Positions 1-64,000 of a stretch of DNA of 64,000 nt are shown here, piece after piece; position 1 is the stretch's first letter, and every line of letters begins with the position of its first letter. Under the pieces are notes generated by a model. The model was not told the DNA's origin. It did not search any database and saw only the letters and a program-made list of their open reading frames with translations. The DNA is from Verrucomicrobiota bacterium (GTDB lineage Bacteria; Verrucomicrobiota; Verrucomicrobiia; Limisphaerales; UBA11320). The position numbers and the translations under genes were made by a program. The stretch covers positions 5,756 through 69,755 of the forward strand of contig JACQFQ010000013.1 in NCBI GenBank assembly GCA_016199985.1. Direction: 5' to 3'.

Positions 1-3000
1 CCCGCAAAGCGCTTCGCGTACACCTGAGCCTTTCCAGAGGAGGCATCGGTCCACGCCACAACAGTCCCGCCCGCCGTCGTCAGCACGGTCGAGTGATCCG
101 CCGCGCCGGTTCCGCTGATGCCCCCGGCGTTGAGGGAGGTTCCCATCGCCACCCAACCTCCGTTGCCGGAGTTTGCGGCAGGGTCAAATCTGGCCACACG
201 GATGTCTCCGCTGCCGCCATTGAACTCAGTCCAGGAAACGATCGGCTGTCCGTCCGCGCCCAGCGTAATGCTGGGGGCGCGAGAAGCTCCGGGAGTTCCG
301 CTGATGCCGCCCAGTTCGGCGCTGCCGGCGACCTGCGCCCATGCGCCGCCCTGTCGTCGCGCGACATAGATTTCGAAGTTCCCGCTTCTGGCGTCGGCCC
401 AAGCGACCCATTGCGCCGAGGGACCCGCCACCAGCGAAGGCTCTGTTGCAACGCCGAACGCGCCGCTCAAGCCCGTGCCGCTCCCCGAGCCCTCAAGATC
501 CGTCCATCGACCGAGGAGATCCGGAGCGCCGGGCAGCGACAACACCGCCTCGCGATCGTTCGTCGCATTGCCCGGGACGAAAGGCATGGGCGGAACGAAC
601 GTGGACACAGGACCGACCGCCGCCGTGCCGGGATCAACGTAGCTCCCGGGTCCGCCCGGCGTGATCACATCATTGCCCGCCTCTCCGAAAAGAAAATCAT
701 TCCCACCGCCGCCGACCAACCGATCCGCCGCCCCCCCCGTTTCGTTCAGATTGGTTCCGAAATCGCCGTACAAATAATTGACGGCACTGTCGTCGCCGCT
801 CGCGTTTTGACGATACGCGTAGAGCGTGTCGGCGCCCGCGCCGCCGAGAACGAGGTCTTTGCCAAGACCCCCCTCGACCGTGTCGTCGCCCGCGCCCGCG
901 TCAAGGGTGTCGTCGCCCGCGTCGCCAAACAGGTTGTCGCCGCCTCCAAGGCCATAGATCCGATCGTTGCCGTTGCCGCCGTGGATCGTGTCGGGCCCCT
1001 CGGATCCATACATCAAGTCGCTGCCCTCGCCGCCGTCAATCGTCGCGCCGATGGAACCCTGCGCGATGAGAACGTCGTTGCCGTCCCCGCCGTTCAGAAT
1101 ATCGGCGCCGCCGCCGCCGTTGATGTAATCATCGCCGGCGCCGCCATTGATCGTGTTAACGCCCGGGCCGCCAAACACCACGTCGTTTCCGTCTCCAGCA
1201 TCGATCACATCCGCGTCCACGCTGATGTAGTCATCCCCCGCCAGGCCGAACACGCGGAACAGCCCGGAGCGGGATTGGAGGTTCAGGTTGATCTCGTCCC
1301 GATTTGCGCCGCCCGAAACATCGATGGTCGCGGCGGACAACTGTCCGAAAAGGATCACGCGGGCGCCGACGCCTGGGTGCGTGTCGCCGTAGGCGACACG
1401 GATGACAAGACCGGCCGTCGCCTGAATCAGCGTGTCGAGTTCCGAGTGGATGTCGGAGCGGGAAAGCAGGTTGACCGTGTTGCCGCGGATGCTCGCGCCC
1501 CGGGAGAGCGCTAAATTCTCAACCTCGAGAACAACGTCGGCCGTCGCGACCAGCGAGGCCGCCGGCTGCAGCACCACATCGGCCGTGGTTTTCACGCTGA
1601 CTCCATTCCCGGAGCCCTTCGCGTTCTCAGCGAGCAGAAGCCCGCGTGCCTGAATAAGCAGGCCCCCGGTCGCGGTCATGGAGCTTGCGATGCCGACGTA
1701 GACGTCGGCGGACGCCGTGAGGCCGATGTCCACGGCGGACAGCGAGTCGCGCGTTTCGATCACGATCGACGCGGCCTGTGCCGCGATATCGGCGGCGGCC
1801 TGAATCTGGGAAGCCGCGGCCAGGACAAATCGATCGATGGAAGTGAAGTGAGCCGCGTTGGCGCTCCATCGACCATTAATGCCGAGGAGCAGGTTCCTGC
1901 CCTGAACTTTCAGCAAGCCTCCCGCGTGAACGATGGCGTCGGGACCCACGCTAATGTCGTTGACGGCAATCAAGGTGGTCGCGCCTCCGTCGACGGACAC
2001 CGACTGGGCGGCCGCGATCGCGTCGCCCTGCAGCAGAACATCAGTGGTTCCCCGCACTGACACACCCGCGCCAAGCGTGAGGACGGCGGCCGCGGTGATG
2101 TGCGTCGACGCGCCGAAAGCCTTCGCATTGTCTCCCAAACCGACGGCGCGGCCCTGGATCGTCAGCGTCGTCCCCGCCTGCAGGAGGTCTCCGCTTCCTA
2201 GAACAATGTCCTTGGTCGCGGTCAGACTGATCGTTCCCCCGTTGAGCGAAACTCCGTTTGCCGCGCTTATCGCGTCGGCAAGGAGAGTGATGTCCGTGGT
2301 TCCTTGGGCGGAGTCCGAGGCTCCAAACGAAAGTTGCGCGATCGCGGTGACGCGGAAGGACGCCGAGACGATTTGCGCTCCGTCCCCGAAGGCGACATTC
2401 CTGCCCTCTACCTTGAAGAGCGCGGCCGCATGCCCCACAAGACCCGGGCCGAGCAGGATATCCCCCGGCGAAGTCAGGCTGACGTTGCCACCGTCAATGG
2501 AGACGGAGTTGTCGGCCGTGATCGAGTCGCCCTGGATAAGGATGGCTGCGGAGGCCTTCACTGAAGCCAACGCGAAGAGACGAAGATTGTCGCCCGCAAT
2601 CAGCGAAACGCTCTTGCCATTGATCTTCACGCCGGAAAGGACGGAGAGGTCGTCGCCGGTTTGCGGCGTCTCCCCGGCTGTCAGAACAATGGCGTCCAAG
2701 GAGACGACATCCTCTTGGACAGTGATCGGGCTGGCGGCGGTGATGACGATCGGCCCGTTCGCGTTGAGGCCAATGAGCGCGCTGGCGTTTCCGATCGTCA
2801 AGCCGCCCGCGTTCAACACCCAGATCCCGCCCGCGCCGCCACGGCCCTCCAACCTCGAAACACGGGATTGGATGGGATGAGCCGCTTCCCCGACTCCGCC
2901 GCCCGCGACGAGCACGGCGTAGCCCGCCAGGACGTCATCCGGCGCCGCCCCTTGATCGGCGTCGAGGATTCGCGCGACGCTCGTCAGCGTGACGCCTCCC

Positions 3001-6000
3001 GCTGTGGAGGTCGCTTGATCCAGGTTCAGATCGCCGGTGACCTCGGAAATATTGATGTCCTGAACGGCCGTGGCCTTGAGAAGAGTGGAGACAATATCCA
3101 GGGCATCGCCCGCGGCGCCGATCCCGCCGGCTTGCGCGACGAGGATGACATTCGCGCCGTTGACATCGCTGAGAGCGTCGCCCTTGCCGTCCACGATCGA
3201 GCCCGGCGCGGTGAGAGTGACATCGCTCGCTGTCGACGTGATCGTGCCCACCCGCAGGTCGCCGTCCGTCTCGATGATCGAGATCGGGCCGTTCGTGGAG
3301 ACGCTCACTTTGCCCGCGCTCCCGATGTTGCTGTTGCCGTTCACCACGATCCGAGTCGCGCCCGGTTTCGCAACCACATTGATATCCCCGTCCGCCTTCA
3401 CCAGGCCGAGATTGTAAACGCTGTCCAACGCCTGCCCGTTCACGCCGAACAACCCGAGATCGAGGCTCGGCTGCGAGTCGACTCCCAAAGGCCGGAAGTG
3501 GGAGATGACCGGAGTGCTCAGCGGAACAAGGGGCTCGGACACGATCGCCCCGTAATGCGCCACCGCGGTGATTGTGGTTTCACGTGTGGCGGCTTCCAGG
3601 GTGAAGTTCAGATCGCCCCCGGCGGCCATCGTATCCAGTTTCACGCTGAAGCTGGTCGCCGGCGCGACGTCCCGCAGCGTGGGGAAGAGATCCAGGGAAG
3701 CCTTGCCGCCGGCGGTGACAAAGAAACCCGTCGGATGTCCGGGGGTTTGGATGAGCTGAACGGGGATCGGAGCAATCGGAGTTCCGAGATTGCCCGCCGT
3801 CGCGTCCAGGCGAACCACGTTCGATCGGACGAGGGCCTGGGCCGAGGAGACAATCACGTCGCCGAGCGTGCTCGCAATGCGGGTCTCGCCGATGGGGTTG
3901 TTGATCACGCCCTGGAGGAAAAGGCGCGGCGAACCCGTGGAGGGTTGATTGCGGATCTCGACGAGGCTGGTCGCGAAGTCGTAGCCGATGGCAAACTGGA
4001 AGTTCGAGTCGTCCTGGACGGAGACGCCGACCGTTGGCGTGGCCTTGTTGAGCACGTCGATGCCATCAATCTCAAGATCCTTCTGGGAGTTGTTGATCAG
4101 GGTGACCTTCCCGAAGGTTTCGCGGAACGAGAAAGTGGAACGCGAGCCGATGATCGCGCCGGGGGGCTGGCCGGCCCGCGCGTTGATCTCGAACAGGACC
4201 GGCTGGGAGGCCGTGTTGTCGAGGCCGGTGACGATCACGCGCCCGGCGTTGTTCTGGTAGGCCACGAAGCGCGATGTCACATTGCCCGCGGCGTCGACAA
4301 TCAGCCGCGGGTTTCCAGCGAGAGCCGCGACGTCGGCGTCAAAGAGGATGGAGCGGGTCGGCGTCCACTCAAAGGGGTGATCCTCGCCCGACGCCAATGG
4401 AACGCCGAAGTAGTAATAGATGTAGGCCTGCCCGCTGGGCTGCACAATCGCGCGAACATTCAAGCCGCTGGAGGCGAGTTTCGCTCCCGCCTGGGCAACC
4501 ACTGTCGAGTCGGTGTCCAGCGCCAGATGATTGTAGGCCTTGCTGACCGAGAGCGCCTTTCCGTCCGCCACGGCCTCGGTGAGGGTCGAAAGGCCTTCAT
4601 GCTCGGCGGACACGGTGAGCGCGTCGTTTCCAGTGACCGCCGCTCCGCTGTCGATTTCCACCTTCGCGCGCGAGGTTATCAGGATCGAAGCGCGCCCATT
4701 CGTGTCCGCGATCACGCCGAACGCCCGCGCCTTGCCATGGGCTTCGATGGTTCCAGACGAGCCGAACACCGCCATCAGTCGGGCGTTGTTCTCCGCGTAG
4801 ACGGTCGCGCCGGAGCCGATGGTCACCTGAGTGATCTGGCGGGCCCCGCCGCCGCCGATCGTGTAGATGGCCTCCGCGTTGGGCGCGGTGGCGAAGCCGC
4901 CGCTGTCGCCTCCGTCGTCCAGGATGCCTCCGAAATGAACGGTGGCCAGCATGTCCAGATCGCCGCCCGCGACGACGCTCGCCCCGGACCCCACGTCGAC
5001 ATGAGTCGCGTGATTCATCATCACATTGGATGAGGAATTCACCCCCGAGAGAACGCCGCCTCCGACCGCGTAGGTGGTTGTGGTGGTGTAGAAGTGACTG
5101 TCGGCGTTCACGGAAATCTTCTGTCCCGCGGTGAGCCGGGCGAGCCGTCCCACCACGCCGCCGACATCCTGAAACATGTTGGTGGTCACATCCGCGTCGC
5201 CGTACGACACAAGGCCGCCGGCCGCGCTGCGCGCGGAGCCGCCCTCGTTCGCGTAGGAGGAAGCTGTGACCGACAGGTCGCCGCCCGCCTGGAGCGATGA
5301 ATTGTCGCCCACCTTGGCGAGGATACTTGCCACAGTGTCGGTGGAAACCAACGTCACGTAGCCGCCCGCCAGGGCGCCAGCGCTGCCTGAAGCGACCGCG
5401 GTGGAAAGGCCCGTGCCGCCCGGCTGCCCGATCACGCCCAGCAAGCCCCCTGCCCCAGCCAGGCGCTGCGCGGGGCCGCTGCCCGTCGACGTCAGATCGA
5501 TCGCCAAGTACTGGGTGCTTGTCAGCCCGACCGCGGACATCTCGATCCCGGCGGACCCCAGCGTGTGCGAGCCGGCCACATTCGTCGCGTCGATATTCAG
5601 CGCGGCGCCGCCCGGGGCCGCCTTCAACTGCAGATGGTTCGCGTCGACGACGTGAACGTAGTAGGTGCGACCCGACGACAAGCCTCCGATCGCGACCTCC
5701 TGGTACGCCGCCAGCGAGTAAGCGTTCGCCGATGTCGGTGCGGTGAGGTTGATGGCCTTCTTTGCCGCGGCGTCCGCCGGGGTGGCGGCGAGTTGAAAAG
5801 TGTTCGCGTCGACGCGGATGACGTAGTAGTCGGCGTTGTTCGCCAGTCCCCCGATCGCGGCGCCCGCGGCCTGGAAGGTGACGCGCTGTCCGTCGGCGAA
5901 GAGGTGATTCGAGATCGCGATGGTCTCCGACACATTGTTGACGTTGGAGGAGGCGAACGTTTTGGAAGCGGGCGCGCCATAAGTCACAGCCTGGTCCTCG

Positions 6001-9000
6001 GTGAAGCCGTGGGCGTTGAGAGTCACGACATCGGTCGCGCTGTTGACCGCGGACGCCGCAAACGACCGCGCCGCCGCCTGGGCCAGGGCCTTGGTGGCGT
6101 AAAGCTTGATCGTATAGGGGTCGATCACGCGGACAAAGTAGGCCGCGCCGAGCGACAAACCTGTGACTCCCGGCCCGCCGAGGTTGCCGAAGGTGACCCG
6201 CTGTCCGTCACGCAGGTTGTGGGCCGCGTCAAACCGGATCGTGTCGGAGACATCGTCCACGTTGGCGGCCTTGAACGTGGCGCCCAGCTTCAGAGCCGTG
6301 GGGCTCACGGTGATGACGGAGTAGCTGGTTTGATCAACGAGTCCCCCGATCGGGGATCCGCCCGAGCCCGTGAGATACGTGATGCGATCCCCGGTGGAGA
6401 GGCCGTGGTTCGCAGGCAGCGTGATCAGGTCCTGCGAAGTGGAGACGCTGCTCGCGTCGGCGTTGAATGTGCCGTCAAAGATCGTGACCTGCTCGTTGTG
6501 CTGGGCCCTCACATCGATGCCGCCGCCCGCGATGATGGCGTCGTTGGCCCCGACAGTGGCGCTCACGGTTGGGCTGTCGATGATGTGGCTCTCGGAAGCG
6601 CCGCCGGCGATCCCGACGGCGAGCGAGATGCCGTCGGAACTCGCGTCCGCCTCCGTGCGCGAGACCGCGTTGATCTTCACACCGCCCGCGACGTTGATGG
6701 ACGCGCTGTTCTGGACAGCCGCGCTGATATTCGGCTTGACGGTGGCTCGCGCGATCGACGCGTTTCCGCCGCCCAGGATGCCCCCGGCGGCCGCCTTGGC
6801 GCTGGCGCTGGCGATGTCCGATCCGATCGCGATGACGTTGAGGCCCCCGCCGCCCAGGCTCGCTGTCAACGCGCCCACATAAGCCTGGATGTTGCCGCTC
6901 GACTCGCTTGTGGTCGTGATCGCTCCTATTCCGGCGAGGCCGCCGATGTTCACCCCATCCGCGACGGCGTCCGAGGGATTCGAGGCCGCGGCGGTGATCG
7001 TCACCGCCCCGCTGCCCGCGCTCAGATGCGCCCCGGATCCGCCCGCATGGGCCAAAACACCGGGCTTCGATGTGGCGGTGGCGGACGCGCCGGCGATCGC
7101 GATGCCGAGGGATCCGCCGGACGAATGGGAATCAGCGTGCGCTCCGCGGCCAACGACAAGTGTGACGATGCCCGGAGAGCCCTCGGCGGCGTTGTGGAGG
7201 GCGCGAACGCGGATCGATCCCGCCGCCACGGCGTTCGACGCTCCGATGTAGCTCTCAATCGCCGGGGTCATGAGCGCGGTGGCGTCGCTGAACCCGATCT
7301 TGGCGCCCACGCCAAAGCTGACCGCCGTCGCGCCTCCGACGCTCGCCTTCGCGTTGGCCAGGGAAATCGCTCCCACGAGGATGTCCCTTCCCGCCGTGAG
7401 GTTACCACCGTCCCCGGCATAACCTTTCAACGAATCCCGGAAATCGGCTCGCGCGCTGTTGACGGCCACGGCGAAGACACCTCCGGTGACCGAGTTGGAC
7501 GTCGCGGTGGCCTCGCCGGAGCGAGTGGCCGTGATGGAGATGTCGACGCCCGCTCGCAGCGTGGCGCCGTCGAAGTGCGCTTGAGTGGTTCCTCCCAGCG
7601 TGACGCGAGTCACGCTCGCCCCCATCCCCACGCCGCCGATTCCGACGCCCGCGGCCTCCGCCTCCCCGATCGCCCCGACCGTCGCTGTCACGGACGCGTT
7701 GCCCCCGGCGGAGATGGCGGCCTGCGATCCGGTCGAGCTTGTCACGGAGGGCGAGAGCGTGACATTCGAGTCGGCTCCCGAGCCTGCGATGACGCCGCCC
7801 GATCCGGATAGCGCGCGGGCCCGGACTTTGCGTCCGTCCTGATCGTTGAGAGACGCTCTGAAAGTCACGCTCCCGGCAAGGGCGGTCGCGGTGGCCAGCT
7901 GCCCGAGGAACGCGGCGACCGTCGGACTCACGTTCACATCGGCGATGGAAGCCCCCAGAGCGAGGCCCGCGCCCAAAGCAACGCCGATGACTTCGCCGAG
8001 AACCTGGAGATGCGCCGTCGTGGCGACGTCGATGTCGGACGACACCGTCACATCCGCCCCGTCCCGAATCTCGGCGCGGACAACGGGACTGACCGTCATG
8101 AAGGCAAAGTTTGCCGTGGTGGCGCCGACGCCGCCGGAGCCCGCGATTGTTTGAGAATGAGCGTCGATCGTCGCGACGGCGGTCACGGACAGACGCCCCA
8201 CGGCGCCCGAGACCGATTGCCCTATCTGCGCGTCTTTGCCCACAAACGCGAGCGTGCTGCCTGTCGCGCTCAGCTTGATAAACGACGCGCCGATGCCGAC
8301 CGCTCCGGTGTTGGCGACGTCGGTTCGCGGTTGAAGGCTCTGCAGCCAGCTTGCGAGGACGGAGACGCTTTGAGCGGCGGTGATCGTCGCCCGGTCGCCG
8401 ATATAGGCTTGGACAACGCTGGAGTCGGAGAAGACCGCGACGGCCGCGCCCAAGCCCACAGCCCCGCCCGATCCGGAGAGCGTGGTGATGTTGGCGGTCT
8501 CATCCAGGCTTGAGGAGATGGTGATGTTCCTTCCCGCGGACAGCGTCCCGTCGGCATGAGCGCTTGCATTGGCGTTGATGCCCGTCACAGACACCGCGGC
8601 GCCAACTCCGACGAAGCCGCCGCCAAATCCGCCCACAAACATCGTCACCCGGAGAACCTCGACGGCGAGGACCTGGATGTCCTGCCCGGCGACGACCGTG
8701 GCGCCGGCGGCGATCGCCGCTTCCGTGCCGGGCGTGGCGGGCGCGGCATTGATGGCGTTGGCCAGCGCCTGCTGGCTCGGTCCATCGGAGTCGAGGCGGG
8801 CGGCGGCGTCGGATGTGATCGAGCCCACGCGCTCATTGGCTGAAGACGGACTGCGGGAGTAATCCTTGCGAGCGAGCGAATGCTGATCGCCGGCGCCCTT
8901 CGAGGTCAGGTTGATGGCCGTGCCCGAAGCGGCGTTCGCGGCGCTCGAGGCCAAGCGCGCCTTCCCCGGCGTGGCGCGATCCACGATCGCGTAGTAGGTC

Positions 9001-12000
9001 GCGCCGTCCGTCAAACCGCCGATCACGGCCGCGCCGGTTCCTCCCGCCTTGTACACCACCGCGTCGCCGGTGGCCCAGCCTTGGTCGCCGACGTCGATGG
9101 CATCCGCCGCGAGGTCGACTTTGGCGGCCGGATCAAAGGCGGCGGTCCCGTAGCCCCGCAGCAGTCCGGAAACCGCGCCCTGTCCCGCGCTGGCCTGGCG
9201 GGCGGTGTCAGAATCCGCGCCCGGGTTGAGATTGCCCTTGTCGTCCTTGCTCTGAAGCGCGTTCGCCGTCTTCCCGTTGTTGTCGGAGTAATTCTTCTCG
9301 ATTTTGGCCCCCACAGTCCAGGCGGCGACCGATGCGGTGAGACCCACGAAACCGCCCGCGGCGCTCACCGAGTACACCTTGAGATCCTGGATGCTCACCG
9401 CGGCCACGATGACATCCCGGGCCGCCGCCACCTTCGCGCCAGCGCGGACCGTGGCGTTGGTGTTGTTGTTCACGCTGCCCACGCTCACCGCGCCGCTCAC
9501 GCCTCCGGCCCCGCCGGCGCCGGCGCCAGAGGCGGCCTTGGCGTCGACGCGGTTCGACGCCGACACCACCACGCCCTGATTCGCGTTCGCGGCCGCGTTC
9601 CCTCCGGATTGATTCACTTGGGCGTTCGCGCCGATATAGCTCGTTGTGTTGGACGTGATCAGCGTCACGCCGACACCGCCTGACACTCCGACGAAGCCCG
9701 CGCCCGCGGCGATCGCCATGTGGAAGACGTCCTCGCTCGATTGCGCCTGCGCCACCAGTCCGTGGGAAGTGAAGGAGCCGAACGCTGTTCCCGAAGAGAG
9801 GGTGGTTCCGTTGAGAACTCCCGCGAGTCCGGCGCCATTGCCGCGGGCGTCGACGCGGGCGCCATCCACGACCGCCGCCGTCGTGGTCTTGTTGATCACC
9901 ATCACGCCCACCGATGCGCCGACGCCGACATATCCGGCGCCCAACCCTCCGGCGATCGCGTTGATCGTGCTGTCATCCGTCGCGAACACGAGGGCGTCCC
10001 CGCCGGCCGAGATCGTTCCGCCGAGCGACGCTGTCGTGGTGTTGTTCAAGGTGAACACATTCACGCCGCCGCCCACGCCCACAACGCCCGCGGCCACGCC
10101 GAACCCGAGGAGGACCACATCCTCTCTCGCGTGAGCGTGAACCAGCACATCATCCAGCGCGTTGACTGTCGCCCCCGCGAGAATCGCGGCAAGCGTGGTG
10201 TTGCTCAGCACGGAAACGTCCACGGCGGGGCTCACGCCCACCTCGCCGGCGGCGACTGTTCCGGCGACCGCAAGATGGTGGAAATCGTTCCCGGCTCCCA
10301 GCAGCACCGACTGCAGAGGACCTGCGGTCGATAGATCCTGATTCACTTGACCGCCGGCGCTGATGAAGGCCTGTGTCTTGGTGTTGACGACGTTGACGCC
10401 GGCCGAGACCGCGACGCCTACGGTGCCTCCGCCGATGCTGATGGTGATGGATCCGATGTTGTCGCTGTTGGTCGCGCTCAACGAAAGCCCGTGGAAGCCG
10501 GATTGAATTCCCGGCGTCGCCACATGGCGAGCGCTGGTGATAGGGCCGACATCGTCGTTCCCATCATTGTTCACGTCCGCGGAAGGCAATGAGGGAAGGC
10601 TGATCTCCCCTTGCGCCGCGAGCGCATGGATGTCCGCCGGGTCGCGAGAAATCGAGTTGACCTGGATGGCCTGAGGATGCGAGTTCGAATCCTTGGGATC
10701 GTAGGTCGGGGCGGAAACCAGGCCCGGGGTGAAGGCGCCGGTCCTCACATCGCGCCCGGCGGTGTTCCCGTCCGCGGTGACGAACGCGCCGACGCCGATG
10801 AACGCTTCCGTGAGCTTGTCACTGACGGTCACAGCGCCCGCCGCACCGATGCCGGCGGTTCCCGAAACAGCAAGAACGCCCACGATCGTGTTCAGCTTCG
10901 TGGCGTCGTTGGCCGATATGGCGATGTTGCCCTGCGCATGAATCTGGCCGGCGCCCGCGCTGGCGCCCGCGTCGTTCGGGTCGTTGCCAATGAACGCGCG
11001 GGTCTTGACGTTGAAAACATGCACTGACGCGTCCAGTCCAACGCTGGCGCTGCCGCTGGCGCTCAGTCCCGCGGCGACGGAAGTGATCTCCTCGGACGGA
11101 TTAGAATCAATGGCTATGTCGCCTTCGATGTTCGCGACGACGCCGGAGTCGATGTAGGCCTGCGTGGTCTTGTTGAACGTGGCGACATCGGCGCCGACTC
11201 CGACGCCCGCCGTGCCGCCAATCGCGATGGACCCGGCGACGGAGACCAAAGTGGTGGCGTCGGACGCCAGAATCGTCAGGCCTGGGGCGCCGGCCGCGGC
11301 CCCGCTGTCCAGGGAGAGAACGGCGCCCGGAGAAACAAAGGCCTGTGTGTTTTCGTTGAGGACATTGACGACCGCCGATCCGGCGATGCCCGCGGTGCTC
11401 GCGCCGCCGCCGGCGGCGGCCACCGTAATCAGCTCCTCGGTGGAAATGGCGACGGCGGAAAGCCCGTGGATTCCCCGCGACGCCACGGAGGCTCCGCGCC
11501 CGACGAAGGCGAGCACTGTGTCATTGTGGACAAGGCTGGTGTTGGCGGCGCCGATGCCTGCGCTGCTTGCAACGCCCACGGAGCCGGCGATCAGGGTGGC
11601 CTTGAAGTCGCCGCGCGCCTGAATGAGCAGATCGCCTCCAGCGCTCACCGTGGCGATGGCCGCGTTCACGCCATCCTCGAGATAGGCCTTGGTCGTCGTC
11701 GTGATCACCTGCACGGAGACCGACCCGGCGACTCCGGCGGAGCTGCCCAGTCCCAGGTTGGCGGAGACGGAGAGAATCTTTTCGGAGGATTCCGCCTTCA
11801 CCGTGATGTCGCCGCCCGCGCTGGCCACAACCCCGGCGGCGATATACGCGCGCGTGTCCTTCGTGAAGACGCTCAGCTCGAGCCCCGCGCCGACTCCCGC
11901 GCCGTCCCAGCTTCCGCCGATCGCTCCGGCGCCGCTGCGCGTGATCGTCGAGTCCGTCGCCTGAACGACGAGCCGTTGATTGGCATCGCCGCTCAGCCGC

Positions 12001-15000
12001 TGATTGATCCGCGCGTCCGCGACGACATAGGCCAGCGTGGCGAGGTTGAAAATGTTAATCGTCGCGGAGCCGGCGACGCCCGCGTTGCCGGAGCTGAGGC
12101 CCGCCCCCGCCGCAATCGACGTCAGGGGGACTTTGCCGACGTGAGGAATGTCAAAGTCGCTTGTGCCGATGCTCGCCTCCGCCTTCACCGTGAGCGTTCC
12201 CGTCGCGTCGACATTGGCCGCTCCGATGAAAGCTCGCTGGGTCTTGTTGATAATGTGCAGGGCGACGGCGGCGCCGACTCCAGCGCTCGAGGCTACGCCC
12301 GCGCCGCCCGCTATGCCCTGGAGGACCAAATCACATCGCGCGTTGACCATCAGGTCTCCGAAGACCTTCAGATCGGAGCCTTCACCAACGGAGGCCTCGG
12401 TTGTCGCGTTGACGACGCTGATCGCGGCGGATCCAGCAACGCCCGCGTCGCCGCGCCCGCCGGCGGCCGCCATGCCCCACGCGTCGAACTCATCCTGCTT
12501 GCCGACCGGGGTCACCGCTTCGACCGTCACGCCGCGCGCTTCAACAGTGGAATGCGGCGCAATCTGGGCCAGGTTTGAAACCTCATAGTAGTTGAGGCCC
12601 ACAGCCGCTCCGATGTTGTTGGACTCGGACAGGCTATAGGCGAGGCCGACGGACTCCGCCTTCCCTTCCGTTCGATTGACCGCGCTGATCACCAGCGAGC
12701 TGTTGTCGGACTTGACGTTCACGCCGCCGGCGATGGCGGCGGTGTTGTGAACGAAGACCACGTTGACGCTGATCGCGGCCGCCACCTCCACGCTGCTGCT
12801 GCTGGAGTTGGAGTTCTTGGAGGACTTGTCGTTCCCCGCCGTGGTTTGGTCGGCGACCTTGGGCAGATCCGTCGTTTGCCCGGTGTTTGCGTTCTGGGTG
12901 ACAGAGTCGTTCGCCGTGGAGTCGGCGTTCTTGCCGCCCTTGTCCTTGGACTTGCTGCCCTTGGCGCTGGCGTTGGCGAACTGATGGCTCGCAACGTCGG
13001 AGTGGGACGCAATCGTGATGGCGCCTGACGCATGCAGGTCTCGGGCGACCACAGCGGAGGCGTCCTCATGGACAACTCCCACGGCAACCGAGGCCCCAAC
13101 GGCCACCTTCTCGCCCGCGGCGTCCGCCTTGGCGGTGGATTGAACCAAGCTGCTGTGGTCCGCCTGGACGCGCACAAGGCCATTGTTCGCCGCTTGCGCG
13201 CCGGCGCCGGCGCGGGCCGTTGTGGTGTTATCGACGATGGACAATGCCACGGACGGCGAGATGGCGTCGCCGCCTTCGCTCCCCGCGTCGGTGGAGGTTG
13301 TGACCGTGTGGCGTCCCAAGGCGTCGAGCGTCACATCGCCTGGAGTTCCAGCCACCGCGACAGAATCGTCAAACTGGGCAAGCGCCACATGAGCAATCTT
13401 GTTGAGGGCGAACGAAGCTCCGACTCCCACATCACCGCCCGACGCCGTGCCGCTCGGCTTCGCGAGCGCGGAGCTCGCGGTTATCGATTCGGCGCGCAAG
13501 GCCAGAGCGCCCGACGCGCTCAGCGACAAACGCGAGCCGCTGATCGCCCGAGCCTCCGTGTCCGTGTTCACGATATTGACCGTGAGGGAGCCGGCGATCC
13601 CGACGTTGTCAGAACCCGCGCCGGAGACGGACTCCGCCGAGAAAGTGTGAACCCGGTCGCTGAGGGTGTGCGACGCGCCGGTCGCGCCCGCCTGAAGGTC
13701 AATCGCCTTGCCCGCCACGGCGTCCTCCTCGGTGGCGGCGAGCTTGATCTTCTCCGGCGCCATCTTGTGGGTCAGGGTATGCGCGCTGCCGGCTCCCCCG
13801 GTCTTCAGATCTATCGCTTTATCCGTTGCCGCGTTGGCCGCGCTCGAGGCGAGCTTGATTTTCTCGCTGTCGTTTGTCGTAACGACAAAGTACGACTTGC
13901 CGTCTTCCAGCCCGCCAATGCTCTTGCCGCCCCCGTTGCTGTAAACCACCTCATCGCCCTTCTTCCAGTCTGTGGCGCCGATCTTGATGGTGTCGTCCGT
14001 GTCGCTCACGACGTCCTTGCTGCCGCTGTCGAAGACCTTGGCGACATCCTTGATCACATAGTAAGTGGATCCATCGGCGAGCCCGCCGACGGCCGAGCCG
14101 CCTCCACTGGCGTAAACAACGGAATCGGCGGTGCGCCACTCGTTGGCGCCAACGAGGAGCGTGTCCTCCGTCGCGCTCAGCTTTGACGCGGGATCGAAGG
14201 TCGCCGTGCTCCGCGGCGCCATGTCGGCGGTCAGGGCGAGCCCGGCGACGCCCACGTTCACGCCCGCTCCGACGTAGGCCTTGTTGGAGAACCGGGCGAT
14301 ATTGACCGTGACGCCCAATCCGAGTCCAAAGCCGGAGCTGTTGCCGGAACTCGAGCTACTGCTCGAACTTCCGCCCTCCTGCTTGACCACGGCGCTGCCG
14401 TCCGCCTTGAGGAGCGTGTCGACATTTGCGCCGGAGTGGACCGCGAGAGCTCCGGCTGACGTGAAATCACTCAGAATGGCCGCTTCGGCCACGACATTGG
14501 AGATGTTCACGCTAATGGCGGCCGCAACGCCGACGGGGCCATCGCTGGTTTCTTGATCGGTTTTCTGGGAGTTCTGGGTGTCGGTGTCAGCCGGCGCCTT
14601 GCTTTTCAGGAAATCGCCATTCTTGTCCGTCTGCTTTTGCGACGTGTCCTTGTCGGCCGGCTGGGATTTCGATTCCCCCTTCACGCTGGCCTGGGTCGTG
14701 GTCTCCGAGCGGGATAATGCCCGGGCCTCCACCAGAGACGCCCCGGCGCCGGTGGTTGTGATGCTCCGCTCGAGGGTGGCCCGCGCGCGATCGCTGGAAA
14801 TGTTCAAGGCGATCGCCACGCCAATCCCCACCTTGTTTCCGGCCGCGGCGCCGTCGGCCGTCGTGAGGTAGGTCCCCTGATCCTCGTAAGCCTTCAAAAC
14901 GATCGCGCCGGTGAGCGCGGTCGGAAGGAGAGCCGCGCCGATGCGGGCCGTAGCGCGAGTATCGCCCAGATTCAATGCGATCGCGCCTCCCAGGCTGAAC

Positions 15001-18000
15001 TTGTCGCCGCCGGCTCCCGCAGCGGCCTGGGTCGTGATGGTTGGCGCGGCCACGGCGGAAAGGGAGAGATCCTTGACCCCGGAGAGAACCGCGTTGTCTT
15101 CGACCTCGGCTCGAGCGGTGATGGGAAGAATATTGAGGGAGAAGGAAAGCCCGATTCCCGTCTTCGAACCGTCCTCGTTCTTCGATGTCGCGATCGCGCT
15201 CCCGACGACGTTTCCGGCGGCTCCGAGAGACACATCGCCGCCGTTGGCGTTCTCGCTTGACCCCGAAGCCAGAAACGCGGCCGTGTTCACCGTAACCACC
15301 TGGATAGCCGCCGCGCCCGCCACGCCGACCTCGGGAGCGCCAGCGCCGGCCGTCGACCGCGTCGAGAATGTATGAACGCTCTCGGCAGGCAGCCCCGGAC
15401 TCGAGGTCAGTCGCTGAGCCATGTCGGCGAGGAGGCTCAGCCCGTGATTGCTCAGCGTCACGCCGGAGGCGATATACGCGCGGTTGCTCAGATCGACCAC
15501 ATTGACGCCGATGGCAACACCGACGCCGCTCCCGGCGCCGCGATCGCCGCCAGAGAGCGTGTGCGTCTTGCCAACAGCCCCGATTTTCAGGTCGATGGCA
15601 GTCTTTGCTTTTGCGTCCTCCGCGGAAGCGGCGAGCTTGATCTTGGTCGCGTCGGCGGTCTTGATGACATAGTAGGTGGACCCCTCAGTGAGCCCGCCGA
15701 CAGCTGTGCCGCCGACGCCCGCGCTGTACTTCACAGGATCGCCGTCTTTCCACCCATGGGCGCCCACCGTCAGAACGTCGCCGGCTTCATCCACGATACC
15801 GGCGGCGGTGGGATCGAAAGTCATCGCCTTGACAGGGCTCACGGTGGCGCTGCCATCGGCGACCAGCAGCGAGTCCCCATTTGCCGAGCTATGAACCTGG
15901 AGAACGCCCGCGGGGTTGATGAAGTCCTTCAGCACGGCCGCCTCGGCCTTGATCTTCGTCACGTTGACAGCGATCCCCGCCGCGACGCCCACCGGTCCGT
16001 CGCTGGTGCTTTGATCCGTCGAGGAGCCGCCGGTATCCATCCCCGCGTCGGCCTTGCTCTTGAGGAAGTTTGAAGACTTGTCCGATTGTTTTTGCGAACT
16101 GTCCTTGTCGGCCGACTGATCCTTCGCCTCGCCTTTGACGCTGGCCTTCGTGGTGATCTCGCTGTGGGAAATCGTCTTGGCCTCGATGGAAGAGCTGCCC
16201 GAAGTGGTGCTTGTCAGGGCCCGCTCGCTGGTGGCGCTGGCGATGTCGGTGGAAATATTGATCCCGATCGCGACGCCAATTCCCACATTGCTGCCGCCCG
16301 CGCTCCCATCGGCTGTGGTGAGGATCGCGCCCTGGTCTTCCCAGGCTTTGAGAGCGATGGCGCCGGTCAGCGCGGTGGGCGACACGGCGGTCCCCAAGCG
16401 AGCCGTGGTTCGGTCATCGCTCAGTGTCAGCGCGACCGCTCCGCCCAGGCTGAAGCTGTCCCCGCCGGCGCCCGCCTCGGCTTTTGTGGCGATGTTCGGG
16501 GAGGAGGTCGCCGTCAGCGTCAAGTTCTTCGCTCCGGTCACGACCGCTGTGTCCTCAACCTCGGCGCGCGTGATCCAATGATGGATGTTCATCGCGAAGG
16601 ACAACCCAACCCCGGTCTTGGAGCCATCTTCGCTCTTCGAAGTCGCCATCGCGTTTACGATGTCCGCGCTTCCCGCGGTCAGCGTCACGGATCCGCCGTT
16701 CGCGTTGAGCGAGCTGCCCGCGGAGAGGTAGGCGGAAGTCTTCGCCACGATGACGTTGATCGCCACCGCGCCAGCCACGCCGACCTCCGGCGCCCCGGCG
16801 CCCGCGACCGATTGCGCGCTAAACGAGTTGAGTTTTTCACTCAGGGCCTGGCTGGCGCCCGAGCCGGTGGAAGTCAGGTCGATGGCCGTTCCATTAGTTG
16901 AGTCCAGCGCGGTCTTGGCCAGCTTGATCTTGGTCGGCGTCGCCTTGTTGACGATCACGTAGTAGGTGGAGCCATTGGCAAGCCCGCCCACGTCGGCGCC
17001 TCCGCCGTTGCTGTAGCTGAAGATGTCGCCGGTCGCCCATGCTTGAGCGCCCACATCGATGGTGTCCGCGGCGATGTCGACAGCCGTCGCGGCGTCGAAA
17101 AGCGCGGCGCGCGGCGCCATGTCGGACGTCGCCGTAAAACCACCTGAGCTCACGGAGACGCCGGGGGCCATGTAAGCGCGATTCACGAGATCCGCCACGT
17201 TCACCGTGACGGCCACGCCAACACCGCTGCCGGAGCCGCGGTCCGGACCGGCGACCGTGTGGGCCGTTCCCGCCGCTCCACTCGTGAGGTCGATGGCGGT
17301 CTTGGCCATGGCGTCCTTGGCGGAAGCGGCGAGCTTGATCTTTGTGTCATCGGCGGTCTTGATGACGTAATAGGTCGCCCCATCGCTCAAGCCTCCCACC
17401 GCGACGCCGCTAGAACCCACGGAATACTTGATCGGATCTCCGTCCTTCCACCCGTGCGTCCCCACGGTAAGGGTGTCCGCGGCGGTGTCCACGACACCGT
17501 TCGCTGTGGGATCAAAGGTGAGTGTCTTCGTCGGAATCACAGTGGCGCTGCCGTCCGCTTTCACACTGGCGTCAGCGTTCGCGGAGCTGTGCAGCGTCAG
17601 CGGAGTGGCGGGGCCGGAGAAGTCCTTCAGCGCCACGGCCTCCGCCACAACGCTGGAAACATTGACCGCGATCGCGGCCGCCACTCCCACCGGACCGTCG
17701 CTCGTGCTCTGATCCCCGCCCGACTTGCCAGTGTCCATCCCGGCCGGCGCCTTGCTCTTGAGGAAATTCGCGGCCTTGTCGCTTTGCTTCTGCGAGGAGT
17801 TCTTGTCGGCGGGTTGATCCTTGGATTCACCCTTCGCGCTCGCTTTGGACAGCGTCTCGGAGCGCGCCACGGTTTTGGCGTCGAGCAAGACTCCGGAGGA
17901 ACCGCTGACGTTCAGCGCGCGCTCGATCGTTGCTCTGGCGCTGTCCGTGGAAATGTTGATCGCGAGCGCGGCGCCTACGCCGACGGAACTGCCGGCGGCG

Positions 18001-21000
18001 GCGCCGTCGGCGGTTGTGAGGATCGTGCCGCGGTCCTCGGTCGCCCGGAGCGTCACGGCTCCCGCGAAACTCGTCGGCGAGGCCGAGGTTCCAATGCGGG
18101 CGATCGTCCGATGGTTCACCAAGGTGAGCGCGAAAGCGCCGCCAACCGTCGTTGAGCCGCCTCCGGCCCCGGCCGTCGCTGTATCCGTCAGCAGGGGCGT
18201 CGTTGTGGCGACGAGCGACAGATTGCGAACGCCGGCGACCGTCGATGCGTCCTCCAGTTCCGCCCGAGTGACGACCCCGACGATTCCCAAGGTCACCGAC
18301 GCTCCGATGCCGGTGGTGACATTCCCGGACTGCGCCGATTTCGCAATCGCCACGGGGGTGACCGCATTTGTCGCCGTGAAGGAGAGATCGCCACTGCCGG
18401 CGACCACCATGCTGGATCCTGTTTTCTGATAGGCGCTGGTTTGGTCGGAGACTTTGTTGAAAGCGAAGGAGCCCGCGATGCTGGTCTTCTGGGGTGAACC
18501 TACGCCCGACGTGGCCTCGGCATTGAAGGAGGAGGACGAGGGCTTGACGGCTTCGACGGTCGTTGTCCCGACGGCCAGAGTGGGCGTGCCGCCGAGATAG
18601 GCTTCGGTCAAAACATCCGCGAGATTGACGGCTATGGCGACACCGACGCCGAGGTCGCCGCCCGAAGTCTTGGTGAGACTTCCGTCCGCTTTGGAATTCA
18701 CCGAGACCGCGGAGGTCGCGCTCACCTTCAGGGCGCCCGCGGTGAGAGTAACGCCCGTCGGAGCGACATACGCTTGGGTTTGACCCGAGAGCTTGGTGAA
18801 AGCGAGCGCGCCCGCGACGGGAAGCGTGCCTTCGCTGGTTTGGGCGTTGCCCTCGGTCTTGGTCGTCGGGTCGTTGCCAGCGTTGTTCTGGCTCGAACCT
18901 TTGGGCGTCGACTTGGCGGTCGTGGGGAGATTGCTTGCGGAACCAGCCGTCACGGTGATGGCCGAGGCGTTCACGGCGGTGGTCCCATCCAGGATGGCTT
19001 GGGTCACTTCGGTCACGATGGCGGTCGCAATGGACGCGCCGCCGCCCGAGGCGCCGGCGGTGGAGCCGTCAGCCGTCGTGGTCGCCTGAACCGTGTTGGA
19101 CGCATTGACGCCCAGCGTTCCGGTCGCCGTAACGCCCGCCGAGACGCGCGCCACCGCGGTGCTGGTGACTATTGAGCCGCTAACGGCCGCATCCACCGAG
19201 CTGCTTCCGCCGCTGCCGGCCGTGACGATCGCCGAACTGGTGACGTTCGAGGCGGAGTTGACTGAAATGTTGCCGGAACTGATCAACCGAGTCGCGCTGT
19301 CCAAGGTAATCTGAGCCTGCGACTGAGCCACCAGCAGCTTGAAGAGCGTCACGCTCGCGGAGGCGTTCACCGTCGAAGTCGCCGACAGGTTGATATTCCC
19401 TCCCTTGAGCGTGGCGCCGGTCACTTGGATGGAGGTGTTGGCCGCCGGGATCAGCGAATCGCCGGTTTCGGACGCTGTGAGATTGATCGCGCCAGCGAGT
19501 CCGCCGCTCAGCGTTGTGTCGACGACCGCTCCGGCGTCCACCTTGATCGTCTCTGCGTTCAGATTGAGGTCGTGCCCCTTGAGACCCAACGCGACCCCAG
19601 GGGTGATCTCAATGGTGTCGTGTCCCCCATCCCCGTTGATGGTCAGTCCGCCGCTGAATCCGGCGGCGATCGCGTTGACTTTCAGGGTATCGTCGCCCAA
19701 GCCCAGGTTGATGGTGAGGGAATGCGAGGGGTAAGGAAAAGAGACACTCTCAATTGTGCCCGACGGACTCCTCACTCGAAGGGAGTTGCTGTTGCCAGGA
19801 TCGGTCTCCAGGACAAGGTCGTCGGAGAAGATCGATCCACTGACGATGACGTCCGGGCTTCCCGACCCGCTGAGGGTGATCGGCTCCAGCCCATCGTAGG
19901 TGATAAGAGAAGCTCCGAGGGCGACATGACCTGAGTGCGGACCGGTGGCATCGAAGGCCACTCGATCGTAACCGTCGCCAGCGATCTTCAGAGTATCGAA
20001 CCCGCCCGCTCCGCCGTCCATAACGCCGGTGAGGCTGCCTCCCTGTTCGAGAACGAAGGTATCCTGGTTGTTCGCGGCGCCGGTCAGGTTCTCGACGTTG
20101 TGGAAGGCAAGCCCGTCAACGATTCCCGAGTCAGGTCCGGTGATCGACCATCGTGTGTCGCCGTCCGGACCGACGATTTCGTCCCGTCCGCCGCCAGCGT
20201 TGAACCTGAGATCCAGACCGTCGCGTGTGGGGAGATCCGTCTTGAGGACGAGACGGTCATCGCCGTCGCCCGTCTCAATGTGAAGAGACCGAAGAGGCCC
20301 CAGGTCGGGTCCCAGGATCAGGGAGATATCAGCCCCGGCTGCTCCGGGAGTTATGGGAGTTCCTGGGAGGAAACCTATGAGAAGCTTGGATGCGTTTTCG
20401 AGGAGGATGGGATCTAGCGAAACGCCATCGCTGGAACCCGAGATGACGATACGACCCGCCAATGAGGCGTCCACCGTCAGCACGTTCTGTTTTCCAGAAA
20501 GAGTGAAGAACCATTCATCGCCCTGACGTTGCAAAGGGTTGAAGGGCGCGGCGGAGTTTGAGTTGATCGGAGGCGGGGCGTTTGCAAGAAGAAGACTGGC
20601 GGAGATCTGCGAAAGAATATCGTTGCCGCCTTGCTCTGAACCCGGGGTTGAGGCGGAGGGATCGAGGGGATTCTTGGCAGGAAGAGTGGCCGCGTTGGGG
20701 CTCTTCGCATCGGAGGAATCAGAGCTCTGGCTCTCGTCCTGGCCGGGGGGCTCCGAACGCGTCGAAGCAGCGGACTCCGAATTCGGAGTCGAGGACTTCA
20801 GTGGGCCAGGCGTGGAGTCGGAGAAAATGTCGGCAACTGTGTCGCTCGCGGAAACCGCGAGGGTGTCGGGGGAGATGGATGAGGAGGGAGTGTCCGCATG
20901 GACCTGGACCTCAGCAACGCCGGGATCGGCCGGACCGAGCTGAGGCAACGGATGCAAAACGGTATCCCCAGAAAGGAGAATCCGCGCTTCCAGCACCTCG

Positions 21001-21032
21001 AACTCAAAATGCTTCACACGACCCAAACCCAT
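1..21032 (-). CDS. Giant LEPR-XLL-motif, RTX (Ca-binding nonapeptide) repeat surface/adhesin-like protein; partial, 3' end lies beyond the window
   Basis: ATG at 21032 gives MGLGRVKHFEFEVLEARILLSGD (LEPRxLL motif), with an in-frame TAA just upstream. The same frame reads VAWTDASSGKAQVYAKRF at bases 59-3. GGxGxDxL repeats at ~800-1200 (NTINGGAGDDYINGGGGADILNGGDGNDVL). No terminated long minus ORF appears in the track, consistent with an open frame leaving the window. Frame spot-checked, not read codon by codon. Confidence 0.9.
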   Translation of the reverse strand, partial: MGLGRVKHFEFEVLEARILLSGDTVLHPLPQLGPADPGVAEVQVHADTPSSSISPDTLAVSASDTVADIFSDSTPGPLKSSTPNSESAASTRSEPPGQDESQSSDSSDAKSPNAATLPAKNPLDPSASTPGSEQGGNDILSQISASLLLANAPPPINSNSAAPFNPLQRQGDEWFFTLSGKQNVLTVDASLAGRIVISGSSDGVSLDPILLENASKLLIGFLPGTPITPGAAGADISLILGPDLGPLRSLHIETGDGDDRLVLKTDLPTRDGLDLRFNAGGGRDEIVGPDGDTRWSITGPDSGIVDGLAFHNVENLTGAANNQDTFVLEQGGSLTGVMDGGAGGFDTLKIAGDGYDRVAFDATGPHSGHVALGASLITYDGLEPITLSGSGSPDVIVSGSIFSDDLVLETDPGNSNSLRVRSPSGTIESVSFPYPSHSLTINLGLGDDTLKVNAIAAGFSGGLTINGDGGHDTIEITPGVALGLKGHDLNLNAETIKVDAGAVVDTTLSGGLAGAINLTASETGDSLIPAANTSIQVTGATLKGGNINLSATSTVNASASVTLFKLLVAQSQAQITLDSATRLISSGNISVNSASNVTSSAIVTAGSGGSSSVDAAVSGSIVTSTAVARVSAGVTATGTLGVNASNTVQATTTADGSTAGASGGGASIATAIVTEVTQAILDGTTAVNASAITVTAGSASNLPTTAKSTPKGSSQNNAGNDPTTKTEGNAQTSEGTLPVAGALAFTKLSGQTQAYVAPTGVTLTAGALKVSATSAVSVNSKADGSLTKTSGGDLGVGVAIAVNLADVLTEAYLGGTPTLAVGTTTVEAVKPSSSSFNAEATSGVGSPQKTSIAGSFAFNKVSDQTSAYQKTGSSMVVAGSGDLSFTATNAVTPVAIAKSAQSGNVTTGIGASVTLGIVGVVTRAELEDASTVAGVRNLSLVATTTPLLTDTATAGAGGGSTTVGGAFALTLVNHRTIARIGTSASPTSFAGAVTLRATEDRGTILTTADGAAAGSSVGVGAALAINISTDSARATIERALNVSGSSGVLLDAKTVARSETLSKASAKGESKDQPADKNSSQKQSDKAANFLKSKAPAGMDTGKSGGDQSTSDGPVGVAAAIAVNVSSVVAEAVALKDFSGPATPLTLHSSANADASVKADGSATVIPTKTLTFDPTANGVVDTAADTLTVGTHGWKDGDPIKYSVGSSGVAVGGLSDGATYYVIKTADDTKIKLAASAKDAMAKTAIDLTSGAAGTAHTVAGPDRGSGSGVGVAVTVNVADLVNRAYMAPGVSVSSGGFTATSDMAPRAALFDAATAVDIAADTIDVGAQAWATGDIFSYSNGGGADVGGLANGSTYYVIVNKATPTKIKLAKTALDSTNGTAIDLTSTGSGASQALSEKLNSFSAQSVAGAGAPEVGVAGAVAINVIVAKTSAYLSAGSSLNANGGSVTLTAGSADIVNAMATSKSEDGSKTGVGLSFAMNIHHWITRAEVEDTAVVTGAKNLTLTATSSPNIATKAEAGAGGDSFSLGGAVALTLSDDRTTARLGTAVSPTALTGAIALKAWEDQGAILTTADGSAGGSNVGIGVAIGINISTDIASATSERALTSTTSGSSSIEAKTISHSEITTKASVKGEAKDQSADKDSSQKQSDKSSNFLKSKADAGMDTGGSSTDQSTSDGPVGVAAGIAVNVTKIKAEAAVLKDFINPAGVLQVHSSANGDSLLVADGSATVSPVKAMTFDPTAAGIVDEAGDVLTVGAHGWKDGDPVKYSAGVGGTAVGGLTEGSTYYVIKTADATKIKLAASAEDAKAKTAIDLKIGAVGKTHTLSGGDRGAGSGVGVAIGVNVVDLSNRAYIASGVTLSNHGLSLLADMAQRLTSSPGLPAESVHTFSTRSTAGAGAPEVGVAGAAAIQVVTVNTAAFLASGSSENANGGDVSLGAAGNVVGSAIATSKNEDGSKTGIGLSFSLNILPITARAEVEDNAVLSGVKDLSLSAVAAPTITTQAAAGAGGDKFSLGGAIALNLGDTRATARIGAALLPTALTGAIVLKAYEDQGTYLTTADGAAAGNKVGIGVAIALNISSDRARATLERSITTTGAGASLVEARALSRSETTTQASVKGESKSQPADKDTSQKQTDKNGDFLKSKAPADTDTQNSQKTDQETSDGPVGVAAAISVNISNVVAEAAILSDFTSAGALAVHSGANVDTLLKADGSAVVKQEGGSSSSSSSSGNSSGFGLGLGVTVNIARFSNKAYVGAGVNVGVAGLALTADMAPRSTATFDPASKLSATEDTLLVGANEWRTADSVVYASGGGSAVGGLADGSTYYVIKDVAKVFDSGSKDVVSDTDDTIKIGATDWKKGDEVVYSNGGGKSIGGLEDGKSYFVVTTNDSEKIKLASSAANAATDKAIDLKTGGAGSAHTLTHKMAPEKIKLAATEEDAVAGKAIDLQAGATGASHTLSDRVHTFSAESVSGAGSDNVGIAGSLTVNIVNTDTEARAISGSRLSLSASGALALRAESITASSALAKPSGTASGGDVGVGASFALNKIAHVALAQFDDSVAVAGTPGDVTLDALGRHTVTTSTDAGSEGGDAISPSVALSIVDNTTTARAGAGAQAANNGLVRVQADHSSLVQSTAKADAAGEKVAVGASVAVGVVHEDASAVVARDLHASGAITIASHSDVASHQFANASAKGSKSKDKGGKNADSTANDSVTQNANTGQTTDLPKVADQTTAGNDKSSKNSNSSSSSVEVAAAISVNVVFVHNTAAIAGGVNVKSDNSSLVISAVNRTEGKAESVGLAYSLSESNNIGAAVGLNYYEVSNLAQIAPHSTVEARGVTVEAVTPVGKQDEFDAWGMAAAGGRGDAGVAGSAAISVVNATTEASVGEGSDLKVFGDLMVNARCDLVLQGIAGGAGVASSAGVGAAVALHIINKTQRAFIGAANVDATGTLTVKAEASIGTSDFDIPHVGKVPLTSIAAGAGLSSGNAGVAGSATINIFNLATLAYVVADARINQRLSGDANQRLVVQATDSTITRSGAGAIGGSWDGAGVGAGLELSVFTKDTRAYIAAGVVASAGGDITVKAESSEKILSVSANLGLGSSAGVAGSVSVQVITTTTKAYLEDGVNAAIATVSAGGDLLIQARGDFKATLIAGSVGVASSAGIGAANTSLVHNDTVLAFVGRGASVASRGIHGLSAVAISTEELITVAAAGGGASTAGIAGSAVVNVLNENTQAFVSPGAVLSLDSGAAAGAPGLTILASDATTLVSVAGSIAIGGTAGVGVGADVATFNKTTQAYIDSGVVANIEGDIAIDSNPSEEITSVAAGLSASGSASVGLDASVHVFNVKTRAFIGNDPNDAGASAGAGQIHAQGNIAISANDATKLNTIVGVLAVSGTAGIGAAGAVTVSDKLTEAFIGVGAFVTADGNTAGRDVRTGAFTPGLVSAPTYDPKDSNSHPQAIQVNSISRDPADIHALAAQGEISLPSLPSADVNNDGNDDVGPITSARHVATPGIQSGFHGLSLSATNSDNIGSITISIGGGTVGVAVSAGVNVVNTKTQAFISAGGQVNQDLSTAGPLQSVLLGAGNDFHHLAVAGTVAAGEVGVSPAVDVSVLSNTTLAAILAGATVNALDDVLVHAHAREDVVLLGFGVAAGVVGVGGGVNVFTLNNTTTASLGGTISAGGDALVFATDDSTINAIAGGLGAGYVGVGASVGVMVINKTTTAAVVDGARVDARGNGAGLAGVLNGTTLSSGTAFGSFTSHGLVAQAQSSEDVFHMAIAAGAGFVGVSGGVGVTLITSNTTSYIGANAQVNQSGGNAAANANQGVVVSASNRVDAKAASGAGAGGAGGVSGAVSVGSVNNNTNATVRAGAKVAAARDVIVAAVSIQDLKVYSVSAAGGFVGLTASVAAWTVGAKIEKNYSDNNGKTANALQSKDDKGNLNPGADSDTARQASAGQGAVSGLLRGYGTAAFDPAAKVDLAADAIDVGDQGWATGDAVVYKAGGTGAAVIGGLTDGATYYAIVDRATPGKARLASSAANAASGTAINLTSKGAGDQHSLARKDYSRSPSSANERVGSITSDAAARLDSDGPSQQALANAINAAPATPGTEAAIAAGATVVAGQDIQVLAVEVLRVTMFVGGFGGGFVGVGAAVSVTGINANASAHADGTLSAGRNITISSSLDETANITTLSGSGGAVGLGAAVAVFSDSSVVQAYIGDRATITAAQSVSVLASWLQSLQPRTDVANTGAVGIGASFIKLSATGSTLAFVGKDAQIGQSVSGAVGRLSVTAVATIDAHSQTIAGSGGVGATTANFAFMTVSPVVRAEIRDGADVTVSSDIDVATTAHLQVLGEVIGVALGAGLALGASIADVNVSPTVAAFLGQLATATALAGSVTFRASLNDQDGRKVRARALSGSGGVIAGSGADSNVTLSPSVTSSTGSQAAISAGGNASVTATVGAIGEAEAAGVGIGGVGMGASVTRVTLGGTTQAHFDGATLRAGVDISITATRSGEATATSNSVTGGVFAVAVNSARADFRDSLKGYAGDGGNLTAGRDILVGAISLANAKASVGGATAVSFGVGAKIGFSDATALMTPAIESYIGASNAVAAGSIRVRALHNAAEGSPGIVTLVVGRGAHADSHSSGGSLGIAIAGASATATSKPGVLAHAGGSGAHLSAGSGAVTITAAASNPSDAVADGVNIGGLAGIGAITTTSESSGNIQAYVGALTASLGGGGLNVIAIGSDIASASAKAAAGGILGGGNASIARATVKPNISAAVQNSASINVAGGVKINAVSRTEADASSDGISLAVGIAGGASESHIIDSPTVSATVGANDAIIAGGGIDVRAQHNEQVTIFDGTFNADASSVSTSQDLITLPANHGLSTGDRITYLTGSGGSPIGGLVDQTSYSVITVSPTALKLGATFKAANVDDVSDTIRFDAAHNLRDGQRVTFGNLGGPGVTGLSLGAAYFVRVIDPYTIKLYATKALAQAAARSFAASAVNSATDVVTLNAHGFTEDQAVTYGAPASKTFASSNVNNVSETIAISNHLFADGQRVTFQAAGAAIGGLANNADYYVIRVDANTFQLAATPADAAAKKAINLTAPTSANAYSLAAYQEVAIGGLSSGRTYYVHVVDANHLQLKAAPGGAALNIDATNVAGSHTLGSAGIEMSAVGLTSTQYLAIDLTSTGSGPAQRLAGAGGLLGVIGQPGGTGLSTAVASGSAGALAGGYVTLVSTDTVASILAKVGDNSSLQAGGDLSVTASSYANEGGSARSAAGGLVSYGDADVTTNMFQDVGGVVGRLARLTAGQKISVNADSHFYTTTTTYAVGGGVLSGVNSSSNVMMNHATHVDVGSGASVVAGGDLDMLATVHFGGILDDGGDSGGFATAPNAEAIYTIGGGGARQITQVTIGSGATVYAENNARLMAVFGSSGTIEAHGKARAFGVIADTNGRASILITSRAKVEIDSGAAVTGNDALTVSAEHEGLSTLTEAVADGKALSVSKAYNHLALDTDSTVVAQAGAKLASSGLNVRAIVQPSGQAYIYYYFGVPLASGEDHPFEWTPTRSILFDADVAALAGNPRLIVDAAGNVTSRFVAYQNNAGRVIVTGLDNTASQPVLFEINARAGQPPGAIIGSRSTFSFRETFGKVTLINNSQKDLEIDGIDVLNKATPTVGVSVQDDSNFQFAIGYDFATSLVEIRNQPSTGSPRLFLQGVINNPIGETRIASTLGDVIVSSAQALVRSNVVRLDATAGNLGTPIAPIPVQLIQTPGHPTGFFVTAGGKASLDLFPTLRDVAPATSFSVKLDTMAAGGDLNFTLEAATRETTITAVAHYGAIVSEPLVPLSTPVISHFRPLGVDSQPSLDLGLFGVNGQALDSVYNLGLVKADGDINVVAKPGATRIVVNGNSNIGSAGKVSVSTNGPISIIETDGDLRVGTITSTASDVTLTAPGSIVDGKGDALSDVNGANVILVAQAGGIGAAGDALDIVSTLLKATAVQDINISEVTGDLNLDQATSTAGGVTLTSVARILDADQGAAPDDVLAGYAVLVAGGGVGEAAHPIQSRVSRLEGRGGAGGIWVLNAGGLTIGNASALIGLNANGPIVITAASPITVQEDVVSLDAIVLTAGETPQTGDDLSVLSGVKINGKSVSLIAGDNLRLFALASVKASAAILIQGDSITADNSVSIDGGNVSLTSPGDILLGPGLVGHAAALFKVEGRNVAFGDGAQIVSASFRVTAIAQLSFGASDSAQGTTDITLLADAISAANGVSLNGGTISLTATKDIVLGSGDLLQAGTTLTIQGRAVGLGDNAKAFGASTHITAAAVLTLGAGVSVRGTTDVLLQGDAIAAAQSVSVDGGATTLIAVNDISVGPDAIVHAGGLLKVQGRNLLLGINGRWSANAAHFTSIDRFVLAAASQIQAAADIAAQAASIVIETRDSLSAVDIGLTASADVYVGIASSMTATGGLLIQARGLLLAENAKGSGNGVSVKTTADVVLQPAASLVATADVVLEVENLALSRGASIRGNTVNLLSRSDIHSELDTLIQATAGLVIRVAYGDTHPGVGARVILFGQLSAATIDVSGGANRDEINLNLQSRSGLFRVFGLAGDDYISVDADVIDAGDGNDVVFGGPGVNTINGGAGDDYINGGGGADILNGGDGNDVLIAQGSIGATIDGGEGSDLMYGSEGPDTIHGGNGNDRIYGLGGGDNLFGDAGDDTLDAGAGDDTVEGGLGKDLVLGGAGADTLYAYRQNASGDDSAVNYLYGDFGTNLNETGGAADRLVGGGGNDFLFGEAGNDVITPGGPGSYVDPGTAAVGPVSTFVPPMPFVPGNATNDREAVLSLPGAPDLLGRWTDLEGSGSGTGLSGAFGVATEPSLVAGPSAQWVAWADARSGNFEIYVARRQGGAWAQVAGSAELGGISGTPGASRAPSITLGADGQPIVSWTEFNGGSGDIRVARFDPAANSGNGGWVAMGTSLNAGGISGTGAADHSTVLTTAGGTVVAWTDASSGKAQVYAKRFA
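12600..19000 (-). repeat. About four degenerate intragenic macro-repeat units (~1.45-1.7 kb each) within the giant gene
   Basis: Homologous anchors recur: Q(E/S)TSDGPVGVAAAI-coding sequence near 14530, 15990 and 17690, and GAGAPEVGVAGA-coding sequence near 15330 and 16790. Boundaries approximate. Confidence 0.75.
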
Positions 21033-21354
21033 ATCCGCTGACAGGCAAAGGCGCTCAACTCCAGGCGGCGAGGAGGGCCAGCGTTACGACTTCCCAAAGC
21101 AAGAAAAGGAACGCGGTCAGAAGACACCATGTCGAGAGGAATGGCCAGCCGAAATTGGAAAAAAACTGAAGGCGATTGCAGGGCGCGTTCCGCTCCCCTA
21201 AGGTGCCCGCGATGCAACGGCACGGCTTAGTCTCGGAAGCGGGCCCGCGTTCAAACCCGAACGTGATTCCCGGAAGGTCTCAGTCCGAGCCATTCGATAC
21301 CGGACGATCGTCATCCCTTGTTCTCACCTTCGCGACTTTTGACTTCACGAAGCC

Positions 21355-23781
21355 TTGAGAAGTTTTCCTACAGCCCGCGGCTTTCGATCCCACCCGAGGC
21401 GCCGGGCTGCCCCGTCGCTTTTTTTCGCGTCCTTCCTGCTGGCGCTGTCCATAGCTGACCTCCACGCCGCTTCTCCCCCGGATCCGGCGCTTTCCAGGAT
21501 GATTGACCAACACAGCGTCATCCCCGTGTTCCTGCGCCATTGCACAGCCTGTCATGGGGGCAATTTGAAGGAGGCCGGGCTCGATCTCCGAACGGTGAGC
21601 GCGATTCTGCGAGCAGGAAAACAGGGATCCAACGTGGTTGTCGGATACCCCGATCAAAGCCCGTTGATTCGCCGGATCCGAGACGGAAAGTGCCCTCCGA
21701 ATAAGCGCCTGGTGGAGGCCGGCGTGAAGCCGGTTTCTTCCCCCGAGATAGAAAGGATAGAAGCATGGATTGCCGCCGGGTGTCCCGAGAGCGGACCCAA
21801 GGCCGATGTCGCGGGTTCACCGGAAGATCCATTGGTCCGGGAGAAGGATCGCGACTTCTGGGCCTTTCGCCCCCCCTCCCGGCCTTCCCTCCCGGCCACA
21901 GTCCCCAAGGAGGAGGCCAGAAACCCGATCGATGCGTTTCTTCTCCGACGCTTGCGAGAGAAGGGTCTCGGTTTCTCCCCCGAGGCCCCGAAGCAGGCCT
22001 TGCTACGGCGGTTGGCGTTTGACCTCACCGGACTGCCACCGACTCCTGAGGAGGTGGAGAGCTTTCTGGCCGATGATTCTCCATCCGCCTACGAGACGCG
22101 CGTCGACCGCTATCTGGCTTCGCCCCGATACGGCGAGCGATGGGGACGCTACTGGCTGGATGTAGCGGGCTACTCCGACACAGAGGGACGCCGCGAGCAG
22201 CATCTTCCGCGGCCATTCGCCTACCGGTATCGCGACTATGTCATCCGGGCATTGAACGCGGACAAACCTTACGATCGCTTTCTGCTGGAACAGATCGCGG
22301 GCGATGAGCTTGCGGACTATCGCGGCGCGGCGGAGATCACCCAGGAGATCGAGGACAATCTCGTCGCGACCGCGTTCTTGCGCATGGGGCCGGATCCGAC
22401 TTGGGCCAACATCACCGGCTTTGTCCCCGATCGACTTGAGATCATCTCCGACGCGATTGAAGTGCTTGGCTCGGGGGTCATGGGCCTCACGATGAAGTGC
22501 GCCCGCTGCCACGACCACAAGTTCGACCCGCTGCCGCAGCGCGATTTCTTTCGTTTGGCGGATTTGCTCAAGGGCGCTCTGGACGAATACAACTGGCTCA
22601 AGCCCGATCTCCGCTCCTTCGGAGGAGCGGCGAATGTGGGGCCATTGAAGGAACGCTCTCTTCCCTTCGTTAGGGTGGAGGAGCGAAAGGCGTGGCAAGC
22701 GGAGGTCGCCGCTGGAAAGAAGCCGCAGGAGCCCAGAATCGCCGCGCTCTGGGATCAGGGGGATCCGTCACCCACCTATATTTATCGTCGCGGAGACCCG
22801 GATCAGCCCGGCGCGCCGGTTATCGGAGGTGTTCCGGCGGTGCTGATGCAACCCGGAGAGAAATTCGAGGTCGCGCCTCCCTGGCCCGGGGCGGGGACGA
22901 CGGGCCGTCGTCTCGCGCTGGCCCGGTGGCTCGTCCGGCCCAACCATCCACTGACAGCGCGCGTGATGGTGAATCGCGTTTGGAAGATCCACATGGGCCA
23001 GGGACTCGCCCGAAGTCCCGGCAATTTCGGACGCGCGGCGACGCCCCCGAGCCACCCCGAGCTGCTCGATTGGCTGGCCACGGAGTTTGTGCGCGAAGGG
23101 TGGAGCCTGAAGGCGTTGCACCGGCGGATCGTCACGTCGCGCGCCTATCGCCAAACGTCGGAGATCTCCGCGCTCTCCCTGCAGCGCGATCCGGACAATG
23201 AATGTCTCTCACGGATGCCGCTGCGGCGTCTCGAGGCCGAGGCGATCTGGGACATCTCGGTGTGGGTGGCGGGGCGGTTGGACGACAAGCGTTACGGGCC
23301 TCCTGTGGCGGTCGTGACGCACCAGTCGGGCGTGATCACGCCGGGGAAAACCGGCGCCCGATGGCGACGCAGCGTGTATGGGGAACAGCGGCGCCGGGAC
23401 ATCCCCACGGTTCTGGAGCTGTTCGACCCGGCGCAATTGAATCCCAATTGCCTCGAGCGATCGGAATCCATCGTCGCGCCCCAGGCGTTGCATCTGATGA
23501 ACGATGAAGTCCAGCAGGAGCTCGCGGAGCATTTTGCGAGCAGGGTTCTGAGCGAAGCGGGACGCCAGCCGGATCGCCAGGTCGAGCGCGCGTATCTTCT
23601 CGCGTTCGCTCGTCCGCCTTCCCAGGCCGAGGCCCGGCGCTCCATCGCATGGCTCGATCGCGCGGCGCAGCTCTCGGTTGCGGCGCCAACCGGCGACGGC
23701 GGCGCGAGCGCCCCTCTTTCCGCGTTGACCTTGTTCTGCCATGCCCTGATGAATGCGGCTGAGTTTATTTACGTGGATTGA
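21355..23781 (+). CDS. Planctomycete cytochrome c / DUF1549 (PSCyt2) / DUF1553 (PSD1) domain protein
   Basis: Signal-like N-terminus, CTACH and CARCH heme motifs, NPIDAF, RRLAFDLTGLPPT, YGERWGRYWLD, HPLTARVMVNRVW, PSHPELLDWLA, PQALHLMN. TTG start uncertain. Confidence 0.92.
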   Translation: MRSFPTARGFRSHPRRRAAPSLFFASFLLALSIADLHAASPPDPALSRMIDQHSVIPVFLRHCTACHGGNLKEAGLDLRTVSAILRAGKQGSNVVVGYPDQSPLIRRIRDGKCPPNKRLVEAGVKPVSSPEIERIEAWIAAGCPESGPKADVAGSPEDPLVREKDRDFWAFRPPSRPSLPATVPKEEARNPIDAFLLRRLREKGLGFSPEAPKQALLRRLAFDLTGLPPTPEEVESFLADDSPSAYETRVDRYLASPRYGERWGRYWLDVAGYSDTEGRREQHLPRPFAYRYRDYVIRALNADKPYDRFLLEQIAGDELADYRGAAEITQEIEDNLVATAFLRMGPDPTWANITGFVPDRLEIISDAIEVLGSGVMGLTMKCARCHDHKFDPLPQRDFFRLADLLKGALDEYNWLKPDLRSFGGAANVGPLKERSLPFVRVEERKAWQAEVAAGKKPQEPRIAALWDQGDPSPTYIYRRGDPDQPGAPVIGGVPAVLMQPGEKFEVAPPWPGAGTTGRRLALARWLVRPNHPLTARVMVNRVWKIHMGQGLARSPGNFGRAATPPSHPELLDWLATEFVREGWSLKALHRRIVTSRAYRQTSEISALSLQRDPDNECLSRMPLRRLEAEAIWDISVWVAGRLDDKRYGPPVAVVTHQSGVITPGKTGARWRRSVYGEQRRRDIPTVLELFDPAQLNPNCLERSESIVAPQALHLMNDEVQQELAEHFASRVLSEAGRQPDRQVERAYLLAFARPPSQAEARRSIAWLDRAAQLSVAAPTGDGGASAPLSALTLFCHALMNAAEFIYVD

Positions 23782-23784
23782 TGC

Positions 23785-25257
23785 ATGAGCCGCCGCGCGC
23801 AACTGAACGAACCCAATCCCCTCGCCCCGCCCTGGGGCTTGATGAACCGTCGCTCCTGGTGCGAGCGGATGACGGGAGGATTGTATGTCGCGGCGCTGAG
23901 CCACCTTTTCGGCGGCCAGCCTTCACAGGCCGCGGACACAAGCGACGCGGAGCCTGCGGGGCGGCCGCATCACGCGCCCCGCGCTCGCTCGGTGATTCAG
24001 CTGTTCATGAACGGAGGGCCAAGCCAGATGGACCTCTTCGATCCGAAGCCATTCCTGGATCGTCATCATGGGGAGTCCTACTTCGACAAGATCGCGGGAG
24101 AGGTGGAGAACATCGGCTCCGCGGGCAGCCTTCTTCGAAGCCCGTTTCGCTTTGAGCAGCGTGGCCAGTCTGGCATCTGGATGAGCGAGCTGCTTCCGCA
24201 TCTGGCGAAGCAGGCTGACGAGCTCACCGTCATTCGTTCGATGTTCACCACGAGCATCACCCATGAACCGGCGCTCTATCGGATCCATAGCGGACAGCTT
24301 CGCTCCGGATATCCCACCATCGGCTCGTGGGTGGTGTATGGATTGGGATCGGAGAACCAGAATCTGCCCGCGTATGTCGTGCTGGACGATCCGGGCGGCA
24401 TGCCCGTGAACGGCGTCGAGAATTGGACGGCGGGCTTCCTGCCGCCCGTTCACCAGGGCACTCGGTTCCGATCCCAAGGCGCGCCGGTCCTGAATCTTCA
24501 CCCGTCCCGCAAGACCTCCGAAGCAGCGTCGGCGATCGAACGCGGACTCCTGCGCGAGCTCGATCAGGAGCATCTGCGGGGACATCCGCGCCAGCCGCGG
24601 CTGGGCGCGCGCATCGCCTCGTATGAGCTCGCGGCCAGGATGCAGCTGGCGGCGGACGAGGCGCTGGACGTGTCGTCGGAGCCGGAGTCGCTGCGGAGGG
24701 CGTACGGCATTGGGCAGGCGGCCACGGACTCCTATGGGAAGCGCTGTCTCATCGCGCGTCGACTGGTGGAACGGGGCGTTCGTTTTGTGCAGATCTTCAT
24801 TAGCGGACAGATCTGGGATCACCACGCCGGAATTCAGTCAGGGCTCATCTCGGCCTGCGGCGGCACCGATTTGCCGATCGCGGCTTTGCTGGAGGACCTG
24901 AAGCAGCGCGGGCTTCTGGAGAGCACGCTGGTGGTGTGGGGCGGGGAGTTTGGGCGTCTGCCGATCGCCCAACTGACCGAGGACAAGAGCGACGCCAAGG
25001 CGGGTCGGGACCACAACAAGAACGCGTTCACCACCTGGATGGCCGGCGCCGGAGTGAAGCGCGGATTCGTCCTGGGCGAGACCGATGAACTGGGTCTGGC
25101 GGCGGTGAAAGACAAAGTGAGCGTCCCCGATTGGCATGCGACGCTGCTCCATTTGCTCGGATTGAACTACGACGCGCTTCATATCGAGCGCAACGGCTTG
25201 AAAGAGCGATTGACAGGAGTGACTGACGCCCGAGTCGTGCGAGAGATCCTCGCCTAA
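23785..25257 (+). CDS. DUF1501 family protein
   Basis: LFMNGGPSQMDLFDPKP, GSENQNLPAYVVL, ARRLVERGVRFVQ, WDHH, GEFGR, GRDHN; usual partner downstream of a PSD1 gene. Confidence 0.93.
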   Translation: MSRRAQLNEPNPLAPPWGLMNRRSWCERMTGGLYVAALSHLFGGQPSQAADTSDAEPAGRPHHAPRARSVIQLFMNGGPSQMDLFDPKPFLDRHHGESYFDKIAGEVENIGSAGSLLRSPFRFEQRGQSGIWMSELLPHLAKQADELTVIRSMFTTSITHEPALYRIHSGQLRSGYPTIGSWVVYGLGSENQNLPAYVVLDDPGGMPVNGVENWTAGFLPPVHQGTRFRSQGAPVLNLHPSRKTSEAASAIERGLLRELDQEHLRGHPRQPRLGARIASYELAARMQLAADEALDVSSEPESLRRAYGIGQAATDSYGKRCLIARRLVERGVRFVQIFISGQIWDHHAGIQSGLISACGGTDLPIAALLEDLKQRGLLESTLVVWGGEFGRLPIAQLTEDKSDAKAGRDHNKNAFTTWMAGAGVKRGFVLGETDELGLAAVKDKVSVPDWHATLLHLLGLNYDALHIERNGLKERLTGVTDARVVREILA

Positions 25258-25337
25258 CCTCAATGCCGTTAGGGCCAATGCCTGTAGGCCAAAAAGAGAT
25301 TGGTGTGTAATTCACAAAGCGGGCTGGACCAGATGGG

Positions 25338-25615
25338 GAGGGCCAAAGGCTCGATCACAAGCCAGCCCAGGGCAACGCCCTGGGTTCATCGTCACAGCAT
25401 GACCGCAAGCCCTGAAAGGGCGTCGCAACCCATTGTCAACCGAATCAAATAGGCGTTACAATTTCCGGCATGCCGCAATCACTGGCGAGGGTCGTTCTTC
25501 ACATTGTCTTCAGGATTGAAGTCCATTGTGCCGCCCCGTTGGGGCTGACCCTCCCAACGACGGGCCTACCCAGGGCTTTGCCCTGGGCTGGCTTGTGATC
25601 GGGCCTTTGGCCCTC
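25338..25615. mobile_element. REP-like inverted-repeat element enclosing an internally deleted IS200-like (RAYT/TnpA) transposase start
   Basis: 48-bp arms 25338-25385 and 25568-25615 are reverse complements with 2 mismatches, each containing CCCAGGGC-N-GCCCTGGG. Inner palindromes at ~25408-25422 and ~25532-25546. ATG 25470 reads MPQSLARVVLHIVF. Confidence 0.72.
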
Positions 25616-25886
25616 CTGGACTGGACTCGTCCGCTCAACCTCACTCTCCAAATCCGTAGGCGGTGATCCAGCACGACGCCCCACCGGAGCGGCCGGGGAC
25701 ATGGTAGGACGCCAGGACATGAAACGAATCCTCCTTGATACCGGCGGGCCAAAGACGAAGGCCGAACTCTCATCCTGTCTGCTCTGGCCAGTGGGGCCGA
25801 TCTTGAGGCCGCTGACCGGGAGTTGCGCGTCAGGCAGGCGCCGATGAGCTCTGCCCATAAAACAAGGGCCATCGCGGCTTTGTGTC

Positions 25887-28800
25887 CTACTGTCTCGGAG
25901 TGACCACGCGGAGGTAGCGCTGCGGGCCGTCGAGCGGGACGGGCAGCGACGGGGTCCAATTGCTTCCACGCGCCGAGAAGTCCACCCAGCGCAGCCATTG
26001 GGCGGCGGGCAGGGCTTCGGAGTACTGAACCGAGTAGGTGTGATTGGAAACCGCGTCGAACGCCACCGAAACGCCCCCTCCTAAACCCACGGGCCTCAGC
26101 CGCAAAACGCTCAGGGCGTTCGTCGGATTCGTCCCGGCGAGATACTCCTGCAGGTTCGACATCCCATCATGATCGAAATCCTCGGACAGATTGCCCGCTC
26201 CGAATCCAAAAGCCGCCTCCCACGCGTCCGAAACCCCGTCGCCATTCTTGTCCTCCACAATCGCGAGAAAAGCCTTCGCGCTGATGAAGCCCGCCGTCCG
26301 CGACAAGTTTGTGACCAGAACGCTGAAGTTTGTCGCCGTCGCTTGAACATTCGTGACGGTGAAGAAGGAGGTGCGATCGTTGAGCACAACGAATCCTCCC
26401 GGAATGTTCGTGTCGTTGCGGCGCCAGCGATATCCGATGGGGAGCGTGGCGGTGTTGGTCACTTCAACGCTCAGGATCACGGAGGAACCGGCGATGACGG
26501 GCTGACTGACCGGGTTCTGCACGATGAGAGGATCGATCAAGAGATTCAACGCCGCCTCGACGCTCTCCACGCCTCCGACGCGATCCTGGACCGTCGCCTG
26601 ATAGGTTCCGACGTCCTTGAGCTGAACGTTCGTGACAACGAGGCTCGCGCTCGTCGCCAGGTCCAGGGTCTTCCCCTGGAACCGCCATTGATAGCGAACC
26701 GGACCATCGCCCGCCGCGACAACCGTGAACGTCGCCTTGGCTCCAGGCCTTGCGTACTGGTTCGCGGGCTGCACGTAGATTGTGGGAGGCTGAAGGACGG
26801 TGAGCGACGCAACGCCGCTGGCGACCGCGCCAAACTCATTGAACACCACGACCGAATAATTCCCGGCGTCCTGCGGTCTCGCGCGATCGATGATCCAATC
26901 GGGAGCCGCGCCGGAATCCAACGGCGCCCCGTTGAATCGCCATTGAAAACGAAGCGGGCCCGGGCCGGTGGCGCCAACACTGAACACCACCCTCTCCCCA
27001 ACCCGGACACTGCGTCCCTGCGGCTGGCTCGAGAGAGCCGGAGCGCTTCCTCCGATGAACTCGGTCCCGGGCGTCGACAGCGCGGCCTGCCAGTTGGCGG
27101 GGTCGTTCCCGTAAGCCAGCGGGTTTTTGCGTTGGAGCGAAGGCCCGGCTCCATCGGCTTCGGGCGGCCATGGCGCGTGATCGTTGTAGCGCACTCCATC
27201 CACGGTGATGTAAGCGACGCCGGCGGCGTCAGGCAGGTCGGGCCGCTGCAAATCAATCCGCTCGCCGCTGTCCTGAAGCGCTCCGGAGTAGGGACCGAAG
27301 ATTCGCGTCTTTGCCGGAACAGTCTCCTGGGCACGGAAGGCCGCGGGCGTAACGGGAGCCATCACGATGATCTCCCCAGGGGCAAGCGTGGTGTTCAGGG
27401 GGAAATCGTATCCGACGCCGCTCAAACGCCACGTGTTGGTGGGATGCGCGGGATCGAAGAGCGGAACCGCGTCGAGGGAGATGTTCTTCAACTCGATGAA
27501 CTCGAGCGCCGGGGCGGCGGGATTGTAGTGGATCTCCGTGATCACGACCGGCCCGATCAGGGGTCCGGCGTTCGCGTCGAGAGGCGTGGCCGATGTCTGC
27601 AACGCGAACTGCTCCTCTCCCGTGCTGATCACCATGCGGCCCAGCGTTCCGCCCTGCGGCGCGGCCCCGAACGCGAAGCCATGGCTGAATCCCGTGAGCC
27701 GGCCCCCGGTGTCCGCCGAGAAAATATAAACGGAATCCCCGCGAGAACTGAGCGCGAACGCGTTGGTTCCCGCGAGCGGGTTGTTGAACTCCGGTTCCGC
27801 GAACAAGGCGTAGCTGAAAGGGGCGATGGTGGTCGACGAGGGGATCGTGAATTTTCCGGGAATTGCGGGATCGTCGGTGAGGAACCAGCCGCCGATGTCC
27901 ACTCGCTCCGAGGTGGGATTGAAAAGCTCGATGTAATCAGAGCCCAGAGGCGAGTGCGTCAGCGCCTCGTTGACCAGCACGCGTGGGATTGCGGGTGTTG
28001 GATCAACGGCGCCTGGCGAGCCTCCCGCCGCCCCGCTCGCGCGCCAGACAGCGGGATCGTTCATCGTTGTCGAATCGCTTCCGGCGAACACGAGGGAGAA
28101 GCCCATCTCGCGCGCGGTCGCCGGCCATGGCGCAAGAACCTCATAGGAGAATGAAAACACAGTTCCGCCCAGCGGATGCGACAGAGCGATGGTCTCGCCC
28201 GCGTTGTCGAGCTTCCCCTCGTATTTTCCGTACACCGCAACGCCAGGATACCGCTTCGCGAAGGCCGCGGGATTGCGAGCCAGGATCAAATACCCCCCCG
28301 CGGCCAGCTGAGCGTCGGCGCTGAACGTGTAGGTGATCCCGCGCGTGAATTGCAGCCCCGCGAGACGGAGCGATGTGGGCCCGGCGTTGTGCAGTTCGAT
28401 GAACTCGAACTCCGCGCCGTCCGTAAGGCCGTCCGGAAGCGGCGCGTACATCAGTTCCGACACCACCAGGCGGCTGAGATCCTGCGGCGGAAAGAATGTC
28501 GCCTCCATGACCGCGCTCCAGTCCTTGCCGCTGAGGACCCGCGCGCGCACTTGTGTGGGAGCGTTGATCGCAATGGGGCCGGCGTAGACTTGAGCCGTGT
28601 CGCCGGCGGCGCCCCCCGCACGCCGAGGATCGGATCCATCCAGCGTGTAGAAGAGGGTGGCGCCCGGGGTGCCCTGGGTGATCTCAAGCGCGTAGCCCGC
28701 GGGCACGTTCCCCCCGAGCTGGGAGAACGCGGGAGGCTTCACGGCCGGGTACAGGCTGTCGTCCTTCAGCTGCTGCAAAACGATGACGGTTCTGGGCGGG

Positions 28801-31800
28801 AACCAATTCCGCACGATGTTCGTGATCTCCGCGTACCAGTCCGCCTCCAGATAGGGAGGCTCCTTCTTCGCGTCGCCCCAGCGGGCGGAGTACGCCCGGA
28901 TCGCCCGGGTGATCTGCGACGCCTTTCCCATGAATCGTCCCACGCCCGCCTCGGAGGTCAGCGCTCCTCCATTGAAGAAGTGGCGCTGCACGTGGTCGGC
29001 GAATCGGAGGCGGTATTCGGCGTTGCGCATCAGATCCTCGTGGATCCATTGAGGATTCGCGTAAGCGAGCAGATTCTGGTTTGGGCTGGGGAACGGGCCT
29101 GTGCGATCCACCTGGCTGTTCGCCGCGCCCAGCGTGTGCTCTGCGTCCGAATTGAAAAAGATGAAGCCGCGATCCGGGTTCGTCCGGTCGCGCATCCCAA
29201 ACCAGTTGTTCGGCATCGCGTTGCCCAGAAACGAGGACAGGGTGGCGTCGCCGTCGCCCGTGTAAAAAATCACGAGCATGTAATCGATCAGGTTGTCGAC
29301 GTCCACCATCACCGGAAGCGCGGGATTGCGGCTCCCGTCCGCGTTGCGGCCCAGGATCGAGAAATATCGCGCGTTGGACGCGTTCGTGGAAAGCGATCGC
29401 GCCATGCTCCACAAATTGGAGAAGGCGAGCATCGTTCCGTCCGTGGCCTCCGTGACGAATCCCTGGGCATGATTCCCGCACTTCACCACGTCGTAATCCT
29501 CCTTGTTGCCGCCCAGATAGGTCGCGCCGTAGGACGCCTCGGGGCGCTCGTCCGTTTCGTAAAGGCCCCAATACTGCCCGTTCAGATAGAGATGATAGTA
29601 GCGGGACCGACGATAGGGCTGACCCAGGGCGCCGAGCGTCTGACGCGAGAACACCTCGCGCACCATCGTCTCCTGCTTCCCTATGCTCGGATCCGACTCC
29701 GTCGACCACGCGTAGTTCTGGCTCGAACGAAGATCAAACCCGTCAAATTCAGTGGCGCCCTGATCCTCGAACATCGGATACCGAAGCTTCCCCACCCCGT
29801 ACTCCGAGCGGAAAAAAACGCGGAGCGAATGCTTCACATACTGAACATTGCGACTATAGCCGCCGCGAACGCGAAGGCCGCAGTTTTCCTGGAATCTCCC
29901 GGGGACGGCGTTCGTGGGATCCAACAGCTCGATCGACCCCGGCCGCTCCCACTCCGAGCCGTGCTGCAGAGCGTTGGCGTAGATGCCGCTGCTCGCGTCG
30001 AACAGATTCTCCATCTCTGTGACGATAGAGACAGAGGGGATCTGGGTGAGGGCCTCCTTCCACTCCGCAAGGGTGTAGAGGTTGACCACGTTGGGATCCA
30101 TCCCGTAGTCCACGCTGTTGGCGCCCCAGGTCGCGGGGAAGTGGGGAGGCGCCGCGCCCGTGGGCGCCTGATGAATTACGTCCGCAAGAAAGAGGTACGT
30201 ATGGGTGTCCACGTTGCTGGGCTTCCACTGATCACGAAAGGCCCGCGCGCGCAGGACGGTTGTGTTCGTGATCGTGATCGGCCCGGTGTAGAGTTGGCCG
30301 CGGCCGGGCTCCGGCTCGGCGCAATCGACCGAATAATAGATCACGGCGTCCGGTGTGGCCGATGTGATGGAGAGAGAAAAGGGAGCGTCGAAGAATCCGC
30401 GATCCACGCTAAAGCGCGTGTCCGCCACCTCGCCAAAATAGTACGCGCTCTCGTTTCTCTGTCCTGGCGTCGGGCTTGAAAGAAAAGCGTTCGGAGAGCT
30501 CTCGATGACGGTGGAGACGAGCTCGGGCTGAAAGAGAAGATTCCCGTCGGCCGCCTTCGTGTTCAGGACTTGAACCGCCAGGACATTGGCGCCGGGGACA
30601 AGAAGGGATCGCGAGGAGAACAAATCGATGGTTTCCGCGGCGAGGGCTTGCGCCACGTCGCGCTTCGCCGTCGCCGTCGAGTTCCACGCGGGAACGGCGG
30701 GAGCGTTCCGATCCAGCACGCGGACGCCGTTCAGATACAGGATAAACCCGTCGTCGTACCGAACCCGCAACGAGAGCGCGTTCAGCGCCGACGGATCCGT
30801 GACCACGAAAGGCAACCGCGCAAACGCTGAAGCCGTACGACCCAGCATCTGCGCCTGCAGATCGGTGCGGATGTAAGGCCGATAGCCCGCAACGTCGCTG
30901 CCGAGCACACTCACCTCGCCGAGGGAAATCACCGCGCCTTCGTTCCCGTCCCCCTGCCCTCCCGAGCCGGACAAATCGGGATCCGGCGTTCGACGGACCC
31001 GCACGAATTGTCCGATCACGGGCGAATCGGAGAGCTCCACAGCCAGTTTGTCGGGTCCCGCGGGCGCTGTGTAGCGCGCGTTCTCGGCGTTGAGAAGCGG
31101 CGATTGATAGAGGACCGTGTTGGTGTCCGCGGCCAGCACTTCCACCGTGATATCGCGCAGGCGCGAACCGCAGCAGCCGTCGCCTCGATTGTACAGCGTC
31201 ACCGACTTGACCCACGCCATTCGCCCCAGGTTCAGCATCCAAAAGGGATTCGCATCGGTTCCGAGAGTATGAGTGAAGTCGGTCAGAAGCCCGTTGATGG
31301 CCAGGCCAGCCGCATAACCTCCGAGAGTGGTGGATTGAGTCGCCGTCGGCGCCGGGTTTCCAACGCGGGCGAGGTTCACGTCGGTGGACGACTTCGGAAT
31401 CCCGTTCACCTCCACTTCGGCGAGCGAGAGAGTCGCGATCTCATCGGAGCCCCCCTGCCCTCCTGAGCCGGACAAATCCGGATCCGCCCTGCGGGAAACC
31501 CGGATCACCTGCCCGTCCACCGGCCCTCCGGCGAGTTGGACAAGGTCGAGAACAATGGAATCGGGGCCGGCGGGGAACAGACGCCCGGCGTTTTCGCCGT
31601 TCAGGAGGCTGGACGTGAAATTCGTCGTGGTCCTGTTCGTGTTCATGATGTCGATCGTGATGTCGCGGAGCCGGGACGCGCAGCAACCCGAGGAGCGATT
31701 CCGCAGGACAACGCTCTGGATGGAGGCGTCGGTGCTCAAGGTCACCTGCCAGAAAGGCGCGGTGTCCGTCGCGAGGGTTTGGGTGAAATCGGTCACGGCG

Positions 31801-32510
31801 CCATCAATCGCCAGCTGGGCGCGATTGGTTCCGACGCTCGTGCTTTGAAGAGCGGAGCCCGATCGCGCGAGATTGGCCGGGATGGCCGCGGGCTGGTTGG
31901 TGTCAAAGCCAATCGCGGCGGGCGCCCAGCCCGCGATCCAACGCGCATCCGGCTTAAAGCCGGGGCTCGCCCAGTCCGCAGGCAGGCTGGCGGCGTTTGT
32001 AGGGATCAGTATTTGGGGAACGACGCCGGCCAGCAGGGACTGGGTGATCTGGTTCTGCGCGGTCCCGAAGGACACGTCGTTGCGAGTCGCCGGGTAATCA
32101 GGCTCGAAGCTGCTGGCGACGGTCGCGCCATCGGGCTTCACCAGCGCCAGCCAGCCGCCGCCCGCGTTGAGCCGGAAATTTGTGTGCAGGTGCGCCGCGT
32201 CTGAGGCGCGATTCTTGCCTGACGCGAAGACCAGAAGATAGCCGCCTGGAGCGATCGTCACCGACGGGAAGAGCCACTTCGTGAGCTCCAGGCGCGAGTC
32301 GGTGAGCGACCAATGGAGCAGGTTGACGGGAAGCGGCGTGGCGTTCTGGATCTCAAGCCAATCGGAGAACGCGCCGTCCTCGTCCTTGAGCGTGCTCGTG
32401 TTGGCCGGCATGACCTCGGAGATAAAGACGCCGGGCGATTGCGCCTGGACCACGAGTTCAGCGGAGAGGAGTAGAAGCGAGAGGAAGGCCGGACAAGCAC
32501 GTCGAGACAT
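25887..32510 (-). CDS. Secreted multidomain protein: lamin-tail domains, two F-type lectin-like domains, CotH kinase, Ig-like domains
   Basis: Start 32510 (MSRRACPAFLSLLLLSAELVVQA signal peptide). LTD motifs ISEVM...DWLEIQN, VSELMY...EFIELHN, NEAL...DYIELFN. CotH motifs LRVRGG, HLYLNGQYWGLY, DVDNLIDYML. Three Ig-like repeats near the C-terminus. Confidence 0.9.
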   Translation of the reverse strand: MSRRACPAFLSLLLLSAELVVQAQSPGVFISEVMPANTSTLKDEDGAFSDWLEIQNATPLPVNLLHWSLTDSRLELTKWLFPSVTIAPGGYLLVFASGKNRASDAAHLHTNFRLNAGGGWLALVKPDGATVASSFEPDYPATRNDVSFGTAQNQITQSLLAGVVPQILIPTNAASLPADWASPGFKPDARWIAGWAPAAIGFDTNQPAAIPANLARSGSALQSTSVGTNRAQLAIDGAVTDFTQTLATDTAPFWQVTLSTDASIQSVVLRNRSSGCCASRLRDITIDIMNTNRTTTNFTSSLLNGENAGRLFPAGPDSIVLDLVQLAGGPVDGQVIRVSRRADPDLSGSGGQGGSDEIATLSLAEVEVNGIPKSSTDVNLARVGNPAPTATQSTTLGGYAAGLAINGLLTDFTHTLGTDANPFWMLNLGRMAWVKSVTLYNRGDGCCGSRLRDITVEVLAADTNTVLYQSPLLNAENARYTAPAGPDKLAVELSDSPVIGQFVRVRRTPDPDLSGSGGQGDGNEGAVISLGEVSVLGSDVAGYRPYIRTDLQAQMLGRTASAFARLPFVVTDPSALNALSLRVRYDDGFILYLNGVRVLDRNAPAVPAWNSTATAKRDVAQALAAETIDLFSSRSLLVPGANVLAVQVLNTKAADGNLLFQPELVSTVIESSPNAFLSSPTPGQRNESAYYFGEVADTRFSVDRGFFDAPFSLSITSATPDAVIYYSVDCAEPEPGRGQLYTGPITITNTTVLRARAFRDQWKPSNVDTHTYLFLADVIHQAPTGAAPPHFPATWGANSVDYGMDPNVVNLYTLAEWKEALTQIPSVSIVTEMENLFDASSGIYANALQHGSEWERPGSIELLDPTNAVPGRFQENCGLRVRGGYSRNVQYVKHSLRVFFRSEYGVGKLRYPMFEDQGATEFDGFDLRSSQNYAWSTESDPSIGKQETMVREVFSRQTLGALGQPYRRSRYYHLYLNGQYWGLYETDERPEASYGATYLGGNKEDYDVVKCGNHAQGFVTEATDGTMLAFSNLWSMARSLSTNASNARYFSILGRNADGSRNPALPVMVDVDNLIDYMLVIFYTGDGDATLSSFLGNAMPNNWFGMRDRTNPDRGFIFFNSDAEHTLGAANSQVDRTGPFPSPNQNLLAYANPQWIHEDLMRNAEYRLRFADHVQRHFFNGGALTSEAGVGRFMGKASQITRAIRAYSARWGDAKKEPPYLEADWYAEITNIVRNWFPPRTVIVLQQLKDDSLYPAVKPPAFSQLGGNVPAGYALEITQGTPGATLFYTLDGSDPRRAGGAAGDTAQVYAGPIAINAPTQVRARVLSGKDWSAVMEATFFPPQDLSRLVVSELMYAPLPDGLTDGAEFEFIELHNAGPTSLRLAGLQFTRGITYTFSADAQLAAGGYLILARNPAAFAKRYPGVAVYGKYEGKLDNAGETIALSHPLGGTVFSFSYEVLAPWPATAREMGFSLVFAGSDSTTMNDPAVWRASGAAGGSPGAVDPTPAIPRVLVNEALTHSPLGSDYIELFNPTSERVDIGGWFLTDDPAIPGKFTIPSSTTIAPFSYALFAEPEFNNPLAGTNAFALSSRGDSVYIFSADTGGRLTGFSHGFAFGAAPQGGTLGRMVISTGEEQFALQTSATPLDANAGPLIGPVVITEIHYNPAAPALEFIELKNISLDAVPLFDPAHPTNTWRLSGVGYDFPLNTTLAPGEIIVMAPVTPAAFRAQETVPAKTRIFGPYSGALQDSGERIDLQRPDLPDAAGVAYITVDGVRYNDHAPWPPEADGAGPSLQRKNPLAYGNDPANWQAALSTPGTEFIGGSAPALSSQPQGRSVRVGERVVFSVGATGPGPLRFQWRFNGAPLDSGAAPDWIIDRARPQDAGNYSVVVFNEFGAVASGVASLTVLQPPTIYVQPANQYARPGAKATFTVVAAGDGPVRYQWRFQGKTLDLATSASLVVTNVQLKDVGTYQATVQDRVGGVESVEAALNLLIDPLIVQNPVSQPVIAGSSVILSVEVTNTATLPIGYRWRRNDTNIPGGFVVLNDRTSFFTVTNVQATATNFSVLVTNLSRTAGFISAKAFLAIVEDKNGDGVSDAWEAAFGFGAGNLSEDFDHDGMSNLQEYLAGTNPTNALSVLRLRPVGLGGGVSVAFDAVSNHTYSVQYSEALPAAQWLRWVDFSARGSNWTPSLPVPLDGPQRYLRVVTPRQ

Positions 32511-32731
32511 ACAGAGATACAGGGCGATCGGATGTTCGCGATCAAGATGGACCCACTGGGAGTGAAAAGAAAGTCGCATGTTGGACCTCGGGCGCGGCCC
32601 TATCAATCCCGACCGGATAGCGCGCGGCTCGGCGTGTTCCAGGAACATCGGAGGGACGCCGCTCACGCCCGCAAACTGCATTGACCCGAGCGGAATCGCT
32701 GGCAGTGTGTCGCCAACACCACTTGCCCCTC

Positions 32732-33832
32732 ATGACACTCGAAGCTTCACGATCGACGGCCGGTTCCAATCCACGCGCGGCGACTCTGCTCGCCCTGGCC
32801 TTGACCCTGCTCGCGGGCCGGGTGGCAACGGCGGCGGAACCGTCCAACAATCTGATCGTGGCCAAAGGCGCCAAGCTGGAATTGCTTCATACGCGCCAGG
32901 TGAAACTCAACAGCGGCCTCACCGAAGGGCCTGCCCTGGCGCCGGACGGAAGCGTGTATTTCACCGACATGCCGTTCGGAAAGGACAACGGAATGATCCT
33001 CCGCTTCGATCCCAAAACCCGGAAGACCACGGTCTTCACCGACAACTCCGGCAAGTCCAACGGGCTGGCCTTTGATGAAAAAGGGAATCTTCTTTCGTGT
33101 GACGGAGCGGACGGAGGCAGCCGCGCTATTCGGCGTTGGAATCTCAAGACCGGGCAGAGCGAGATTCTCGCCGATCGATATCAGGGCAAGCGCCTCAACT
33201 CCCCGAACGATCTTTGCGTCGATTCGAGAGGACGGGTTTACTTTACCGACCCCCGCTACAGTGGGGCCGAGCCGCGCGAACTCCCCAACGAGGCGGTGTA
33301 TCGCGCCGAGAAGAATGGCGAGGTCATCGAGATCACCCGCGAGGTGGAGAAGCCCAACGGCCTCGCCCTGAGCCCGGACGAGCGAACGCTTTATCTCATC
33401 GATCACAACAACGGCGGCAACCGGCTGTCGCCCTCCGATCCCGAGCCGAAGCGCGGGGCGATGAAGATCTATGCGTTCCCGCTCAACGACCAGGGCCGCG
33501 TCAGCGGACCTCGAAAAACTCTCGTGGACTTTGGCAAGGAAAGCGGCGGAGACGGCATGCGGGTGGACGCGAAGGGGAACATCTACGTGGCCGTCCGCAG
33601 CCTCGCCCGACCCGGCCTTTTGGTGATCAATCCCGCCGGCGCCGAGCAGGCTTTCATCCCCACAGGGCCCACCAACCAAAGCGGGCTTTTCGAGGAGTGG
33701 AGAGGCATCCCGAGCAACATGGAGTTCGGCACCGGCGCGGACAGGCACACGCTTTATGTCACCATGGACAAGAGCCTCTATCGCATCCGCGTCAAGACTC
33801 AGGGACTTCCTCCGCGCTGGGCCGGACGATAG
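32732..33832 (+). CDS. SMP-30/gluconolactonase family protein with signal peptide
   Basis: TEGP, SNGL, KRLNSPND, YFTDP, KPNGLALSPDE, DGMRVD motifs; ATG 32732 preferred. Confidence 0.9.
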   Translation: MTLEASRSTAGSNPRAATLLALALTLLAGRVATAAEPSNNLIVAKGAKLELLHTRQVKLNSGLTEGPALAPDGSVYFTDMPFGKDNGMILRFDPKTRKTTVFTDNSGKSNGLAFDEKGNLLSCDGADGGSRAIRRWNLKTGQSEILADRYQGKRLNSPNDLCVDSRGRVYFTDPRYSGAEPRELPNEAVYRAEKNGEVIEITREVEKPNGLALSPDERTLYLIDHNNGGNRLSPSDPEPKRGAMKIYAFPLNDQGRVSGPRKTLVDFGKESGGDGMRVDAKGNIYVAVRSLARPGLLVINPAGAEQAFIPTGPTNQSGLFEEWRGIPSNMEFGTGADRHTLYVTMDKSLYRIRVKTQGLPPRWAGR

Positions 33833-33851
33833 CGCATATTGTTAAGGAATC

Positions 33852-34883
33852 ATGCTCCTGAACAACCACTCCCGCGGCGCCGCGACAATGGGGCGTCTTC
33901 CATCCGACCGCGGCTACGAGGCGGATGATCGATGGGCGCGGTTGCCTGCAGGCTATAGCTGGATGGAAGTCGTCGCGATCGCCACCGACGCGCAGGACCG
34001 TGTCTTTGTTTTTAACCGGGGCGAGCACCCGGTCATGGTCTTCAATCCCGACGGATCCTTTCTGCGCTCCTGGGGCGAGGGCTTGTTCGCCCGGCCTCAT
34101 GGCATCTTCATCGGGCCCGACGACGCGGTGTATTGCACTGACGACCTCGACCACACCGTCCGCAAGTTCACGCCCGACGGCAACCTTCTCCTCACTCTCG
34201 GGACCAGCGGCCGTCCGTCGGACACGGGCGCGACCAGCGTGGACTACCGCACCATCCTGCGAGCCGGCCCGCCATTTCACTATCCCACCAATGTCGCGCT
34301 TTCGTCCTCGGGGGAGATTTACGTCGGCGATGGATACGGCAACGCCAGGATCCACAAGTTCGCGCCCGATGGTCGATTGCTTCTTTCCTGGGGCGAGCCG
34401 GGAAATGGTCCCGGCCAGTTTCACGTGCCGCATGGAATCGCGGTGGGCCCGGATGGGATCGTGTACGTGGCGGACCGTGAGAACAGCCGCATCCAGCTTT
34501 TTGCGCCCGATGGCGGATTCCTTTCGGAGTGGACCGATGTGGCGCGACCCTGTCAGGTCTTCATCGACCGCGAAGGCCATGTTTATGTGGCCGAGCTGGG
34601 TTTTCGCGCGGGGATGTGGCCCGGGGTTTCCGCTCCCTCCGCGGAGGCAACCGGCGGACGGGTGAGCATTTTCAATCGAAGCGGCGATCTTCGGGCCCGC
34701 TGGGGCGGCGGCGAAAGACCTTGCGATCCCGGAGACTTCTTCGCGCCGCACGGCATCTGGGTCGACTCGCGCGGCGATTTCTATGTGGCCGAGGTCGTCA
34801 TGTCGGCCGGCGGCAAGCGGGGCCTGGTGCCGCCCACATGCCACACGTTGCAAAAATTTGTTCGACAGAAAGGCGCATCATGA
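33852..34883 (+). CDS. NHL-repeat beta-propeller (peptidyl-alpha-hydroxyglycine lyase-like family)
   Basis: Repeated F..PHGI, YVGDGYGNARIHKF, YVADRENSRIQLF. Confidence 0.88.
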   Translation: MLLNNHSRGAATMGRLPSDRGYEADDRWARLPAGYSWMEVVAIATDAQDRVFVFNRGEHPVMVFNPDGSFLRSWGEGLFARPHGIFIGPDDAVYCTDDLDHTVRKFTPDGNLLLTLGTSGRPSDTGATSVDYRTILRAGPPFHYPTNVALSSSGEIYVGDGYGNARIHKFAPDGRLLLSWGEPGNGPGQFHVPHGIAVGPDGIVYVADRENSRIQLFAPDGGFLSEWTDVARPCQVFIDREGHVYVAELGFRAGMWPGVSAPSAEATGGRVSIFNRSGDLRARWGGGERPCDPGDFFAPHGIWVDSRGDFYVAEVVMSAGGKRGLVPPTCHTLQKFVRQKGAS

Positions 34884-35977
34884 AGGCTTGGCGGTTTTAC
34901 GGTTTCAATGACATGCGGCTCGAAGACGTGCCCGCGCCCGTCCGGGCCCCCGGACAGGTGCTGGTCGAGCCCTTGTTCGTGCAGCCCAGTGTGACGGAGG
35001 CGCAGCTCGCGCGGGGAATCCCGACTCTGGCGCTGGATCGAATCAAGCGCCGCCTCGAGACCGAGGCGCCCGTCCAGCTTTTTGGACATGAGTTCTGCGC
35101 CCGTGTCCTCGAATCCGATGCCGCCAGCCGGTTCCACGTGGGCGATCGGGTCGCGGCGCGAGCGAAGCTGCCTTGCGGAAAATGCCCGCTTTGCAAATCG
35201 GAGCGGAGCGAACTCTGCCGCAAGGGACCGGTCATCGGATTCGACCTGCCCGGCTGCTTCTCCGAGATCGCCTCGATCCCGGAGATCGCGCTCGTCAAAG
35301 TCGACGACCGGATCTCCGACAGCGAAGCCGCGTGCCTGCAGTCGCTGAGCGACAGCGTTGCGGCGGTCGAAACGGCGCAACTCCGGATTGCGGACTCTGT
35401 GGTGATCTTCGGCCAAGGCAGCATGGGATTGGAATGCCTGCAAATCGCCCGTCTGAGCGGCGCGGGACAGGTCATCACCGTCGATGTGCGCGACGAGGCG
35501 TGCGAGATCTCCCGCGAGCTCGGGGCGGACCACGCCCTGAACGCCCGCGCCTGCGACGTCGTTGAAGCCATCCGCGACCTGACCGATGGCAACGGCGCGG
35601 ATGTGGTCTTCGAGTGCGCGGGCGGCAGTCCGAAGCAAGGGCTGGCCGGGAATCAGACTCTCCTCCAGGCTTTGGAGACGACGCGCTCCGGCGGGAAGAT
35701 CATCGGCGTTTCCTGGTTTGGCGCCCCTTTGCTGTTGAACATCGATTTGCTCCGCGAGCGCAGCCTCCGCTACCTCTTCCCGGATATCAGCACGCAGGCG
35801 CATCTGGCGCACACCGTCCAGCTGGTCGCCTCCGGTCGGGTTAGATTGAAAGCGACGATCACGCATGTGCTTTCTGGAATCGAGTCGGTCCCCCGCGCTT
35901 TCGAGATCACCGCGAACAAGGGGAAATACAAAGCGATCAACCCGGCGCAAGTGATGATGCGTCCGCCAGAGGCCTGA
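34880..35977 (+). CDS. Medium-chain (zinc-binding type) dehydrogenase
   Basis: ATG 34880 overlaps the upstream stop. GHE motif, CGKCPLC...C structural zinc site, GQGSMG Rossmann motif, GADVVFECAG. Confidence 0.88.
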   Translation: MKAWRFYGFNDMRLEDVPAPVRAPGQVLVEPLFVQPSVTEAQLARGIPTLALDRIKRRLETEAPVQLFGHEFCARVLESDAASRFHVGDRVAARAKLPCGKCPLCKSERSELCRKGPVIGFDLPGCFSEIASIPEIALVKVDDRISDSEAACLQSLSDSVAAVETAQLRIADSVVIFGQGSMGLECLQIARLSGAGQVITVDVRDEACEISRELGADHALNARACDVVEAIRDLTDGNGADVVFECAGGSPKQGLAGNQTLLQALETTRSGGKIIGVSWFGAPLLLNIDLLRERSLRYLFPDISTQAHLAHTVQLVASGRVRLKATITHVLSGIESVPRAFEITANKGKYKAINPAQVMMRPPEA

Positions 35978-36005
35978 AAGGGAGTCGCCCGATTCGGATG
36001 TGGTC

Positions 36006-36109
36006 GCCCGCGAAACACGCTAAAGACGCGAAAGAGGCGGGACAGAAAACCGATGCTCTCACATTCCTCGATCCATTCCCATTTCGCGCTTTTAGCGTGT
36101 TTCGCGGGC
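36006..36109. repeat. Intergenic inverted repeat (28-bp imperfect arms)
   Basis: GCCCGCGAAACACGCTAAAGACGCGAAA (36006-36033) pairs with TTTCGCGCTTTTAGCGTGTTTCGCGGGC (36082-36109). Confidence 0.8.
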
Positions 36110-36173
36110 AACCTCCCGGACGCCCGATGTTCCGTATTGCCCAGTGCTGACGAAATGGAAGCTGGGACATCGT

Positions 36174-36254
36174 CAGGACTGGAAACATTACATCGGTCAT
36201 CCCGTGCTCTTTGTGGAGAGCTTTGTCGATCCACAACGCTATCGCAGCGCCTGA
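36174..36254 (+). pseudogene. Short remnant resembling DUF4338 (DruA-like) proteins
   Basis: Frame reads QDWKHYIGHPVLFVESFVDPQRYRSA*, similar to the family segment DW...YGHP.LL.ETFVDP.RF.GTCY; no start or remainder present. Confidence 0.55.
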
Positions 36255-36385
36255 CACGCCGCACGGCGTTTCTCGTCCCAGAATCACCACGGCGCCGACT
36301 TTGTCGGTAGCCGTGAAGCGGGGTATTGAACGAAAGCGCGCGCGCTTGCCATGGCGGCGACGCCGGGTATTGTCCGCGCGAACTC

Positions 36386-37297
36386 ATGAACGCCACCCCA
36401 CGCGAGCTGCGCGGTGTCCTGCCCGTCTTCCAAACACCCTACCACCCTGACGAAACGATCGACTACGCGACGCTCGAGCGCGAAATCCACTGGCTCCAGG
36501 ACTGTGGCGCGGCCGGGATTGTCATGGGGATGGTGTCCGAGACGCTCCGCCTCTCCAGCGAAGAGCGGGAGGAACTGGCCGCGGCCGCCTGTAGATTGGG
36601 GCGCGCCCGCGGGGTGGTTGTCATTAGCGTCGGCACGGAGTCGGCAAAGCTCGCCGAACGCTACAGCCGGCACGCCGAGGCCCAGGGCGCGGACGCCGTG
36701 ATGGCCATTCCTCCGGTGTCCACGGGCATCGGCGAGGCGGAGTTGCTCGCCTACTACCGCCGGATCATCGAAGCCATCCGGATCCCGGTGATTGTTCAAG
36801 ACGCGAGCGGCTACGTTGGCAAGCCGATGCCCATCGCCCTGCAGGCGCGGCTGCTCGATGAATTCGGCGCCTCCCGCGTGCTTTACAAACCCGAGGCCAA
36901 CCCGATCGGGCCCAAACTGTCCGAGCTCCGCGACGCCACCGACGGACGCGCGCGGATCTTCGAAGGCACGGGGGGCATCGCGCTTGTCGATTCGTACCGA
37001 CGCGGGATCGTGGGGACAATGCCCGGGGCGGATCTTATCCGCGGACTCGTCGCCCTCTGGCGCGCGCTCGTGTCGGGGGACTCCGAGCGCGCCGACAGGA
37101 TCCACGGCCCGCTCGCCGCGCTCATCTCCATGCAAACCAGCCTCGACGCTTTTCTCGCCGTGGAGAAGCACCTGCTGGTGCGGCAAGGCGTCTTCAAGAA
37201 TACGATGATCCGAGGGCCTGTTGGCTTCCGGCTTGATGAAGAAACCACCCGCGAGGTGGATCGCCTCTTCGACCGGCTCATGGAGGCGGCGGCCTAA
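36386..37297 (+). CDS. DHDPS/NAL family lyase, L-2-keto-3-deoxyarabonate dehydratase-like
   Basis: GVLPVFQTPY, IVQDAS (Gln instead of catalytic Tyr), YKPE Schiff-base Lys, FEG, GTMPG. Confidence 0.8.
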   Translation: MNATPRELRGVLPVFQTPYHPDETIDYATLEREIHWLQDCGAAGIVMGMVSETLRLSSEEREELAAAACRLGRARGVVVISVGTESAKLAERYSRHAEAQGADAVMAIPPVSTGIGEAELLAYYRRIIEAIRIPVIVQDASGYVGKPMPIALQARLLDEFGASRVLYKPEANPIGPKLSELRDATDGRARIFEGTGGIALVDSYRRGIVGTMPGADLIRGLVALWRALVSGDSERADRIHGPLAALISMQTSLDAFLAVEKHLLVRQGVFKNTMIRGPVGFRLDEETTREVDRLFDRLMEAAA

Positions 37298-37394
37298 TGG
37301 CGAACGAGCGCCCATTCCAGCGAATGAGGAATCCACGAAGCGCTATCATGAAGCGAAGGCGAGGGATGTTTGCCGAACCCCGGGAGATGGCGCA

Positions 37395-38729
37395 TTGAAC
37401 CAGCCGCCCGCCAACGCCGCGCCGACGCAAGCGCGCTTTGTTGTTCTCGCGGGGTTGTGCGTCGCCGCGGCGCTCTCCTACGTCAGCCGAAACGCCATCG
37501 GCGTCGCGGAGAGCACGGTGCGGGCGGACCTCGGCTTGAGCAAGGATCAGACGGGATGGCTGATGAGCGCGTTCTTCCTCTCGTATGCTCTCTGCCAGAT
37601 CCCGGGCGCCTGGGTCGGGGAGCGGTTCGGCGCGCGACGGGCGCTTCCGGCGTTCGCCATTGTCTGGTCCATCGCGACCGCGGCAACGGCGCTGGGCAGC
37701 TTCGCCGGCCTCCTCGCGATGCGCGTCGTCAAGGGCGTGGCGCAGGCCGGGCTGTTTCCGGTGAGCACGGGAGTCATCGCCAAATGGTTTCCCAGCACGG
37801 GCCGCGGCTTCGCGGTTGGCGCGCACGGCAGCTTCATGTCCGTGGGAGGCGCGGTGGGGGCGTCTCTGACGGGGTGGCTCGTCTCGGAGGTCGGCTGGCG
37901 TTGGATGTTCATCCTCTACTCCCTGCCGGGCCCCTTGTGGGCGATCTGGTTCTGGTGGTGGTTCCGCGAAACCCCGCGCGAACATGGATCGGTGAACGCG
38001 GGCGAGCTCGAGCTGCTAGGCGTCGTGAGGAAACCGGAAGGAGCGAAGCCGCAGGATCCCCGCCCGCCCAGATCGCCCGCTCGCTTCTGGCTCCAGATCC
38101 TCACCAGCCCTGCGATGTGGTGCATCTGCGGGCAGCAGCTTTTTCGCGGGGCCGGCTACGTTTTTTTCACCAGCTGGTTCGCGACCTACCTCCAGGAGGC
38201 TCGCGGCGTCACCATCGTGAAGTCCGGATTCCTCACGATGCTGCCCCTGCTCGCGGTGGTCGCGGGAAGCCTTGTTGGAGGCTGGGTTTCTGACGCGGTC
38301 CTGAGGCGCACCGGGAGCCGGCGTCTCGCGCGACAAGGCATCGCCGGAATCTCGCTGGGACTTTGCTCCGCTCTCACCCTCTCAGCCTATTTCTTCGCCG
38401 ATCCTCTGGCGGCGGTGCTCGTCATCAGCATCGGCTCATTTTTCGCGGGCGTCGCGGGGCCTTGCGCCTATGCGATCACCATCGACATGGGCGGTGAACA
38501 TGTCCCGACGGTCAATAGCGTGATGAACATGGCCGGCAACTTCGGCGCGATGCTCTCTCCGGTGGTCGTGCCCTGGCTGTTGCGCGCGACTGAAAGCTGG
38601 AACCAAGTGCTCTTCTGCTTCGGCATGGTTTACTTCGTCAGCGCGCTGCTCTGGTGGATGCTCAAGTCCGAGGGCAGCGTCTTTGATCAAGCCCTGGCCC
38701 GCCCCAACCCAAAAGGATTCAACCCATGA
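37395..38729 (+). CDS. MFS transporter (anion:cation symporter / sugar-acid type)
   Basis: About 12 hydrophobic segments; YALCQIPGAWVGERFGAR, KWFP...RG, NMAGNFG. TTG 37395 after GGGAG chosen as start (uncertain). Confidence 0.88.
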   Translation: MNQPPANAAPTQARFVVLAGLCVAAALSYVSRNAIGVAESTVRADLGLSKDQTGWLMSAFFLSYALCQIPGAWVGERFGARRALPAFAIVWSIATAATALGSFAGLLAMRVVKGVAQAGLFPVSTGVIAKWFPSTGRGFAVGAHGSFMSVGGAVGASLTGWLVSEVGWRWMFILYSLPGPLWAIWFWWWFRETPREHGSVNAGELELLGVVRKPEGAKPQDPRPPRSPARFWLQILTSPAMWCICGQQLFRGAGYVFFTSWFATYLQEARGVTIVKSGFLTMLPLLAVVAGSLVGGWVSDAVLRRTGSRRLARQGIAGISLGLCSALTLSAYFFADPLAAVLVISIGSFFAGVAGPCAYAITIDMGGEHVPTVNSVMNMAGNFGAMLSPVVVPWLLRATESWNQVLFCFGMVYFVSALLWWMLKSEGSVFDQALARPNPKGFNP

Positions 38730-40186
38730 CCCGGATCGAAACCCCTCAAAGCCGCTGCCGCTTCGCCCTCGCATGGGGCGATATCACGCCGCCCGCCGAC
38801 ATTTATCATCGGATGTGGGGCGCGGCCAAACACGAACGCGCCACAGGAATCCACCGTCCGCTGCGGGCGACGGCGGCCGTCTTCGCCCCTGCGAACGACA
38901 CGCCGTCGGCGCCCGGCGCAGCGCACCCTGCCCCGCAGGTCGTCCTGGCCCTCGACCACTGCGTGCTCGGCGCTGAGGAGCATCGGCGTCTGCTGACGCG
39001 GCTCACGCAGGTCGTCGGGCTGCCGGAGGAGGTGTTCCTCATCGTTTTCTCACACACGCACGCCGCGGGCTTGATGGGGCTGGAGCGCGCCTCGCTGCCG
39101 GGCGGCGATTTGATTCCAAGCTACCTCCAGCGCATGGGCGAACGCGCGGCGGAGTTGGTTAGAGAGGCGTTGGAAAAGCTGGCGCTCGTCGATATCTGCT
39201 ACGCCACGGGTCGATGCAACCTCGCGGCGCATCGCGATTTTTGGGACGCGGCAAGCCAGAGCTTCGTCTGCGGGTTCAATCCCGCGGCTCCGGCGGATGA
39301 CACCGTCCTTGTTGCGCGAGTCACCGGTTCGGATGGCGCGGTGCTTGCCACCCTGGTGAACTACGCCTGCCATCCGACCACGCTCGCTTGGGATAACTCG
39401 CTCATCAGCCCGGACTACATCGGCGCGCTCCGCGAGGTCGTGGAGCGCGAAACGAAGGCGCCCTGCCTCTTTCTCCAAGGAGCGAGCGGCGAACTGGGCC
39501 CGGTCGAGGGGTATGTCGGCGACCCCGCCGTCGCGGATCGCAATGGTCGGCAGCTTGCCTACGCCGCCCTCTCCGCGTTGACGGCGCTTCCGGCGGCGGG
39601 CACGCGCTTTCGCTACACAGGCCCAGTCGTGTCAGGCGCGACCCTCGGCGCCTGGGCTCACGAGCCATTGGCCGCCGATGAACTCGCCTCGAAGCAGGCA
39701 TGGGAGGTCGCGCGCTGGAGCGAGCCGCTGCCCTATCGCCCCGGACTCCCCACGGCGGCTCTGGTTGAGATCGAACTGAAGCGCTTCCTCTCCGATGAGG
39801 ACGCCGCTCGAGCCAAGGGCGACGCGACCCAGGCCTCCGAATGCCGCGCCATGGCGGAGCGGAAACGCCGCCTGCTGCATCGATTGGCTCAATTGCCGCC
39901 GGGCGAGAAGTTCCCGTTGCAAATCATCGTTTGGCGGATGGGCGACGCCCTCTGGGTCGGCGTGCAGGGCGAGCTCTACAGCGTCCTTCAAACCGAGTTG
40001 CGTCGGCGCTTCCCCGCCAAGGCCATCGTGGTGGCCACAGTCGCGGCGGACTGGGGCGCGTCCTATCTGCCTCCGCGCGACATCTACGGAACGGGCATTT
40101 ACCAGGAGACCATCGCCGTCGTCGCTCCGGGCAGCCTGGAACGCGTGATCGAGTCGATCGCCGCGCGGATGCAGGAGCTGGGCTGA
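38726..40186 (+). CDS. Neutral/alkaline ceramidase-like hydrolase
   Basis: DITPP, SHTHA, LVNYACHPTTL, ISPDY, FLQGASG motifs; ATGA overlap with the MFS stop. Confidence 0.75.
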   Translation: MTRIETPQSRCRFALAWGDITPPADIYHRMWGAAKHERATGIHRPLRATAAVFAPANDTPSAPGAAHPAPQVVLALDHCVLGAEEHRRLLTRLTQVVGLPEEVFLIVFSHTHAAGLMGLERASLPGGDLIPSYLQRMGERAAELVREALEKLALVDICYATGRCNLAAHRDFWDAASQSFVCGFNPAAPADDTVLVARVTGSDGAVLATLVNYACHPTTLAWDNSLISPDYIGALREVVERETKAPCLFLQGASGELGPVEGYVGDPAVADRNGRQLAYAALSALTALPAAGTRFRYTGPVVSGATLGAWAHEPLAADELASKQAWEVARWSEPLPYRPGLPTAALVEIELKRFLSDEDAARAKGDATQASECRAMAERKRRLLHRLAQLPPGEKFPLQIIVWRMGDALWVGVQGELYSVLQTELRRRFPAKAIVVATVAADWGASYLPPRDIYGTGIYQETIAVVAPGSLERVIESIAARMQELG

Positions 40187-40211
40187 CGAATGAACAGCAG
40201 GTTGAACACAC

Positions 40212-41390
40212 ATGAAAATCAAGAAGATTGAAACGCTGGTCTGCCATGCGCGGATGCGAAACTGGGTGTTCGTAAAAGTGGTCACCGACCAACCGGGGCT
40301 GATCGGCTGGGGCGAGGCGACGCTCGAGTGGCATACGCGCAGCGTGGTCGGCGCGATCGAGGACATCGCGGAGCTGATCCGGGGCGAAGACCCGACGCGG
40401 CCGGAGCATCTGTGGCAAATGATGCACCGGCAGCACTTCTGGCACGGCCACGGCATTGTTCGCGCGACGGCGATCTCAGGCATCGATATCGCCCTTTGGG
40501 ACATCGTTGGGAAGGTCGCCGGGCTTCCGCTCGCGAAGTTGTTTGGCGGACCGGTGCGCGATTATGTGCGGACCTACTGCCATCTGGGCGGAGGAAGGAT
40601 GGAGGATTTCTACGAGACGCCTGTCGACAATGCGAAGCGGTTCGCCGACCTGGCGCGCGCGGCGGTGGCGGATGGCTTCACGGCGTTCAAGAGCATGGCG
40701 GTGCCGAGCACGATGCCCATTGAGGGCCAAAAGCCGGTGCGGGCCGCCGAGGCCGCGGTGGCGGCGATGCGCGACGCGGTGGGCCCGGACATCGACATCA
40801 TGGTGGACTGCCACGCCAGGCCTTCGCCGGCCATGGGGCTGAAGTTCGGCAAGGCGCTGGACCCCTACGGGCTCTACTTCTTCGAGGAGCCCTGCTGGCC
40901 GGAGTGCGTGGAGGGGCTCGCGAAGATCAACGCGGCGCTCACAACCCCTGTCGCCACCGGAGAACGCGTGACTCACCTCGAAGCGTTCCGGCAGCTTTTT
41001 GACAAGCGGGCGTGCGAGATCTGCCAGCTGGATCTGACGCATTGCGGCGGGTTCACGGCGGCGCGGCGCGTGGCGGCGTTGGCGGAGTCGCACCGGATAG
41101 CTCTCGCCCCGCACAACCCACAAGGGCCGGTGAGCACCGCGGCATCGTTGGAGTTCGGATTCTCGCAGCCGAGTTATGTCATTTGCGAAACCGTCCACAA
41201 CGATGTGCCCTGGCGAGAGGACGTCGTGCAGGAGGGTTTCACCGTGGAGAAGAAAGGCCGGATTGTCCGCCCGAACACCCAACCCGGCCTCGGCATCGCC
41301 ATCAACGAGAAAGCCGTGAAGAAGCATCCCTTCCAGCAGGAGATCGCGCAGCAAGTGTTCTACCCCGACGGGGCGGCGGGGGATTGGTAG
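40212..41390 (+). CDS. dgoD: Galactonate dehydratase-like enolase superfamily (MR/MLE) enzyme
   Basis: [45 protein letters not shown]. Substrate not established. Confidence 0.8.
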
Positions 41391-41552
41391 AGCTGCGGTT
41401 TGTGAAGGAGTCAAACTTTATGGCCCTCGATGACAACCACCCTCAGAGGGTCGCATGCGGGCGATGATCAATTGTGTGGACGTGCGCCCAAAGCCTAAGC
41501 AGTCTTCCACCCACATCGTTATCGGGACATCAGAAGTCGATTGTCGCAATGT

Positions 41553-42026
41553 ATGAAAGCGTCTCTTCCGCGAATCTGCAGATGGGTATTGGGCTCCGTC
41601 CTACTGTCCGCCGCTCTGGGCGCCGGGGCTGACGAGGGGACCGGCACCGTGTTGAGCAGCGTCACGCTTGGCGGTTACGTGAGCACAGGCGCCACTTTCG
41701 AGTCGCCAGCCGATACGACGCTCACCGAGCCACAGGTGATCGGACAGGCGCAGGACCTTGGACTGATTGTTATCAACAACTTTGGTGATTCTCCCTATCG
41801 TAGCGGATCTTACCCTGGACTCTCGCTGTCGGTCCTCTCGATGAGCGACGAGCAAGGGATGACGACGATTCTGGCGACCCCTTACGCTCCCGCTGGGGGC
41901 ATGCCTCCCATCGCGGCGGCGGTCCCCGAACCTTCAACGATTTCGGTGGTCCTCGTGGGCGCGATGGGTTTGCTTCTCGCGCGTCGAGGCCAGGCGAGAC
42001 AATCGCCAGGGTTGAAGCAGCCTTGA
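41553..42026 (+). CDS. Small PEP-CTERM sorting domain protein
   Basis: Signal peptide; C-terminal VPEPST + hydrophobic helix + RR. Confidence 0.85.
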   Translation: MKASLPRICRWVLGSVLLSAALGAGADEGTGTVLSSVTLGGYVSTGATFESPADTTLTEPQVIGQAQDLGLIVINNFGDSPYRSGSYPGLSLSVLSMSDEQGMTTILATPYAPAGGMPPIAAAVPEPSTISVVLVGAMGLLLARRGQARQSPGLKQP

Positions 42027-42141
42027 ACTAGGGGCGAAGCCCGGCCGGATTTCCAACGGACCCGCCCATCAGCGCGCCAGCCTGATCGCAGACGGACTGA
42101 TCAGGATCGAGGGTGACTTTCCCCGGACCGACTCCCTTCCC

Positions 42142-43146
42142 TCACTGCTTACCAAGCAGCGCGTCGCCGCGGGTTGCTCGCAGGGTGATGGCTTTATTGA
42201 TGGTCATCGGTTCGTTGTAGTGGCCCTTGCGAAGAAGGACGATATCGCCCGAGCCGGCGACGCTGACGCCCGTCGCCACCGTTTGGAAAGGGCCTCCAAT
42301 GCCGCCGACGCAGGCGCTGCTCCCGGTCCGGCCGGAGCAACTATTGTTGAGGTCCACGAACCATGTGCGGCCCGTGACAATGCCCGCGGAGACGAGCGAA
42401 TCCGCGGTGTCGGCCATGCGATCCAGTTGGCCGCTGGTCAGCACGTTTCCAGTTCCGTCGTGATGATAGGACATCACGTTGTTGAAGGTGTTGCTCACCA
42501 TCCCGATCTGCCCCAGCGACAGGTTGGGGAAAACGGCGGGAAAGGCATGGGCGCCGATCTGATCAAAGGTCCAGCATTCACGGTCCGGCAAGGTGTCGGC
42601 GACGTCGTCGTCCGTCAAACCGCAGTCCGCGCAGGTCTGGCAGCCGCAGCCTTGGGTGTGGCAGAGGCCGAAGTGATGGCCGGACTCATGGAGGACGGTC
42701 CGGGAGGTGGAGTTGTGACTGACGACCACCATCCCGCTGAACGCGCTCCCGCCGCCCGCGTCGTTGTTGATGTACATATTGGCGGCGGAGTTCCGCCAGC
42801 CAAACGCGGTCGGATTGTTGGCCACCGCCGCCTTGATGATCTCGCTGGCCGTTTGGACATCCACGTTATAGGCCTCGGAGTGGTTGGGAACATCCACGAT
42901 TTCCGTGACACGGAAGTGGTAGCCACGACCGAATGTGTCGAGCAAGGTGTTGATGTCGGTGAAGGCCTGCAGAACATCGGCGTCGGTGAGCAGACTGCCG
43001 CCGGGCGGACGCGCGCCGCCGGCGCTGAGGATGAACTTGACGGACATTTTCATCTCGAGCTGCGCCGCGGCCTCGCGCGGCGAGACGAGCAGAACTCCAG
43101 CGCAGACTGGGAGAAAGAGGAGGCAACGAAGGATTGCGGTTTGCAT
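42142..43146 (-). CDS. Secreted metzincin metalloprotease (M43/pappalysin-like) with short C-terminal DUF1565-like segment
   Basis: Start 43146 (MQTAILRCLLFLPV signal). HESGHHFGLCHT zinc motif, DDDVADT, NVMSY Met-turn, LTSGQLDRM. Confidence 0.8.
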   Translation of the reverse strand: MQTAILRCLLFLPVCAGVLLVSPREAAAQLEMKMSVKFILSAGGARPPGGSLLTDADVLQAFTDINTLLDTFGRGYHFRVTEIVDVPNHSEAYNVDVQTASEIIKAAVANNPTAFGWRNSAANMYINNDAGGGSAFSGMVVVSHNSTSRTVLHESGHHFGLCHTQGCGCQTCADCGLTDDDVADTLPDRECWTFDQIGAHAFPAVFPNLSLGQIGMVSNTFNNVMSYHHDGTGNVLTSGQLDRMADTADSLVSAGIVTGRTWFVDLNNSCSGRTGSSACVGGIGGPFQTVATGVSVAGSGDIVLLRKGHYNEPMTINKAITLRATRGDALLGKQ

Positions 43147-43348
43147 AAGCTGAGCGAGCCATTCGTGGATTAGGCGGACGCTGGCAGGATCGCGGTCCGA
43201 ATGAAAGCAAATTGAGGCATCAAACCGAGGGCGCTTCACGCCAGCCGGGGAGAACGAGAATAGGAGGAGAACCGCGGATGACGGATGACGCGGATAACGC
43301 GGATCGGAAATAAAAGACAGGATTCCCAGCTTCCCATCCGTGAGGAGT

Positions 43349-43825
43349 TCAATCGAGTTCTCCATCATACACGGCCTGGGTCCAACGCCAGTTCGTGAGC
43401 TCCATTTTCTTCGAGATCGAGGTCACCTTGGCGTGAGGAAACGCTTGTTGCAGTTTCCTTATACCTCTTTGTGAAACACGCGTCCCAACCAATCTGATCT
43501 CTTTTATCAATCCGACATCGCATGCATGCGTTGCGGCGCGGGCGGCCACATCTGCATGTCGATCTGAAAACTCTGCTCCCGGCCAAATCCATCGAACAAT
43601 TATGTCGTGCTCCTTTAATACCTGACAGTCGCTATTCAGATCGGCCAAACGAGAGACTAACTGCACCACATCCTTCATATTCCGGCACTGTTCCGGTCTC
43701 AGTCTGCGTGGTGGATGTTGGTGCCTCTCGTAATCCTCGGCTGTGATGGTGAATAATTCCCTGAATTCCTCAGGAAAGTCATCAAGCGGCACAGTGAACG
43801 GTGCCTGAGGTTTCTTGTTTTTCAT
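43349..43825 (-). CDS. Hypothetical protein with LRR-cap-like C-terminus
   Basis: 158-aa ORF with AT-richer codons; IRLVGTRVSQRGIRKLQQAFPHAKV resembles the end of PVC leucine-rich-repeat proteins. Confidence 0.55.
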   Translation of the reverse strand: MKNKKPQAPFTVPLDDFPEEFRELFTITAEDYERHQHPPRRLRPEQCRNMKDVVQLVSRLADLNSDCQVLKEHDIIVRWIWPGAEFSDRHADVAARAATHACDVGLIKEIRLVGTRVSQRGIRKLQQAFPHAKVTSISKKMELTNWRWTQAVYDGELD

Positions 43826-44271
43826 GATGATGACTTAGAATCCTGCTAATTCTTGGGAACTAAGCGAGAATTTGCGTGGTGTCGGCAGAAAACTTCAGAC
43901 CACACACAACCCCCGCCCTCTGGCGGTCCACAACGAGCACCACCGCGAATTAAAAATCAAGACGCTGGTATTTATCACTCCCGAAGCCGGAGCGCGCAAG
44001 CTCGAGACCGGATATGGCGAAGCGGTTCGCATCATCGCTGAGAAACGACATGCAATCGAAGTCGAAATCGTCGGCATCTAAAGCGGTCGGTTTAGCAGAG
44101 TCTTGTAATAAGCTCAAAATGGAGCAAAGGGTCGAGTTTTTAGGATTGTTAAGAAACGCACGTGCCCTTGTGCGTCCGTGACGCTGAATCCTTTTCAGGA
44201 ACCTTCGACCATGTTTGAGCACATGGGGCAACCGAAGCATAGAGGCGTCATTCAGCATGGTGAAGCGGCTC

Positions 44272-45657
44272 CTAGGAAATTGCAGAACGCCGCGCTGGTA
44301 CAAAACCATTGCGCGCGACACGGTGAACGTAGGTTTCTCTGTGGGATATGGCAGACACCGCGTCATCACTGCGGAGTTGATGGGACAGAATTTCCATGCG
44401 CGTGCCGTCATGCAGACCGCGGAACAGTTCGGCCGTCATCCATGCTCCAGCGCAAGCGCCCACGAAGGATGTCGAAATTGCTTTCTTCGCCAGAGTTTCC
44501 GCGAGAACGCCACATTCACCCTTGCCGTGGAACTCTTGGACCAACCGAGGTTGAACCATTCTGTGCGGATTCTCTATGCCGTACGGCCATAGTTCGCGTG
44601 GGATTTTCGCCGCATCTGGGAAAGTGTGCAGCAGGAATGAATCGAAATCGTCCAGGGAACTTCCGAGCCCGCACTCAACCACGAGGTCGAAGCCGGCGTC
44701 GCCGAGGTGCCGACGCGCTCCAGCCGAATCGAAACAGCAGAGCGCGATGCGAGGTTCATCTGATTGACGCTGCGTGAGAGCATCAAAGGCACGCTCATAG
44801 ATGCTTGTCGAGAAGCCTCGCGCTTCCAGCCAATCGGAGACGATGCGCGTCTTGTAGCGACCTATGTGCTGGGATTCGCACAAAAGGCCGGCGCTCATGT
44901 TTCCTTCGACTGCGCGGTCGAAGTCCTGAAGCTGGACTGTGACCTGCGACGAATCGGCGAAAGGCAGCAAACCAAGGTTCCAAGCGACCGCCTGACCGAG
45001 ATGTCCGAGGCCGAGCAGCCAAAACTGCTTTGGCAGGTAGGCGAGTTCCGGCCCCTCCGCGTCCGAATCAAGCCATCCGCTCAATGGATTCCAAAATGAT
45101 GCGCCGCCAGCCACATGGGCAGCCCGCACGCAGATGCCCGACGCTCGGAAGAACGCCTTCGCGACGCCGAGAGCGCCCGCGAAGATTCCTCCCGTGGCGA
45201 AGTCTGATCCGCTCGGCGGGGCAATCATCTCATCGGCGGGAATCACACCACCGCGCCAGCCAGTCGCCAGCACACGCAAGTCGGTTGAGGTTGCGGGCGA
45301 AGAGTCTGGCCCAATGAGCAATACTTCGCCGGATTGAGGCCGGCCATTGACTAAAAGTGCGCCAAGGCTGCGGACAATTTCGTCCAGAGACAGTGCTCCA
45401 GGCCACGGTAAGAGGCATCTGACTGACTCCGGCATCGAAACAGATGTGCCGCCGTGAAAAGCACGTTTGCCGCAGTTTACTGCGGTTAGCAAGGCGGCTT
45501 GGAGTGCAGAAGAATTGCGAATACTTGCGTCACAAACCAGGTGAAGCCGCAATTCACTCAAGATGCGGAGGGACTCATCGTAGCCGACACTGCGCTTGAG
45601 CATGATGGCCTTGGCCAGCCGGCACAGATTGTTCTCGTTGAGACTGTCAGTTGTCAT
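44272..45657 (-). CDS. bilD: E1-like (ThiF) Ubl-activating enzyme, BilD-like
   Basis: N-terminal inactive adenylation-like half, LLGLGHLG, QDFDR...N, KTR, CFDSAGARR, ECGLG, C-terminal GECG candidate catalytic Cys; ATGA overlap with the JAB gene. Confidence 0.85.
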   Translation of the reverse strand: MTTDSLNENNLCRLAKAIMLKRSVGYDESLRILSELRLHLVCDASIRNSSALQAALLTAVNCGKRAFHGGTSVSMPESVRCLLPWPGALSLDEIVRSLGALLVNGRPQSGEVLLIGPDSSPATSTDLRVLATGWRGGVIPADEMIAPPSGSDFATGGIFAGALGVAKAFFRASGICVRAAHVAGGASFWNPLSGWLDSDAEGPELAYLPKQFWLLGLGHLGQAVAWNLGLLPFADSSQVTVQLQDFDRAVEGNMSAGLLCESQHIGRYKTRIVSDWLEARGFSTSIYERAFDALTQRQSDEPRIALCCFDSAGARRHLGDAGFDLVVECGLGSSLDDFDSFLLHTFPDAAKIPRELWPYGIENPHRMVQPRLVQEFHGKGECGVLAETLAKKAISTSFVGACAGAWMTAELFRGLHDGTRMEILSHQLRSDDAVSAISHRETYVHRVARNGFVPARRSAIS

Positions 45658-46130
45658 AAACCAGAGAGTCGCACCCGTCCACCTGTCGGGAGCCAGCGCT
45701 TCCAGCGGTGGCGGCCGAGATATTCATGGATTCCTACGCCCGTAAGCGTGGATTGAGGACGTTGAGCGTAATCAGGAACGATGAGCGAAACGTGTCCTGG
45801 CTGGTTGATCATTGGGTTCGTCCGATCAGAAAAACTTTGTCCTGTCCACTCGTGGGGGTGGGTATGAACGTCGGCCAGCACTTGCAAACAGCGCTCCCTA
45901 CAGAGATTCCAGAGATTCACAAAGCCAGAGCCATGAAAAGTAATGATCCCGGTTTCGAGCGCCACAGAATCCAAATCGTCAAAGCACACGAATTCCGAGA
46001 CGATAGAAGTGCCGGTGCCAGCCAGCAGAAATGCCCCGCTTTCTCGACGGCTTTGTCCTCGATTACGCAGTTCTGCAACCACCCGCCCCCACAAGCTGCG
46101 TGGGATTTCCAAACCAGTCGGCTCATTCAT
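45654..46130 (-). CDS. bilC: JAB/MPN+ metallo-isopeptidase, BilC-like
   Basis: RESGAFLL ... HTHPHEWTGQSFSD matches the exact E...HxHx7SxxD motif; ATG 46130 overlaps the E2 stop. Confidence 0.88.
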   Translation of the reverse strand: MNEPTGLEIPRSLWGRVVAELRNRGQSRRESGAFLLAGTGTSIVSEFVCFDDLDSVALETGIITFHGSGFVNLWNLCRERCLQVLADVHTHPHEWTGQSFSDRTNPMINQPGHVSLIVPDYAQRPQSTLTGVGIHEYLGRHRWKRWLPTGGRVRLSGL

Positions 46131-46593
46131 GGATGCCCTCCAAGCAGTCGTGAACGAATTCGAGATAGCGAACGATGGTGAAGTCCGGTTGCCACCACCA
46201 GCGAGGGAACTGCTGCCGCCATATCTCGTGGCCAATCATAGCCAACCGATCGCATGGAGCGTAGAGCGCGGAAGGATTCCATGACGGTTTGAACACGCGC
46301 GATACATTCACTTCACCCTTCGGCCAACGCTCAGGAGCCAACGGCTTGTTCTCCAGGATGTCCCAGGGACAAGCCGTGGGTGCCTGCTGCGGGTAGCCGT
46401 CCACCGTGAAACGAAGGTACATCCGGCCGTCGGTGATGAATCGCTGATCCACATCGACCCATAACACAGCGTGCGGCCAGACCCCCACTCCGTCTTGTTG
46501 GTGCAATCCCCACTTTCCCAGAGAAGCGCCGAGTTGAAAGGGCGCCTGCTCCAGATGGAGCCGGAATAGGCTCTCGTCGGGACTCGCCATCAT
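46123..46593 (-). CDS. bilB: E2-like Ubl-conjugating enzyme, BilB-like
   Basis: YLRFTVDGYPQQAPTACPWD (E2 YPxxPP-like) and ALYAPCDR candidate catalytic Cys; TGATG overlap with the Ubl gene. Confidence 0.83.
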   Translation of the reverse strand: MMASPDESLFRLHLEQAPFQLGASLGKWGLHQQDGVGVWPHAVLWVDVDQRFITDGRMYLRFTVDGYPQQAPTACPWDILENKPLAPERWPKGEVNVSRVFKPSWNPSALYAPCDRLAMIGHEIWRQQFPRWWWQPDFTIVRYLEFVHDCLEGIHE

Positions 46594-47096
46594 CAGCCCT
46601 CCACCCGCACTTTCGGGACAAGGCAGAGATCCACGGCGCAAACGCGAGGACGGTTATAGCAGCCGATGTGACTGTCCGTCGGCAACGGCTGATTGGCGTC
46701 GCACTGGAGCCGCAACTCCAGTCCTTGAGCATCGGCGCACGCGAGGCCAAAGGCGCTCGCAGCCCATTTGAGCACGCGAGAGACACGGGCGGATGGGGCG
46801 AAAGCTCGTTCCTTGGCCGCGCCGTTGTAATGGACTTTCACTTCCACACGCCGGCAACAATGGCAGTGGAGTAAGTGACGGTGGCCCACCCCGGCGTCGC
46901 ACAGACGCTGATTGAGTTCCAAAGGCTCGTCGTGGTTATCGAGGAAGAGCAACGTCTCCTCGCCGTTCTCGCGCTGGAGCAGACCAGCGTGGTGGATTTG
47001 GTTGGCGAGTTCGCCCACCGAAGCGTCCTCCACGATGGAGACCTGCATGGGCTCAACGGAGTGCGCGAGGTGAACGAAGAGGTCGAGTGTTTTCAT
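46593..47096 (-). CDS. bilA: Two-domain ubiquitin-like (ISG15-like) modifier, BilA-like
   Basis: 167 aa from ATG 47096; two beta-grasp-like halves; ends VPKVRVEG-stop with a free C-terminal Gly; first gene of the Ubl-E2-JAB-E1 operon. Confidence 0.83.
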   Translation of the reverse strand: MKTLDLFVHLAHSVEPMQVSIVEDASVGELANQIHHAGLLQRENGEETLLFLDNHDEPLELNQRLCDAGVGHRHLLHCHCCRRVEVKVHYNGAAKERAFAPSARVSRVLKWAASAFGLACADAQGLELRLQCDANQPLPTDSHIGCYNRPRVCAVDLCLVPKVRVEG

Positions 47097-47175
47097 ACCT
47101 ATTGTCGGTGCATTCTTGAGTTTGTCGCCGCAGAACTGACTGCGGTTCACCTCTTGACTCGTCTGCGCCTTATCG

Positions 47176-47224
47176 AACGGACTAACGCCACATCGAGATT
47201 TTTCTGAATTTTCTTTGGTCCGTT
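47176..47224. promoter_or_regulatory. Operator-like inverted repeat in the divergent bilA/sigma intergenic region
   Basis: AACGGACTAA (47176-47185) and TTGGTCCGTT (47215-47224), 9/10 complementary, flanking a T-tract-rich spacer. Confidence 0.35.
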
Positions 47225-47265
47225 TTTACCGGCCTTACGAGTATGCTGGTAGAAGAGCTTGAAGC

Positions 47266-47919
47266 ATGGTGAGCACCACGAAAACAGTGCAGCCGGACGA
47301 AGACCACATAAAGCTGGGGTTCCTCGGCTCGTACGAAGAGCGCGCCGAGGCACTCGAGCAGCTTTGGCAAATGTACTCATCCCGCCTGACATCGTATGTG
47401 GAAGGTGAATTTCCGGCTTTACCCAAGGATTTGGTCGCCAATGCGGTTCTTGATGCTTACCGGCAGTTGTTTTCAAAGGTTGAAGCGCAGGATTTTGACT
47501 TGGACAGGCCATTGGTGAACTGGTTGTTCAAGACCTGTTGGCGCCGCGCCGCTGATGAGAGGCGAAAATACGTGAGACGGCCGTTGAACTCCGCAGAACT
47601 GTTGGATTGCATCGGCAATGACCTGGAGGGAACAGAAGTCGGGTCCGACTGGCAGGAACTGGCTCGGCAAGATAAAGCGAAAGAAGCAGCCGAGGAGTTC
47701 CGCCGCTTTCTCCTGACGTTGCCAGACGTACAACATCAAGTGGCCCAGGTCGAAGCGGATTTCTACCCGGACAAGCCCAATCGTGAAGAGATTTGTGAGG
47801 AAATCTATCGTCGAACCGGAAAACGGCCGACGGTTGTGCAAGTCAAGAGCGCCCGTGCGCAGATTTGGCAAAAACTTCGTTCATTTGTCGAACGTCGAAA
47901 GAACAGGAAGAACGTATGA
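47266..47919 (+). CDS. Divergent ECF-like sigma-70 factor
   Basis: Region 2-like ALEQLWQMYSSRLTSYV...DLVANAVLDAY...NWLFKTCWRRAADERRK and region 4-like LLTLPDVQHQVA...EEICEEI...VKSARAQIWQKLR. Confidence 0.75.
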   Translation: MVSTTKTVQPDEDHIKLGFLGSYEERAEALEQLWQMYSSRLTSYVEGEFPALPKDLVANAVLDAYRQLFSKVEAQDFDLDRPLVNWLFKTCWRRAADERRKYVRRPLNSAELLDCIGNDLEGTEVGSDWQELARQDKAKEAAEEFRRFLLTLPDVQHQVAQVEADFYPDKPNREEICEEIYRRTGKRPTVVQVKSARAQIWQKLRSFVERRKNRKNV

Positions 47920-48302
47920 AAACGCCGCCTCAACAGGACCGCGAAGACCGGGCTGTTGATGCCCTGGTCGCGGCCGCTCTGCGTCAAGCAGAGTTCAACG
48001 AACCCAGCGACGAGGAGATTCAGAAATTCCTCGCCAATGTCCCGCCGATGTCACCGGAAGGGAAAGCAGCCCTCGATGCTTTGGGGCCGGATATTGTCCA
48101 ACGCATCACCCAAGCATCATCAAGGCAGTCACCATCCGCTCGCGCCACACAGGCCGAAGAAGAACTCTCGCCTCTCTATATGGCGATGAATCGCAAGAAC
48201 GCCTCCGGCGAGATGGATGCTCGCACCAAGGAGGAACTGGAAAAGAAGCGCAAGGAAGCACTCGAACGCATCAAGAACCGCAAGAAGCAACGCGGCAAAT
48301 GA
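47916..48302 (+). CDS. Small soluble helical protein, candidate anti-sigma factor / peptidase substrate
   Basis: 128 aa, ATGA overlaps at both ends (sigma upstream, peptidase downstream). Acidic N-half, low-complexity linker, YMAMNRK, basic C-terminal helix. Function inferred only from context. Confidence 0.65.
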   Translation: MKTPPQQDREDRAVDALVAAALRQAEFNEPSDEEIQKFLANVPPMSPEGKAALDALGPDIVQRITQASSRQSPSARATQAEEELSPLYMAMNRKNASGEMDARTKEELEKKRKEALERIKNRKKQRGK

Positions 48303-49102
48303 AGATTGGCGAGGTCGAGCAACAGGCGGACGATGTTTTGTCCGCCTACGAAGTGTGTACCGCTCCGGTCGATGTGCTGACAATTGCAAAGGCAGAGGGA
48401 ATCGAATTGGCCGAAGGTGACTACGCGGAGCCGTTCTGTGGCCGCATCGAATACCATCGCGAGGTCGGAAGTTTTGTTCTGTTCCATCCCCGGCTGGAAA
48501 CGGCCAGGAGCTTGGGCCGCGCTCGATTCTCGATTGCGCACGAGCTGGGTCACTATTTCCTGGAGCATCACCGTGCGATGCTCATGTCGGGAGGAAGCCA
48601 CAATTCCACCAGCGATTTCATCTGTGACGACGCTTTGGAACGCGAAGCGGATGGATTCGCGGCTGCATTGCTGATTCCGTCTTTCGCGCTTCGACAACGA
48701 CTTGCGCGTCGCCGGTTTATGACCTTGCGCGAAGTCCTCGCGCTGGCGCAGGAATGGCAAAGTTCCGCCACGAGTGCTGCCATCCGCTACGCCCGCTTCA
48801 CGTCGGAAGCGTGCAGCGTTGTAGTTTCGCAAGACGGTATCGTCCAGTTCTACTCACCGTCCGATGAAGCGAGGGCGATGGGGTTTGGCTTCTTGCGCAA
48901 GGGAGCGCCCGTTCCTTCACGCTCGAAAACGTTCGACGCGGGGAAGCCTGATGTCGCAAATGACATTCGCGAAGGCACAAGCAACACCGAGGACTGGTTC
49001 TCTGAGCGACGATTCCACCGGGAGCTTTGGGAAGAAGCTTTCCCCCTTGGCGGCACCGGCATGGTGCTTACGCTCCTTGCTCTGAAAACAGGGCCGGACT
49101 GA
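48299..49102 (+). CDS. ImmA/IrrE (M78) family zinc metallopeptidase with C-terminal GAF-like extension
   Basis: PVDVLTIA, RARFSIAHELGHYFL (HEXXH), EREADGFAAALLIP, SSATSAAIRY; no N-terminal HTH. Confidence 0.9.
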   Translation: MKIGEVEQQADDVLSAYEVCTAPVDVLTIAKAEGIELAEGDYAEPFCGRIEYHREVGSFVLFHPRLETARSLGRARFSIAHELGHYFLEHHRAMLMSGGSHNSTSDFICDDALEREADGFAAALLIPSFALRQRLARRRFMTLREVLALAQEWQSSATSAAIRYARFTSEACSVVVSQDGIVQFYSPSDEARAMGFGFLRKGAPVPSRSKTFDAGKPDVANDIREGTSNTEDWFSERRFHRELWEEAFPLGGTGMVLTLLALKTGPD

Positions 49103-49250
49103 TCGCGCGCGACCGATTTAACCAAACCGCTTGCACTTTCTGCGCGGCGTGATACAAAACGCCATTCCTTCCAGCCACACGGTCAACGCAACCGAGTTGC
49201 GATAACGGGACCGGGTGAATACGGAAGGCGGCCATCGGCAAACGACACCA

Positions 49251-49448
49251 ATGACCAAAACCAAGCAGACCTTGCACAAGGGAGATGGCGTGACCCAGCT
49301 GGCTCACGAGACCAAGCGTTGGATTGCTTCCAGCAAAGGCCAGGAAACCATTCGACGAGCTTTGGCCGCAGCCAACCGCACGACTCAGCGCCTGGCGGAA
49401 GTCCGCAGTGTCAGTCGCGAGGCGTTGCACGAACCAGTGACTCGGTGA
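49251..49448 (+). CDS. Small basic hypothetical protein (65 aa)
   Basis: ATG 49251, amphipathic helix-like sequence, ends 7 nt before the next gene. Confidence 0.55.
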   Translation: MTKTKQTLHKGDGVTQLAHETKRWIASSKGQETIRRALAAANRTTQRLAEVRSVSREALHEPVTR

Positions 49449-49455
49449 TTCCCTC

Positions 49456-51015
49456 ATGGCCAACGCGTTCGAGGTTGCACCTTACTCCATCGACGCGTTG
49501 AAACGATTGCTGCGTCGGGGCGCCAGAGCGTCGGCGCTTGTAGTAAGCCGCAAGCAGCACACGCAGTACTTCCGAAATTACTTCAAGGCACTCAACGCGA
49601 AGACCATCGTCTCCGAGGCCGACTACATCGATCGGGATTACCTCGAAGACTTCGCCGGGTACTACGTTCGTTGCTTTCCCAATTACGCCCGGCGTTGCCG
49701 GCGGCTTCACTTTTTTGATTTCACTTTCTCCAAAGCGGACTTCACGAACCTGCTTGCTTCGCAGGCCGACAAAAAGACACTCGCGCGCTTTCAGAAGGGC
49801 TACTTGGGATTTCTCGTTGTCAAGCCACTGCCGGAAACCATCATCGGGCGCACCTGTTTGCGAACGTATATCGAGAAGGACGAGCGCTGCTTTCCAATTA
49901 CGCGCCACTACGAGGCCAATCTTTTCGGCATCCCTCTGACGGTCAAGTCGCTCGCTTACCAAGAGCAGGACCGCGTGGCTGCGGCTTGCGCGACGAGTGC
50001 TCTCTGGTCGGTCTTCCACGGCACAGGGAAGCTCTTTCATCACCACATCCCGTCTCCAGTCGAGATTACCCGTGCGGCCAACGTCTTTGTTCCCTCGAGC
50101 AGCCGCAGTTTGCCGAGCAGTGGACTCAGCGTCTTCCAGATGGCACAGGCAATGCGCAGCGTGAGCCTGGAGCCGTATTACGTGAAGGCTTCGAACGATT
50201 ACGTCCTCAAAAGCACTCTCTACGCTTATCTGCGCGGGCGAGTCCCCGTGCTGCTGGGGATCGACCTTTATGAAATGGAGAAAGGAAAGGCCCATTTCGA
50301 CGGCAAACATGCTGTCACAGCCACCGGCTTTCGCCTTGAGAAGCTCAAGCCGGAGCCTCATGGCGACACTAAATTTCTTCTGCGTGCCTCTCGGATGAAC
50401 AAGCTCTACGCGCACGACGATCAAGTGGGACCATTTGCACGAATGATCTTGGATGGTGTGGAAGTAATGACCCGGTCCACTGGTAAGCAAACCTCGTTGA
50501 CCACCTCATGGGTGCCGCGCTTCGGCGATCAAATTCGCGCGGTTCCCGACGTCATGCTGGTGCCGCTGTACCACAAGATTCGCATTCCCTTTGACAGGGT
50601 ACATGATGCCGTGGTGCGCTTCGACAGCTTCGTGGAAGAACTCCGAAAACTAGCGCCAAACGTGCTTCGAGAAAGATTTGAGTGGGACATCTACCTGACC
50701 AATGGCAACGAACTCAAGAGCGAGATTCTGAAAGCGGACTCCATCAGTGGGAGCGAGAAGCAACAAGTGTTGTCCCAGCCGATGCCTCGCTTCATCTGGC
50801 GTGCCGCCGCGCGATTCGGAGGGACAACCATTCTTGACCTGCTTTTCGACGCCACTGATATCGAGCAAGGAGACTTTTTTGTTCGCGCAGTTGAATATGA
50901 TACCGGTGTCTCAAAGTTCTTCCGCCTGATTGCACGCGAACGCTCTCTACTGCGTTTGTTTGATCTTGGAGGCGAATCCCGGATTATAAATTGGTTTGCC
51001 AAACAACAGGCGTAG
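49456..51015 (+). CDS. Uncharacterised protein with papain-like (C39-like) cysteine peptidase motifs
   Basis: 519 aa; QEQDRVAAACATSALW (Gln/Cys), GKHAVTATGF (His), LYAHDDQVGPF (Asp); no signal peptide. Confidence 0.7.
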   Translation: MANAFEVAPYSIDALKRLLRRGARASALVVSRKQHTQYFRNYFKALNAKTIVSEADYIDRDYLEDFAGYYVRCFPNYARRCRRLHFFDFTFSKADFTNLLASQADKKTLARFQKGYLGFLVVKPLPETIIGRTCLRTYIEKDERCFPITRHYEANLFGIPLTVKSLAYQEQDRVAAACATSALWSVFHGTGKLFHHHIPSPVEITRAANVFVPSSSRSLPSSGLSVFQMAQAMRSVSLEPYYVKASNDYVLKSTLYAYLRGRVPVLLGIDLYEMEKGKAHFDGKHAVTATGFRLEKLKPEPHGDTKFLLRASRMNKLYAHDDQVGPFARMILDGVEVMTRSTGKQTSLTTSWVPRFGDQIRAVPDVMLVPLYHKIRIPFDRVHDAVVRFDSFVEELRKLAPNVLRERFEWDIYLTNGNELKSEILKADSISGSEKQQVLSQPMPRFIWRAAARFGGTTILDLLFDATDIEQGDFFVRAVEYDTGVSKFFRLIARERSLLRLFDLGGESRIINWFAKQQA

Positions 51016-51432
51016 TTGCCGTTACTCCCGTAGGTCTGATCCGCCCTTGACCAACGCGCGCTTCGTTTGGCGACTGTGCTAGCGACCAGTTCATGAGAAT
51101 GAGAGGAAAGTAAGCAGGGAATTGGTTGACCGCGCTCCGGGGAATCGTGGAAAAAAGTCTCCCACGTCTTGCGAAGCCGGACCGGCGATCACACCAGGAG
51201 GGCGATTCATTCGCGATCCCCGCTGTCCGTCGTCGCACCGGCTGCGTCAGATGGGGGAGGCAGGAGCGATAGCGAAGCGACGAGTCACACCAGGGTTCTC
51301 ATGAACTCATAGCTATGGAACGGCCCAGAAGTTTGCAATTTCGAAAAGCCTTACAGCTCCAGACCTCAATCGTCACACCAGCGAACGGCTTCTCAAGCTC
51401 GGGGAACACAAAGTGATGGCGTTGCTCCTGTC

Positions 51433-54315
51433 CTACAAGCTCCGGAGCCGGAAGAATTTCACGCGCTCATTGACCTCGATGGTCACCCGGTCGATGCCGC
51501 CCGATGCGACGGCAGGCTTCGTAACGCTGATCCAGGAGTCGGGCAAGAGATTGGTGGAACACTCCAGCACAAACCGGTCGAAGACCTCCGGCCACGAGAT
51601 GATGACTTGCTGGCCCAAGCGCTGAACGGACAGTTGAGGCAGTAGCGGCGCACTGTCCTCAGCGGAATGGAAGCCATCCTCGGCCTGGAGAATCACCCGG
51701 GCGTTGCTCTCGGGCGCCGGAAGTGAAGCCAGGCTCACGGTGAGCTGGGTGAGATCCGCATCCGTGACGAGCAGGTAGCGATCGGCCCCGTTCGGCGAAT
51801 ACAGAACGGAGTAGCGGAGCGAATCGCCATCCGGATCGGAGCCGCTCCAGCGCAGGCGCACCGCCGCGTTGGTCTGTTGCACCGAAAGGATCCGGACCGC
51901 AGGCGGAGCAGCGCTGGACGTGGCGGAAGCCAGCGGCGCGCCTTCTTTGAGAAGTCGGACCGAATGCGTGTTCGGCGGGAGATCGAGGACAAAATTGAAA
52001 GCAGACGAGTCCAGCGCACGGTCGCCGTCGAAGCCAAGATGCTGCAGGAAGGACAAGGTAAACGGGACAGTGCCGACGACATTGTTGGCCTGGTCTCGAA
52101 ACTCAATCGCATACGGACCCGGCTGCGGCGACTCGAAGCTAAACGTCGTGGTGGACACGATGAAGGGATCGAATGCCGCTTTGCCAGCCTGGCTGACCCT
52201 ACCGGAAATCAAAATAACCTGGCGCGGCGGCGCGGCCACCAGATCGAAAGCTTGCTTCCGCCGTTGCAGCTCCTTGGTCAGCCGGGGATAAAGATATTCG
52301 TAAGCCGATTGGCGAGTCCAGGCGCGGACATCCCCACCTCCCTCGAGCGCAGCCCCAATGCCAGCCGGAACGGCGGAGCGACCCGTACCACTCATGTATC
52401 CATAAACCGCTCCCAGGGCGATGGGTTCAGGCTCAGGTTGCGGCGGATTTTTGCTGGCATCCACTGTAATGAACACGCCGGCGCCAGCGTCCGAAGTCAC
52501 CGGAAGATCGTCATCACGTTTCTTCAGCACTGGCCTCAGGCCGCTGACATCGAAGGCCATCTCCTCCTCCAGAATATAGTACCCCGCAGAGGTGCCTTGG
52601 GCATCCATCTTCTCCCCATGGGCTGCATTCACTCCCCCCCCGGAGCTCGGGTTCGCATAGTCATCTCCAAAGCCCTGCGTGTGACCAATCTCGTGAGCCA
52701 CCGTGGACCCGATGATCACCGCATTGGGTCGGAGCAGAGTGGGATCGCCGCTGGGGATGCGGTCCAGGGTGATGACAGTCTTGGGACTTGGTTGATTGCG
52801 CAAGGTAAAGCCCAGCAAGGAAACCCCCTCATCCTTTCCAGCGGGAGCGTTGTTGGCGCCAACCACATTGTTCGCCACGGCCAGGACGAAGTTGTTTTGA
52901 GGACTGGTCTGCCCGTAAAGATTGGTCACAGCCTTGTCATTGCGGAGAATCTGGCAGAGGAAATGTTTCTGGAATCGACTCAGGTCGTTGCAATCCAGCT
53001 CACTTCTCCCATCAAGGTCATATCGAGGCAGGACTGTGACCTGCACGTGCTCCTCGTCCACGGGATAGACGCGGCGAAGAAAGTCACCGGCCTGCTCCAG
53101 CAGGACCCCATCAGCGGTATCCGGACCAGGGGCCGGGGAATCCTCCGGGCCAATCAGATTGCCTTTCCCGTCGTCAAGACCCACCGGGAGGACGAAAATG
53201 TTGATCTGCACGCTTTCGCGAAACAGACACGTGAGCGTGTCGGTCATCTCAGGAAGGACGCCGGCGCTTCTCGGAGAAACGCGAACAGAAAAGGTATGTG
53301 TACCGGCGGTAAGCAGTCGGTTTGCGGTGTCGCCGGTGATGAAAAAATTGAGACTATCCTCGGCTCGGCGACGCTGGCCCAAAGTGAAACTGTGACCCAA
53401 CGGATAGAACTTTCCGCTGCTGCGAAACAGCTCATCCGACGCGCAGCTGCCTGCGTCGCCATCGACGCACAGGGAGGCGTCCACGTCAGCCGTGGGGCCG
53501 TCGACACCGGTGTCACCAAACACCCGCACCACCAGGTCCTTTCCCGCGACCAGCGCATAACTGCACCCGCCCACGAGCGCCGGCTGACGGTTGAGAACTG
53601 TTTGGATCGGCACCGTGCGAATTCTGGAGATAAGAAACTCAGCGGTCACGGCGCCGACATTATCGTCATACCAACCTGCAGGGAGGGTGCCGCCGCAATG
53701 ATCGGGGATGCCCAGGAAAAGACGCGTCGCGTTCGTGGGAACGATGAATCGTTGAACCTGTCCCAAGGCCGTCAGCCCATCTCCAATATAAAAGACCTGG
53801 CCGATGCCAGGCTCCAGGTTTGTGAAGGCGAGGCTGATCGCGGCGAAATTGATGGCCGGTGGCGCCGGGTTCACGGGCTCGATGTCTGAGAGAAAGACCC
53901 CCACCAGGCAGGCATAGCGTTGAGCCTCAAAACCCGAGATACCATTCACGGGGCTGATGATAAAGCCACTGGGTCCGCTGTCGGATCCATGCCCCTCCGG
54001 CAAAGCCGCGCCGCCGAACGCTACATCAATCGTGCCGGTAACCTTGGAGAATGTGAGCACTTGTCCGCAAGCGGCAGGAAAGGAGAACGAAACGGGCGGC
54101 AAGCCTCCTCCTCCACCCGTTTGTGGCGTGTTTTTGGGTGATGAGTGCCCCGCCCCAAAGATGTTGCAGCGGGCATCCACCACGAGTGTAGCTGCATGAA
54201 GACCAGGAGTGAAAGACAGAGACAGAGCTGATCCCAGGAAGGCTGAAGTCGCACCAACGCGGGTGACTTTGACGCTCAGGATCCTCAGGAGAGATCTTAC
54301 GAGGCCATTTCTCAT
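51433..54315 (-). CDS. Secreted multidomain zinc metallopeptidase
   Basis: Signal-like N-terminus ending LHA, lectin-like N-domain, VAHEIGHTQGFGD, YGYMSG Met-turn-like, FN3-like WSGSDPDGDSLRYSV, C-terminal ISWP...LECSTNL...W...FFRL tail. Confidence 0.78.
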   Translation of the reverse strand: MRNGLVRSLLRILSVKVTRVGATSAFLGSALSLSFTPGLHAATLVVDARCNIFGAGHSSPKNTPQTGGGGGLPPVSFSFPAACGQVLTFSKVTGTIDVAFGGAALPEGHGSDSGPSGFIISPVNGISGFEAQRYACLVGVFLSDIEPVNPAPPAINFAAISLAFTNLEPGIGQVFYIGDGLTALGQVQRFIVPTNATRLFLGIPDHCGGTLPAGWYDDNVGAVTAEFLISRIRTVPIQTVLNRQPALVGGCSYALVAGKDLVVRVFGDTGVDGPTADVDASLCVDGDAGSCASDELFRSSGKFYPLGHSFTLGQRRRAEDSLNFFITGDTANRLLTAGTHTFSVRVSPRSAGVLPEMTDTLTCLFRESVQINIFVLPVGLDDGKGNLIGPEDSPAPGPDTADGVLLEQAGDFLRRVYPVDEEHVQVTVLPRYDLDGRSELDCNDLSRFQKHFLCQILRNDKAVTNLYGQTSPQNNFVLAVANNVVGANNAPAGKDEGVSLLGFTLRNQPSPKTVITLDRIPSGDPTLLRPNAVIIGSTVAHEIGHTQGFGDDYANPSSGGGVNAAHGEKMDAQGTSAGYYILEEEMAFDVSGLRPVLKKRDDDLPVTSDAGAGVFITVDASKNPPQPEPEPIALGAVYGYMSGTGRSAVPAGIGAALEGGGDVRAWTRQSAYEYLYPRLTKELQRRKQAFDLVAAPPRQVILISGRVSQAGKAAFDPFIVSTTTFSFESPQPGPYAIEFRDQANNVVGTVPFTLSFLQHLGFDGDRALDSSAFNFVLDLPPNTHSVRLLKEGAPLASATSSAAPPAVRILSVQQTNAAVRLRWSGSDPDGDSLRYSVLYSPNGADRYLLVTDADLTQLTVSLASLPAPESNARVILQAEDGFHSAEDSAPLLPQLSVQRLGQQVIISWPEVFDRFVLECSTNLLPDSWISVTKPAVASGGIDRVTIEVNERVKFFRLRSL

Positions 54316-54678
54316 AAGCGACACTTTTGAATTACATTAACGTGCTCAGATTTCGTGCCCGCTGTCAAAGCACGAGTGTCGTATGCGAGAAGAACCTCAT
54401 TTGGAGGGCTGGCGCGCGGAGGCGTAGCGACACGGGAAGTCTGCCGAAGCCCGACCCCCGCCCCAGGAGCTTCGGCGGGCAGCCTTGCTCTCACTCGGCT
54501 TCCTCCATCGCCAAAAGCGAAGGGGCACAAGCGAGCGAAGGAGGAACAGGTGGAAATCTCGAATCTCTGGAAGGGGGCTTGCCACAAGCCGTAGCAACAG
54601 GGGAGGTCCGTCGAAGCCCGCCTACACCCAAGGGGCTTTGGCGAGGCGCCCTTGCTCACACTACGTTTGAGCGAAGGC

Positions 54679-54755
54679 TGGTGCACCCACCAGGAGTTGA
54701 ACCTGGAACCTTCTGATCCGTAGTCAGATGCTCTATCCAATTGAGCTATGAGTGC
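54679..54755 (-). tRNA. tRNA-Arg (ACG)
   Basis: Reverse complement GCACTCATAGCTCAATTGGATAGAGCATCTGACTACGGATCAGAAGGTTCCAGGTTCAACTCCTGGTGGGTGCACCA; cloverleaf with encoded CCA. Confidence 0.97.
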
Positions 54756-54770
54756 AAAACCGAGGGGCAG

Positions 54771-54799
54771 AAATTAGTGACGCACTCCCCGCGGGGCAA
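54771..54799 (-). promoter_or_regulatory. Putative sigma-70 promoter of tRNA-Arg
   Basis: TTGCCC-N17-TAATTT on the minus strand, ending 15 nt upstream of the tRNA. Confidence 0.5.
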
Positions 54800-54869
54800 G
54801 TGCTATTTTCTCAATCCCCATTTTCTCTCCGCTTGTTTGCCCCCGGCGTCCGACCGGCGCCGGGTCCTC

Positions 54870-56243
54870 TCACCTCACGTAAACAGGGTTCGAAAACACC
54901 CACGGCCTCTGCTCGCCATCGAGTTGGAGCCAGGCCTCCAACCGGTAGGCACCGGCTTCCGCGAGCGGGAACTCGAATAACTCCCTGCCCTCCGACCTCG
55001 CCACTTCCTCGCCGTGTCGCAGCAGGCGAATGAGAGCGGGGACGGGCAACGACGCCTTCAACTTCAGGCCCGGGACCCACTTCACCTCGTCGCCCATCAG
55101 TCCGACACGCTCGCCGCCGGCCGTCAGCGCCTCAAAGCGAAACCCGGTCGCATCGCACATCCAGTCATGAGCGACGAACGCGCGGCCGGCCTTCAGCGCG
55201 GCTCGGACGGACGCTTCGTCCAGCTCCGCTGCCAGCACATGTGTGCTGACGTTGCGGAAGGATCTGTAATACGGATCCATGTCCACCTTCGCGAGAAGGT
55301 CGCCGGGCTGATGTCCCTTTGTCAGTTGTCGGATGCCGGGACGCAACAAGGCCTTGAACTGTTTCAGATCGGAGTCCTTGTCGACAATCGTGCCCAGCGC
55401 CACCGTCTCGGCATCCACCATCTTCATCACGAAGACTTGATTGTGGTGGCAGTCGTTTGCCGCGATTCCGGTCAGCCGCCTTGTCCTGGTCCCCGAGTCC
55501 CATTTCTCGAGGTAGATCTGCGGATAGTCGCACTGGAACGCGAGCGTTTCATCCGGATACAGCCGCACGGCTTCCTGGAGTTCGGCCAAGCCTTCAGGAT
55601 CGGTGAGCTTCATGGCGAGAGCGATCAATGATCCGGGATCCCGCTTCGCGTCCCAGTGGCGGTTGTAGATCTCCAGCCCGGTCAGGCCTTCGAGCGAGTG
55701 ATCGGGCCGCTCCTCGATGTGGGACAGGAAAATCAGCCCTTCGCCTCCGGCCACAGCGGTCACGAAGTCTGGAGTCGGCAATTGCATCTTGTCCAAGATA
55801 GACACCATGGGATGGATGTCGAATCCCCGGACCTCCGAGCCCGGAATGAACAGCACTCCTTCTTTCAATCCACGCCAACGTCCGTCGATAAAATCACGCG
55901 GCGGACGGAAGTGATCCGCAAGGAGGATCGCGCTCACGCCCGCTCTCTTCGCGTCCGCGAGCATTTCAGGCAGCGTCCCTCCCGTGTGAGCCGAGTCCTC
56001 GGCGTGCGCGTGGAGAATGCATCGGTGATCATGGAGCCCCGCCATGGGCGGTGGCGAGGCTCGCCGGGAGCGAAGGCGCTCGGCGTCTTCGTGCGCGGCC
56101 CTCAGATGAGCGAGGGCGAGACGCTCCACGTTCGAGCGCTGGCGCGCCGGCGCGCGTCCCGGTTCCGCCCCGCGCAGCGACGCGGAGTTCAAGAGCGCGA
56201 GAGCGATGGAGGCGCCCACCGCGGCGGCGATTCTGTGAGCCAT
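54870..56243 (-). CDS. Exported PHP-like metallohydrolase
   Basis: Signal peptide; HAHAEDSAH, LADH, PGSE, LSHIEE, GLEIYN, ANDCHH; C-terminal GAYRLE...FSNPVYV. Confidence 0.8.
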   Translation of the reverse strand: MAHRIAAAVGASIALALLNSASLRGAEPGRAPARQRSNVERLALAHLRAAHEDAERLRSRRASPPPMAGLHDHRCILHAHAEDSAHTGGTLPEMLADAKRAGVSAILLADHFRPPRDFIDGRWRGLKEGVLFIPGSEVRGFDIHPMVSILDKMQLPTPDFVTAVAGGEGLIFLSHIEERPDHSLEGLTGLEIYNRHWDAKRDPGSLIALAMKLTDPEGLAELQEAVRLYPDETLAFQCDYPQIYLEKWDSGTRTRRLTGIAANDCHHNQVFVMKMVDAETVALGTIVDKDSDLKQFKALLRPGIRQLTKGHQPGDLLAKVDMDPYYRSFRNVSTHVLAAELDEASVRAALKAGRAFVAHDWMCDATGFRFEALTAGGERVGLMGDEVKWVPGLKLKASLPVPALIRLLRHGEEVARSEGRELFEFPLAEAGAYRLEAWLQLDGEQRPWVFSNPVYVR

Positions 56244-56353
56244 GTCGACCAGCATGGCAAGCCGCGGGGTGTCCTGCCAAGCGCTGGCATCGCCCTCGAA
56301 TCGGAGAAAAAGGTTTGTCCCATGGGCCGTTTCCAGAGAAGCTGCGCGGCCTT

Positions 56354-57670
56354 ATGCGTCGGGTGAATATAGGTCTGGTCGGCGCGGGAACCGTGGGCGG
56401 CGGGGTGTATCAAGCCATCCAGCGGAACGCGTCGCTCATGGCCTGCCGATTGGGCGTCTCGCTGCGAATCCATCGCGTGGCTGTCCGCGACATTCGCCGC
56501 GCGCGCGACGTCAGAATCCCCCGCTCGCTGCTCACCACGGATTGGAAGCAACTGACGCAGGATCCCCGGATCGATATCGTTGTGGAGCTCATGGGCGGGA
56601 CCTCCACGGCTCGCGAGGTCGTCGCCTCGGCCCTCCGCGCGGGCAAGCCCGTCGTTACGGCCAACAAGGCGCTCCTCTCGGCGCATGGCGAATCCCTCTT
56701 CTCGATCGCCCAGCAGCGCGGCGGCAATCTGTATTACGAAGCGAGCGTCGCGGGCGGCATTCCGATCATCAAGGTGCTGCGCGAAGCGATGGTGGGCAAC
56801 CGCATCACACGGCTCTACGGCATCGTCAACGGCACTTGCAATTACATCCTCACCCGGATGAAGCGCGAAGGCGCCGACTTCATGGACGTCCTTCGCGACG
56901 CGCAAAAGCTGGGATACGCCGAAGCCGAGCCTTCCCTCGACGTCGACGGCCACGACGCCGCCCACAAGACCGGCATTCTCGCCTCGCTGGCCCACGGCTT
57001 TTGGGTGAACCCCGCCCTCATCCACACCGAGGGCATCCGTCACATCACGCAGCGCGACATCGAATTCGCGGGCCAGCTGGGATACACGATCAAGCTGCTC
57101 GGCATCGTGAAGGCGCGGCCCGGAGTCGCGCGGGCGGCCAATCGCGTCCAGGTTTCCGTCTATCCCGCGCTCATCCCCAATTCGCACGTGCTGGCGAGCG
57201 TGAACGACGTTTTCAACGCCGTGTTCCTCCGCGGCGACATCGTGGGCGACACGCTTTACTACGGTCGGGGCGCCGGCCAGGACGCGACGGCCAGCTCCGT
57301 GCTGAGCGACCTGGGAGACGCCGCCCTGGACTTGCTCCACGACTCCCGCCGCCGAGTCCCCGCGTTCGTGGCCCACCGGGAAGGCGGACTCATGGTGCCC
57401 ATCGATGAAGCGGTGTCGCGCTATTACGTCCGGCTCGACGTGATCGATCGTCCCGGCGTTCTCGCCCGCATCGCCGCGATCCTGGGCCGCGCGAAGATTG
57501 GCATTTCCTCCGTCATTCAGCCGGAGGTCCACGGAGGCGGCGGCGTGCCCCTGATCCTGATGATCCACGACGCGACCAACGCCGCGATGCGGCGCGCCCT
57601 GACCAAGATCTCCAGGCTGTCGGTCGTCCGATCGCGGCCTTCGCTCATCCGCGTGGAGAGCTTCGACTAG
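56354..57670 (+). CDS. hom: Homoserine dehydrogenase with C-terminal ACT domain
   Basis: GAGTVG, VVTANKA, EASVAGGIP, NGTCNYIL, GYAEAEP, GRGAG, DRPGVLA. Confidence 0.96.
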   Translation: MRRVNIGLVGAGTVGGGVYQAIQRNASLMACRLGVSLRIHRVAVRDIRRARDVRIPRSLLTTDWKQLTQDPRIDIVVELMGGTSTAREVVASALRAGKPVVTANKALLSAHGESLFSIAQQRGGNLYYEASVAGGIPIIKVLREAMVGNRITRLYGIVNGTCNYILTRMKREGADFMDVLRDAQKLGYAEAEPSLDVDGHDAAHKTGILASLAHGFWVNPALIHTEGIRHITQRDIEFAGQLGYTIKLLGIVKARPGVARAANRVQVSVYPALIPNSHVLASVNDVFNAVFLRGDIVGDTLYYGRGAGQDATASSVLSDLGDAALDLLHDSRRRVPAFVAHREGGLMVPIDEAVSRYYVRLDVIDRPGVLARIAAILGRAKIGISSVIQPEVHGGGGVPLILMIHDATNAAMRRALTKISRLSVVRSRPSLIRVESFD

Positions 57671-57685
57671 CCCACGCCCTTTTTT

Positions 57686-58762
57686 ATGTCAGCCCCCCAC
57701 ACTTCTTCCTGGCCTGGCGTCATTCAACGCTACGCAGAACATCTCCCCGTCACCGCCGCGACGCCCATTGTCACTCTTCTTGAAGGCAACACGCCATTGA
57801 TCCGCGCTCCGCAATTCGTGGAGGCCATCGGGGGACGCTTCGAGCTGTATCTCAAATACGAAGGGCTCAATCCGACCTGCTCGTTCAAGGATCGCGGCAT
57901 GACGCTGGCGGTTTCGAAAGCGAAGGAGCGCGGCGCGGAAATCGTGGTGTGCGCCAGCACCGGGAACACCAGCGCGAGCGCCGCGGCTTACGCCGCCCGG
58001 GCGAAGATGCGCTGCGTCGTGCTCCTGCCGAACGGGAAAATCGCCTTGGGCAAACTCGCGCAAGCCTTGATGTATGGCGCGACCACGCTCGCCATCGAGG
58101 GCAACTTCGATCAGGCGCTGCAAATTGTCCGCGAGCTCGGAGAGACCGGGAAGGTGGAGGTGGTGAACAGCATCAACCCGGTCCGGATCGAGGGACAAAA
58201 GACCGCCGCGTTCGAGATCTGCGACGCTTTGGGCGACGCGCCCGATTTTCATTTTCTGCCAGTCGGCAACGCGGGGAACATCACGGCCTACTGGAGAGGC
58301 TACCGCGAATACCAGATGGCGGGAAAGAGCGACACCCTGCCCCGCATGTGCGGCTGGCAAGCCGCGGGGGCCGCGCCCATCGTCGACGGGCATCCCATCG
58401 AACACCCCAACACCGTCGCCACCGCGATCCGAATCGGCAACCCCGCCAGTTGGCAGGGGGCGACGAACGCCGTGAGCGAAAGCGGCGGATTGATCGACAA
58501 AGTCACCGACGAGGAGATCCTGCACGCCTACAAGCTCCTCGCCCGCACCGAAGGGGTCTTCGTGGAACCGGCCTGCGCCGCGCCGCTCGCGGGGCTGATC
58601 AAGGCGATCGAGCGACAGCTCATCCCGGACGGCAGCCTGGTCGCCGCCACCATGACCGGCCACGGACTGAAGGATCCCGACACGGCGCTGAAGACCGCTG
58701 GATTCGAACCCATCATCGTGGCGCCCGAGCGCGACGCGGTGATGCGTGTCATCGGCCTCTGA
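57686..58762 (+). CDS. thrC: Threonine synthase
   Basis: [19 protein letters not shown] lysine, [23 protein letters not shown]; follows hom. Confidence 0.96.
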
Positions 58763-58764
58763 CA

Positions 58765-60027
58765 TTGAGTTCCTCTCCGCCAACCCTGAGCGCATCGACC
58801 GCCGCGCGCGCCTCGGTGGAGAAGTTCTGGCGCAACCTCGCCCGCCCTTTGCTCAACGCCGGGAGCACTCCCTGCTTCCTCTTTTCATCAGAGCCGCTCG
58901 CGGCGGGTCTTCGCCTTCTGGAGTCGCAATTCGCCGGGCTTCCCGCGACTCATTGGCTGTCCGTAAAAACCCAGCCTCTGCCCGCGCTGGTGTCCTGGTG
59001 GATCGACCAAGGCCGGCCTGTCGAGGTGGTCAGCGAGCTTGAGATGGAGCTCGCGCTTCGGTTGGGATGCCCGCCCGAGCGCATTCTCGTCAACGGCCCC
59101 GCCAAGCATCGATGGCTGTCCCGCCACGCGCTGCCCCGCCTCAACGTGAACTTCGACTCCGTTCGCGAGCTGCGCGAGCTCGCCCCCTTGGCCCGCGGAC
59201 TGGGCTGGCGATGCGGGCTGCGGATGTTCACCTCGCAGGAGTTCGACCCGGAATCACCGGGTTTCCCCACGCAGTTCGGCCTGTCGCCGGAGGAGCTTTC
59301 GCCGGCGTTGAAAGCGATGAAGAAGCATCGACTGCGGATCGAGACGATTCACTTTCATCTCCGCACAAATGTGGCGCGGGCGGATGACTATCGCCGCGCG
59401 ATGGATGAGGCGTTGGGCTTGGCGGCTGAGCGGGGACTCGCGCCCTCGGTTCTGGACATCGGAGGAGGTTTCCCCGCGCCGGACGCGCGGGGACGCGCGG
59501 GGAGGCGGCTGGACGCCGAGTTCTCAATGCGAAAGGTGGTCGAGGCGGTGCGCTCGGCGCGCAATCGGCATCCCGGCATTCGCGAGATCTGGCTCGAGAA
59601 CGGCCGCTGGCTTTCCGCGAGATCGGGGGCGTTGCTCACCCGGGTTCTGGATGTGAAGGAGCGCCGTGGGCATCGCAATGTGATCTGCGACGGCGGACGC
59701 ACGCTCCAGGGCCTCGTTTCGCTCTGGGAGCGTCACACCCTCCTCGCCCTGCCCCGTCGCCACGGCGCGGAGACACTGACAACCGTGAACGGCCCGACCT
59801 GCATGGCCTTCGACCAGCTGGCGAGGCGACCGCTGCCTCGGTCGCTGAAGCCGGGCGATCATCTCCTTTGGCTGGACGCGGGCGCCTATCACCTGCCTTG
59901 GGAAACCCGATTCTCGCACGGCCTATGCGCTGTGCACTGGCATGACGGCAAGTCGACTCAGTGTGTGCGGCGCGCCGAGACATTCGAAGACTGGTTCTCC
60001 CATTGGCTTCCGCCCTCGGCCTCATGA
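58765..60027 (+). CDS. Fold-type III PLP decarboxylase (diaminopimelate/ornithine decarboxylase family)
   Basis: LSVKT Lys, EVVSELE, NGPAK, NFDS, QFG, LDIGGGF, ENGR, GPTCM..D, AGAY; TTG start assumed just after thrC. Confidence 0.82.
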   Translation: MSSSPPTLSASTAARASVEKFWRNLARPLLNAGSTPCFLFSSEPLAAGLRLLESQFAGLPATHWLSVKTQPLPALVSWWIDQGRPVEVVSELEMELALRLGCPPERILVNGPAKHRWLSRHALPRLNVNFDSVRELRELAPLARGLGWRCGLRMFTSQEFDPESPGFPTQFGLSPEELSPALKAMKKHRLRIETIHFHLRTNVARADDYRRAMDEALGLAAERGLAPSVLDIGGGFPAPDARGRAGRRLDAEFSMRKVVEAVRSARNRHPGIREIWLENGRWLSARSGALLTRVLDVKERRGHRNVICDGGRTLQGLVSLWERHTLLALPRRHGAETLTTVNGPTCMAFDQLARRPLPRSLKPGDHLLWLDAGAYHLPWETRFSHGLCAVHWHDGKSTQCVRRAETFEDWFSHWLPPSAS

Positions 60028-60048
60028 AGGGGCCGCCAGTCTGGATCC

Positions 60049-62205
60049 TCAGACCGCGCCCGAGTTCAGTTCGCTGGCTTGGGGAGCCGAAGGCAGGGTG
60101 AAAAAAAAGGTCGCGCCTTGGTCGACCGCGGAGTCGGCCCAGATCCGTCCCCCGTGTCGCCGCAAGATGCGGTGCGCCACCGCAAGCCCCACGCCGCTCC
60201 CTTCAAACTCTTCGAACCGGTGAAGCTTTTGGAACACGCCGAAGAGTTTGTCGGCGTAGGCCATGTTGAATCCCGCGCCATTGTCGCGAATGAAGTAAAC
60301 GGTCTCGCCTTTCGCCAGCTCCCATCCGATCTCAATCTCGGCCAGCTCGCGATTGCGCGTGTATTTGAGCGCGTTGGACAGAAGGTTCCGGACCACGTGT
60401 CGCATGAGCTCCGGATCGCCGTACGCCGGCGGAAGATCGCGATGCCGGATCTCGATCCGACGGTTCAGCTGCTCCAGGCGCAGGTCCTCCAACGCGTCCT
60501 TCGCGAGGATCTGCATGGAGAACGATTGACGGCTCACGGGCTGGCGGTTCAGGCGCGAGAAGATGAGCAGGTCATTGATGAGGTGATCCATTCGGATGGC
60601 GGCGGCGCGAACCCGGGAGAGGTGGGAGGATCCATCGCCCTGCAGCTGCTGGACGTGATCCTCCTCAAGGATTCTCGAAAAACCTTCGATGGCCCGCAGC
60701 GGCGCTCGAAGATCGTGGGAGATCGAATAGGTGAAGGCCTCGAGCTCGCGCACCGCCGCTTCAAGCTCGGCGGTTCGCTCCACCATCCTTCCTTCGAGTC
60801 CTTCCTTGGCCGCGCGCATGGCCTCCTCCGCGCGCTTCCGGTCGCTGATGTCGAGCAGCACGCCGATCGACCCCGTGGGCTTCCCGTCCTCACCGAGAAT
60901 CTCGACGGAGGCGTCGCTGATCCAGCGCTCGCGTCCATCGCGGGTCGCCACCAGGGCGTCGCTGAGCCAGAAATGCAACTCTCCGAGTCGAGCGCGCCGC
61001 ACGGCGTCGGAGTAGCTCAATCCCTCCGCCGCCCCGCGCATCACATGCTCCCTGACCAGGCTCTCCCAGAGGTCGGGGGTCATTTCGTGCGCGCTGAAGC
61101 CCGTGAGTTCCCGAATGCCTTCGCCCATGAAGGTGAACTGTTCCGTTCGATAATCCCTGAGGTAGGGAACCGCGTTGGCGGCGGTGATCGCGCGTCGGTA
61201 GAGATCCTCGGTGGTTCGAGCCTTTTGCTCGGCCGCCCGCAGATTCGCGGCGATCTCGCGGGCCCGCCGTTCGCTGCTCTCCAGGGCCTCGGCCGTCAGC
61301 TCGCGCTCCCGAGTCACCGACGCGAGCATCAGGCTCATCCCGGCGCCCAGGATCAGATAGAGCTGCATCCAGCGAATCTCGGCCATCCGGATGTTGGGGG
61401 AGAGCGGGAGCCCATCCCGCGCGCGCAAGGGCTGGATCAGCACCGTGATCGCGAGAACGAAGCATGTCAGCGTGGCGCCTTTGGGTCCGCGTCGCAGCGC
61501 GGCGAGGACCAGCACGGGAAACGGCATGTAGAGAAACGGGTAAGGCCCCAACGGCTCAGACGGCGCGTAGAGAAACGCGAGTCTTCCGGTGAGGATGGTC
61601 AATCCGAGGCCCAGCGCGGCTTCGGCGATGACTGCGGGCTTCGTCCAAGCCCGCGACCGAACCCCGGACAGCCAGACAAGAATCAGAGGAGCGACGATCA
61701 GATAGCCCAGGGCGTCGCGCACCCAAACGCGGATCCAATCCTCCAGCGAGACCAAGCCGCCCCCAAGCCACCGTGACGCGGCGACCTCGAATCCAGCGAA
61801 CAGGGCGGCGACGAGGAAGCACGGGCCCAGGATCAGCAAGTTGACATCGTGGAGCCGCTCGAATCGCACAGACCCCCGGGCCTGGGAGGAGAAGACGCGT
61901 CCGCCGACGAGCGGCCCCAGGCTGTGGAGAAGGGGCAGAAGAATATAGGAAACCGGATGGGGATACTTGGACCCGTACACCACAAGGTCGATGACGCAGG
62001 CCAGAAACGAGCCAGTGAAGATGGCGCGCCAGGAAGTCCGGGGATAATAAAGGTAGAGCGCGAGGGCTGCTCCAGCCAGGGGTTGCCAGGAGGCGCTCCC
62101 TCGGAAATGGGGTTGCAAAGCGTGAGACGTCCAGCCCGCGATCCAACACGCGACTGCACTAACGACGACCAGCCTGAGAAACGATAAGTAGCGTTGCACG
62201 TCCAT
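60049..62205 (-). CDS. MASE1-PAS sensor histidine kinase
   Basis: Multi-TM N-terminus, PAS-like segment, ISHDLRAPLR H-box, NLLSNALKYT, DNGAGF, GSGVGLA. Confidence 0.92.
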   Translation of the reverse strand: MDVQRYLSFLRLVVVSAVACWIAGWTSHALQPHFRGSASWQPLAGAALALYLYYPRTSWRAIFTGSFLACVIDLVVYGSKYPHPVSYILLPLLHSLGPLVGGRVFSSQARGSVRFERLHDVNLLILGPCFLVAALFAGFEVAASRWLGGGLVSLEDWIRVWVRDALGYLIVAPLILVWLSGVRSRAWTKPAVIAEAALGLGLTILTGRLAFLYAPSEPLGPYPFLYMPFPVLVLAALRRGPKGATLTCFVLAITVLIQPLRARDGLPLSPNIRMAEIRWMQLYLILGAGMSLMLASVTRERELTAEALESSERRAREIAANLRAAEQKARTTEDLYRRAITAANAVPYLRDYRTEQFTFMGEGIRELTGFSAHEMTPDLWESLVREHVMRGAAEGLSYSDAVRRARLGELHFWLSDALVATRDGRERWISDASVEILGEDGKPTGSIGVLLDISDRKRAEEAMRAAKEGLEGRMVERTAELEAAVRELEAFTYSISHDLRAPLRAIEGFSRILEEDHVQQLQGDGSSHLSRVRAAAIRMDHLINDLLIFSRLNRQPVSRQSFSMQILAKDALEDLRLEQLNRRIEIRHRDLPPAYGDPELMRHVVRNLLSNALKYTRNRELAEIEIGWELAKGETVYFIRDNGAGFNMAYADKLFGVFQKLHRFEEFEGSGVGLAVAHRILRRHGGRIWADSAVDQGATFFFTLPSAPQASELNSGAV

Positions 62206-62388
62206 GCGCCTCTCGCCGGGCGTTGCGAGCGCGACGCGCAAGAGTTATCAGGCGGGCGGCTTGGGCTCAAGCGGAGTTTTTTCTGTTTCGAGTTTCGCAG
62301 TTCGTGTTGCCCTGCTGGATCCGCGTATGCCCGGGCAGCGGAATGAGGGTTCATTCCGGGCTTTGGCTGTCCGTACGCGGGGCTGAAC

Positions 62389-63009
62389 TCAGGGAAAGCG
62401 AGCGGTTGCAGCTTGGGACGGAAGCTTTGGCGGCCCGTCGCGAGTTCTGATCCCAATAACAATGAGCGCGCATCCTAAAGCGAACAAAGCCGCGCCGACA
62501 CCAACCATCCTCGTACCTCGAGACACAGGACGAAGGGCGGGCTTGGCTTCCTCCAAGACGCTCGCGCCGTGCTTCTCGCCATCGGGATAGGATCGAGTGT
62601 GGGCGCAATAGACCTTGGCGATTTCGTTGGCGATGTCGGAGGACATCACCCGGTCCTCACTGACGGCGGTGATACTGATCAACCGGGTGCGTTCGTCTTC
62701 CTGCACTTGCAGGTCATGCCGTAGAAGGACTGCCGCGAGTTCATCCTCAAGAGGAGGATTCGCCTTCATTTTCACGGCCATGGTCTGTCCGAGGTTCAGA
62801 TTTGTCACCACGGCGACGAGGATCTTGGCGGATTTGATGATCTCGACCTCTCTCGCGAGCGTGGTGAAAGCAGACTTTGGGGGAACAATCCGTGTTGTGC
62901 TCGCGAACTGCCGAGGGAGGATCAACGAGATGAGAAGCCACTGCTTGCAGAGCAAGCAATCAACAGCGATCACGGGCAGCCCAAGAATAAGCCACGCGGC
63001 CTTCTTCAT
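62389..63009 (-). CDS. Small membrane protein resembling Wzz/chain-length-determinant domains
   Basis: Two terminal hydrophobic helices; EVEIIKS, TRLISITAVSED....DIANEIAKVY, VLEEAKPALRPV. Confidence 0.6.
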   Translation of the reverse strand: MKKAAWLILGLPVIAVDCLLCKQWLLISLILPRQFASTTRIVPPKSAFTTLAREVEIIKSAKILVAVVTNLNLGQTMAVKMKANPPLEDELAAVLLRHDLQVQEDERTRLISITAVSEDRVMSSDIANEIAKVYCAHTRSYPDGEKHGASVLEEAKPALRPVSRGTRMVGVGAALFALGCALIVIGIRTRDGPPKLPSQAATARFP

Positions 63010-63263
63010 GAACGGCAAAGTTGAGAGCGGAGCGGAAACCAGTTAACGGGATTGTGATGGCTTTCCACACGTAGCGGAGTTGCTTTCCGCAGCCGCCGGC
63101 CTGGCGCAGCGTAAGCGATCGGAGAGCTCGCATTGCGTCCGGTGGCTTGGTTTCAAGTTGCCCGCTGCGCGCGTCCTCAAATAGAACCCGCGTCTCCCGA
63201 GGGGGCAAAGCGGGATTTCATTCCAGGTTCTGGTTGTCCGCGCACACGGCCAGATTATGTAAC

Positions 63264-63317
63264 GGGCCTTCAGCCCTCGTCTATCTCGTGGCAAGGGAAC
63301 CTGAGGGCTGAAGGCCC
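63264..63317. repeat. REP-like 15-bp perfect inverted repeat
   Basis: GGGCCTTCAGCCCTC (63264-63278) and GAGGGCTGAAGGCCC (63303-63317); resembles the outer end of the 25338 element. Confidence 0.7.
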
Positions 63318-63487
63318 ATTCCCATACCCACAAGGGTCACGGTCCCTCGCCTCTGCCGCGACTGGCCAAAGGGGTCTCTCTCGATGAGGGTAGTTTTCGA
63401 AAGACCTTTTTCCCCTTGCCATCGGAGGCGATGTTTGGTTCTTTTTCCGTCCGCTACGGCCGAGCACCGCTTGGCTGTTGAGGGGTT

Positions 63488-63563
<76 letters not shown>

Positions 63564-63646
63564 TTTTTCTTAATGAAAGCGACTTCCCGCCTGAATCCGC
63601 ACAGATTTCGCACAAAATCTCGGATAGGGGAACACCCAAACCACCC

Positions 63647-63886
63647 ATGGTTTTCCCGGTGACGATCAGGCATCGAGACGCGAAGGCGAAGATCTACGGG
63701 AAATCCCCTGACTATCCTTACTATCGCGTAGCGTATCGGACCGGCGGCAAGCGAGTCATCAAACATTTCCCTAGCTACAGCAATGCGAAAGCAGCCGCAG
63801 AGAAAGCTGTCAGGGAAATCTCCCAAGGATCCCAAGCCTTGTCCCTTTCCAGCACAGCCGATCCACTGGGTGCGCCGAGGAGGTGA
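63647..63886 (+). pseudogene. Truncated tyrosine-integrase N-terminal arm
   Basis: FPVTIRHRDAKAKIYGKSPDYPYYRVAY...GKR...F.SYS.AKAAAE resembles verrucomicrobial tRNA-adjacent integrase N-termini. Stops after 79 aa with no catalytic domain. Confidence 0.6.
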
Positions 63887-63887
63887 T

Positions 63888-64000
63888 ATGAGTCCACAAG
63901 ATCTTGTCCTCGAGGCCGAGAGACACGGCGTCAGGTTGCTTACACGCGGAGATTCCTTGGTGATCCGCCCACCGGGACGGTTACCTGATGCGCTCAAGGA
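63888..64000 (+). CDS. Partial small mobile-element protein (TubC N-terminal docking-domain-like)
   Basis: Strong RBS GAGGAGGTGAT, then MSPQDLVLEAERHGVRLLTRGDSLVIRPPGRLPDALK running off the window. Confidence 0.55.
   Translation, partial: MSPQDLVLEAERHGVRLLTRGDSLVIRPPGRLPDALK

What the first reader, a model, noticed from the sequence alone, without database searches (positions are those of the whole stretch)
44272..49102. Candidate protease-triggered sigma-factor switch controlling a ubiquitin-like defence operon
Seen: an ECF-like sigma gene, a 128-aa soluble protein gene and an ImmA/IrrE HEXXH peptidase gene are chained by ATGA overlaps and lie head-to-head (169-bp gap) with Ubl-E2-JAB-E1. 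No HTH repressor is present. Established: ImmA/ImmR, IrrE/DdrO and CapP/CapH peptidases cleave an adjacent HTH repressor after DNA damage or ssDNA sensing, and capP-capH sits divergently upstream of CBASS. Inference: here the repressor is replaced by a sigma/anti-sigma pair. The peptidase would cut the middle protein (YMAMNRK after a flexible linker is a plausible site), releasing the sigma factor to transcribe the Bil operon. I do not know this activator-type arrangement as a described regulator, but cannot check the literature.
Basis: partly seen in the sequence, partly recalled or inferred. Interest (0 to 1): 0.88.

Follow-up and report, generated by a model that had tools for sequence, protein, structure and literature searches.

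The report
Sigma-factor switch guarding a defence operon
A three-gene cassette (a small sigma factor, a short helical protein and a DNA-damage-type protease) sits back to back with an anti-phage ubiquitin-like operon and seems to switch it on through its own private promoters, a barely described variant of a known repressor-based switch.

Summary
BilDCBA lies on the minus strand (44272-47096). After a 169-bp gap come an ECF-type sigma (47266-47919), a 128-aa helical protein (47916-48302) and a full-length CapP peptidase (48299-49102), joined by ATGA overlaps. No HTH gene is present.

The sigma identity holds. Its family profile hits solved ECF sigmas (1e-12), and 59 of 101 relatives hit Pfam Sigma70_r2.

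The triad recurs and sits next to varied defence systems: Bil, Wadjet, CBASS, type I R-M and a DUF2235 hydrolase operon. In 401 genomes of the phylum, all 17 full-length CapP genes follow a sigma-like gene and a small gene. None follows an HTH CapH.

The intergenic region holds two divergent copies of one ECF-like promoter, TTGGTCC-N17/18-CGAGT. One faces bilA, the other the sigma gene. A second sigma subgroup uses TTGTTC-N16/17-CGAATCC. That motif occurs exactly twice per genome in two genomes, each time as the divergent pair.

Still inferred: that the small protein is an anti-sigma, and that CapP cuts it at the invariant LYxAMNRK motif. The complex prediction gave no verdict.

One sentence in Lau et al. 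2022 notes sigma genes beside capH/capP. I found no study of the mechanism. Verdict: a new variant of a known kind.

The parts
44272..45657 (-). bilD (E1-like, 461 aa)
   Evidence: PADLOC BilD E 7.9e-131, residues 5-444. Weak Pfam ThiF hit.
45654..46235 (-). bilC (JAB deubiquitinase-like). The true start may lie downstream of the listed TTG.
   Evidence: PADLOC BilC E 2.8e-56, residues 33-182. Weak Pfam Prok-JAB hit.
46123..46641 (-). bilB (E2-like, DUF7665). Start uncertain: the profile begins at residue 18.
   Evidence: PADLOC BilB E 2.2e-47. Pfam DUF7665 E 1.4e-38.
46593..47096 (-). bilA (ubiquitin-like protein, 167 aa from the ATG at 47096)
   Evidence: PADLOC BilA E 1.9e-42, covering residues 19-185 of the longer ORF 46593-47150.
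47128..47145 (-). Conserved inverted repeat (CCGCAG-N6-CTGCGG) between the predicted bil promoter and the bilA start. It is either a hairpin in the bilA leader or an operator.
   Evidence: Read. Related loci keep a GC-rich inverted repeat here with different letters on both arms (L008, L010, L014), and L016-L018 have two copies. Not tested further.
47157..47184 (-). Predicted promoter P_bil: TAGTCC-N17-CGAGT, read on the minus strand, facing bilA
   Evidence: The same two blocks are conserved in the intergenic alignment of 9 loci.
47216..47242 (+). Predicted promoter P_sig: TGGTCC-N16-CGAGT (as hexamers: TTGGTC-N17-CGAGTA), facing the sigma operon. It ends 24 nt before the ATG.
   Evidence: A matrix trained only on other loci gives this site the maximum score, tied in the top 3 of 13.66 million genome positions. 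No sigma-70-type site is called in the gap.
47266..47919 (+). ECF-type sigma factor of a divergent family (217 aa)
   Evidence: NCBIfam gives weak ECF hits (1.4e-5). AF2 model has pLDDT 76, and nearly all top Foldseek rows are ECF sigmas. The family profile hits AlgU at 1.1e-12, CnrH at 4.8e-11, and SigW across positions 24-203. 59 of 101 relatives hit Sigma70_r2.
47916..48302 (+). 128-aa all-helical soluble protein. Proposed anti-sigma and CapP substrate. Invariant motif L87-Y88-x-A90-M91-N92-R93-K94.
   Evidence: No family in Pfam, NCBIfam or PADLOC. Alignments. AF2 model has pLDDT 68 with residues 74-81 disordered. It always lies between the sigma and capP genes.
48299..49102 (+). capP (ImmA/IrrE M78 metallopeptidase, 267 aa). 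H81-E82-x-x-H85, E116.
   Evidence: PADLOC capP E 1.4e-50 over the full profile. Pfam Peptidase_M78 3.2e-15. Alignment with canonical CapP proteins.
49251..49448 (+). Conserved 65-aa ORF. A co-conserved neighbour; its membership in the switch is unproven.
   Evidence: Present in all 10 loci whose capP-orf519 spacer could be read. No family.
49456..51015 (+). orf519. Co-conserved downstream neighbour of unknown family; its membership in the switch is unproven.
   Evidence: tblastn hits at 51-91% identity in 9 loci. No Pfam or PADLOC family. The Atlas look-alikes are unnamed proteins, with one weak Peptidase_C39_2 lead.

Best explanation
This is an activator-type member of the CapP-based controllers of adjacent defence operons. 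The usual repressor CapH is replaced by an ECF-like sigma factor plus a short soluble partner.

Proposed mechanism:
1. In resting cells the 128-aa protein holds the sigma factor inactive, acting as an anti-sigma.
2. DNA damage or phage replication produces single-stranded DNA, which activates CapP.
3. CapP cuts the small protein in or beside its invariant L-Y-x-A-M-N-R-K motif.
4. The freed sigma directs RNA polymerase to two private, divergent promoters in the 169-bp gap.
5. One promoter raises bilABCD. The other raises the sigma operon itself, giving positive feedback and then a reset by newly made anti-sigma.

Shown here in silico: the gene identities, the conservation of the triad, its link to defence operons, and the paired promoters that differ between sigma subgroups.

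Inferred: binding of the small protein to the sigma, its cleavage by CapP, and ssDNA as the trigger. The trigger is taken from published work on CapP.
For: (1) Sigma identity.
- The profile of 101 family members hits solved ECF sigmas: AlgU 1.1e-12, CnrH 4.8e-11, sigma-E 2.2e-9, and SigW across positions 24-203.
- 59 of 101 members hit Pfam Sigma70_r2.
- Nearly all top Foldseek rows are ECF sigmas. Region 2 of sigma-E aligns at rmsd 2.5 A with TM 0.78 by target.

(2) CapP identity. PADLOC capP scores 1.4e-50 over the full profile. The HExxH and E-x-x-A-D motifs align with canonical CapP proteins.

(3) The triad is a unit (15 loci examined).
- Sigma was found in 15 of 15.
- CapP was found in 14 of 15. 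The L011 contig ends inside the small gene.
- The small gene was found in 14 of 15 by tblastn. The 15th was found by HMM.
- In 401 phylum genomes, 17 full-length CapP genes in 16 genomes all follow a sigma-like gene and a small gene. Five belong to this sigma family. Six belong to a family related at hhalign Prob 91.6%, E 8e-7. Six belong to a family related at Prob 97.6%, E 4.5e-12. None of the 17 matches the CapH profile upstream.

(4) Link to defence operons.
- Bil lies divergently upstream in 8 loci plus the window.
- JetABCD lies divergently, and PDC-S06 downstream, in G156.
- A CD-NTase plus 2TM effector lies divergently, and type I R-M plus HEPN/RES downstream, in G270.
- A DUF2235/Tle1-like operon lies divergently in G395, beside a type III restriction gene and an integrase.

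(5) Promoters.
- Two divergent copies of TTGGTCC-N17/18-CGAGT lie in the gap. They are the most conserved blocks in the intergenic alignment of 9 loci.
- A matrix trained without the window gives the window's sigma-side site the maximum score, in the top 3 of 13.66 million positions. About 1 is expected by chance (my estimate from base composition). The other two sites lie inside long ORFs.
- In L008 and L019 both -35 boxes read ATGCTCC.
- Subgroup E uses TTGTTC-N16/17-CGAATCC. It has exactly 2 hits per genome in G156 (3.6 Mb) and G270 (6.4 Mb), both forming the divergent pair at the sigma gene. The reversed-pattern control gave 0+0 and 0+1.
- The recognition helix of sigma region 4 also differs in subgroup E.
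- No sigma-70-type promoter was called in the gap.

(6) Substrate logic.
- The small protein has a conserved N-terminal helical part, a variable disordered linker, an invariant motif about 35 residues from the C-terminus, and a basic C-terminal helix.
- Published CapP cuts CapH near its C-terminus at F82|R83 and is activated by ssDNA (passages read).
- Canonical CapH proteins carry PL[FY]-R at the matching position.

(7) From general knowledge of ECF sigma factors (recalled): they are usually co-transcribed with their anti-sigma and autoregulated.
Against: - Nothing here shows that the small protein binds the sigma or is cut by CapP. No fold or sequence relative of the small protein was found.
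- The small protein and CapH show no significant profile similarity (E 0.25, Prob 0.24%). The shared PL[YF] motif is only a lead.
- Between the window and L009 the small protein is 91% identical and CapP 92%, but the sigma only 38%. An anti-sigma would then have to bind two very different sigmas, presumably through conserved surfaces.
- The window's bil-side -35 box (TTAGTC) deviates from the consensus. The strict pattern is not rare genome-wide: 10 hits against about 16 expected. So the promoter case rests on conservation, pairing and the subgroup E result.
- The promoter motifs were first found by eye.
- A conserved inverted repeat lies between P_bil and bilA. It could be an operator for a repressor.
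- No expression data are available.
Confidence: 0.6

Rival explanations
1. The small protein is a DNA-binding repressor, a functional CapH without a recognisable HTH. It sits on the promoter region or on the inverted repeat at 47128-47145 until CapP cuts it. The sigma is always active and only gives the promoters their private specificity.
For: - Known CapP partners are DNA-binding repressors.
- A conserved inverted repeat lies between P_bil and bilA.
- The C-terminal tail of the small protein is strongly basic (read).
- The small protein stays 91% identical where the sigma is only 38% identical. That is easier to explain if it does not bind the sigma.
Against: - No HTH or other DNA-binding family was detected.
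- Residues 1-70 are net acidic (12 D/E against 8 K/R, counted).
- The inverted repeat is found only on the bil side.
- Its letters differ between loci that carry nearly the same small protein, for example the window and L008.
- The position directly downstream of an ECF sigma, with start-stop overlap, is the classic anti-sigma position (general knowledge, recalled).
Confidence: 0.17
2. CapP acts on the sigma itself, removing its conserved N-terminal extension in a pro-sigma type of activation. The small protein would be an adaptor or an inhibitor of CapP rather than the substrate.
For: The sigma has about 25 residues before region 2, including an invariant D-E-D-x-x-K. Pro-sigma processing is known from Bacillus sporulation (recalled).
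Against: - The N-terminal stretch is predicted as ordinary helices at pLDDT 86-88 from residue 11 on.
- The most invariant short motif in the cassette lies in the small protein, at a CapH-like distance from the C-terminus.
- No precedent for an M78 peptidase doing this was found in my searches.
Confidence: 0.08
3. The triad is a self-contained stress module, or the controller of some other gene such as orf519. Its place next to bil would be the accident of a crowded defence island.
For: - orf519 and a 65-aa ORF are as tightly co-conserved with the triad as bil is.
- The island is a low-GC mosaic.
- On the Isosphaeraceae plasmid no obvious defence gene is annotated next to the triad.
Against: - A second copy of the sigma operon's own promoter motif faces the neighbouring operon in four subgroups, with subgroup-specific letters.
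- The neighbours are PADLOC-recognised defence systems in 4 of 4 informative non-Bil-type contexts.
- By eye, the spacer before orf519 lacks the motif and instead carries a TTGCAC-N17-TACAAA-like box. This was not tested.
Confidence: 0.04

Closest known systems
CapH + CapP (Lau et al. 2022 preprint 10.1101/2022.04.27.489752, passages read). It is also found divergently upstream of 25 of 162 Bil operons (Chambers et al. 2023 preprint 10.1101/2023.09.26.559546, passages read).
   Same: - The peptidase is a full-length CapP (PADLOC 1.4e-50).
- The module lies divergently upstream of a defence operon and shares its promoter region.
- The partner is small, with a conserved motif near its C-terminus.
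- The module is carried between different defence systems.
   Different: - There is no XRE-type HTH repressor.
- The partner shows no significant similarity to CapH (E 0.25).
- An ECF-type sigma gene leads the operon.
- The logic would be activation through a private sigma and promoter pair, with positive feedback, rather than relief of repression at a housekeeping promoter.
- Lau et al. mention 24 CBASS systems where capH and capP sit 'alongside' a sigma factor. Their Table S1 could not be opened, so I cannot say whether those systems carry a true HTH CapH or this kind of small protein.
DdvS/DdvA, an ECF sigma and anti-sigma that control a CBASS-CRISPR defence island in Myxococcus xanthus (PMC11506125; only the search listing and the start of the abstract were seen)
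   Same: An ECF sigma with a cognate anti-sigma governs the expression of anti-phage systems.
   Different: DdvA is a transmembrane anti-sigma. Here the partner is short and has no hydrophobic segment (by eye), and a CapP peptidase is encoded in the same operon. I did not compare the sequences.
ImmR/ImmA and DdrO/IrrE (as summarised in Lau et al.; the cleavage-site details are recalled)
   Same: An M78 peptidase cleaves a neighbouring regulator after DNA damage.
   Different: In those systems the substrates are HTH repressors of mobile-element or repair genes. No sigma factor is involved.
CapW/BrxR and CapK+CapS (PMC13373217, passages read)
   Same: They are portable, DNA-damage-responsive controllers placed at the promoters of varied defence operons, including Bil and Bub.
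   Different: The proteins are unrelated (a WYL repressor, and a kinase plus a STAS-wHTH repressor). Both work by relieving repression. That 2026 paper lists only three controller families and names no sigma-based one.

Membership tests
CapH+CapP controller | CapP: an M78 (ImmA/IrrE) zinc peptidase with HEXXH, matching CapP over its full length | tested here: met
   PADLOC capP E 1.4e-50, profile positions 4-241 of 242. Pfam PF06114 at 3.2e-15. HELGH at 81-85 and E116 align with canonical CapP proteins.
CapH+CapP controller | CapH: an adjacent XRE-type helix-turn-helix repressor | tested here: not met
   No HTH family in any gene of the triad. hhalign of the small protein family against 7 canonical CapH proteins gives E 0.25, Prob 0.24%.
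CapH+CapP controller | Placed divergently upstream of a defence operon, sharing its promoter region | tested here: met
   A 169-bp gap separates it from bilA. The same layout is seen in 8 related loci and, with Wadjet, CBASS and DUF2235 operons, in G156, G270 and G395.
CapH+CapP controller | CapP is activated by ssDNA and cleaves its partner | not testable with these tools
   Needs biochemistry. Known only for E. coli MS115-1 CapP.
CapH+CapP controller | Cysteine-switch loop in CapP (reported in 33% of CBASS CapP proteins) | tested here: inconclusive
   C109 lies between HEXXH and E116 and is kept in subgroups A-D only. Its spacing differs from the published Thauera H100/C113/E129. No reference sequence was at hand.
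ECF (group 4) sigma factor with anti-sigma | A two-domain sigma with regions 2 and 4 only | tested here: met
   The SigW match spans profile positions 24-203. The window protein alone stays below Pfam and NCBIfam cut-offs.
ECF (group 4) sigma factor with anti-sigma | Autoregulated from a promoter with conserved -35 and -10 boxes, also found at target genes | tested here: met
   In silico only: paired divergent motifs that are conserved and specific to each sigma subgroup. No transcript data.
ECF (group 4) sigma factor with anti-sigma | A co-transcribed partner that binds and inhibits the sigma | tested here: inconclusive
   Position and start-stop overlap fit. No known anti-sigma domain was detected. 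Binding was not established.
Bil (BilABCD) defence system | Ubl, E2, JAB deubiquitinase and E1 genes in the order bilA-B-C-D | tested here: met
   All four PADLOC models match at 1.9e-42 to 7.9e-131, in that order on the minus strand.

The most novel reading that the evidence does not exclude
Sigma + anti-sigma + CapP is a distinct, widespread class of defence controller that works by activation. In Verrucomicrobiota it would be the standard partner set of CapP, and it also occurs on a Planctomycete plasmid.

Each module would carry its own sigma and its own pair of promoters. It would therefore work as a self-contained, insulated, positive-feedback switch that can be placed in front of any defence operon. 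Those seen so far are Bil, Wadjet, CBASS, R-M, and DUF2235 or nuclease genes.

The invariant [LA]-x-A-x-[RN]-[NRH] motif of the small protein would be the CapP cut site. The mosaic, fast-changing sigma genes would reflect pressure to keep each module's promoters private, or to escape phage anti-sigma mimics.
Probability: 0.5. Interest if true: 0.78.

Novelty: new variant of a known kind. Interest (0 to 1): 0.7.

Why it matters
All described controllers of defence operons that respond to DNA damage (CapW/BrxR, CapH+CapP, CapK+CapS) work by lifting a repressor. A CapP module that frees a dedicated sigma factor would add an activation route with built-in positive feedback and promoter insulation.

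That would explain how toxic, abortive-infection-type systems can be kept fully silent and then fire strongly.

It also gives a directly testable set of parts: one 169-bp promoter region and three small genes. These could be useful as an orthogonal, damage-inducible expression switch.

Finally, it warns annotators that 'CapP without CapH' loci are not orphans.

Tried and rejected
- Complex prediction of the sigma family alignment with the small-protein alignment: no verdict. Scores were 0.64, 0.76 and 0.64, but one unrelated control scored 0.50. It counts neither for nor against binding.
- Fold and sequence look-ups for the small protein gave nothing usable. Foldseek against PDB gave 0 rows. 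VIA wide gave Z of 4.3 or less with meaningless rmsd. A PDB profile search gave 0 hits. The protein Atlas gave no usable hit.
- hhalign of the small protein against canonical CapH was not significant.
- tblastn of the window sigma against plasmids found no match. The Planctomycete plasmid triad was found through CapP instead. Its sigma and small protein align with ours only weakly.
- The genome-contig scan with the sigma alignment gave 95 pattern hits, none confirmed. The allowed second scan with the small protein gave 2 loci.
- The loose pattern GTCC-N16-22-CGAGTA in G000, G395 and G179 had fewer hits than its reversed control and was uninformative.
- Two other perfect promoter-matrix hits in G000 lie inside long ORFs and were dropped as probable chance matches.
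- Sequencing runs: no RNA holder was listed.
- I considered whether orf519 is driven by the same motif. By eye it is not. This was not tested statistically.
- Supplementary Table S1 of Lau et al. and the tables of the Bil and Bub papers could not be read. They may already list loci of this kind.
- Literature searches for a described sigma/anti-sigma/CapP mechanism found only the one sentence in Lau et al. and the DdvS/DdvA work.

Full report
**What is there**

The window holds a low-GC stretch (about 57-60% against 64-68% elsewhere) from roughly 42 to 56 kb. Inside it, four minus-strand genes match the PADLOC Bil models in the order bilA-B-C-D: BilA 1.9e-42, BilB 2.2e-47, BilC 2.8e-56 and BilD 7.9e-131. 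The BilA profile starts at residue 19 of the longest ORF, so bilA most likely starts at 47096.

That leaves a 169-bp gap (47097-47265) before three plus-strand genes:
- a 217-aa protein (47266-47919);
- a 128-aa protein (47916-48302);
- a 267-aa peptidase (48299-49102).

The two ATGA start-stop overlaps were read directly. The peptidase matches the PADLOC capP model over its whole length (1.4e-50) and Pfam Peptidase_M78 (3.2e-15), and carries HELGH at residues 81-85. No HTH family is found in any of the three proteins.

**Is the 217-aa protein a sigma factor?**

On its own it stays below all curated cut-offs. It has no Pfam sigma hit, and its best NCBIfam ECF hit is 1.4e-5.

A HMMER search of 1.84 billion representatives with a six-sequence profile found 338 clusters at E up to 1e-3 and 154 at up to 1e-10. 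Almost all are about 200-230 aa long and match end to end. I aligned 101 full-length members.
- 59 of the 101 hit Pfam Sigma70_r2, 4 hit Sigma70_r4_2 and 4 hit Sigma70_ECF.
- Their profile hits solved ECF sigmas: AlgU 1.1e-12, CnrH 4.8e-11 and sigma-E 2.2e-9. The SigW match covers profile positions 24-203.
- An AlphaFold2 model (pLDDT 76) gives Foldseek rows that are nearly all ECF sigmas. Whole-protein E-values are weak (0.02 and up), as expected for two domains on a flexible linker. Region 2 of sigma-E aligns at rmsd 2.5 A with TM 0.78 by target.

I conclude that it is an ECF-type sigma of a divergent, unnamed family.

**Does the triad recur?**

Pattern scans with the small protein found 11 metagenome loci and 2 genome loci. 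A phylum search found two more distant copies, in G395 and G270. tblastn with the window's proteins against these 15 loci gave these results.
- The sigma was found in 15 of 15.
- CapP was found in 14 of 15. The L011 contig ends inside the small gene.
- The small protein was found in 14 of 15. The missing one, in G270, was later found by HMM at 1.1e-11.
- The gene order is always the same.

Bil genes lie divergently upstream in 8 of the 13 loci. The other five contigs (L012, L013, L015, L018, L020) end in or just beyond the intergenic region, so they cannot tell.

A profile search of 401 genomes of the phylum showed a clean gap. Five genomes have a family member at 2e-37 or better (G000, G395, G156, G270, G179). 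Ordinary ECF sigmas score 9e-18 or worse.

**Which neighbours?**

- In G156 the triad faces a lamin-tail-domain gene followed by JetABCD (PADLOC 1.6e-94 to 1.8e-275). PDC-S06 follows downstream (3.1e-303).
- In G270 it faces a lamin-tail-domain gene, a CD-NTase (4.8e-63) and a 2TM effector (9.2e-66), which is a CBASS system. Type I R-M genes and a HEPN/RES protein follow downstream.
- In G395 it faces a small gene plus a Tle1-like/DUF2235 hydrolase (Pfam 1.7e-66). A type III restriction enzyme and an integrase lie nearby.
- In G179 and L020 the contigs are too short to tell.

This spread over unrelated defence systems is the hallmark of the portable 'Cap' controllers described by the Corbett laboratory.

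**How general is it?**

I searched the same 401 genomes with the PADLOC capP model.
- There are 17 full-length matches (E 9.7e-38 or better) in 16 genomes.
- There are also 4 partial matches inside larger ORFs. Three of these matched my CapH profile and are probably HTH-peptidase fusions.

Every one of the 17 full-length genes is preceded by a 119-158-aa ORF, and before that by a 189-250-aa ORF. The longer upstream ORFs fall into three groups.
- Five belong to the family above.
- Six form a second group (alignment A7). Its profile matches the sigma family over both domains (hhalign Prob 91.6%, E 8e-7).
- Six form a third group (A8 plus the near-identical G282 copy), matching at Prob 97.6%, E 4.5e-12.

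Of 10 of these proteins scanned against Pfam, 7 list Sigma70_r2 (E 8.6e-9 to 0.073). Four of those are above the gathering score, and three proteins have no sigma hit at all. None of the 17 has an upstream match to the CapH profile.

By contrast, I inspected 8 of the 40 plasmid records that hold a CapP relative.
- Seven are Proteobacterial plasmids with the classical HTH + CapP pair facing CBASS or Bub-like operons.
- One, a Planctomycete plasmid, has 'sigma factor' + hypothetical protein + CapP-like.

**Promoters**

This is the strongest new evidence that the sigma serves the neighbouring operon. In the gap, the plus strand carries TGGTCC-N16-CGAGT at 47216-47242, ending 24 nt before the sigma ATG. 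The minus strand carries TAGTCC-N17-CGAGT at 47184-47157, facing bilA.

The same two boxes in both orientations appear in the related Bil loci. In a 9-locus alignment of the gap, which is otherwise only 59% identical, the invariant columns fall mainly in and around these boxes.

A position matrix built only from the 14 sites of other loci gives the window's sigma-side site the maximum possible score (20.53). It is tied in the top 3 of 13.66 million genome positions. About one perfect match is expected from base composition (my estimate). The other two perfect matches lie inside long ORFs.

The strict pattern derived with the window is not rare in the genome: 10 hits against about 16 expected, 2 of them in the gap. 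The argument therefore rests on conservation and pairing, not on rarity.

Three further observations support a cognate sigma-promoter relationship.
- In L008 and L019 both -35 boxes read ATGCTCC instead of TTGGTCC, which is a concerted change.
- In subgroup D (G395, L020) the outward-facing copy points at the DUF2235 operon.
- In subgroup E (G156, G270) the motif is TTGTTC-N16/17-CGAATCC. A whole-genome pattern search finds exactly two hits in each genome (3.6 and 6.4 Mb). In both genomes these are the divergent pair at the sigma gene. The reversed-pattern control gave 0+0 and 0+1 hits. The predicted recognition helix of region 4 also differs in subgroup E.

The simple sigma-70 scan calls no site in the gap.

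**The small protein**

It has no family, no detectable fold relative and no solved homologue. Its model is all-helical (pLDDT 68), with residues 74-81 disordered.

Alignments show four parts:
- a conserved, net-acidic N-terminal part;
- a variable linker;
- an invariant Y88-x-A90-M91-N92-R93-K94, preceded by (S)PL in the Bil-linked (A-C) sequences;
- a basic C-terminal helix.

Across all three sigma families the small proteins keep a related motif, [LA]-x-[LAI]-A-[AMC]-[RN]-[NRH], followed about ten residues later by [ST]-x-E-E-L.

Published CapP cuts CapH at F82|R83 near its C-terminus, and the R83A mutant is not cut. The seven canonical CapH proteins that I aligned carry PL[FY]-R at the matching position. 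The resemblance to S-P-L-Y-M is suggestive. However, the profile comparison is not significant (E 0.25). I therefore treat the motif as the likely recognition or cut site without naming the bond.

**A point against the simple anti-sigma reading**

Between the window and L009 the small protein is 91% identical and CapP 92%, but the sigma only 38%. One database protein is a hybrid that matches the window's sigma only in its C-terminal 75 residues (P0007).

The sigma gene is thus a mosaic and the fastest-changing part of the cassette. An anti-sigma would have to bind through conserved surfaces.

This keeps alive the rival in which the small protein is a repressor. In that case the conserved inverted repeat at 47128-47145 could be its operator.

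**Literature**

- Three controller families are recognised as of 2026: CapW/BrxR, CapH+CapP and CapK+CapS (PMC13373217, passages read).
- CapH/CapP pairs lie divergently upstream of 25 of 162 Bil operons.
- The 2022 preprint notes in one sentence that 24 CBASS systems encode capH and capP 'alongside' a sigma-70-family sigma factor.
- An ECF sigma with a transmembrane anti-sigma controls a Myxococcus defence island (listing and start of abstract only).

Seven searches for a sigma/anti-sigma/CapP mechanism found nothing further. Subscription journals and supplementary tables were not visible to me.

**Verdict**

The feature is real, conserved and linked to defence. It is a sigma-based variant of the CapP controllers: a new variant of a known kind, noticed once in print but not studied.

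- I put the claim that the sigma drives both divergent promoters and that the module controls the neighbouring operon at about 0.85.
- I put the full mechanism (CapP cuts an anti-sigma and frees the sigma) at about 0.6.

Noticed in passing
window 49251-51015 (+), and the same position in L008, L010, L012-L017 and L019: A 65-aa ORF and a 519-aa ORF with no Pfam or PADLOC family follow capP wherever the contig of a Bil-type locus reaches that far (51-91% identity). By eye the spacer carries a conserved TTGCAC-N17-TACAAA-like box rather than the sigma motif. The 519-aa protein has Cys and His motifs (AACATSALW, GKHAVTATG), and its feature-based look-alikes give a weak lead to Peptidase_C39_2 (carried by 11% of one cluster's members). 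It may be a fifth component of the Bil cassette.
   Followed up: partly
window 47128-47145; matching positions in L008, L010, L014 and L016-L018: A GC-rich inverted repeat lies between the predicted bil promoter and bilA. It is kept in all loci with different letters on both arms, and is duplicated in L016-L018. It could be a leader-RNA hairpin or an operator.
   Followed up: no
L022 10972-11712 (+) and L053 10579-11106 (+): In both subgroup E loci the first gene facing the triad encodes a lamin-tail-domain protein (Pfam LTD 6.4e-8 and 9.1e-7, both below the gathering score). It comes before CBASS in one locus and before Wadjet in the other, so it may belong to the controller rather than to the defence system.
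   Followed up: no
sigma genes of the window, L008-L011, and database protein P0007: The sigma gene is far more divergent than its neighbours (33-38% identity against 74-92% for the small protein and CapP). One relative matches the window's sigma only in its C-terminal 75 residues. This points to recombination inside the sigma gene.
   Followed up: partly
window about 42000-56000: This is a low-GC island (0.57-0.60 against 0.64-0.68 elsewhere). It holds an M43-like metallopeptidase gene (42142-43368, minus strand), a 158-aa ORF, the Bil cassette and triad, orf519 and a 963-aa ORF (51433-54324, minus strand). It was probably acquired horizontally.
   Followed up: no
L078 (G168) 2292-3759 (+); L075/L076 1023-1466 (-); L073 562-1434 (-): Other sigma-small-CapP modules in the phylum are followed on the same strand by different genes: a four-gene cluster ending in a ThiF/E1 gene, an HNH endonuclease with a glycine zipper, or a NERD nuclease. 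These may be further controlled conflict genes.
   Followed up: partly
L079, L080, L081 (G336, G234, G317): Partial capP matches lie inside 352-441-aa ORFs that also match my CapH (HTH) profile. These are probably fused HTH-M78 proteins, a different arrangement from the triad.
   Followed up: no
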